Numbered from the stretch's first letter, positions 1-38,563 are shown. The stretch is DNA of 38,563 nucleotides from Candidatus Omnitrophica bacterium CG11_big_fil_rev_8_21_14_0_20_63_9 (GCA_002796105.1 PCVX01000052.1:1-38563); one strand, 5' to 3'. Notes: generated by a model not told the origin, from the letters alone. Numbers and translations are program-made.

Positions 1-2
1 GA

Positions 3-2285
3 TCTACTCCAACCCCGCCTGCGCACGTCAACCAGCCGCCCTCCAGCGGCACGCCGCTGGGCGCCTTTGCCCTTCCGTTGCTGAATGGCGACTGGTCGGG
101 AGAAGCGTTCGCCGCCGCTTTGGTATGGATAGCGATAATCGCAGCGCTCACGATGCTGAGCCGGTTAGCATGGCGTTGGCTGCGCCACTTGAACCGGCGG
201 CAGCTGGTAGCAGCCATGATTGGATCCTTGGTCTTAAGCGCCAGCGTGATCGGGGGCTGGCAGGCGCTCAGCCAGCGCGTCCATTACCGTGGAAGCGTTC
301 CGCAAAAGCTACACCTATCTGGCCGTAGCCTGAAGGGACGCATCGCCAGTGCCGCGTTTGCGCAGTGGGTCAGCGACAGCGGATCGGCCGGCGAAGCTGA
401 GGCGCTTAGGCGTTTGGCCGAAGACCCCATCCACGACATTCCGATCACAGACGTCAAGGATATTCAATCCCTCCGGGGCATCCCCCGACATATCGTGAAG
501 TTGGCTGAGGACAGCGCCCACGCCTACCAGCTGCCGCCGTATCTCGTTCTAACGTCTGTGACGGCTGGGGAAGCGCTGAGCACCTCTGCAGGACCACTCG
601 ACTGGAGCCTCCGCATTCTGAAGAGGCGAGGCAAAATCCCCCCCCTCACGCATACCCTGCTGCGCGTGGCGAGCTATCCCTTCTTGAGCCTCGAGACCAC
701 CCCAGAGTGGGGCGACTTTGCTGGCGGCGTGATTGCTGGGGGTAAGAATACGATGGGTTTGGGCCAGATGCGTCCGGGTTGGGTGAGACGCTATCAAGGC
801 TGGAAGCGATTCGGCATCGATGCGAACACCCTCTCAGACCGGCAGATTTCCTGGAGGCTCTTGGAGCCCCGGTTTAGCATCGAGGCCGTCGCCGCCATGT
901 GGCGCGGTGCGGCGGAAGAGGTGAAAGGCTTCCTGAGCGATATCGAAGCAGGCCGTCCGCTCGATTTTGCCGAGTTCGAAAGGGAGTCTCCTTCAGGAAC
1001 GATGAGTCCGAGCGAGGGCGAAACCCTCTACCGGCGTTTGGCCGCGTCGATGCCGGAGTTAATGCGCGAGGGACCCGATGCGTGGTGGCTGGCCATGCAT
1101 CATCCGCTGCACGGGCGCCACAGCAGCCGGCTGGGGCGCTTCGGTGAGATTGCACAGCCGGGGCTGCAGTGCCTCGTGATTCTGTCAGGCCTGCTGGATG
1201 AGAAGCCGGGGAAGCTCATCAACCTTGAGGCTGAGGTTGATGTTGCCCGGGTGCAACGCCTTGGCCTGCGATTTGGTTATCAAAAGCCGGAGGAGGCGCG
1301 CCCGGGGCAATATGCCGAGTTGATCGTGCAGCCGCAGCAGGGACATGCCCAAACGCCGAGCCTTACCGAGGCATTCGGTGAAGGATGGGTTCGGGCCAAT
1401 ACCGGCGCCAAAACCGGTTTTCGTATTAGTGGCGCGCTGGCTAACCCAGAATTTGCCGGAGATCCCCGGGTGAAAGGTGAATACACCGGCGAATTCTGGC
1501 TCGAGCTTGGACAACCCATCAATCTTGGCGTCGCCCCGCTGGGGTGGACTGTGGAGTTTGCCGACCCCGCGCTCGCTGCTCGGCTGTTCACGCAAGTGAT
1601 CATCGCAGATGATCGTTGGCGCCTTGTCGAATCACCCCAGATGCCGGCTCGACCCGGGCGCTTTACGCACACCTTTGATGCCCCCACCGCCGAGGCGCAG
1701 TTGCAGACTCAGACTCAAGAGAGGATGGGTCAGATCGTTGGGCTGACAGAGGATCCGGATCCCTACATCCGCGACGCTGCCCGCCGCGCGCTTGCACCGC
1801 GTGATGAGACGCAAGCGGTTCCTCCGGCGATCAGCCAGCCCCCCTCTGGCGGCATGCCGCTGGGTGCCTTCCTGCTTCCGCTGCTGGGCGGACGTTGGTT
1901 GTTTGATCTGCTCGGACAGCTGATCCCAGCCTTTTTCGAAGGGCTGCGCTCGGTGCTTGAACGTTTCGCCCCGCTCGTTGCCGGCCTGCTCTTGGCGCTG
2001 GCCGTCCAGCAGATTTCAGGCCGCCGGCTGCGTTCCAACGGTTCAACTTCTGAAGATCCAGGCTCTCAGGGCGGCTCAGGCGGCGGGCGGCGGCGCAGCC
2101 CACCACCTCCGACTGGCGGCAATGGCTGGTGGCCGTTCGGCTGGTGGCCACGGCGGCGCCGTCCCGCAGCAGCCCTTCACGCCTTCCTTCGTCTGATGTC
2201 TTCGCGTGCGGTGGTCGCACGCGACGTCATGGCAATGCGGAGTGAAGCATGGCGGCCGTGGCGGTCGCGGGCTCCTCCGCAATAA
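3..2285 (+). CDS. Large membrane-associated hypothetical protein, open at the 5' window edge. The ORF-track start at 78 is only the first in-frame TTG.
   Basis: Frame 3 has no stop codon from nt 3 to 2285. Hydrophobic segments are AAALVWIAIIAALTML and MIGSLVLSASVIGGW near the start and LVAGLLLALAV near the end. The motif QPPS(S/G)G.PLGAF.LPLL.G.W occurs twice, at nt ~33-92 and ~1833-1897. The tail is a Gly/Arg/Pro/Trp low-complexity region. I recognise no protein family. Confidence 0.5.
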   Translation, partial: STPTPPAHVNQPPSSGTPLGAFALPLLNGDWSGEAFAAALVWIAIIAALTMLSRLAWRWLRHLNRRQLVAAMIGSLVLSASVIGGWQALSQRVHYRGSVPQKLHLSGRSLKGRIASAAFAQWVSDSGSAGEAEALRRLAEDPIHDIPITDVKDIQSLRGIPRHIVKLAEDSAHAYQLPPYLVLTSVTAGEALSTSAGPLDWSLRILKRRGKIPPLTHTLLRVASYPFLSLETTPEWGDFAGGVIAGGKNTMGLGQMRPGWVRRYQGWKRFGIDANTLSDRQISWRLLEPRFSIEAVAAMWRGAAEEVKGFLSDIEAGRPLDFAEFERESPSGTMSPSEGETLYRRLAASMPELMREGPDAWWLAMHHPLHGRHSSRLGRFGEIAQPGLQCLVILSGLLDEKPGKLINLEAEVDVARVQRLGLRFGYQKPEEARPGQYAELIVQPQQGHAQTPSLTEAFGEGWVRANTGAKTGFRISGALANPEFAGDPRVKGEYTGEFWLELGQPINLGVAPLGWTVEFADPALAARLFTQVIIADDRWRLVESPQMPARPGRFTHTFDAPTAEAQLQTQTQERMGQIVGLTEDPDPYIRDAARRALAPRDETQAVPPAISQPPSGGMPLGAFLLPLLGGRWLFDLLGQLIPAFFEGLRSVLERFAPLVAGLLLALAVQQISGRRLRSNGSTSEDPGSQGGSGGGRRRSPPPPTGGNGWWPFGWWPRRRRPAAALHAFLRLMSSRAVVARDVMAMRSEAWRPWRSRAPPQ

Positions 2286-2297
2286 GGGAGGTGTTTG

Positions 2298-2699
2298 ATG
2301 TCTGAAATGGATCGGTCTACGGAGCGCGAAGCGCCGTTTAACCGGCGACGCTTTCCGCGCGTCAAGCTGGCTGTGCCCGTGCAGATTGGGCGGCGAGGTC
2401 AGGCTGCGGCCGGAGGTGTGTCCAAGCAGGCGGTCGCATCGATCGAGGTGAGTCCTGGTGGGCTCTACGTGACCACCGAGGAAGGGGAGCGTTTTGTCCT
2501 TGGAGAGATCGTGGCGGTCTCGCTGATAATCCCGTGGCAACTGCGGAACTTATTCCCGTTTTCGCGCATTGTCGGCTCCTGCCGCGTGGTGCGCGTGGAC
2601 ACCGCGGCTACACCGAACGCCGCAGGGAAACAGGCGGTCGCGCTCGCATTTTGCGAGCAGCACACGACGTGTCTCGGATCGAACATGTCGCCCCGATGA
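2298..2699 (+). CDS. Stand-alone PilZ-domain protein (c-di-GMP receptor type)
   Basis: An SD (AAGGGAGG, 2284-2291) lies 6 nt before ATG 2298. RRRFPR matches RxxxR. EVSPGG matches [D/N]xSxxG with E in the first position. Both motifs are in the spacing expected for PilZ, and the ~133-aa size fits. Confidence 0.65.
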   Translation: MSEMDRSTEREAPFNRRRFPRVKLAVPVQIGRRGQAAAGGVSKQAVASIEVSPGGLYVTTEEGERFVLGEIVAVSLIIPWQLRNLFPFSRIVGSCRVVRVDTAATPNAAGKQAVALAFCEQHTTCLGSNMSPR

Positions 2700-2820
2700 G
2701 GTATGAGCATATGCGTTAACGCTTCACCGCACGATCTTTTGCGAAACGTTCTTGAAGCTTCAAGGGGAACATTTTACTTGTGCATTCCACAGGGTTTTCC
2801 TACACTATCGAGTAGACAAT

Positions 2821-3219
2821 ATGCCTGAGGCATCCGCCCGAACGGCCAGTGAGGAATCAATGATTGAACGCCGTCGAGGACGACGAGTGAGCCTCCAGGT
2901 TCCCCTCCAGCTGCGACGCTCTGGACCGCAGGGCCCCGAATCCCCCCAAGAGCATTTCACGAAAAACGTCAGCCTTGCCGGCGTGTATTTCGAAACCGAG
3001 CACCCTGGCAGCCTCAAAGAAAACGACCTCGTGTTCGCTTCCGTGACGGTGCCGGAAACCCAACGGCGCCAGTTTCCCTTTACGCGCGTGGCCGGCCGCA
3101 CCCGCGTCGTGCGTGTGAGTGAGCTGCCGGCATCCTCCGAGGGCCGCAAGCGCATCGGCGTCGCCCTCGAGTTCGGCGAGCATACCACCGCCCTCACCGC
3201 GACACCTTCCCGCGGCTAG
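2821..3219 (+). CDS. Stand-alone PilZ-domain protein, paralog of the upstream gene
   Basis: ERRRGRR matches RxxxR and NVSLAG matches NxSxxG exactly. The C-terminal half resembles the upstream gene (FPF(S/T)R(I/V).G..RVVRV ... (A/V)AL(A/E)F.E(Q)HTT). The start is uncertain: ATG 2821 has no SD, whereas ATG 2860 is preceded by GAGGA at 2851-2855. Confidence 0.6.
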   Translation: MPEASARTASEESMIERRRGRRVSLQVPLQLRRSGPQGPESPQEHFTKNVSLAGVYFETEHPGSLKENDLVFASVTVPETQRRQFPFTRVAGRTRVVRVSELPASSEGRKRIGVALEFGEHTTALTATPSRG

Positions 3220-3254
3220 TCGTTCTTCCGCGCCGCATTCCTTCGTCATTCCTC

Positions 3255-3260
3255 TATAAT
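3255..3260 (+). promoter_or_regulatory. Perfect TATAAT box 6 nt upstream of ATG 3267, a candidate promoter for a leaderless mRNA
   Basis: The sequence reads tctTATAATaggttcATG. There is no SD between the box and the start codon, and no convincing -35 element. Confidence 0.3.
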
Positions 3261-3266
3261 AGGTTC

Positions 3267-4385
3267 ATGCCACGTCCCCGCATCGTTATCGGCGTTGACA
3301 TCGGCGGCACGAAAATCAAAGTCGCCGCGGTCGAGCTGGCTTCCGAGGGAGCCGACCACCGCTTGCTCATCGCCGATGAAGTTCCCACGCCCCGCACGAC
3401 TCCGCCAGTCTTCTATGACCGCGTCGCCGAGCTGATCCGCGCGGTCCGCGCAAGCGCCCAGGAGGCCGGGCACGACATCCAGCCGGTCGTTTCCATCGCG
3501 CATCCGGGCCGGTTTCTCCCGGACGGCACGCTGGCGCGCGCGACGACGCCGAACATCGGCACCGTGCCCGGCCAATTCGATGGGTTGAACCCGGCGGCAG
3601 AGCTGCGTCGGCGGTTGCACCTGGAGGTGCTGGCGGAAAATGACGCAATCTCCCAAATGCGCTACGGATTGGCGGCCTTGCTGCGCGATCCCTCGACGCG
3701 CCCGCACCTGTTGGGCGAGACCGTGGTGTACCTGGGGCCGGGGACCGGCATGGGCGGAGGCGTGGCGCGCATCAGCCGCGGCGGTACCGTCACGCCGGTG
3801 ACTGATGGGCATCTCTTTGACATGCAAGTGCCCGGGATCGGCGACGGCACCCTGACCGCCGAGGAGGTTTTTACCGGGCCGGCGATCGCCCGGCGCGTCG
3901 CCACAGCCAACGAAATGCTTTCCCCGCCGATTGAACCTGCGCGGGGCGGGCGGCTCGATGAAATTCTCTGCGGCGCGGCCGCACCCGCCTCGCACCGCCA
4001 AGTGGCCGAGCGCATTGCCGATGAATACGGGGATGTGCTGGCGGCGATCATCCACGCGCTCCATCAGGGCCAGGTTGCCAAGGTGCGGTTGGAGACGCCC
4101 TCCGATGGACGGGTGCTGCGCCACGTCGATGAGCCGGATCGGGCCTGGAGCCAGGCGGATCGCGCACTCGTGCGCGGCGCGAAGCGGTTTCTCTTTGGAG
4201 GGTTTGTCGGCTCAAGCCGCGGCTTGGGCGTGCGGGTGCGTCATCGGGCGCTCGAGCGCCTGGCCGAGCAAGGCCTGGCGGATATCAGGATCGTGGCGGT
4301 GCCGGCGACTTCAGGCGATGCGGGGGTCTTGGGGGCGGCCTGCGCGGCCGCGGAGCGCGGCTTGCCGGTTACAGGGGCCGCGTGA
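3267..4385 (+). CDS. ASKHA-superfamily sugar kinase (ROK/glucokinase-like)
   Basis: The N-terminal IVIGVDIGGTKIKVAAVE is the phosphate-1 motif of ROK/glucokinase-type kinases. A central LGPGTGMGGG glycine-rich motif is present. I could not find the classical ROK CxCGxxGCxE zinc motif, so the subfamily is uncertain. Confidence 0.7.
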   Translation: MPRPRIVIGVDIGGTKIKVAAVELASEGADHRLLIADEVPTPRTTPPVFYDRVAELIRAVRASAQEAGHDIQPVVSIAHPGRFLPDGTLARATTPNIGTVPGQFDGLNPAAELRRRLHLEVLAENDAISQMRYGLAALLRDPSTRPHLLGETVVYLGPGTGMGGGVARISRGGTVTPVTDGHLFDMQVPGIGDGTLTAEEVFTGPAIARRVATANEMLSPPIEPARGGRLDEILCGAAAPASHRQVAERIADEYGDVLAAIIHALHQGQVAKVRLETPSDGRVLRHVDEPDRAWSQADRALVRGAKRFLFGGFVGSSRGLGVRVRHRALERLAEQGLADIRIVAVPATSGDAGVLGAACAAAERGLPVTGAA

Positions 4386-5694
4386 AGAAGTGCAGCCGGG
4401 CCGGTTCGCTTGCCCGGAACGTCAACGTGTGGTACGGCAGGTTGGCGGGAAGGAACACCGCGCGCGCCGGCGTCACCATGCATGAGGCCGCCGGGCCTGA
4501 AGCGCCTTGCAGCTCGACGGTGACGGCGCCGCGGGTGGCATGCAGCTCGATGAAGCTATGGTGCGGGCAGGGCATGGTGGCCGCCCCGGCGCTGTGAAAA
4601 CGCAATTGCCGAACCAGGAAGTACGGCCAAGCCGTTTCCTCGACCACGCGAAACCACTCCGCTCCGCCCTCGGTGGTTCCCCCGGCAATCATCATGCGCT
4701 GCGGCCGCCGCACGTAGTGAGCTTGCGGGTGCGGTGTTGCATCCATGAGTCGCACGAAGTCCTCGAGGTATGTCCGCGAGATCGTCTTGCGAAATCCAAT
4801 GCGTCCGGCGCGCTCCTTCCCCTGCCAGGCGAACGGCGTGAAGAAGTCCGCGCCGCTTTCGGTTTTATCGAACGTCCGCTGCGGTTCCACCAGCACCCAG
4901 CTCATGCGGCCATCGGGCAACCGCACCTCTTCGTAGATCCACAGCTCGTCTTTCGGGAAGAAATTACCCGGCGCTTTCGGGTGGAGCTGCAGCGACAGGC
5001 CGGCGATGGCATGCAGCGTCGGGGTTTCGATCAGGATGGCTTGATCCGGTTTGAAATCGATGCGATGCATCAGCGAGACGATGAGCCGCCGGACTTGGCG
5101 CTGAGACTCCAGGCTCGCCGCCGCCTCGGACACGCGCGCCGCGTCGACGAACCGCGCGAGGTCCATCCGCGCCTGGCCTTCCCAGTTGGCCGCGGCTTGC
5201 GCAATCGCCCACTGTTTGTAGGCGGCTTTAAACGCCTCGAAGTCGCTGCGCTGCGACAGTGTCGGGTGCACCAGAGGGAGGAGCGTTTCCAGCGCCTGCC
5301 GGTCGCGCCACAGGAGCTCCGCAACGTACGCCTTGAACTCATCGCCGGGCTTGCGCAGTGCGGCGACCGCTTCCGGCGCAAACCCGACATACGCGAACGC
5401 GGGGAAATCGGACGGATCGAGGAACTTCACGAAGAAATACTTCTGCCGCTGGTTCTCTGGGTCGCATCCGTTGGGCCCCAGCACCTCCGGGTGGCGGGTC
5501 ACCAGCGTTTCCATGGTCAGCGAGCCGTCAGCACCGGCGATCCGTGCCGGTTTTTGCGGTCCGGAGAAGAACGGCCAGGTTTCGGATACCGGTTGGTTGG
5601 CGTTCAGGAGGGCTTGGAGCGTGCGGCCGGCCCACTCATAGTGCGTCGTGTTGGGCTCGGTGGTGATGGGCGCAGGCACGAAGGCATTAGGCAT
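4369..5694 (-). CDS. Cupin-type protein with weak resemblance to class I phosphomannose isomerases. Function is tentative.
   Basis: The long minus-strand ORF has non-artefactual amino-acid composition. FFVKFLD ..., ILIETPTLHAIAG and LSLQLHPK resemble the PMI/cupin strands (KvL ... G..HA ... S.Q.HP). ATG 5694 is chosen because the TTG at 5739 has no SD and overlaps the divergent promoter. The 3' end overlaps the convergent kinase gene by 17 nt. Confidence 0.45.
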   Translation of the reverse strand: MPNAFVPAPITTEPNTTHYEWAGRTLQALLNANQPVSETWPFFSGPQKPARIAGADGSLTMETLVTRHPEVLGPNGCDPENQRQKYFFVKFLDPSDFPAFAYVGFAPEAVAALRKPGDEFKAYVAELLWRDRQALETLLPLVHPTLSQRSDFEAFKAAYKQWAIAQAAANWEGQARMDLARFVDAARVSEAAASLESQRQVRRLIVSLMHRIDFKPDQAILIETPTLHAIAGLSLQLHPKAPGNFFPKDELWIYEEVRLPDGRMSWVLVEPQRTFDKTESGADFFTPFAWQGKERAGRIGFRKTISRTYLEDFVRLMDATPHPQAHYVRRPQRMMIAGGTTEGGAEWFRVVEETAWPYFLVRQLRFHSAGAATMPCPHHSFIELHATRGAVTVELQGASGPAASCMVTPARAVFLPANLPYHTLTFRASEPARLHFFTRPL

Positions 5695-5703
5695 TTCTGG
5701 TGG

Positions 5704-5712
5704 ATTATAGCA
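5704..5712 (-). promoter_or_regulatory. Extended -10 element (TGCTATAAT) 9 nt upstream of the minus-strand ATG 5694, giving a candidate leaderless or near-leaderless transcript
   Basis: The minus strand reads TGCTATAATccaccagaaATG. No SD is present. Confidence 0.3.
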
Positions 5713-5733
5713 GAAAATACCACGATTTTTTTG

Positions 5734-5762
5734 TTGCAAAGGAGGGGGTTAGTTATTACAAT
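5734..5762 (+). promoter_or_regulatory. Sigma70-like promoter for the fibre-subunit locus
   Basis: TTGCAA (5734-5739), a 17-nt spacer, then TACAAT (5757-5762). It lies in the only AT-rich patch of this intergenic region, ~90 nt upstream of ATG 5854. A small CCGCC-TGA-GGCGG hairpin (5806-5818) lies in the predicted leader. Confidence 0.4.
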
Positions 5763-5853
5763 ATTTTCATTACATTTCCACCTTCGCAAACGGAGTACAT
5801 CCGGACCGCCTGAGGCGGGCGGTGTGGGTGTCTGGGTTAGGAGGGGAACGCCT

Positions 5854-6459
5854 ATGAAGCATGTGGGAGGGATGGTTCGCACGATCACAGCCATGGCGTT
5901 GGCCACGTATGCCGTGCCTGTATGGGCCGCGACGTCAAATGCCAATATGACGGTGTCGGCCAATGTCGCGTCGCGGGCGAGCCTGACGCTCACTCGCGAT
6001 CAGAATTCCGTGACAAGATTTTCCGCGTCACAGTTGGTGTTCGATCGGTTTGACGACCAGGATAACCAGGGCGCGAGCGGCAATGCCGGCTTCATGTATG
6101 CTCCGTACCGCAGCGAGACTGGGAAGAACTGGCACCTGGCAAGCCTCGTGGCCAACGGCGCTTCGCTGACGCTCTCCGCGAACGTCACCGGCACCGTCGG
6201 CAGCAAGCCGCTGTCGGATGTCCTGAGCGTGTGGTGCGGCGGTTTTTTTGAGCCGGGAACCCAAACGCCGATCGCGGGTACCGCGACCGTCGATGACGGT
6301 GATCAAAATACCGATGACTGGGAAAAGGCCAGCACGTTTACCCGCGCGCTGAACCAGCCGTTCAGCGGCATCGTGCCCTTCACCTACCGCTTGAACGTTG
6401 GCGGGATCCGGTCCGGCACGTACTCGGGTTCTATCACCTACACACTGACATCGAACTAA
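5854..6459 (+). CDS. Secreted fibre-subunit-like protein 1 (SCPU/Csu-pilin-like or WxL-like beta-sandwich, inferred)
   Basis: An SD (GGAGGGG, 5840-5846) lies 7 nt before the ATG. The signal peptide is MKHVGGMVRTITAMALATYAVPVWA/AT. The mature N-terminus is an alternating strand, NMTVSANVAS. It shares the paralog motifs GKNWHLASLV and the C-terminal GTYSGSITYTLTSN. Only the last 202 codons of track ORF 4507..6459 are real. Confidence 0.75.
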   Translation: MKHVGGMVRTITAMALATYAVPVWAATSNANMTVSANVASRASLTLTRDQNSVTRFSASQLVFDRFDDQDNQGASGNAGFMYAPYRSETGKNWHLASLVANGASLTLSANVTGTVGSKPLSDVLSVWCGGFFEPGTQTPIAGTATVDDGDQNTDDWEKASTFTRALNQPFSGIVPFTYRLNVGGIRSGTYSGSITYTLTSN

Positions 6460-6485
6460 CCCAACAACGCAACTGAGACCATTGT

Positions 6486-6526
6486 CGCCCCGCATGTCTG
6501 CGAGCACGTCGCAGGTGTGCGGGGCG
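6486..6526 (+). terminator. Strong nested stem-loop directly after the first subunit gene. It is a candidate attenuator or mRNA-stabilising hairpin and has no U-tract.
   Basis: CGCCCCGCA (6486-6494) pairs with TGCGGGGCG (6518-6526). An inner CTGCGA/TCGCAG stem sits between them. The hairpin is followed by gatggtc, not a T-run. Confidence 0.35.
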
Positions 6527-6546
6527 GATGGTCTTAGGCGCTCCTG

Positions 6547-7119
6547 ATGCCGAGCGTCCTTAGAAGGAGGTGGCTTCCGCCGTGTGTGGCGACGCTGGTG
6601 GTCGGCATGACCACCGGCGCGATGCTCCATCCCTCTCCAGCGTTCGCCCTTGAAGAGCGGATTCAAGATCTGTCCGCCTCCGTTGAAGTCGCCGCGGTAT
6701 TTCAGTGCACGCTCGATAACCCGCATCTTGCATTCGGTTCGGTGACCCCCGGCCAGCCCGCCACGCTCGGCGGCGGCCGGTTTTTTAATGAGCTGCGCTG
6801 CCGCTCGAACGCCGGCCGTCCGTGGTACCTCAAAGCGCACCTGTTGGGCTTGCGGCATCTGGACACGAACCGTCCGCTGAAGGCGGACAGCCTCACTTGG
6901 CGGGTCGTCGACTTCACCGGAGCGGCAGAGCCGGCCGGAGGCCGCCAGGATGCGAAGCCATTCGACGACGATCCGGTGCTGGTTTATGCCAGCCAGGGAG
7001 CGGATGAGAAAGGCCGGGAGGTCATCCTTCGATTCCAGTACACCCTGACCACTCCGGAAGACGCCCCAGCCGGCACCTACGTCGGCGAAGTCATTTTCAC
7101 GATGGCGGAAACTCCATGA
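6547..7119 (+). CDS. Secreted fibre-subunit-like protein 2
   Basis: The signal peptide ends ...PSPAFA/LEE. Motifs are QCTLDNPHLAFGSV, LRCRSNAGRPWYLKAHL and the C-terminal PAGTYVGEVIFTMAETP. It is clearly paralogous to subunit 3: RFQYTLTTPEDAPAGTY aligns with FQFRYQLRIPEEQPSGSY. Confidence 0.75.
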   Translation: MPSVLRRRWLPPCVATLVVGMTTGAMLHPSPAFALEERIQDLSASVEVAAVFQCTLDNPHLAFGSVTPGQPATLGGGRFFNELRCRSNAGRPWYLKAHLLGLRHLDTNRPLKADSLTWRVVDFTGAAEPAGGRQDAKPFDDDPVLVYASQGADEKGREVILRFQYTLTTPEDAPAGTYVGEVIFTMAETP

Positions 7120-7676
7120 AAACTTCGAGACAGGAGACAGGAGACAGGAGACAAGGGAAGCGCGTGATTTCCTTACCCCCTGTCTCTTGCCCCGTGCCCC
7201 TGCGTCTGGCGGCCGCGGTGGTTGTCTGGGTCCTTGCGGCCTCGCCTGCGCAGGCCGCGCTCACACTCTCGACAGACCACCGGTCCGTATTCTTCGGCCG
7301 CATGCAGCTTGACGAGGAAAAAACGCTCGCAGAGCAGGGCGGCTACCACAACCAGATCACCTGCAGCTCGACCAATGGCCAGGCGTGGTACCTGAAGGTC
7401 AGCGTGATCCAACCGCTGAGCAGCGGCGGCCACACGATTCCGCTGGACGCGTTTCGGTGGCATGTGATCTCCACCAGTGGGAGCGGCACGCTCACACACC
7501 CGCGCGAATTCTCCGCGTTCACGCTCGTGCCACAGCTCGTCTATATCAGCACGCCCGCGGAGGCCTCCGGCCAGTCGGTGACGTTCCAGTTCCGCTATCA
7601 GCTGCGTATCCCCGAGGAGCAACCCAGCGGATCGTACTCGACGACCATCCGCTTCACGCTGACGGAGATGCTGTGA
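7116..7676 (+). CDS. Secreted fibre-subunit-like protein 3
   Basis: It overlaps the upstream gene by ATGA. The signal peptide ends ...WVLAASPAQA/ALTLS. Motifs are SVFFGRMQL, ITCSSTNGQAWYLKVSV and the C-terminal SGSYSTTIRFTLTEML. The 5' coding region is built from a GAGACAG heptamer hairpin. Confidence 0.75.
   Translation: MKTSRQETGDRRQGKRVISLPPVSCPVPLRLAAAVVVWVLAASPAQAALTLSTDHRSVFFGRMQLDEEKTLAEQGGYHNQITCSSTNGQAWYLKVSVIQPLSSGGHTIPLDAFRWHVISTSGSGTLTHPREFSAFTLVPQLVYISTPAEASGQSVTFQFRYQLRIPEEQPSGSYSTTIRFTLTEML
7127..7186 (+). repeat. Heptamer-based hairpin, (GAGACAG)x3 + GAGACAA with a complementary CCTGTCTC arm, inside the 5' end of subunit-3 CDS
   Basis: The tandem heptamers lie at 7127-7154. 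After a ~24-nt loop, CCCCCTGTCTC (7176-7186) can pair with GAGACAGG. The element is translated as RQETGDRRQGKR...LPPVSC. Confidence 0.6.
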
Positions 7677-7679
7677 CCA

Positions 7680-14876: not shown

Positions 14877-15701
14877 ATGAAACGCATCCGCTGGAGCCGG
14901 GTGGTGATCGTGGGGGTCCTCACGCTGGGGGCGCTGGGCATGATCCTGCCGTATTACTGGATGGTGCTCTCCTCCATCAAGCCGCCGGAGGAGCTGTACA
15001 CCTACCCGCCGCGCTTCGTGGTGTTTCACCCCACGCTGAAAGCCTACATCGAGCTCTTCACGCTGCTGCCCATGGCCCGCGCGCTGCTCAACAGCGTCTT
15101 CGTGGCCTCGGCGGTGACGGTCAGCAACCTGTTGTTCTGTTCGCTGGCGGGCTACGCGTTCGCCAAGCTGCGCTTCCCGGGGCGGGACGGGATCTTCCTG
15201 GTCCTGTTGTTCTCGCTGATGATTCCCTGGCAGGTCAACCTGATCCCCGGCTTCGTGATCATCAAGCAGCTGGGGTGGCTAAATTCCTTCTGGGCGCTGA
15301 TCATCCCGAAGCTCGCGCTGCCGTTTGGCATCTTCCTGTGCCGCCAGTACATCATGAGCATTCCGGACGCGCTCATCGAGGCGGCACGCATCGACGGCTG
15401 CACCGAGCTGGGCATCTACCGGCGCGTGATCCTCCCCCTCATCGTGCCGGCGCTGGCGACGCTGGCGATCTTCACCTTCCTTGCGCAGTGGAACGACTTT
15501 GTGTGGCCGTTGATCGTGATCCAATCGCGCGACATGCGCACCGTGCCACTGATCATCCAGGTGCTCAACGGGCAGTTCGGCGCCAACTTCGCGATGATCA
15601 TGGCCGGCGCGCTGGTGGTCACGCTGCCGATGCTCCTGATTTTCCTGGTGTTCCAGCGGCAGTTCATCCGCGGGGTGTTCCTGACCACGGTGAGAGAATG
15701 A
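14877..15701 (+). CDS. Carbohydrate ABC transporter permease (MalG/UgpE-like)
   Basis: It has six hydrophobic segments and the EAA loop IEAARIDGCTELGIYRRVILPL. The ~274-aa size fits. Confidence 0.9.
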   Translation: MKRIRWSRVVIVGVLTLGALGMILPYYWMVLSSIKPPEELYTYPPRFVVFHPTLKAYIELFTLLPMARALLNSVFVASAVTVSNLLFCSLAGYAFAKLRFPGRDGIFLVLLFSLMIPWQVNLIPGFVIIKQLGWLNSFWALIIPKLALPFGIFLCRQYIMSIPDALIEAARIDGCTELGIYRRVILPLIVPALATLAIFTFLAQWNDFVWPLIVIQSRDMRTVPLIIQVLNGQFGANFAMIMAGALVVTLPMLLIFLVFQRQFIRGVFLTTVRE

Positions 15702-17515
15702 CACCACGCCTTGCGCCTGCCGTGCTCGCGCTCGGGTTGCTGTGGCTTGGACCAGCGCCGGTCGAGGCGGCTCCGCCCAAATTGAGGTCAGCTGCGGCGG
15801 CCGCGGCGACCATCCAGCGGTTTGAGCGTTGCGAGCTGACGATTCAGGTCGACGGCGCGGTCAAGAACCCGTTCGATCCGGATGAAATCTCCATCGATGC
15901 GGTGTTTTCGCCTCCCAAGGGTGCTTCCATCACCGTGCCGGGGTTTTACATGCAGCCCTACCGGCGCATGGCTAACGGCGGCCGGGGGACGGTCGAAGAA
16001 GACGGCCCGCCGGTCTGGAAGGTGCGCTACACCCCCCGCCAAGCCGGACGCTGGTCCTATGAAGTGCGGCTGCGCACCGCCGCCGGCGTGCAACGCTTGG
16101 CCCAGCAGCCGCTGCTGGTCACCGAATCGACGAATAAAGGCTTTATCCAGCTCGATCCGAAGACCAAGCAGTTCCGGTTTGAAACCGGCGAGTCGTTTAT
16201 CCCCATCGGCGAGAACGTCTGTTGGGGGCCCGGAACCAACCCCAACAAATCCTACGACCAGTGGCTCCAGCAATTGGCGCTCAACCGGGCGAACTACGCC
16301 CGCTTATGGTTTGCGCCCTGGGGGTTCCGGCTGGAAACGAAAGACACCAAAGCCGGCTGGTATGACCAGCTCCGGGCATGGCAAGTCGATCAGCTCTTCG
16401 AGCGCAGCGAAGCGGAAGGCATCTACTGGCAAGTCTGCATGCTCAACCACGGCAGCTTCAGCCGCACCCAAGATGCGGATTGGCAGAACAACCCCTACAA
16501 CGAGATCATGGGAGGGCCCTGCCGCCAGCCGAACGATTTCCTGGTGAATCCGCTGGCCAAGAAGCTCTTTGAGCGCCTCCTGCGCTACACCGTCAGCCGG
16601 TGGGGCTACAGTCCGCAGGTGGCCAGTTGGGAGCTGTTCAACGAGGCGGACTTCGGCGACTTCAAGTACCCCGATCTGGTCGCCTGGACAGGGGATATGA
16701 GCCAGTTCCTTCGAAGCATCGACGTCAACCATGCTCGGCCGCTGACGACCAGCTTCCATAAAGCGAGCGGAGAAGAGGTGTGGAAGCTGCCCGGGATCGA
16801 CACCGTTCAGCTGCATGTCTATGATCGCCGCGATTTTGGAGAGGCATTCGGCAGCTCCAAGCTGACCGAGCTGAAGCGCACGTACCAGAAGCCGGTGTTC
16901 ATCGGGGAGTTCGGCTGGATCCAGGACGTCGTGCGCAAGTTCGATAACCTCGGCATCCACATGCATGAAGGGCTCTGGGCCAGCATGATCGGGGGTGCAG
17001 CCGGCAGCGCCATGATTTGGTATTGGGACACGTATGTCGCTCCCAATAAGCTGGAGCAACACTTCCGAGGTTTGGAGGCGTTTTGGCGGGGGGAGGCGCT
17101 TGGAATCCACACCCAGCCTGCCACGGTATCGGTCTCCAAGGAAGGGTTGGCGGGCTGGGGGCTGTCGGGAACCGACCGGACCTACATCTGGATCAAGAAC
17201 CGCGCGCACACCGTGGACCAATACATCGCGTACCGCTGCGAGGTTGCCAAGCGGCGGCTGCGGCATGCGCGGGGGGAACGCACAATTCCGCTGGAGCCGT
17301 ATGCGCCTCCGCTCATCCAGGGGGCAGAGCTGACCATCAGCGGCCTCCAGACGCTGGGGCGCTACCGGATCGAGTGGTGGGACACCTACCGGGGCCGGAT
17401 CATCTCGCGGGAGCTGGTGAATTCGCGCTGGGGCAAAGTGACGGTCACCATGCCGGACGTACGTTTTGACATCGCGGCGAAGTTGATCAAGCTGCAATGG
17501 TGGGAGCGCGGATGA
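15698..17515 (+). CDS. Secreted glycoside hydrolase, clan GH-A (GH5-like) with a DUF5060-like N-terminal beta-sandwich
   Basis: ATG 15698 overlaps the permease stop (ATGA). The signal peptide is MTPRLAPAVLALGLLWLGPAPVEA/AP. The N-domain pattern FERCELTI...DAVFSPPKGASITVPGFY...WKVRYTPRQAGRWSY fits DUF5060. The candidate acid/base is in WELFNEADF (NE) and the candidate nucleophile in VFIGEFGW. The first 141 codons of track ORF 15275.. are an out-of-frame read-through of the permease gene. Confidence 0.7.
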   Translation: MTPRLAPAVLALGLLWLGPAPVEAAPPKLRSAAAAAATIQRFERCELTIQVDGAVKNPFDPDEISIDAVFSPPKGASITVPGFYMQPYRRMANGGRGTVEEDGPPVWKVRYTPRQAGRWSYEVRLRTAAGVQRLAQQPLLVTESTNKGFIQLDPKTKQFRFETGESFIPIGENVCWGPGTNPNKSYDQWLQQLALNRANYARLWFAPWGFRLETKDTKAGWYDQLRAWQVDQLFERSEAEGIYWQVCMLNHGSFSRTQDADWQNNPYNEIMGGPCRQPNDFLVNPLAKKLFERLLRYTVSRWGYSPQVASWELFNEADFGDFKYPDLVAWTGDMSQFLRSIDVNHARPLTTSFHKASGEEVWKLPGIDTVQLHVYDRRDFGEAFGSSKLTELKRTYQKPVFIGEFGWIQDVVRKFDNLGIHMHEGLWASMIGGAAGSAMIWYWDTYVAPNKLEQHFRGLEAFWRGEALGIHTQPATVSVSKEGLAGWGLSGTDRTYIWIKNRAHTVDQYIAYRCEVAKRRLRHARGERTIPLEPYAPPLIQGAELTISGLQTLGRYRIEWWDTYRGRIISRELVNSRWGKVTVTMPDVRFDIAAKLIKLQWWERG

Positions 17516-18399
17516 GGATGGGGCGGGGGGCAGGGGGCGGGGGGCGGGGGTGCTGGTTCCTGGTGGCGACCTGCGTGTGGCTGGGATCAGCCGTGCCGGT
17601 TGCCGCCCACTCCGAGGAGTCGGCTATCAGCCTGCGGAGCTACACACCCATCACCGTAGATGGTACACTTAATGATTGGGTGCGCCGTTTGGAAAGCAGC
17701 AACTGGACCGCCCAGCTGGAGATCAAAAAGGGCAAGGTCTATGAGTGGATCCGGGCGGTGCCGACGTACCTCAACACGACCATGGCCAGGGTGGAGTCCG
17801 GGACGATCAAGAACGCCGAGGACTTCTCGGCGGTGGTCTACACCTTGTGGGACGATACGTATCTGTATATCGCTGCGGTCGTGACGGATAATGAGGTGGT
17901 CACCCAGCAGCAGGGCGAGAACATCTGGCAGGATGACGGGCTGGAGCTGTGGATCGACTGCCGCCACGATGCGGTGACCAACACGCTCTTTCAGGAGGAT
18001 GAGTACCAGTTGGGATTCTCTCCGGCGAGCCAGTATCGCCAGGAGCCGGTGGGGTGGGTGTGGCGCAATCCCAACTCGGAGCCGACGCGCAAGGCATTGC
18101 GGGTGGCCTCCGCCGCCAAGCCCGGCGGGTACGTCATCGAGGCGTCGGTGCCGTGGAAAGCGTTGACCGGCTGCCAGCCGACGTATGGCGGGATGATCGG
18201 GTTCAACCTGTCGATGGTGGATAAAGATGAAGACCAACTCTGGACGCATATCACGTGGTCAGGGCAGCTGCACTCCAATCCGAGCCAGTTCGGGCATTTG
18301 TTTTTCGTCGATGCACCGGTGGACCTGTTCCCCTCGGATGTCTTCGAGGTGCCGGCCACCGGCTCATCGCTGGAGGAGATCCTTGGCTCGCCCAAGTAA
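17497..18399 (+). CDS. Secreted CBM9/DOMON-like carbohydrate-binding protein
   Basis: The signal peptide is ...CWFLVATCVWLGSAVPVAA/HSE. Typical CBM9-like motifs are present: ITVDGTLNDW, LWDDTYLYIAAVVTDNEVV, WQDDGLELWID and GYVIEASVPWKAL. The start is ambiguous (ATG 17497, 17512 or 17518), and all three lie on a G-run tract. Confidence 0.65.
   Translation: MVGARMRMGRGAGGGGRGCWFLVATCVWLGSAVPVAAHSEESAISLRSYTPITVDGTLNDWVRRLESSNWTAQLEIKKGKVYEWIRAVPTYLNTTMARVESGTIKNAEDFSAVVYTLWDDTYLYIAAVVTDNEVVTQQQGENIWQDDGLELWIDCRHDAVTNTLFQEDEYQLGFSPASQYRQEPVGWVWRNPNSEPTRKALRVASAAKPGGYVIEASVPWKALTGCQPTYGGMIGFNLSMVDKDEDQLWTHITWSGQLHSNPSQFGHLFFVDAPVDLFPSDVFEVPATGSSLEEILGSPK
17520..17550 (+). other. G-quadruplex-capable tract (five G4-6 runs) on the sense strand at the start of the CBM9-like CDS
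   Basis: The sequence is GGGGCGGGGGGCAGGGGGCGGGGGGCGGGGG, translated as GRGAGGGGRG. It shares the 13-mer TGGGGCGGGGGGC with the tract at 29612. Confidence 0.6.
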
Positions 18400-18979
18400 G
18401 TGGATCATTGGAACGTGGTTGATCGGCCTGAGCCTCACCGCCGCGCCTGTCGGAGCGACGGAAATCGTCATTTACGGGTTTGAAGGAAGCCCTGAGGGGT
18501 GGGTGATCCCGGATTGGGCGAAGGCCTCCGCCGATTATGTCGCGCAAGATTTCACCGTCTCGCAGTCCCAGGCCGGGGAAGGGCAGCATGCGCTGGAATT
18601 GCACGCTGATTTTCCCGGCGGTCGATGGACCGGCGCGTACATCGAGCGCGAGGTGGAAGTCACCGACTGGATGCCGTTCGGCCGCCTCTCCGCGGATGTG
18701 TTCGTCCCGGCGGATGCGCCCCAAGGGCTGACCGGCAAGCTCATTTTAACCGTCGGCGACCAATGGACCTGGACCGAGATGAACCGCTCCATCCCCCTCA
18801 CGCCAGGCGAATGGACGACGATCTCGGTGGGGCTTAAGCCGGGCAGCATGGATTGGAAATTTTTCCCTGACGATAATTTTCGCGCCAGCGTGAAGAAAAT
18901 CGGCGTGCGGATCGAGTCGAACAAGGCCCCGGTCTATCAAGGCTCGGTCTTCGTCGACAACATCCGCCTCGCCGAATAA
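18383..18979 (+). CDS. Secreted CBM-like (galactose-binding-like beta-sandwich, inferred) protein, paralog A
   Basis: There is no in-frame ATG before the signal peptide. TTG 18383 gives (M)ARPSKWIIGTWLIGLSLTAAPVGA/TE. The protein is highly similar to the next gene (LTVGDQWTWTEMNR, LKPGS.DWKFFPDDNFR, DNIRL). Confidence 0.6.
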   Translation: MARPSKWIIGTWLIGLSLTAAPVGATEIVIYGFEGSPEGWVIPDWAKASADYVAQDFTVSQSQAGEGQHALELHADFPGGRWTGAYIEREVEVTDWMPFGRLSADVFVPADAPQGLTGKLILTVGDQWTWTEMNRSIPLTPGEWTTISVGLKPGSMDWKFFPDDNFRASVKKIGVRIESNKAPVYQGSVFVDNIRLAE

Positions 18980-19014
18980 GCACGACCGCTTCATCGCAAA
19001 CAAAGGAGGGTGTC

Positions 19015-19623
19015 ATGTCTCACCGTAGGTGGAATCGGCTGGGAGCCGGGGTGCTCGGCTGCCTGCTGGTAGGAACCGTGGCCTCGGCTCAAAGCCAAAG
19101 CGAGCCGCTGGTCATTTTTGATTTCGAAGATTCGATGCAGGACTGGGCCATTCCCGATTGGGCCAAAGAAAAGGAAGAGGATGTCGGGCGGGTGCTCAGC
19201 TTGTCGCAGGAGATCGCCTCCAGCGGGGTGGGGTCGCTGCAGCTGCTGGCGGACTTCCCGGGCGAAATTTGGACCGGGGCCTACATCGAAGTCTTCATGC
19301 ACGTGACCGATTGGACGCCGTTTAGCACGATGTCGATCGACGTCTACCTGCCGCCCGATGCGCCCACGGGTCTGGATGCGCGGTGGATCCTGACCGTCGG
19401 CGACCAGTGGACCTGGACCGAGATGAACCGGGCCATCACGCTTGAGCCGGGCAAATGGACGACGGTGACCGCCAACCTGAAGCCGGGCAGCCTGGACTGG
19501 AAGTTTTTCCCGGATGACAACTTCCGCAGGGACATCCGCAAGGTGGGATTCCGGGTGGAGAGCAATCACAAGCCTGTCTACTCCGGGCCGGTTTACTTCG
19601 ATAATATCCGCTTGAATCCCTGA
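19015..19623 (+). CDS. Secreted CBM-like protein, paralog B
   Basis: An SD (AAGGAGGG) lies 4-5 nt before ATG 19015. The signal peptide is ...LLVGTVASA/QSQ. It is collinear with paralog A along its whole length. Confidence 0.75.
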   Translation: MSHRRWNRLGAGVLGCLLVGTVASAQSQSEPLVIFDFEDSMQDWAIPDWAKEKEEDVGRVLSLSQEIASSGVGSLQLLADFPGEIWTGAYIEVFMHVTDWTPFSTMSIDVYLPPDAPTGLDARWILTVGDQWTWTEMNRAITLEPGKWTTVTANLKPGSLDWKFFPDDNFRRDIRKVGFRVESNHKPVYSGPVYFDNIRLNP

Positions 19624-19639
19624 CGCGTTCCCTCCATCC

Positions 19640-19683
19640 ATCAGCTCCCCGCGGCTGCGAAGCCCGGGGGGCTGATGTTTTTT
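19640..19683 (+). terminator. Rho-independent terminator
   Basis: The stem is ATCAGC(T)CCCCG ... CGGGG(G)GCTGAT, followed by GTTTTTTGGG (T-run 19678-19683). It lies immediately after the stop at 19623. Confidence 0.7.
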
Positions 19684-19691
19684 GGGCGTTG

Positions 19692-19700
19692 TGGTATGAT
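19692..19700 (+). promoter_or_regulatory. Extended -10-like element (TGGTATGAT) upstream of the solute-binding-protein gene
   Basis: A TGn + TATGAT element lies just after the terminator, ~40 nt upstream of ATG 19740. That start has an AGGAGG SD at 19725-19730. The -35 element is weak. Confidence 0.3.
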
Positions 19701-19739
19701 CATCATCTCGTGACCGCGAACGCCAGGAGGAGTCAGCAC

Positions 19740-20960
19740 ATGAAGCGATGGATCGCTCTCGGCTGCGCCCTACTCATCTGCGGCTGTGGTTCTCGCAAGA
19801 CCGATTCGGTCGAACTCACCATGTGGCTCATCGGCTCCGAAGCGCAGGCGCAAGCCATCAACGCGCTGGCCGAGCCGTTCATGAAGCGGACCGGGGTCCG
19901 CGTGCGTTGCGAAGCCATCTCCTGGGGCGAGGCGCACAGCAAATACCTCACCGCGGTGGCCGGGGGAGTCGAGCCGGACATCGGGACGATGGGCCTCACC
20001 TGGGGCGTCGAGTTCGGCCGCCTCGGCGCGCTCATTGATCTCTCCCAGGCATTTCCCCAAGACCTCCCTGCGATTCGGAAGAACACCTTCCCGGGCATGT
20101 GGGACTCGATCGAGCATGGCGGGACGGTCTACGGCATTCCCTTCGACTTGACGCTGCAGGTGCTTTACTACCGCACCGACATCATCTCCAAGCTCCCGCA
20201 GACCTGGGACGATTTGGGCGCGCTGCTGGAGCGGCTGCGCAAGGACAACCGGCGCATGATCGTCGACTGGGGCAATCTCAGCTGGATCGGGTATGCGCCG
20301 TTCCTCTGGCAGGCCGGCGGAGATTTCTATACCACCGACCAGGCGACTGTCACCCTCGATTCGCCCGAAGCGGCCCGCGGCTTGGAATTTTTCCGAGATT
20401 TGTACACGCGCTACGATGTGCCCCGTACGTCGATTCCGATCGAGCAGGGGCTGCGAACCGGCGACTTTCCCTTGGCGCTGTCCGGCAACTGGAAAATCAT
20501 GAGCCTGTCAGCCGGCGTGCCGGAGATCGCCGGCAAATGGACGATCGGTTTGCTGCCGAAGGGTCCGACCGGGAAGCGGACGGCGTTCCTGGGCGGGCGC
20601 ATCATGGCGATCTTCAAGCGCTCGAAGCACCAGGAGCAGGCATGGCAATTTCTCCAATACCTCTTCTCGGAGCCTTCGGTGCAAGCTCAGCTCTATCAAA
20701 AGGGGATTGAAACGCAGGATGCGTATCTGCCGCCGAACGTCTCCGGCTGGAAAGATCTGCCGATGGATGAGGCGATGAAGTCGGTCATGACCCAGCAAGC
20801 ACAGGATGCCAAGGGTCCGCCCGCCGCCCCGGGCTGGACCGAGACGACGCACGTCGTCGAGGCGGCGATTCAGAAGGTGATCCTGCAGGGGGCCGATCCG
20901 AAGGCGGAGCTCAAGACGGCGTCCGAGGCGATGCGCAAGGCGCTGCAGCAGCAGCCGTGA
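19740..20960 (+). CDS. ABC transporter extracellular solute-binding lipoprotein (family 1, carbohydrate type)
   Basis: An AGGAGG SD is present. The lipobox is MKRWIALGCALLIC/GCGS. The ~406-aa size and the motifs (WGEAHSKYLTAVAGG..PD, YGIPFD, LYYRTD) are typical of sugar-binding proteins. Confidence 0.85.
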   Translation: MKRWIALGCALLICGCGSRKTDSVELTMWLIGSEAQAQAINALAEPFMKRTGVRVRCEAISWGEAHSKYLTAVAGGVEPDIGTMGLTWGVEFGRLGALIDLSQAFPQDLPAIRKNTFPGMWDSIEHGGTVYGIPFDLTLQVLYYRTDIISKLPQTWDDLGALLERLRKDNRRMIVDWGNLSWIGYAPFLWQAGGDFYTTDQATVTLDSPEAARGLEFFRDLYTRYDVPRTSIPIEQGLRTGDFPLALSGNWKIMSLSAGVPEIAGKWTIGLLPKGPTGKRTAFLGGRIMAIFKRSKHQEQAWQFLQYLFSEPSVQAQLYQKGIETQDAYLPPNVSGWKDLPMDEAMKSVMTQQAQDAKGPPAAPGWTETTHVVEAAIQKVILQGADPKAELKTASEAMRKALQQQP

Positions 20961-20961
20961 G

Positions 20962-22080
20962 TCAGAAGAACACGCCGATCTTGCCGAAGACTTCGAAGGA
21001 ATCGCTGGTGTTGCGGCCGGCCACGATGTCCGTATAGCCGAGCTCGACGTTCACGGTGGGGCCGCCGTCTCGAAAGACCGAAGCAAATCCATCGCCCCAC
21101 ACGTTGAAAATCCCGCGCAGTCCCACTTTGGAGAAATCTTCCACCGCCTCGTTCGTGCTTTTGATGCTGAACACGCTTTCTAGCGAGCCCACCAGCATCA
21201 GGCGGCGCAGCGGCGTAAATCCCGCCTCGAACACGAGCGGCACTTCATTGGCGGGGTCTTCGTTGCGGGCGGTGAACCCTCCTTCTACGTTCACAAAGGC
21301 CACCCGGTCGTAGCGCGTTTCGAGCTCCTCCGCCCACGCCATCTCGTCAGCCGCCTCTTCCTGCGCCCGCGGGGCTTCGGGGTCTCCCAGGCTCACGCGC
21401 GGTGTGTCCAACGAAGCCGCCGGCGTTTCAGGCAACAACCGGCGTGCGGCGGCCACAGCTTGCTGCATTGCCTCGTCACGCTCCACTAAGACGCGCTCCG
21501 TCATTGACGGTTGTGAGGCCGTCTCAGTGCGTGCCGGAGGCGCTGATGTCCTGCGCCGGCGCTTCACCGTCTGCTGCGGGCCGAACATCCACGAGCGGCT
21601 CAATTGCAGCCGCGTGTCGAAGTCCACTTGTCCATCGCCAAGCCCCGGGCTTTCCAGCGGATCATAGGCGCTGGGAATTTTCACGCTGAACTGCACGCTG
21701 CCGACCACCGGGTTGGTCAGCCAGCGCAGCTTGGTCCGGACGTGGATGTCGCCGACGTTCGCGTTGAGCAAATCGATGTTGCTGTCCTGATAGTGCGAGG
21801 ATTGATAGGGCACGCTGGCCAGCACGTTCCACCAGTCGGTGAGGCCGTATTCGAGTTTGAGCTCGTGACGGATGTCGCGGAAGCTGGCGGATTTGGCGCG
21901 TCGGCTGGTATTGCGCCGGGCGTCAAACTCCTTCTTCGAGCCGAGGTAGCGGGCGAAGTATTCCGCGTACCAGCGGTTGCGAGGGACGGTCCAGGCACCG
22001 GCAAAGGCTTGGGTGGGAAGGGGGAGGCACAGACACGCAATGAGCAGGCAAGTCTGGAATCGTCGTTTCATCCAGCGCAT
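20962..22080 (-). CDS. Outer-membrane beta-barrel protein with a charged internal insertion
   Basis: The signal peptide is ...CLCLPLPTQAFA/GAW. The protein has alternating aromatic/polar strands and a C-terminal beta-signal, FEVFGKIGVFF. A ~90-aa Arg/Glu/Ala/Pro-rich insertion (KRRRRTSAPP...AEELETRYD) interrupts the barrel. The stop lies 1 nt from the convergent SBP stop. Confidence 0.65.
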   Translation of the reverse strand: MRWMKRRFQTCLLIACLCLPLPTQAFAGAWTVPRNRWYAEYFARYLGSKKEFDARRNTSRRAKSASFRDIRHELKLEYGLTDWWNVLASVPYQSSHYQDSNIDLLNANVGDIHVRTKLRWLTNPVVGSVQFSVKIPSAYDPLESPGLGDGQVDFDTRLQLSRSWMFGPQQTVKRRRRTSAPPARTETASQPSMTERVLVERDEAMQQAVAAARRLLPETPAASLDTPRVSLGDPEAPRAQEEAADEMAWAEELETRYDRVAFVNVEGGFTARNEDPANEVPLVFEAGFTPLRRLMLVGSLESVFSIKSTNEAVEDFSKVGLRGIFNVWGDGFASVFRDGGPTVNVELGYTDIVAGRNTSDSFEVFGKIGVFF

Positions 22081-22140
22081 CAGTAGCTTAGGAGAGTCAT
22101 GCTACGAAGTCAAGCAACTTTAAAAAACTCTCAAGCTACC

Positions 22141-22170
22141 TTGACAAACTTCCTAAACTCCTATAAGAAT
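22141..22170 (+). promoter_or_regulatory. Candidate promoter/operator region for the ROK regulator
   Basis: TTGACA lies at 22141-22146, with TATAAG/AAGAAT 15-18 nt downstream. It is embedded in direct TCAAGC and AAACT repeats and a GTCAAG...CTTGAC inverted repeat (22108-22144). Confidence 0.3.
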
Positions 22171-22179
22171 AGGAGCACT

Positions 22180-23409
22180 ATGCGGCGCCGGAGCCTGCTG
22201 GATCAGCACCGGCTGACGGAGCGCGAGGAGAAGAATTTTCAAATCCTCGAGTTGCTTCGCCAGCGCGGTCCGCTCACCCGCACCGAGCTCTCCCAGGGCA
22301 CCGGGTTCAACATCGTCACGGTGTCGAATTACGTCAACCAGTTCATCAAGCAGGCACTCGTTCTGGAGCGTGGATTCGACATCTCCACGGGCGGCCGCAA
22401 GCCGATCCTCGTCGAGCTCAACGCCAAGGCCGGGTTTGCGGTCGGCATCGATCTCGGCCCGGTCGGCGCCTCCTCCCCGCACACCACGATGGTCATCACG
22501 GATCTGCGCGGCCAGATCGTCCACCGGGCAGTGCAGCCCCGCACCACCGACAGCCTCGACCGCACCCTCCACGATCTCGGCGGCGTGATCCGCGAATTCC
22601 TCAAGAGCAGCCCGGTCGATCCCAAAAAGATCCAGGGCATCGCCATCGGCCTGCCGGGCATCCTCGATGAACGGGCCGGCACCGTTCGGGAAACGTCGCG
22701 GCATGGCATCCGCACGAACTACGTGGCGATCCGGGACCAGCTGGAAGCCGAACTGCGCTTGCCGGTGCTGATGGGTAGCGACTCCACGCTGGCCGGATAC
22801 GGCGAGCTGCGGCTGGGGCTTGATCGGCTGGTGCAGAACATGATCTACCTCTACTCGGACGTCGGGGCGAGCCTCATCTTCAATGGGCACATTTTCTGGG
22901 GCTCGGGCGGCAGCGCCGGCGAGCTGGGCGTGTTCGTGCCTACCGATGACGATTATCTGAATTGGATCAAGAGCCCGTCGTTCGTGCTCTCGAATGTCTG
23001 GGACCTGGGCCTGTCGGCTCAAGCCAAGAAACTCATCGAAGAAGGCCATGCCTCGGCGGTCGGGGAGCTGGTGAGCGGCGACCTCTCCGCGATCACGCTG
23101 GAAACCATCCTCCAAGCGGCCCAGCAAGGCGACCAAATCGCCTCGGAGCTGGTGGAGCACGCGGCCATGCAGCTAGGGATCCGCATCGCGTACCTGGTGA
23201 ATCTCTTGAACCCCGAGGTCGTCGTGATCGGGGGAGGCATCGAGCGGGCCGGATCGCTTCTGCTCGAGCCGGTCTGGCGCTCCGTGAAGAAATACGCGTA
23301 TGAGGAACCCGCAAGCCTTGTGGATGTGTTGCCCGCGCAGCTGGGCGATAATGCCGTGGCGCTTGGGGCCGCGTGCTGGGTAGTCCGCGAAATGTTTATT
23401 CAGGCCTAG
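22180..23409 (+). CDS. ROK-family transcriptional regulator (NagC/XylR-like)
   Basis: An SD (AGGAG) lies 5 nt before ATG 22180. The N-terminal winged HTH is ILELLRQRGPLTRTELSQGTGFNIVTVSNYVNQ. The ROK sugar-kinase-like body contains FAVGIDLGP and GSAGELG. The canonical Cys-rich zinc motif was not seen. Confidence 0.8.
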   Translation: MRRRSLLDQHRLTEREEKNFQILELLRQRGPLTRTELSQGTGFNIVTVSNYVNQFIKQALVLERGFDISTGGRKPILVELNAKAGFAVGIDLGPVGASSPHTTMVITDLRGQIVHRAVQPRTTDSLDRTLHDLGGVIREFLKSSPVDPKKIQGIAIGLPGILDERAGTVRETSRHGIRTNYVAIRDQLEAELRLPVLMGSDSTLAGYGELRLGLDRLVQNMIYLYSDVGASLIFNGHIFWGSGGSAGELGVFVPTDDDYLNWIKSPSFVLSNVWDLGLSAQAKKLIEEGHASAVGELVSGDLSAITLETILQAAQQGDQIASELVEHAAMQLGIRIAYLVNLLNPEVVVIGGGIERAGSLLLEPVWRSVKKYAYEEPASLVDVLPAQLGDNAVALGAACWVVREMFIQA

Positions 23410-23426
23410 GTCTAAGGGGGCGAGGC

Positions 23427-24353
23427 ATGGCGCTACCGAAATTCAGTATGGCCGGAGGGGCGCAGAAGTTGCTCGTCCCGCTTGGGGTCCTCGTGGTGGT
23501 GGGGGGCGGCGGTGCGGCGACCATGTATATCACCAAGCAGACCTCGGAGCTGCGCCGCGTGCAGGGAGAGCTGGGCCGCACCCAGCGCCAGCTGGCCGAG
23601 GCCGAGGCGCAGAAGCAGGAGATGGGCCAGCAGCTCTCGTCGCTGCAAACGGAGCGCAAGACGCTCGAACAACGGTTGGGTGACATCCGCACGAAATTGA
23701 GCGATGCCGAGGGACAGCTGCAGCTGCTGCAAGCCAACTTGAGCGAGTCGCAATCGCGGGCCGGTCAGCTCTCGTCCGAGCGCGACGCGCTGCAAACCCA
23801 ATTGGCGGCGGTGACGCGCGAGCGCGACAGCGTGCAGCAGCAAGCCGCCCGGCTGCAGGAGGACAAGTCCGACTTGGAACGCTCCGTCCTTCGGTTGCGG
23901 GGGCGTCTGGAGCTGCTGGATCGGGATTATCGCCAGCTGGCCCAGCAGCTCTCCGAGTTCCAATCGCGGCCGCCGGAGCGCACGCTGGCCATCGTGAATA
24001 TCGATGGGAAACATACGACTGACACCACTGCGAAGATTCCCTCAGTCTCGGCGATCCCTGGCACCGTGGAGCTGCCGCCGATCATCGTTCGAAAAGAGCA
24101 GGCCGGCATGGCGGTGCCGGTCCGCGGCAAGGTCGTTGAGATCAACGACCCGCACAATTTCGTGATCTTGGATAAGGGCAGCGTGGCCGGCGTGCGCGTC
24201 GGCATGACCTTCGACCTCATGCGCGGGGCCGGCTCGGTTGGGCGCGTGACGGTGGTCCGGGTTCGTCCCCAGCTCTCGGCATGCGACATCGTGCGCGCCA
24301 GCACTCCGGGCCCTGTGCAGGCCGGCGATCTCGCCGTGCAAAGCAGCCCCTAA
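23427..24353 (+). CDS. Membrane-anchored coiled-coil protein with a C-terminal small beta-barrel-like domain
   Basis: An SD (AAGGGGG) precedes ATG 23427. It has one TM segment (LLVPLGVLVVVGGGGAATMYI) and ~170 aa of Q/E/R/L heptad-rich sequence. The C-terminus reads VVEINDPHNFVILDKGSVAGVRVGMTFDLMRG..VGRVTVVRV. Confidence 0.6.
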   Translation: MALPKFSMAGGAQKLLVPLGVLVVVGGGGAATMYITKQTSELRRVQGELGRTQRQLAEAEAQKQEMGQQLSSLQTERKTLEQRLGDIRTKLSDAEGQLQLLQANLSESQSRAGQLSSERDALQTQLAAVTRERDSVQQQAARLQEDKSDLERSVLRLRGRLELLDRDYRQLAQQLSEFQSRPPERTLAIVNIDGKHTTDTTAKIPSVSAIPGTVELPPIIVRKEQAGMAVPVRGKVVEINDPHNFVILDKGSVAGVRVGMTFDLMRGAGSVGRVTVVRVRPQLSACDIVRASTPGPVQAGDLAVQSSP

Positions 24354-24382
24354 CACAACAGCTCACTATCCGCTAGGATGAC

Positions 24383-24472
24383 ACCACAGAGACACAGAAT
24401 CTCACAGAGACACAGAGGGCTTGTCGGTGAAATTTCTCTGTGTTTCTGTGGTACTTCTGTAGTTCTGTGGTG
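24383..24472 (+). repeat. CACAGAG/CTCTGTG hairpin element, copy 2 of 3
   Basis: The termini are CACCACAGA (24383-24391) and TCTGTGGTG (24464-24472). The arms are imperfectly complementary over ~37 nt. The element ends 3 nt before the gspF-like ATG. The right arm contains an in-frame TAG in the frame that would give FLCVSVVLL. Confidence 0.85.
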
Positions 24473-24475
24473 TAG

Positions 24476-25537
24476 ATGAGTTCTCGACGCCGTTTCCGCT
24501 TTGGACAGTCCGGACGAGCGCAGCTCGTCCTGAGCACCCGCCAGCTCGCCACGCTCGTCAAAGCCGGCATGCCGCTCCTGCGCGCCCTGCGCACCGTCCA
24601 TGAGCAGTTGGACCCCGGCCCCCTGCGCGAGGTCTTCGGCCAAGTGGCGAGAGACGTCGAAGCCGGGGTGAAACTCTCCGAAGCGCTTTCCCACCATCCG
24701 CGCTGGTTTCCGGTGTTCTATGTGAACATGGTGCGCGCCGGCGAGCTCGGTGGCCTCCTGGATGAAATCCTCAAGCGGTTGGCCGAGTTGCTCGAGAAAC
24801 AGGCCCGGCTGCGCGAGCGCGTCAAGAGCGCGCTCATGTATCCGGCGTTCGTCATGATCGCCGCCGTCGGCATCCTGATCGTCCTCATGGCGTTCGTCGT
24901 GCCGACGTTCATGGGCATGTTCAGCGAGCTGGAAGCCGCGCTCCCATGGCCGACGCAAATCCTCGTCGTGGCGTGCACCGTGGTGCGCCGCTGGTGGGTG
25001 ATCGTGTTGCTGGCGCTGGCCGCGCTGGTGGTCGGCGCGCGCACTCTGGCGCAGACCCGCGGTGGCCGGCGGCTGATCGATCGGGCGATGCTGCGCGCTC
25101 CAGTGATCGGCTCGCTCACCGAGCGGCTGTTGATCGCGCGTTTCGCCCGCACCTTCGGGACGCTCATCTCCAGCGGCGTGCCGATCCTGAGCGCCCTGGA
25201 AACGGTCCGCGCGACGGTCACCAACAGCGTCATCGATGATGCGCTGCGCGACGTCGAGCACAGCCTCAAGATCGGCGAGTCGCTGACGCGGCCCATGGAG
25301 CTGTGCGGCGTGTTCCCGCCGCTGGTGACGCGCATGGTCGCGCTCGGCGAGGAAACCGGCCAGCTTGACCGCATGATGGTCCAGGTGGCGGACAGCTATG
25401 AGGAAGAAGTGGACGTGCAGCTCGCCGGGCTCAGCCAATTGCTGGAGCCGCTGCTGATCGTGTTCGTCGGCGGCGTCGTCGGATTTATTGTTATCGCGAT
25501 GTTTCTACCACTCATCTCGCTCACAAAACTTCTTTGA
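24476..25537 (+). CDS. gspF: Type II secretion / type IV pilus platform protein (GspF/PilC family), N-terminally short
   Basis: It has two T2SS-F-type repeats (TRQLATLVKAGMPLLRAL... and FARTFGTLISSGVPILSAL...), three TM segments and the C-terminus EPLLIVFVGGVVGFIVIAMFLP. Only ~20 aa precede the first repeat. Confidence 0.85.
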   Translation: MSSRRRFRFGQSGRAQLVLSTRQLATLVKAGMPLLRALRTVHEQLDPGPLREVFGQVARDVEAGVKLSEALSHHPRWFPVFYVNMVRAGELGGLLDEILKRLAELLEKQARLRERVKSALMYPAFVMIAAVGILIVLMAFVVPTFMGMFSELEAALPWPTQILVVACTVVRRWWVIVLLALAALVVGARTLAQTRGGRRLIDRAMLRAPVIGSLTERLLIARFARTFGTLISSGVPILSALETVRATVTNSVIDDALRDVEHSLKIGESLTRPMELCGVFPPLVTRMVALGEETGQLDRMMVQVADSYEEEVDVQLAGLSQLLEPLLIVFVGGVVGFIVIAMFLPLISLTKLL

Positions 25538-25920
25538 TGCATTCCAACGGTGCTCGAGCGTTTTCGTTATTGGAAGTCGTCATCGCGATGGGCATCCTCG
25601 CGGTCGGCGTCGTCGGGGCGATGCGGGTGTTTCCGATGGGGTTGCGCGCCTCGCGCCGCGCCGAGCTGCGCAGCCGCGCGGCGATCGCCGCCCAGCGCAC
25701 GATCGAGTTGCTCAAAGCGCAGTCATGCGCGAGCCTGGCGGACGGCAGCGCGACCACCGACGAAGGGCTCACGGTGGCCACGCGGATCACGGGCGTGTCG
25801 GTGCCGTTTGTCAGCGATTCGGCCCGCCTGAAAACCGCCGAGCTCCATGTGTCCTGGACGCAGGAAGGTGCCACGCGCACCCTACGGTTCGTCACGTATG
25901 TCCGTTGTCCGGCGTCGTGA
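25537..25920 (+). CDS. Minor pseudopilin (GspI-like) with a prepilin-type N-terminus
   Basis: It overlaps the upstream gene by TGATG. The N-terminus RA/FSLLEVVIAMGILAVGVVGAM has the class III signal layout with Glu at +5. The -1 residue is Ala rather than Gly. It is ~127 aa. Confidence 0.7.
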   Translation: MHSNGARAFSLLEVVIAMGILAVGVVGAMRVFPMGLRASRRAELRSRAAIAAQRTIELLKAQSCASLADGSATTDEGLTVATRITGVSVPFVSDSARLKTAELHVSWTQEGATRTLRFVTYVRCPAS

Positions 25921-26518
25921 GCGAGGTCTCACCCTTGTGGAGATTCTCGTGGCGGCAGCCATCCTGGTCATCCTCAGCACCGCAGCCTCGCTGATGTTCC
26001 GCGGCATTTCGCAGTCCTGGCGCAAGGGCCAATTGAAGGCGGAGCGCTACCAGCAAGCCCGGCTGCTCTTCGATGTCTTTGAGCGGGAGCTCTCCTCGTG
26101 CGTCGCCAACGCGCGCTACCCCTTGCTCGGCGTGCAGGCCTCCGAGCCTTCGCTGCTGCACGAGGGCGCGGCGGTGTTCGATGAGATCATGTGCGTCGCC
26201 ACGCCTCCGGGACGCACCGGTTTGGTCGAGCGCGGCTACTGGGTGGACGGGCAGGGACGGTTGATGTGCCACGACCACCAGCCTACCGACGGCGATTACA
26301 CGACCGGTGAGAGCGAGTTGTGCGGCACGGAGGTGACGGGGTTTGACGTCACCTATGTGGATGTCGCCGTCGATCCTGCGCAAACCCTGGAGCGCTGGGA
26401 CGGCCGGCCGGGCGGCGCGCAGGAAGGGCGGCTGCCCAAAATCATCCGGATCACGCTGCGCGTCGGCCGCCAGCAGCCGGAGCAGTTTGACACCGTCGTG
26501 TACGTCCCCACCAGTTAG
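25898..26518 (+). CDS. Minor pseudopilin (GspJ/PulJ-like)
   Basis: The N-terminus MSVVRRRERG/LTLVEILVAAAILVILSTAA is a prepilin-type signal. It is ~206 aa and lies between the I-like and K-like genes, as in gsp operons. Confidence 0.7.
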   Translation: MSVVRRRERGLTLVEILVAAAILVILSTAASLMFRGISQSWRKGQLKAERYQQARLLFDVFERELSSCVANARYPLLGVQASEPSLLHEGAAVFDEIMCVATPPGRTGLVERGYWVDGQGRLMCHDHQPTDGDYTTGESELCGTEVTGFDVTYVDVAVDPAQTLERWDGRPGGAQEGRLPKIIRITLRVGRQQPEQFDTVVYVPTS

Positions 26519-26519
26519 C

Positions 26520-29500
26520 ATGCCAATCCGAAATCCGCAATCCGGTGTTGCTTTACTCATTGTCGTGAGCCTCTTGACGGTGATCGGGGTCATGGGCGTG
26601 TCCTTCGCCTTCTCGATGTTCCTGGAGACGCAGGCCAGCCGGCAGTTCGTGTCCACCGCCCAGGCGCGCTACATCGCCGAAGCGGGTGTCAATGCGGCCT
26701 GGGTGCTGCTCGATGAGGACGGTGCCGGGTCTCCGGTCGACGACTTGACCGAAGATTGGGCGCGCCTGCCGCAGGGGAGCGAGGCGGATGCCGATCGCGA
26801 CGGCACCAATGAGGCGGTCTGGTGGGAGGTGGCCGGCGCTGACGGCGACACGGTCGGACGCTTCGGGCTGGCGATCGTCGATGAGACGGGCAAGATCAAC
26901 TTGAATATCGCCCAAGCCCATCCCGCCGGTGAGCAACCGGGGATCGATCTGATCACGCTCTTCGAGCAGGCCGGGATTGGGGGCGCAACTGAGGCGGCTG
27001 AAGCCATCGAGCGGTACCGGTATGGGGGGCCGCAGGGCGCACCAGGCGAAGACGGCGTGGATGACGATCATGACGGCACGATCGATGAGCCGGATGAGTA
27101 CGATCCGATGGTGCTGCGAGGCAACGACCGCCGGTTGGAGGCGCTGGAGGACGCGGTCAGCATCGCGGGCCTGAGCACCGCCGAATTTGCCCGGCTGGGC
27201 CGTTTGGCGACGGTGTATAGCTGGGACCCGAATGTCAGCATGAGCGGCCGCGCGCGCGTCAATGTCAATACGGCGACCGGCAGCGAGCTGGTGGGCGTGC
27301 TCGTCGCCGCAGGCATGGAGGATCCGTGGCAGGCGGCGGTGAACTTGGCGGATTATGTCGATCCGGATCTGGAGCTGTCCCGCACGACGCACGCTGCGCA
27401 GCGCATCTGGCTGGCCGATCAGGGGCCGCTGGGCAGCTGGTCATGGAGCGTTGAGGGCTCTGATGGTTTCTATGGCAGCGAGCAGCGTGACGGCGCGCCG
27501 CTGACCTGGACCGCGGCTGTCCCCTCCGGAACATTTACCATCCGGGCGATCGGCCTTGAGGACCGGCCGGTTGGCGATGTGACTATTGCGGGCCAGTCCG
27601 TCGCGTCCGCCACCCATTTACAGCCGCTGGGAGAGTTCACCCTGGCCGGGACGGTCGAGGTTTCCGTGGTCAACCGTGAGCCGGAAGGCCAAGCATGCGC
27701 GTTCCGGGGGCTGGAGCTCATTTCGACCGATCCGGAAGGCAGCGGGCGCATGATCCGCGGCGTTGAGGTCGTGCGGATCAATGAGCTGATGGTGGAGCCG
27801 ACGATCACGCTGGAGATCGCATCGGCCCAGTTTGAGCCGCAAGGGTCCGATTGGTTCTGCGGGGTCGGGCAGAGCGTGTGCACCAACAGCGGCGCAGGGC
27901 AGGCCAGTTGGACGTGGACCAACCCGCTCGTGCCCCCCAGCCGGTACTACGTGCGCGTGTTCGGGTCGGCGGCCGGCCAGACAGTGGGGAACGTGCGCGT
28001 GGATGGGCAGACCGAGCAATTGGTCCACGGCGAGCGGCACTCGGCGACGCTGCTCGTCGGCGACGACGGCAAAATCACCCTGCTCGTTGGCAAGACCGAA
28101 CCTGAGCAGACATACTATATGCAGGGGGCCGTGCTTTCGCTGCAGCCGGATGCGGAGTATCTGGAGTTGATCAACTTGGGTGAGACGCCGATGGACGTGA
28201 GCGGCTGGACGGTCACCGGGACCTTGACCGGGGGCCGCGACGCTCAATTCCCCCAGGGGTCCGTCATGGCGGCGCACGGGGTCCTGGTGGGTGCGGTGGA
28301 TGTCAGCGACCAGCAGGAGGGCCTGTCGGCCAACGGCATCAGCGCGCGCGGGGCGTGGGACATTCCCGCCTCAGCACCCGTGGTCCAGCTGCTCTTTCCC
28401 AGCGGCGGTCCCTCGCCGGATGATGACTGGCTGAAGGTGGCGCTGCCCAGCGGCAGCGTGGGACGGCTGGTGCTGCGCACCGATGAGGGCAGCGTGGTGG
28501 ATGAGGTCCAGTACCCGTTGCCCTTGAGCGGCTCCTCGGGGTTTCAGAGCCTTGAGAAGGGCGATCCCACGGTGGTCAGCGATGCGAACGCCGATGGGAT
28601 CGATGACGGCTGGTACCCATCGGACATCTCCTTTGAGCGGCTGGGGTTTACGCCCGCGGCCACCAACAGCAACGAGGGCCTGCGGGAATCCCAAGGCGCG
28701 TACGATCCGCCGATCGTGCACGACCCCTCGACGGACATCACGATCCGCAACCGCGCCATCACCAGCGTGGGAGAGCTGGTGGGAGTGCCCAGCGGCGTTT
28801 CATGGAAGCCGTTCGCTAGCCAAGAGCTGGCCAAAATCGTCGATCAGCTGACGGTGGACGGCCACCGGCTGGAAGCGGCCGGTGCCGGGATGGGCGAGAG
28901 CGCCTGGGAGGAGCGTGTCGACGGCTACGAATACAGCAACAGCGACTCACAGCGCAATCCGTGGGCGCCGGATCAGATCGGCACGTGGCAGTGGACCGCG
29001 ATTCCTGCCGGGACGTATCGGCTCAACCTGTACAGCCGCGAAGGGCAGCTTGGGGAGCAAATCTCCGTGCGCTGCGAGGCGCTCCAATGGTCGCAGGAGG
29101 ATGGCTCGTCAACCGATTGGTCCCCGCCGCTTTCGACCGATGCCCAGGGGCGCGTGGTGGTGGGGCAGGTGACGGTCAGCCGCGACACGACGCCGCCGGA
29201 AAGCCTGACGCTCGATGTGGCATGCCTGTCGACCAGCGGCGTGTGCCACCTGACGCGGGCGCAGCTGGATCCGCGGTTGGTTCGCGTAGGGCCGGTGAAT
29301 ATCAATACCGCGCCGCTGGAAGTGTTGCGGGCATTGCCTGGCATGACCGAACCGCTGGCCTCGCGTCTGATGGCGGGCCGTCCGTACGGGGATCAGAGCC
29401 ACCAGCAGCGCGGCATCGGCGACCTCCTGGATGGAGCGGTGTTGGGTTCCACCGAGGAAGAGAAATTAGCGGTGTTCCGTCGGCTGGCCAGCTGGGTGAC

Positions 29501-29603
29501 CACGCGCTCCCAAGTGTTTCAGATCCGCAGCATCGGCCAGGCGCTAGAAGAGCTCAAGGCCCGCGCGACGCAGCGGATCCAGACGATTATTGAGCGACAA
29601 TGA
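26520..29603 (+). CDS. Giant GspK/PilX-like minor pseudopilin (1027 aa) with an inserted lamin-tail-domain-like module and acidic Ca-binding-like motifs
   Basis: The N-terminus is GVALLIVVSLLTVIGVMGVSFA...AQARYIAEAGVNAA, as in GspK. There are two NxNTA helix-hairpin-helix-type segments: RVNVNTATGSELVGVL and VNINTAPLEVLRALPGMTEPLASRLMAGRPY. The LTD-like motifs are VRINELMVEP and EYLELINLGETPMDVSGWTV. The acidic loops are DADRDGTNE and GVDDDHDGTIDEPDEYD. Confidence 0.75.
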   Translation: MPIRNPQSGVALLIVVSLLTVIGVMGVSFAFSMFLETQASRQFVSTAQARYIAEAGVNAAWVLLDEDGAGSPVDDLTEDWARLPQGSEADADRDGTNEAVWWEVAGADGDTVGRFGLAIVDETGKINLNIAQAHPAGEQPGIDLITLFEQAGIGGATEAAEAIERYRYGGPQGAPGEDGVDDDHDGTIDEPDEYDPMVLRGNDRRLEALEDAVSIAGLSTAEFARLGRLATVYSWDPNVSMSGRARVNVNTATGSELVGVLVAAGMEDPWQAAVNLADYVDPDLELSRTTHAAQRIWLADQGPLGSWSWSVEGSDGFYGSEQRDGAPLTWTAAVPSGTFTIRAIGLEDRPVGDVTIAGQSVASATHLQPLGEFTLAGTVEVSVVNREPEGQACAFRGLELISTDPEGSGRMIRGVEVVRINELMVEPTITLEIASAQFEPQGSDWFCGVGQSVCTNSGAGQASWTWTNPLVPPSRYYVRVFGSAAGQTVGNVRVDGQTEQLVHGERHSATLLVGDDGKITLLVGKTEPEQTYYMQGAVLSLQPDAEYLELINLGETPMDVSGWTVTGTLTGGRDAQFPQGSVMAAHGVLVGAVDVSDQQEGLSANGISARGAWDIPASAPVVQLLFPSGGPSPDDDWLKVALPSGSVGRLVLRTDEGSVVDEVQYPLPLSGSSGFQSLEKGDPTVVSDANADGIDDGWYPSDISFERLGFTPAATNSNEGLRESQGAYDPPIVHDPSTDITIRNRAITSVGELVGVPSGVSWKPFASQELAKIVDQLTVDGHRLEAAGAGMGESAWEERVDGYEYSNSDSQRNPWAPDQIGTWQWTAIPAGTYRLNLYSREGQLGEQISVRCEALQWSQEDGSSTDWSPPLSTDAQGRVVVGQVTVSRDTTPPESLTLDVACLSTSGVCHLTRAQLDPRLVRVGPVNINTAPLEVLRALPGMTEPLASRLMAGRPYGDQSHQQRGIGDLLDGAVLGSTEEEKLAVFRRLASWVTTRSQVFQIRSIGQALEELKARATQRIQTIIERQ

Positions 29604-31177
29604 ATAGAGTCTGGGGCGGGGGGCGGGAGACAAGGGGCAGGGGAAAGCCGGTATGGTTTTCCAGCACCCTGGGTTTTTTTGTCTTCTCCTCAATAGTATT
29701 TGGATTCCCTCGCCCCTCGCCCCTCGCCCCTCGCCCCCTGCTTGCCGAGGCAGCGGTGAGCGAGAGCGGCGACAAGCAGGTCGAAACGGCGTCGGTCAAT
29801 TCCGGCGGAGGGGCCACAACTTCTTCCAACCTCCGCCAGCAAAGCTCGATCGGCGATTCGATGAGCACCGCGCGAGTGTCCAGCTCGCGGTTCCGGATCG
29901 CCCCGGGGTTCGTCGGCGCTTCGCTCTCCTCAGCCGGCGGCCAGCCGCTCAGCGAGCTGAATATCCAGGTCCTCTACGCGAAAACCGAGGCGCTGGGCGT
30001 TTCGATCGCGCCCCAGACATGGCAGCGCGACCGTGATCCGGTCTTTTTCTGGGAAGCTCCGCCGAGCGCGACCAGTGTGGCCGGGTACAGCTATGCGATC
30101 GACGCCGCGCCGGATGACACGGTGGACACCACCGGTACGTCGTTTGACGTCGCCACGAGCCCGCTGACGTCGCTGCCCGACGGCGTGCATCGCTTCACCG
30201 TCAAGGCCATCAACACCGCCGGCAGCGTGGGCAACCCCGCCTCGTTCGACATCTGGGTGGACACGACCGCCCCTGTGATCGCCAGCGCGACGCCAGCCGC
30301 CGGCAGCCTCCTCAACACCGCCACCCCCACGATCGCCGCGGTGATCACCGATGCCCACAGCGGCGTGAGCGCCTCGACGATCGAGCTGCTCATCGATAAC
30401 GCCGCCCTGTCGGTGCAGTTCATCCCGGCGACCGGTGCGATGAGCGCGACCGCGCCGGCGCTCATCGACGGCTCGCATGTCGTCAAGCTCCGGGCGACCG
30501 ATACGGCAGGGAACGTCCAGAACTGGCTGCTGTGGAGCCTGACGACCGATACTATCGCGCCCGCCGGCAGCGTGGTGATCAATGGCGGGGCTGAGGAAAC
30601 CACCAGCAGCTACGTGACGTTGACGCTCAGCGCCTCCGACATCAGCTCGGGGGTGGATCGTGTGCTCATCAGCAACGACCCGTCCGGCAGTTTTGTCGAG
30701 GAGCCGTATATCGTCTTGCGGGATCTGTGGCTGCTGACGCCGGTGCGCGGGCTGCGAACCGTCTATGTGAAGTTCGAGGACGAGGCGGGCAACATGTCGG
30801 CGCCGGTGAGCGATGAGATCTACCTCAACTTGCTCGCCCCCGAGACGCTCATCACCAGCGGTCCGGCCGGATTTGCTCCCAGCCAAACAGCCACATTTAC
30901 CTTCATGTGCCCTGAGGGCACGTGCCTGTTCTCGTACGCGTTCGACACACAGGCGTGGTCTTCCTGGAGCTCCAGCGCGACCGCGACCGCTTCCGGACTG
31001 ACCTATGGGAACCATTTCTTCCGCGTCAAAGCCGCGCAAGACGTCAACGGCATCCCGGGTATCCAGCCCGATGAAGAAGACCCGACGCCGGCTGAGCGGG
31101 CGTGGGTCGTCGGCGTGCAGCCGAGCCTATTGTCGGTCCCTCGGGGTCCTCCGATCAAACTGTGGCGTTTGGAGTAG
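29600..31177 (+). CDS. Secreted or anchored protein with tandem bacterial Ig-like domains
   Basis: It overlaps the upstream gene by ATGA. The N-terminal basic segment is followed by the hydrophobic FSSTLGFFVFSSIVFGF. Repeated DTTAP/DTIAP-delimited ~90-aa beta modules are present (WVDTTAPVIASATPAAGS..., TTDTIAPAGSVVINGG...VDRVLISNDP...VYVKFEDEAGN). Confidence 0.65.
   Translation: MNRVWGGGRETRGRGKPVWFSSTLGFFVFSSIVFGFPRPSPLAPRPLLAEAAVSESGDKQVETASVNSGGGATTSSNLRQQSSIGDSMSTARVSSSRFRIAPGFVGASLSSAGGQPLSELNIQVLYAKTEALGVSIAPQTWQRDRDPVFFWEAPPSATSVAGYSYAIDAAPDDTVDTTGTSFDVATSPLTSLPDGVHRFTVKAINTAGSVGNPASFDIWVDTTAPVIASATPAAGSLLNTATPTIAAVITDAHSGVSASTIELLIDNAALSVQFIPATGAMSATAPALIDGSHVVKLRATDTAGNVQNWLLWSLTTDTIAPAGSVVINGGAEETTSSYVTLTLSASDISSGVDRVLISNDPSGSFVEEPYIVLRDLWLLTPVRGLRTVYVKFEDEAGNMSAPVSDEIYLNLLAPETLITSGPAGFAPSQTATFTFMCPEGTCLFSYAFDTQAWSSWSSSATATASGLTYGNHFFRVKAAQDVNGIPGIQPDEEDPTPAERAWVVGVQPSLLSVPRGPPIKLWRLE
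29613..29734 (+). repeat. G-run tract plus (CCCTCGC)x4 heptamer array forming a long-range purine/pyrimidine complementary pair at the 5' end of the Ig-like CDS
   Basis: GGGGCGGGGGGCGGGAGACAAGGGGCAGGGG lies at 29613-29643. CCCTCGC x4 lies at 29707-29734. GGAGACAA pairs with TTGTCT(T)CTCC between them. It shares GGAGACAAGGG with the element at 7127-7186. Confidence 0.6.
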
Positions 31178-31199
31178 CCGGCGCGCTACAATACCCTTG

Positions 31200-32669
31200 A
31201 TGCCGAGCACTCTTGGGGTCGAGTTGTCCCCTACCGCTCTCCGGGCGGTCGTGCTAGATCACGCCACCCTTGCGGCGTGGCGCCGGGCGCGCGCCGCCAA
31301 TGCCTCCGCTCCCTTGCATCTGGACGGCGCGATCGAGCTGCCGTGCGACACCGCCAATGCCGAGGCGTTGACCAGCGCCCTTTCGCAACTTCGCCGCACG
31401 CTCCGTAGCTCGGGACCGGTCATCCTCGGCCTTCCCACCACCTCCGCCATTGTCTCAACGCTGTCTCCGCTGATCCCCGCGCCCAAACGGGCCGCGCTCG
31501 CCGTGCAATTCGAGCTGCAGCAGCAACTGCCTTTTGAGTTGATGGACGCTGCCTGGCACTATCAACCGCTGGCTCGAACGAATGGGACCGCGTCCGCGCC
31601 TGTGCTGGCGGCGGCGGTGCGCCGCTCGCTGCTGGAAGAGCGGCTGCGCTGCTGCCAGCGGGCCGGTATGGCGGTCAGCGCTGTGTCGCTTGGCGCGCTG
31701 GCGGACCTCAACGTGTGGAAGTTTCTGCACGATGCGCCGTCCGCCGCGATCCTCCACGCGCTCGCGCCGCAGGCCGCGGAATGGATCGTGTGGGCCGAAG
31801 GGCGCGTTCATGTGACGCCGGTCTTCAGCGCGTCCGCGGACGCCTTCAGTCAGGAACTGGCGCTCTCTTGGGAGACGCTGCGCGCCGAGCATCCTCACGC
31901 GACGGTGCATGTCCTTGGTTCCGATGAACTTGCCGGCACGGCCCAGGACATCCTGCGGCGCGCGGAGGCTTCGGTGGAGCGGTTGATCGTGCCGGTCACC
32001 CCGGTGGCCGGCCAGCCCATCGACACGATGACCGCCTTGGGTCTTGCGCTGCAAGGGGCTGGGGCGGCTGCGGTGCCGATAAATCTCGTGGCGCTGCGTC
32101 AGGAAGAGGCGCGTGTGCAGCGCCTTCGCCGGCTGGCGCTGTGGACCAGCGGCATCTGTGGTGCGCTCACCATCGGCTTGCTGCTGGGCGGCATGCTGCA
32201 ATTGCGTCATGAGCGCGTGGTGGTGCTGCAAGCGCTCGAGGAGCGGCAGCGGCGGTATCAAGCGCTGCGCCCGGAAATCCGCTCGGCGCTGCAGGACCAG
32301 GAGCAGCTCGAAGAGCGGCTGCGGCAGCTGGACCAGCTCATCAACGAATCGGCCGGATTGACCCGGCTGCTGGCGCAAGTTGCTGAGGCGCTGCCCCAGA
32401 CGGTGTGGTTGACCAAAATCGAGTGGAGCAAGACGAGTACGCTGCCGGGTGCAGCGCGAGGCGGCCACCTGATCGAAGGTGTGCTTGAAGGCCGGGCGCG
32501 CTCCTTCCAGGATGCCACACAGTTGCTGGAGCGCCTCAAGACCGTACCCGGCATGATGGCGGTGCGTTCAATTTCGGCCACCCCGACCATCGATGCGGCC
32601 ACCGGCAAAGAGTTCATCGCGTTCGCGGTGCAGCTCCAGCAGGCGCTGCAACCCATGACGGACCGATGA
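31200..32669 (+). CDS. PilM-PilN fusion-type pilus/secretion assembly protein
   Basis: The N-terminal actin-like PilM pattern is LGVELSPTALRAVVLD ... ILGLPTTSAIVSTLSPLIPAPKRAALAVQFELQQQLPFEL. It is followed by a TM segment (LALWTSGICGALTIGLLLGGML), a coiled coil and a PilN-like C-terminal domain (VWLTKIEWSK...LEGRARSFQDATQLLERLKTVPGM). Confidence 0.7.
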   Translation: MPSTLGVELSPTALRAVVLDHATLAAWRRARAANASAPLHLDGAIELPCDTANAEALTSALSQLRRTLRSSGPVILGLPTTSAIVSTLSPLIPAPKRAALAVQFELQQQLPFELMDAAWHYQPLARTNGTASAPVLAAAVRRSLLEERLRCCQRAGMAVSAVSLGALADLNVWKFLHDAPSAAILHALAPQAAEWIVWAEGRVHVTPVFSASADAFSQELALSWETLRAEHPHATVHVLGSDELAGTAQDILRRAEASVERLIVPVTPVAGQPIDTMTALGLALQGAGAAAVPINLVALRQEEARVQRLRRLALWTSGICGALTIGLLLGGMLQLRHERVVVLQALEERQRRYQALRPEIRSALQDQEQLEERLRQLDQLINESAGLTRLLAQVAEALPQTVWLTKIEWSKTSTLPGAARGGHLIEGVLEGRARSFQDATQLLERLKTVPGMMAVRSISATPTIDAATGKEFIAFAVQLQQALQPMTDR

Positions 32670-33496
32670 GCGCTTCGCCTCGTTCGCCGACGTGGGTGCC
32701 TGTGGCCGGCGTGGCGGCCGGCGCGCTACTCGCCGCCGCCGGATTGTGGTGGATGAACGTGCGTAGCCTCGATGAACAGATCCGGCGGACGCGCGCGGAC
32801 GTGAAAAAGCTTACCGTCGGCAAGCAGCTGCCGCCCAGCGAGCAGGTCATGGCGTATCTGACGCAGCGGCGGCAGGCGCTGGAGCGACGCTACCAACAGC
32901 GGGCCGATCTCGTCGCGCTCGCCCCGTCGGCGGCGGCCAGCTCGTCAGACCCGCAATTGTTCTATCAAGAGCAATTTCACGAGTTGCAGCGGACCTTGGA
33001 GCGGCTGGCGGCGGCAAAGAGCCTGTCGACGCCCGAGCTGCTGGGCTTTCCGAAAGACGTGCCTCCTCCGGAGACGGTGCCGCGGTTCCTCGCCCAGGTG
33101 GGGCTGATCCGCGAAGCCAGCGCGTTGGTGATCGAGCAGGATCTGGGCACGGTGATCTCCGCGAAAGTCGAGGATCCGGAAACGATCCTCAATGACGAAG
33201 GGACCGCCACGTTCCTGGTGCGCGCACCGGTCCGTCTTCGCTACAGCGGCTCGCTGTCCCAGTTGATGGGGCTGCTCGGCACCTTGGGGCGTTCACGGCC
33301 GCTAGTGGACTTGCAAGCACTGCGCATTACGGCCGGGGCCGCGGTATCGGACCTCTTGGATGTCGAGCTGCGCTTGGCGCGCTACTTGGCGGTCAACACG
33401 CCGCCGCCGACCACCGTGCCGCTTTCGGAAGAGCGCCAGCCGGCCCGCACGGGCACGACCCGGCGCCGGCCCGCATCAGGGGCCCAAACGCCATGA
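32666..33496 (+). CDS. PilO/GspM-like inner-membrane assembly protein
   Basis: It overlaps the upstream gene by ATGA. It has a single TM segment (VAGVAAGALLAAAGLWW) and a coiled coil. The ferredoxin-like C-terminal pattern is FLVRAPVRLRYSGSLSQLMGLLGTLGRSRPLVDLQALRI. Confidence 0.55.
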   Translation: MSASPRSPTWVPVAGVAAGALLAAAGLWWMNVRSLDEQIRRTRADVKKLTVGKQLPPSEQVMAYLTQRRQALERRYQQRADLVALAPSAAASSSDPQLFYQEQFHELQRTLERLAAAKSLSTPELLGFPKDVPPPETVPRFLAQVGLIREASALVIEQDLGTVISAKVEDPETILNDEGTATFLVRAPVRLRYSGSLSQLMGLLGTLGRSRPLVDLQALRITAGAAVSDLLDVELRLARYLAVNTPPPTTVPLSEERQPARTGTTRRRPASGAQTP

Positions 33497-34041
33497 CGTC
33501 CAGCCATCGGTCGACCGAGTCATTGCTGGTGGTGGCGGTATTGCTGGCCTCCACTATGGTCGCGGCCTGGTGGTGGCGCGCCACCTTGGGCCAGCGCAGC
33601 CGCCTGGAATTGCCCCGAGAGCTGTGGGAGCGCGTGAAAGAGGACTATCCGCTTGACGATCAGACCTCGAGCGCCCGCTTGCTGCCGCACGAATTGGCCC
33701 AATTGGTGCTGCGCGCGAGCCCCTTTGATGCGCAGCGGCGCGCCATCACTCCTGCGGTGGCGAATTCGCTGCCTACGGAAGATGCAGGCCAGCTCGTGCC
33801 AGCCGGCCCGGCGTTTGCGTTCAAAGGGCGGATTCAAATCGGCACGCGGCAGCGGGCTGTTCTGGAAGATCGGCGCAGTCATAAGACGCATTTTCTCGAA
33901 GTCGGACAAGAGGTTGCGGGTTTCAAAGTGCTTGACATCGCGTCGGACCGGGTGCTATTATCGGACCCACAAACGAACGCGGAAATTACCGTGTCGCTTA
34001 CCGCGTCTCCAGAGGCTGGTACGAACAATCGCACACCATAG
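33493..34041 (+). CDS. PilP/GspC-like protein (TM anchor plus small beta domain)
   Basis: It overlaps the upstream gene by ATGA. The TM segment is LLVVAVLLASTMVAAWWW. The C-terminus FAFKGRIQIGTRQRAVLEDRRSHKTHFLEVGQEVAGFKVLDIASDRVLL matches the PilP/GspC-HR pattern (G....a.l.......v..Gd.v.g..v..I....v.l). Confidence 0.55.
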   Translation: MTSSHRSTESLLVVAVLLASTMVAAWWWRATLGQRSRLELPRELWERVKEDYPLDDQTSSARLLPHELAQLVLRASPFDAQRRAITPAVANSLPTEDAGQLVPAGPAFAFKGRIQIGTRQRAVLEDRRSHKTHFLEVGQEVAGFKVLDIASDRVLLSDPQTNAEITVSLTASPEAGTNNRTP

Positions 34042-34048
34042 TCAGGTG

Positions 34049-35746
34049 ATGCCATCGATGGGGTGTCCGGAAACCATCAGCCGGACGGCCAGGTCGACCG
34101 CATCACCCTTTTTATTTTTATGTGTTTGGATGCTTGGCGCAACACTCGCGGCGCCATGCAGCGTCGGCGCATCGGTCGCGGCCGATGGATTGCCGGCCAC
34201 GGCGATCCGGCCGGTGTCTTCGCGCGTCCTGCCCAGCGCTCCGCCGCCTGAGGCGCAAGCGGTCGCGGCGATTCTTCAGCGCGTCGTCGAGCTCTACCAC
34301 TCCGCTGCCGGCGCGCAGGACGCGGTGAAGCAGTCGCGCAGCGAGCAGGATGGGCTGAGAACGCAGCTTGCCGCCGTGACGAGCGAGCGGGAAGTGGTCG
34401 GCCGGCAGTTGGCGCAGCTGGAGGAGCAGCTCTCCACGCTGCAGCGGCGCCAACAGCAGCAGGTGGATGTGCTGCGCAAAGAGTTGGAAGCCCGCGTGGA
34501 AGCCGAGTTGCAGCAAACGCACCAGCAGATGGACCAAGAATTGACCCAGGCCTTCACCCGCCAAGTCAGCGCGTTTGAAACCCGCCAGCGGGATACCATT
34601 GAAAAAGCGCTGTCGCAAGACCTGCAGATGAAAGAGCGCGAACTGGAGCAGCTCGCCCGCGAAGTGAAGGTCCAGACCGATGAGCTGCTGGACCGGCTCT
34701 CCCAATTGGACACCGACCCCAACGTGACGACGGCGCTGCAGCGCTCGACGACGGACGCGCTCCAGAAGCGCAAGGCTGAACTTGAAGCGCAGCGCGTGCG
34801 GCTGGGCGCGCAGCGCGACGGCGAGCTCACGAAGCAGCGGACCGAGTTTATCGCCAGCCTGAAGCAGCAACAGCAGCTTGAGCGGCAGCAGCGCCTCACC
34901 ATCAAGGAGGCGAGCTTGCGGCAATCCATGGCCCAGCTGCTGCAGCAGTCGCGCGGCAGCGCTGAGCAAGAGTGGAGCACCGCGCAGGCCTCGCTCGAAG
35001 GGGTGCGCGTACGCGCCGGGCAGATCGCGCAGCAGCAAACCGAATTGACGAAGCGCCTAGAAACGTTCGAGCGGAATGCGACCGCGCAGGCGCACCGCGT
35101 GGACAGCCTGGAAGCCGAGCGCCAAGTCGCCATGGCGCAACTTGAAGAGACGCTGCAGCGCAGCGATTCTGAGCACGGCGATGCGGCGCTGCAATGGTTC
35201 GGCGAGGCGATCCAGCAGTTGCCGCCGGAGATCGCCGGCGACCTCAGCCACCTCCAACAGCGCATGGCGTCCTGGGCGCAGCAAGAACGGGCGCTTCGCC
35301 AGCAGCGCGACGTGCTGCGCCAGCGCCAGCTCGCGCTGCAGATCGCCCACGAAATGGAAGCTCGGTACCGCCAAGCCCAATTGAAGCAACAGCGCGAGGT
35401 CGAGGCCAAAGCGCGCCGCGTAGAAGAGCTGCTGGACCGGGCGACCCAACTGACAGGACGCGGCAAGTTCGACGATGCGCTGCAGTTGATTGGAGAAGCC
35501 CAAGCGCTGAGTCCGGCGGACGGGCAGCGCGTGGCGATGTTGCGGGACGACGTGCTGGCGGCTAAGGGCCAACAGGCGCGTGAAGCGCAGATGGCGCAGC
35601 TCCAGCAAACGTTCTCGAAAGCCATGAAAGCCTTCGAGCAAGGGCGCTACGAGGAATCCATTGCGCTCTTTGAGCAGGTGATTGCGCAAGAGTCTTCGTT
35701 GAACCAGGAAGTGCAAGTCGCTGAGGGAGATGCTCCAACTCCTTAA
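34049..35746 (+). CDS. Exported or anchored long coiled-coil protein with C-terminal TPR-like repeats
   Basis: The hydrophobic N-terminus is FLFLCVWMLGATLAAPCSVGA. About 400 aa of Q/E/R/L-rich heptad sequence follows. The C-terminus has GKFDDALQLIGEAQALSPADGQ and FEQGRYEESIALFEQVIAQES. The antisense 443-aa ORF is an artefact. Confidence 0.6.
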   Translation: MPSMGCPETISRTARSTASPFLFLCVWMLGATLAAPCSVGASVAADGLPATAIRPVSSRVLPSAPPPEAQAVAAILQRVVELYHSAAGAQDAVKQSRSEQDGLRTQLAAVTSEREVVGRQLAQLEEQLSTLQRRQQQQVDVLRKELEARVEAELQQTHQQMDQELTQAFTRQVSAFETRQRDTIEKALSQDLQMKERELEQLAREVKVQTDELLDRLSQLDTDPNVTTALQRSTTDALQKRKAELEAQRVRLGAQRDGELTKQRTEFIASLKQQQQLERQQRLTIKEASLRQSMAQLLQQSRGSAEQEWSTAQASLEGVRVRAGQIAQQQTELTKRLETFERNATAQAHRVDSLEAERQVAMAQLEETLQRSDSEHGDAALQWFGEAIQQLPPEIAGDLSHLQQRMASWAQQERALRQQRDVLRQRQLALQIAHEMEARYRQAQLKQQREVEAKARRVEELLDRATQLTGRGKFDDALQLIGEAQALSPADGQRVAMLRDDVLAAKGQQAREAQMAQLQQTFSKAMKAFEQGRYEESIALFEQVIAQESSLNQEVQVAEGDAPTP

Positions 35747-35747
35747 G

Positions 35748-37988
35748 ATGCGTTCTATCACCACAGAATCACAGAAGCTCACAGAAGCACAGAGAAGGGG
35801 AGTCGTTCGACGATTTCTCTGTGTCTCTGTGATGGTTCTGTATCTCTGTGGTGTGGCAGTACAAGCGGAAGAGCCTGCACCGTCAACCGAGACGCAGCAG
35901 TTGACGCCGATGGCGCAAGAGTTCCTTGCCGCGGCGAAGGCGCGCCTGGAAGCCGAACAGGAGAAAAAACAGGAGCGCGCCTACCAAGCGCAGCGCCGGC
36001 AAGCCCAGCGGCTGGCGATCCAGATGAGTCGCGAGCGATTGCGCGAGCGGCACGCCCAGGAGCAGACCGCGGACCGCCAGGTGCGTTTAGCACGCGAGCG
36101 ACAGTTGAAGACGGTCTATCAGCAAGCGACGTCGCTCTATCAACAGGGCCGCTATGGTGAGGCGATCCGCCTCCTGCAACAATTGGCGCTCATGGATCCC
36201 GGTCATCCGCTCGTGAAGTCTGCAGAGCGGCTCATGGCCCGCGCCGAGCTCAAGCGGTTCGAGCAACAGCTGCAGGCTGAAGCCGCTGCGCCCTCGAACA
36301 CCCGCGGCGCGCGCGTGGCCGAGTTGGAAGATCTGCTGACGCACAAGCGGGTGGAGCTGGAGACGGCGATTAAATTTGCGAGGATTGCCGCCGAAGAGCG
36401 CCGCTACGACACGGCGACCAAGCTGTTGACCGCCGCGCTCGTGCAGGACCCGACGCATGGGGAAGCGCGTCAGCTGCTGGAGCGCGTGCAGCTGCAACAG
36501 CTCAATGAAGAGCATGACCGCGTCGTGCGCCAGGTCGAGCGCGATGAGCGGCAGATGCACAACGACGTCATGAAAGCCCAGCTGCTGCCGGCCGGGTCAG
36601 GGATAGGGCTTGCCGCCCAGCAGATGCTCATGGCGCAGGCGCAAGGAACGATCAACGCCAAGTTGCAGCAGCCGATCAGTTTTGAGTTCAGCGATGTCGC
36701 CCTCGGTGACGTGCTGGATTTCATCGCGGACGCCGGCAACGTCAGCGTGATTCCCTCGCCGCAACTCGATTTGAAACAAAAGCGCGTCTCGCTCAAGATC
36801 ACCGACTTGCCGCTGGAGCAGGCGCTGAAGTATCTGGCCAAGAGCCTCTCGCTCGCGTACCGGGTGGAGCATGATACGATTCTCCTGGCCACGCCTGAGG
36901 AGTTCTCGAACGAACCGATGGAAACCCGCGTCTTCTTCCTGCGCAACGGCCTTGGCCCGTTTGCGCTGGAGACCTCGGCGGTGGCGGCAAACCCGGTCCT
37001 GGCGATGGATCCCATCAAAACGCTGATTCAGCAAACGGTGCCGCAGCCGCCGGACAGCAAGCTGGTCATCGATGAGCGCAGTGGTGCGTTGGTCGTGACG
37101 AATACGAAGGAGCACCTGGCCTTGGTGGAGCGGCTGCTCAGCGAGCTGGATGTGACGCCCGTCCAGGTCCTGATCGAAGCCCGGTTCATTGAGCTGACGA
37201 TGACGGATCTTGAGCAGATGGCATTCGAATCCGTCCTCAATGCGGCGGCGGCGCTTTCCAAAAAAGGGGCCGGGGACGAGACGCAAGGCGCCGGCAACCA
37301 AGTCGCCAGCGGCGGCGGGTTCAAATTCCCCGCGCTCGCTCGCGAGAGCGAAGGCCTCAACTTCACGCTGCAGGGCATCCTCAGCGGCACGCAGTTTGAA
37401 TCGGTGCTGCATTGGCTGAACGAATCGCAGAAAAGCAAGACGCTTTCCGCGCCCCGCGTGACGACGCTCAATAACCAGACCGCAGACATCAAAGTCATCG
37501 AGGAGTTCCGCTATCCCACGCGCTACCAGGTATCGCTCGTGCAGTTTGACACCAACGGCGACGGCGATTTCGACGACGCCGGTGAAACCGAGTTCGTCAA
37601 CGTGCCGCAGGATGTGAAGCAACGCGATGTCGGGATCCTCCTGCACGTGACGCCCAGCGTCGGCAAGGACCTCAACACCATCACGCTGGTGCTCGCGCCC
37701 GAAGTCAGCCAATTCAGCCAATTCCGCGATTTGGGCGGCGGGGTGACGGTGCCGGAGTTCACGTCAAGCCAGCTGACGACGAGCGCGGTGATCGCCGACG
37801 GCCAAACCGTGGTGCTCGGCGGCCTGATGAAGGACACGACCACGACCCAAAACACGCGGGTCCCGGTGCTGGGCGACCTGCCGGTCGTCGGCGGCCTGTT
37901 CCGGCAAACGCGCGAAACCAGCACCCGCAAGAACCTGCTGATCTTCATTACCGCCCGTCTGCTGGCCCCGCGCGGCCAGACGACGTGA
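35748..37988 (+). CDS. Secretin (GspD/PilQ family) with an N-terminal TPR/coiled-coil extension
   Basis: The C-terminal secretin signature is TRVPVLGDLPVVGGLFRQTRETSTRKNLLIFITARLL. The N0/STN-like domain is ISFEFSDVALGDVLDFIADAGNVSVI...LEQALKYLAKSLSLAYRVEHDTILLAT. The TPR-like segment is YQQGRYGEAIRLLQQLALMDPGHP. The start is ambiguous (ATG 35730, 35748 or 35832). The signal-peptide h-region FLCVSVMVLYLCGVAVQA/EE is encoded by the repeat's right arm. Confidence 0.85.
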   Translation: MRSITTESQKLTEAQRRGVVRRFLCVSVMVLYLCGVAVQAEEPAPSTETQQLTPMAQEFLAAAKARLEAEQEKKQERAYQAQRRQAQRLAIQMSRERLRERHAQEQTADRQVRLARERQLKTVYQQATSLYQQGRYGEAIRLLQQLALMDPGHPLVKSAERLMARAELKRFEQQLQAEAAAPSNTRGARVAELEDLLTHKRVELETAIKFARIAAEERRYDTATKLLTAALVQDPTHGEARQLLERVQLQQLNEEHDRVVRQVERDERQMHNDVMKAQLLPAGSGIGLAAQQMLMAQAQGTINAKLQQPISFEFSDVALGDVLDFIADAGNVSVIPSPQLDLKQKRVSLKITDLPLEQALKYLAKSLSLAYRVEHDTILLATPEEFSNEPMETRVFFLRNGLGPFALETSAVAANPVLAMDPIKTLIQQTVPQPPDSKLVIDERSGALVVTNTKEHLALVERLLSELDVTPVQVLIEARFIELTMTDLEQMAFESVLNAAAALSKKGAGDETQGAGNQVASGGGFKFPALARESEGLNFTLQGILSGTQFESVLHWLNESQKSKTLSAPRVTTLNNQTADIKVIEEFRYPTRYQVSLVQFDTNGDGDFDDAGETEFVNVPQDVKQRDVGILLHVTPSVGKDLNTITLVLAPEVSQFSQFRDLGGGVTVPEFTSSQLTTSAVIADGQTVVLGGLMKDTTTTQNTRVPVLGDLPVVGGLFRQTRETSTRKNLLIFITARLLAPRGQTT
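35759..35853 (+). repeat. CACAGAG/CTCTGTG hairpin element, copy 3 of 3
   Basis: The termini are CACCACAGA (35759-35767) and TCTGTGGTG (35845-35853). The left arm has CACAGAA units and the right arm CTCTGTG units, with a ~22-nt loop. It lies inside the annotated 5' end of the secretin CDS. Confidence 0.85.
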
Positions 37989-38563
37989 TGAGCCGTTTGT
38001 CCCGCCGCCCCCAGGCGGCCGTGGCGCTGGGCGCGCTACTCGTCCTCCTGGGCGCCTCCAGCGGCGCGGCGCAACCGACGCTCCCCTTCGCGCAGCGCCT
38101 CAAAACCCCGGTCACCGCAAACTTCCAGGACGTGGATTTTGCAGCCGCCATGGAATTTCTTTCCCAGCAAGCGGGCATCAACATCATCCTGTCCGAACAG
38201 GCTCGCCAGCTTGGCCGGGCGGTGAGCGTGCATCTGGTGGAGATGCCGATGCATCGGGCGCTGGAGTACTTGCTTGGCGGGCAGGGGCTGCAGTTCCGTT
38301 TTGATGAGGAGGCCATCTGGGTCGCCACGCGCGACGAAATGGAAGCGGAACCAATGGAAACCCGCGTCTTTCCGCTCAGCAGCGGTCCGGGGTTGTTCGC
38401 AGCGTTCGAGCCGCTGCCGGCTACGCGCGAAAGCGTGGCGCTGCAAGGCGTGAACATCAAGGAGATGCGCACGATCAAGGACCTTCTCGCGGAAGTCATC
38501 CCCGAGGTCGGCGAAAGCTCGATCCTGCTCGATGAGCGCAGCGGATCCCTCGTCGTCACGCAC
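37988..38563 (+). CDS. Second secretin-family protein (N-terminal part; 3' end beyond the window)
   Basis: It is not in the ORF track because there is no stop in the window. My manual translation from ATG 37988 (TGATG overlap) gives MSRLSRRPQAAVALGALLVLLGASSGAA/QP, then VTANFQDVDFAAAMEFLSQQAGINIIL...EEAIWVAT...EPMETRVFPL...LLDERSGSLVVT. This is collinear with the N0/N1 region of the upstream secretin (EPMETRVFFL...VIDERSGALVVT). Confidence 0.75.
   Translation, partial: MSRLSRRPQAAVALGALLVLLGASSGAAQPTLPFAQRLKTPVTANFQDVDFAAAMEFLSQQAGINIILSEQARQLGRAVSVHLVEMPMHRALEYLLGGQGLQFRFDEEAIWVATRDEMEAEPMETRVFPLSSGPGLFAAFEPLPATRESVALQGVNIKEMRTIKDLLAEVIPEVGESSILLDERSGSLVVTH

What the first reader, a model, noticed from the sequence alone, without database searches (positions are those of the whole stretch)
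26520..29603. Giant GspK-like tip pseudopilin carrying a split lamin-tail-domain-like module and acidic Ca-binding-like loops
Seen in the sequence: GspK hallmarks are present at both ends. The hydrophobic N-terminus includes ARYIAEAGVNAA. There are two NxNTA helix-hairpin-helix-type segments, at ~27250-27360 and ~29293-29390. At 1027 aa, the protein is about three times the usual GspK size.

The extra sequence contains VRINELMVEP (~27768) and EYLELINLGETPMDVSGWTV (~28155-28215). These match the two signature strands of lamin tail domains (v.INE...; E(f/y).EL.N....vdlsGW). Here they are separated by ~130 residues instead of ~10-15. DADRDGTNE and GVDDDHDGTIDEPDEYD resemble DxDxDG calcium loops.

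From established knowledge, GspK caps the pseudopilus tip, and LTDs occur in extracellular nucleases and surface proteins.

Inference: the filament tip displays a large adhesin or ligand-binding module for DNA, polysaccharide or cell surface. This would make the machine more pilus-like than secretion-piston-like.
Basis: partly seen in the sequence, partly recalled or inferred. Interest (0 to 1): 0.65.

Follow-up and report, generated by a model that had tools for sequence, protein, structure and literature searches.

The report
Giant GspK tip pilin, Omnitrophota
This gene encodes the cap subunit of a secretion or pilus filament from an uncultured Omnitrophota bacterium, and a well-folded head of about 635 residues (three sugar-binding-like modules and a lamin-tail domain) is built into it, probably a ligand-binding tip, in a domain combination we found in no paper.

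Summary

**GspK identity**
- Pfam T2SSK passes its threshold.
- Foldseek matches GspK/XcpX crystal structures at probability 1.0.
- The gene follows GspF and GspI- and GspJ-like genes and precedes GspL/M/C-like genes and two secretins.

**The extra sequence**
- The roughly 635 extra residues are confidently folded (AF2 pLDDT 88, pTM 0.84).
- They lie between the two SAM-like (helix-hairpin-helix) halves of the GspK alpha-domain.
- They also contain one lamin-tail domain that matches the lamin B1 tail (probability 1.0).

**Split LTD**
- The split is supported indirectly. Removing module R2 in silico raises the Pfam LTD score from 30.6 to 40.4 bits, above the 34.3 threshold.
- In 138 relatives the two motif blocks are always 86-352 aa apart.
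- I could not read model coordinates, so strand pairing is unverified.

- Two of the acidic loops belong to the GspK core, which is known to bind calcium.
- The "pilus rather than piston" claim is untested.

**Distribution and verdict**
- The family spans Omnitrophota (66 species genomes).
- It is a new variant of the known modular-pilin theme. Its function is inferred, most likely glycan or surface binding at the filament tip.

The parts
26520..29603 (+). Giant GspK-type minor pseudopilin gene (1027 aa)
   Evidence: Pfam T2SSK, LTD and HHH_3 hit it. NCBIfam T2SS_GspK scores 74.6 bits. About 90 full-length homologues exist. The AF2 model has pLDDT 87.9 and pTM 0.84.
26520..26729 (+). Prepilin-type N-terminus and long alpha1 helix (aa 1-70). 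The putative cleavage site is after G9 (QSG|VALLI), and there is no Glu at +5.
   Evidence: The sequence is. DSSP gives a helix at aa 7-70. NCBIfam GspK aligns from profile position 1. Absence of Glu5 is the mark of the apical K subunit (PMC13533445).
26772..27374 (+). First half of the GspK globular part. It holds pilin beta strands, acidic loop 1 (aa 90-98), acidic EF-hand-like loop 2 (aa 179-195) and the first SAM-like/HhH unit (VNVNTA at aa 247, helices 254-280).
   Evidence: NCBIfam GspK aligns aa 7-257 to profile positions 1-223 of 307. The family profile aligns this region to XcpX residues 49-165. PF21687 (T2SSK first SAM-like domain) is precomputed in several homologues. D181, D182, G186, D189, E193 and Y194 are nearly invariant.
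27381..27725 (+). R1, the first CBM6/35-like beta jelly-roll module (aa 288-402)
   Evidence: hhalign gives R1-R2 probability 97.8% (E = 7e-13) and R1-R3 probability 91.5%. The region is all beta with pLDDT above 90. It has no Pfam family.
27759..27800 (+). Detached LTD first strand (G.E..RINE.M..P, aa 414-427)
   Evidence: G414, E416, E422 and P427 are invariant, and R419, N421 and M424 are nearly invariant, in 38 sequences down to 27% identity. Joining this strand to aa 543-705 raises the Pfam LTD score from 30.6 to 40.4 bits and moves the profile start from 23 to 8, while six control strands score 31.7-35.1 bits. It stays a confident strand in the sub-model that lacks R1.
27801..28142 (+). 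R2, the CBM6/35-like module nested inside the LTD (aa 428-541)
   Evidence: Foldseek of sub-model 405-712 hits CBM6 2cdp, CBM35 2vzp and 2w1w, CBM16 2zew and porphyran CBM 8xmz, with probability 0.95-1.0 and TMt 0.36-0.50.
28146..28655 (+). LTD body (aa 543-712). It includes the EYLELINLG..DVSGW strand, a DxNxDG-type acidic loop (aa 686-698) and the terminal TP motif.
   Evidence: Pfam LTD covers aa 543-665 at profile positions 22-107. Foldseek hits lamin B1 tail 3jt0_A with probability 1.0 and TMt 0.59, and 3umn_A with TMt 0.50.
28656..28916 (+). Mixed alpha/beta linker (aa 713-799) with an HhH-like stretch (SVGELVGVPSG...ELAKIVDQLTV)
   Evidence: There is no family hit. The HhH-like reading is from the sequence only and is unverified.
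28917..29270 (+). R3, the third and more diverged CBM-like module (aa 800-917)
   Evidence: hhalign gives R1-R3 probability 91.5% and R2-R3 probability 93.3%. The region is all beta in the model.
29280..29594 (+). Second SAM-like/HhH unit of the GspK alpha-domain (VNINTA at aa 926) and the C-terminal beta hairpin that completes the pilin sheet in cis (aa 999-1025)
   Evidence: Pfam T2SSK covers aa 926-955 at 29.2-30.2 bits, above the cut-off of 24.2. PDB sequence hits are XcpX 5vtm_X and ComEA HhH units. DSSP gives strands at aa 999-1010 and 1013-1025.
24476..25537 (+). GspF/PilC-type platform protein
   Evidence: Pfam T2SSF, two copies, E = 9e-69.
25534..25920 (+). GspI/PilV-like minor pseudopilin (Glu5 prepilin)
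   Evidence: Pfam N_methyl. NCBIfam gives weak PilV, XpsI and GspI hits. The motif scan is.
25898..26518 (+). GspJ-like minor pseudopilin (Glu5 prepilin)
   Evidence: Pfam N_methyl. NCBIfam gives a weak gspJ hit. Orthologues carry PF11612 T2SSJ.
29600..31177 (+). Big_13/OmpL47-like Ig-domain protein. Its start overlaps the stop codon of the K gene, and it always follows K.
   Evidence: Pfam Big_13, E = 9e-11. NCBIfam hit to OmpL47-type barrel. Synteny is conserved in L001, L070 and L071.
31200..34041 (+). Assembly-platform genes: a PilM-PilN fusion (GspL-like, Amuc_1101 family), a GspM-like gene (32666-33496) and a GspC-like gene (33493-34041)
   Evidence: Pfam PilN and PilM_2. NCBIfam Amuc_1101_fam and GspC models, weak. 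The orthologue in L001 carries T2SSM_b.
35730..38563 (+). Two tandem secretin genes. The second runs off the end of the window.
   Evidence: Pfam Secretin, E = 5e-41. Translation of 37985-38563 shows an STN-like N-terminus. The same tandem occurs in L001 and L070.

Best explanation
The gene encodes the apical (GspK-type) minor pilin of a T2SS-type type IV filament machine in an Omnitrophota bacterium.

The pilin part is conventional:
- It has a prepilin-like N-terminus without Glu5.
- It has a pilin sheet completed in cis by its own C-terminal hairpin.
- It has an alpha-domain made of two SAM-like/HhH units with acidic, probably Ca2+-binding, loops.

The unusual feature is a rigid, all-beta head of about 635 residues inserted between the two SAM-like units. 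In order, the head contains:
1. CBM6/35-like module R1.
2. A lamin-tail (Ig-like) domain whose first strand is separated from the rest by a nested second CBM-like module, R2.
3. A short alpha/beta linker.
4. A third CBM-like module, R3.

GspK sits at the very tip of the filament on top of GspI/GspJ (established for GspIJK and XcpVWX). The head is therefore displayed at the distal end of the filament.

The most likely job, which is inferred and not shown, is to bind a ligand at the filament tip. The best guess for the ligand is a glycan on a polymer or on another cell's surface, so the filament would act as an adhesive or capturing device.

Shown here: the identity, the domain anatomy, the foldedness and the conservation. 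Inferred: tip display (by homology), ligand binding and ligand class.
For: **GspK identity**
- Pfam T2SSK is above its cut-off, and NCBIfam GspK has E = 1e-20 over profile positions 1-223.
- Foldseek matches 9a1f_T, 3ci0_K, 5vtm_X and 6utu_C at probability 1.0 and TMt 0.40-0.43.
- There is no Glu5, and the model has an in-cis C-terminal hairpin.
- I-like and J-like prepilin genes lie immediately upstream, with translational coupling.

**Folded head**
- The full model has pLDDT 87.9 and pTM 0.84. The sub-model has pLDDT 90 and pTM 0.87.

**Three homologous modules**
- hhalign probabilities are 91-98%, and the modules show CBM6/35/16-like folds.

**LTD**
- Pfam LTD hits, and the lamin B1 tail matches at probability 1.0 and TMt 0.59.

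**Nested split**
- The in-silico splice gains 9.8 bits, against 1.1-4.5 bits for control strands.
- The RINE strand remains a confident strand when R1 is absent.
- The RINE and EYxELxN blocks are conserved anchors 86-352 aa apart in all 138 relatives that have both.

**Conservation**
- About 90 close homologues exist.
- 66 species genomes, almost all Omnitrophota, carry it at 24-57% identity over the full length.
- 171 clusters at 50% identity score E < 1e-30.
- All seven tested giant relatives (1054-1808 aa) also carry an LTD.
- The cassette order F-I-J-K-Big_13-PilMN-M-C-secretin is kept down to 30% identity.

**Precedent for ligand-binding modules on tip pilins**
- PilB-vWA, PilC-lectin, ComZ and CofB (PMC8179133), and CpaL (PMC13533445).
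Against: - No ligand was tested. The CBM likeness is at fold level only (TMt about 0.5, Foldseek E about 1e-3), there is no sequence family, and the binding residues were not examined.
- The LTD has no defined ligand in bacteria.
- The linkage to sugar-uptake and glycosidase genes seen in the window and in L001 is not kept in the 30%-identity clade, where L071 is flanked by RND efflux genes. It is therefore weak evidence for a glycan role.
- The window has no major pilin and no ATPase, so it is unknown whether a long surface fibre or a short periplasmic endopilus is made.
- A head of about 70 kDa may be too bulky to pass a standard secretin. This is my estimate and was not computed.
- The pairing of the RINE strand with the LTD sandwich was not read from coordinates.
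Confidence: 0.55

Rival explanations
1. The head is a periplasmic piston head or cargo dock. The filament stays a short T2SS endopilus, and the CBM-like and LTD modules recognise secreted cargo in the periplasm, such as glycosidases or large glycosylated surface proteins. They then push the cargo through the secretin.
For: - The cassette is T2SS-like in content: GspF, I, J, K, an L-like PilMN fusion, M-like, C-like and secretins.
- GspK-type subunits with a cis C-terminal strand are typical of T2SS (PMC13533445).
- Neighbouring genes encode secreted carbohydrate-active or CBM proteins.
- In L070 a protein of more than 2475 aa carrying an LTD lies next to the cassette.
- A bulky head may not pass the secretin (inference).
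Against: - No cargo was identified.
- The flanking genes vary between clades.
- T2SS substrate recognition by GspK has no established precedent.
- The exhaustive search shows that head size varies widely, with relatives of 900-1800 aa. That variation fits a diversifying external ligand better than a fixed internal partner.
Confidence: 0.22
2. The head is a DNA receptor of a competence-type pilus. The LTD and the ComEA-like HhH motifs bind extracellular DNA at the filament tip, as proposed for ComZ in Thermus.
For: - The best PDB sequence hits of the HhH unit are ComEA-related proteins and EEPD1.
- LTDs co-occur with extracellular nucleases (established knowledge from the Pfam description, not tested here).
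- ComZ is a precedent for a pilin with a large inserted DNA-binding domain (PMC8179133).
Against: - The HhH units are the ordinary SAM-like units of every GspK and also match XcpX. They are not specific evidence for DNA binding.
- The protein is strongly acidic: D+E make up 13.7% against 6.6% for K+R, which is unfavourable for DNA binding.
- No comEA, comEC or dprA genes occur in the window or in the related cassettes.
Confidence: 0.06
3. The head is a structural or gating element. It has no external ligand. It acts as a plug or spacer in the vestibule of the secretin (two secretins are present), or it simply stabilises and nucleates the tip complex.
For: - Two tandem secretins, one with a TPR extension, are conserved next to the cassette.
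- The domains pack rigidly (pTM 0.84).
- In CpaL the middle region is dispensable for tip-complex formation (PMC13533445), which shows that large middles need not serve assembly.
Against: - CBM-like and Ig-like modules are typical binding modules.
- The nested region varies in length from 86 to 352 aa across relatives, whereas a plug that must fit a conserved channel would be expected to keep its size.
Confidence: 0.1

Closest known systems
GspK / XcpX, tip minor pseudopilin of the type II secretion system (PDB 3CI0, 5VTM, 6UTU; Pfam PF03934 and PF21687)
   Same: - The N-terminal pilin helix lacks Glu5.
- The pilin sheet is interrupted by an alpha-domain made of two SAM-like/HhH units.
- Acidic loops sit where GspK/XcpX bind Ca2+.
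- The C-terminal strand is supplied in cis.
- The gene sits directly after the I-like and J-like genes in a T2SS-type cassette.
   Different: - It is about 3.3 times larger.
- A 635-aa all-beta head (three CBM-like modules and an LTD) is inserted between the two SAM-like units.
- It scores below the NCBIfam equivalog cut-off (74.6 against 130 bits).
- It belongs to Omnitrophota, not Proteobacteria.
Modular type IV pilins (S. sanguinis PilB-vWA and PilC-lectin; ETEC CofB; PMC8179133)
   Same: A pilin module carries a bulky functional or binding module that is presumed to be exposed at the tip. Carbohydrate-binding modules are among the commonest grafts.
   Different: [quoted passage not shown] Here it is nested inside the alpha-domain of a GspK-type pilin, and one of its own domains is itself interrupted. 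I found no paper that pairs an LTD with a pilin or GspK.
ComZ (Thermus thermophilus) and CpaL (Caulobacter Tad pilus)
   Same: Both are large tip-associated pilin-like proteins in which a big domain lies between the N-terminal pilin part and the C-terminal beta strand that completes the pilin sheet (PMC8179133, PMC13533445).
   Different: ComZ carries a beta-solenoid and CpaL a different adhesin middle. Neither has a GspK alpha-domain, an LTD or CBM-like repeats.
Lamin tail domain (Pfam PF00932; lamin B1 tail 3JT0/3UMN)
   Same: It shares the Ig-like sandwich fold, the INE and E(f/y)xELxN...SGW signatures, and the terminal TP motif.
   Different: The first strand is separated from the second by a whole nested domain (86-352 aa across relatives) instead of about 10-20 residues. 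An acidic DxNxDG-type loop is inserted near the C-terminus.
CBM6/CBM35/CBM16 carbohydrate-binding modules (2CDP, 2VZP, 2W1W, 2ZEW)
   Same: It shares the beta jelly-roll fold of about 115-130 residues (Foldseek probability 0.95-1.0).
   Different: There is no sequence-level membership in any Pfam CBM family. Binding-site residues were not checked, and sugar binding is unproven.
Akkermansia Amuc_1098-1102 pilus-like cluster and the Verru_Chthon cassette (TIGR02598-02600)
   Same: The PilM-N fusion hits the Amuc_1101 family, and an orthologous cassette carries an Amuc_1100-family gene. The I-, J- and K-like genes give weak hits to Verru_Chthon cassette proteins B, C and A, and protein A is also a giant of about 1300 aa.
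   Different: All scores are far below the cut-offs (for example 31.5 against 332 bits for protein A) and only the N-terminal helix aligns. This is a lead, not a membership.

Membership tests
T2SS minor pseudopilin GspK | Prepilin-type hydrophobic N-terminus that lacks Glu at +5 | tested here: met
   The N-terminus reads MPIRNPQSG|VALLIVVSLL..., with Ile at +5. DSSP gives a helix at aa 7-70. The two neighbouring prepilins do have Glu5.
T2SS minor pseudopilin GspK | Alpha-domain with two SAM-like/HhH units inserted in the pilin sheet | tested here: met
   Pfam T2SSK scores 29.2 bits against a cut-off of 24.2 at aa 926-955. PF21687 is present in homologues. Foldseek matches 3ci0_K, 5vtm_X and 9a1f_T at probability 1.0.
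T2SS minor pseudopilin GspK | C-terminal beta strand completing the pilin sheet in cis | tested here: met
   The model has strands at aa 999-1010 and 1013-1025 with pLDDT above 90. The feature is described in PMC13533445.
T2SS minor pseudopilin GspK | Encoded next to gspI and gspJ in a T2SS-type cluster | tested here: met
   The order is GspF, I-like, J-like, K, then L/M/C-like genes and secretins. The synteny is conserved.
T2SS minor pseudopilin GspK | Scores above the NCBIfam equivalog cut-off (NF037980) | tested here: not met
   The score is 74.6 bits against a cut-off of 130, and the alignment is split by the insert.
T2SS minor pseudopilin GspK | Canonical Ca2+-binding sites in the globular part | tested here: inconclusive
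   A conserved EF-hand-like loop (aa 181-192) aligns with the acidic XcpX segment. The Ca sites of GspK/XcpX are documented in PMC6211770. No coordinates or metal data were available.
T2SS minor pseudopilin GspK | Forms the GspI-J-K ternary tip complex | not testable with these tools
   No multimer prediction tool was available.
Lamin tail domain (PF00932) | Pfam gathering score on the native sequence | tested here: not met
   The score is 27.2 bits against a cut-off of 34.3, covering profile positions 22-107 only.
Lamin tail domain (PF00932) | Pfam gathering score once the nested module is removed in silico | tested here: met
   The score is 40.4 bits over profile positions 8-107. The LTD body alone scores 30.6 bits, and six control strands score 31.7-35.1 bits.
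Lamin tail domain (PF00932) | Ig-like sandwich fold of the lamin tail | tested here: met
   3jt0_A matches at probability 1.0 and TMt 0.59, and 3umn_A at TMt 0.50.
Lamin tail domain (PF00932) | First (INE) strand pairs into the same sandwich as the EYxEL strand | tested here: inconclusive
   The support is indirect only. hhalign to a canonical LTD (P0248) crossed the splice junction but did not reach the INE residues.
CBM6/CBM35-type carbohydrate-binding module | Beta jelly-roll fold | tested here: met
   2cdp, 2vzp, 2w1w and 8xmz match at probability 0.97-1.0 and TMt 0.39-0.53.
CBM6/CBM35-type carbohydrate-binding module | Sequence membership in a CBM family | tested here: not met
   R1, R2 and R3 have no Pfam hit even at E <= 10. 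Profile searches found no PDB sequence hit.
CBM6/CBM35-type carbohydrate-binding module | Conserved sugar-binding or Ca2+ residues, and sugar binding itself | not tested
   This needs a structural superposition or a binding assay.
Verru_Chthon cassette protein A (TIGR02600) | Score above the family cut-off | tested here: not met
   The score is 31.5 bits against 332.3, and only aa 9-60 align.

The most novel reading that the evidence does not exclude
Across Omnitrophota, a phylum of ultra-small and probably host-dependent or predatory bacteria, a T2SS-derived machine may have been turned into an adhesive grappling filament. Its GspK cap would carry a diversifying lectin-like head (CBM-like modules nested in and around an LTD) that recognises glycans on host or prey cell surfaces. 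The variable region nested in the LTD (86-352 aa) would set host specificity.
Probability: 0.2. Interest if true: 0.75.

Novelty: new variant of a known kind. Interest (0 to 1): 0.5.

Why it matters
Tip subunits decide what a type IV filament touches. The function of the GspK alpha-domain is still called unclear in the literature (PMC8179133, PMC13533445).

Here that alpha-domain is used as a scaffold for a large, rigid, modular beta head. The head is conserved across a whole candidate phylum and occurs in many size variants.

If the head binds ligands, three things would follow:
- GspK-type caps would be shown to act as adhesins or capture devices.
- Omnitrophota cell-cell or cell-polymer interactions would gain a concrete molecular handle.
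- It would be a clear natural example of a domain nested inside an LTD, itself nested inside an alpha-domain, itself nested inside a pilin fold.

It also corrects database labels, which call these proteins plain 'GspK' or 'lamin tail domain-containing protein'.

Tried and rejected
1. **Profile searches against PDB sequences.** The full-family profile and the spliced-LTD profile found only HhH units, or nothing. There was no sequence-level LTD or CBM structure hit.
2. **hhalign of the spliced LTD profile to a canonical LTD protein, P0248.** The alignment (probability 92%) crossed the splice junction but stopped before the INE residues. It is inconclusive for the co-folding question.
3. **Database search with the spliced profile.** It returned two family fragments and one canonical LTD protein, too few to build a canonical LTD profile.
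4. **Pfam at E <= 10 on each module.** R1, R2, R3 and the linker have no family.
5. **Foldseek against viral structures.** It gave only generic strings of beta sandwiches (TM <= 0.12, apart from one 0.22 hit to a short target), which is uninformative.
6. **Literature searches.** Searches for GspK plus lamin tail, LTD plus pilin, Verru_Chthon cassette, and Omnitrophota pili found no description of this architecture.
7. **Covariation analysis of the RINE strand.** I considered it and dropped it. The strand is nearly invariant and only about 140 sequences are available.
8. **Misassembly or gene fusion artefact.** Rejected, because about 90 independent full-length homologues have the same length and order.
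9. **Sugar-gene linkage as functional evidence.** Down-weighted, because it is absent in the 30%-identity clade.

Full report
**Observation**

The ORF from ATG 26520 to the stop at 29603 (+) encodes 1027 aa. It starts one base after the stop codon of the upstream J-like gene. The minus-strand ORFs that overlap it are the usual by-products of 65% G+C, and I did not search them for homologues. The + strand product has about 90 full-length homologues of 47-72% identity plus more distant ones.

**Identity as GspK**

- Pfam T2SSK scores above its gathering cut-off at aa 926-955 (29.2 against 24.2 bits; 30.2 bits on the isolated C-terminus).
- NCBIfam T2SS_GspK aligns aa 7-257 to profile positions 1-223 of 307 (E = 9.5e-21). 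The total of 74.6 bits is below the equivalog cut-off of 130.
- The AF2 model built on a 38-sequence alignment is confident (pLDDT 87.9, pTM 0.84).
- Foldseek matches the model to the XcpX/GspK chains 9a1f_T, 3ci0_K, 5vtm_X and 6utu_C at probability 1.0 and TMt 0.40-0.43.
- The N-terminus (QSG|VALLI...) has no Glu at +5, whereas the two upstream prepilins do. Lack of Glu5 marks the apical K subunit (PMC13533445).
- The last two strands (aa 999-1025) form the cis C-terminal hairpin that distinguishes GspK from PilK/PilX (PMC13533445).

**Gene context**

The gene order is:
1. GspF.
2. GspI/PilV-like.
3. GspJ-like.
4. The K gene described here.
5. A Big_13/OmpL47-like Ig protein, translationally coupled to K.
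6. A PilM-PilN fusion (GspL-like, Amuc_1101 family).
7. A GspM-like gene.
8. A GspC-like gene.
9. A coiled-coil/TPR protein.
10. Two secretins in tandem.

The order recurs in relatives at 48-55% identity (L001, L070). It also recurs at 31% identity (L071), and partly at 27% (L003, which also carries a T2SSE ATPase). The window contains no major pseudopilin, no ATPase and no prepilin peptidase.

**Anatomy of the extra 635 residues**

The insert lies exactly between the two SAM-like/HhH units of the GspK alpha-domain. The first unit follows VNVNTA at aa 247 (helices 254-280), and the second follows VNINTA at aa 926. The insert is confidently folded and almost entirely beta.

Profile-profile comparison of family sub-alignments shows three homologous modules:
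- R1 spans about aa 288-402.
- R2 spans about aa 428-541.
- R3 spans about aa 800-917.
- R1-R2 has probability 97.8% (E = 7e-13), R1-R3 has 91.5% and R2-R3 has 93.3%.

The modules have no Pfam family even at E <= 10. At fold level they resemble CBM6, CBM35, CBM16 and a porphyran-binding CBM (2cdp, 2vzp, 2w1w, 2zew, 8xmz), with probability 0.95-1.0 and TMt 0.36-0.53.

Residues 543-712 are a lamin-tail domain:
- Pfam LTD covers aa 543-665 at profile positions 22-107, with E = 5e-6.
- Foldseek matches lamin B1 tail 3jt0_A at probability 1.0 and TMt 0.59.

**Is the LTD split?**

The LTD hit lacks the first 21 profile positions, which are the 'INE' strand. The sequence G-x-E-x-x-R-I-N-E-x-M-x-x-P at aa 414-427 lies between R1 and R2. 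It is invariant or nearly so in 38 sequences down to 27% identity.

Four observations bear on the question:

1. *In-silico splice.* Joining aa 408-427 directly to aa 543-705 raises the Pfam LTD score from 30.6 bits (body alone, profile 23-107) to 40.4 bits (profile 8-107, above the 34.3 cut-off). Six control beta strands from the same protein gave 31.7-35.1 bits.
2. *Sub-model without R1.* In a separate model of aa 405-712, which lacks R1 (pLDDT 90, pTM 0.87), residues 418-424 remain a confident, hydrogen-bonded strand. The preceding strand at aa 410-413 is lost. The RINE strand therefore pairs within the R2/LTD unit, not with R1.
3. *Spacing in relatives.* Among 239 relatives from the two database searches, 138 contain both blocks. 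The distance between the blocks ranges from 86 to 352 aa and is never the canonical 10-20 aa.
4. *Giant relatives.* All seven distant giant relatives examined (1054-1808 aa) carry a Pfam LTD hit. Four of them were read by eye, and all four show the same RINE...EYxELxN arrangement.

Together this fits an LTD whose A-B loop is a hot spot for nested insertion, with R2 as the insertion here.

I could not open the model coordinates, so the actual strand partners were not read. One caveat is that in one relative (P0124) HMMER aligns the last R2 strand (IQLSQE) to the LTD strand-A positions. An hhalign to a canonical LTD protein stopped short of the INE residues. I rate the nested-split reading at about 0.75.

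**Acidic loops**

- Loops at aa 90-98 and 179-195 are in the GspK core, not in the insert.
- The second loop (D181-x-D-x-D-G-x-I-D-x-x-D) has the EF-hand/dockerin pattern and is nearly invariant.
- It aligns with the acidic DADQNPQGEQGAEDNQY segment of XcpX.
- Solved GspK has two Ca2+ sites and XcpX has three (PMC6211770). These loops are therefore an expected family trait.
- Their low pLDDT of 52-67 is typical of metal loops modelled without the ion.
- A third loop (D688-A-N-A-D-G-I-D-D-G-W) is inside the LTD and is conserved (D688 invariant; G693, D695 and W698 nearly invariant).

**Distribution**

- One scan of species-representative genomes found 66 loci, of which 65 encode full-length or near-full-length relatives. 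Nearly all are labelled Candidatus Omnitrophota or Omnitrophica. Some carry automated 'Planctomycetales' or 'Planctomycetia' labels, and a few are unclassified. Identity runs from 57% down to 24% over the full length.
- The exhaustive profile search found 171 clusters at 50% identity with E < 1e-30 and 1857 with E < 1e-10. These include proteins of 1300-1800 aa whose ends match GspK and whose middles differ.
- NCBI names the close relatives 'general secretion pathway protein GspK' or 'lamin tail domain-containing protein'.
- I found no paper describing a GspK or pilin with an LTD, nor one on this cassette in Omnitrophota.

**Mechanism**

By homology with the GspIJK and XcpVWX crystal structures, K caps the filament and its alpha-domain points away from the cell. 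The head is inserted in that alpha-domain and would be the most distal object on the filament.

Heads of this kind have precedents. Modular pilins carry vWA or lectin modules, ComZ carries a beta-solenoid and CpaL carries an adhesin middle. In those cases the module binds the filament's target (PMC8179133, PMC13533445).

The modules here are of binding-module types: a CBM-like jelly roll and an Ig-like LTD. I therefore favour a ligand-binding tip with a glycan as the most likely ligand class. Overall confidence is about 0.55 (identity about 0.9, ligand binding about 0.5-0.6, glycan about 0.4).

The rivals are:
- A periplasmic cargo dock of a true T2SS piston (0.22). The T2SS-like gene content and the head's bulk favour this.
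- A gating or structural role linked to the two secretins (0.10).
- A DNA receptor (0.06). The very acidic composition and the absence of com genes disfavour this.

The window and L001 place the cassette beside sugar-uptake, CBM9, Mann_GBD, DUF5060 and GH116 genes. L071 does not, so this linkage is only weak support.

**Comparison and novelty**

The protein works like, and passes most membership tests for, GspK. It fails the NCBIfam equivalog score and the size expectation. It is best filed as a new architectural variant of the GspK/modular-pilin theme, and it is phylum-wide in Omnitrophota. It is not a new kind of system.

Noticed in passing
window 35730-37988 and 37988-38563 (runs off the end): Two secretin genes lie in tandem. 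The first has an N-terminal TPR extension and the second starts with an STN-like domain. The same pair follows the cassette in L001 and L070. It is unknown whether they form one mixed channel or two.
   Followed up: partly
window 29600-31177: A 525-aa Big_13/OmpL47-like Ig-domain protein has a hydrophobic N-terminus. Its start codon overlaps the stop of the giant K gene (ATGA). It directly follows K in all three related loci examined that keep it (L001, L070, L071), down to 31% identity. It could be a partner of the tip complex.
   Followed up: partly
window 31200-33496; L071 16506-17261: The PilM-PilN fusion hits the NCBIfam Amuc_1101 family. In L071 the next gene hits Pfam Amuc_1100 (PF28028). 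The cassette therefore looks related to the Akkermansia Amuc_1098-1102 pilus-like cluster.
   Followed up: no
window, whole: Only two Glu5 prepilins are present (25534-25920 and 25898-26518). The 38.5 kb hold no major pseudopilin, no GspH, no GspE/PilB ATPase and no prepilin peptidase. The distant locus L003 has a T2SSE/MshEN ATPase after its secretin.
   Followed up: partly
window 34049-35746: An extra coiled-coil/TPR protein gene lies between the GspC-like gene and the first secretin. It is absent from the orthologous cassettes in L001 and L070. A second coiled-coil gene (23373-24353) precedes GspF and is conserved.
   Followed up: no
window 12110-23409: A carbohydrate-use cluster lies upstream. 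It holds a GFO/IDH/MocA oxidoreductase, a xylose-isomerase-like TIM barrel, two ABC permeases, a DUF5060 protein, a CBM9 protein, a mannanase-type galactose-binding-domain protein, a sugar-binding protein and a ROK regulator. The linkage is kept in L001 (GH116, SBP, ROK) but not in L071.
   Followed up: partly
L070 1-4785: A protein of more than 2475 aa lies just upstream of the cassette in a relative. It combines LTD, Cadherin-like, FG-GAP, He_PIG, Big_9 and Glycoamylase domains. LTDs therefore also occur on giant surface proteins of the same organisms.
   Followed up: no
window 5848-11544: This stretch holds a small secreted beta-rich protein, a 367-aa ORF and a 1017-aa protein with C-terminal SdrD_B, CarboxypepD_reg and SpaA-like Ig domains. 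The first two have no Pfam family. It may be another surface-structure locus.
   Followed up: no
window 28740-28850 (aa ~741-777 of the K protein): The stretch NRAITSVGELVGVPSG...ELAKIVDQLTV in the linker before R3 looks like a third HhH-type unit. It is conserved in the family consensus, but no family model hits it.
   Followed up: no
proteins P0133-P0222: Relatives of 1300-1800 aa keep the GspK ends and the RINE and EYxELxN anchors, but they carry much longer and different middles (nested region up to 352 aa). Their taxonomy is mostly unlabelled metagenome.
   Followed up: partly
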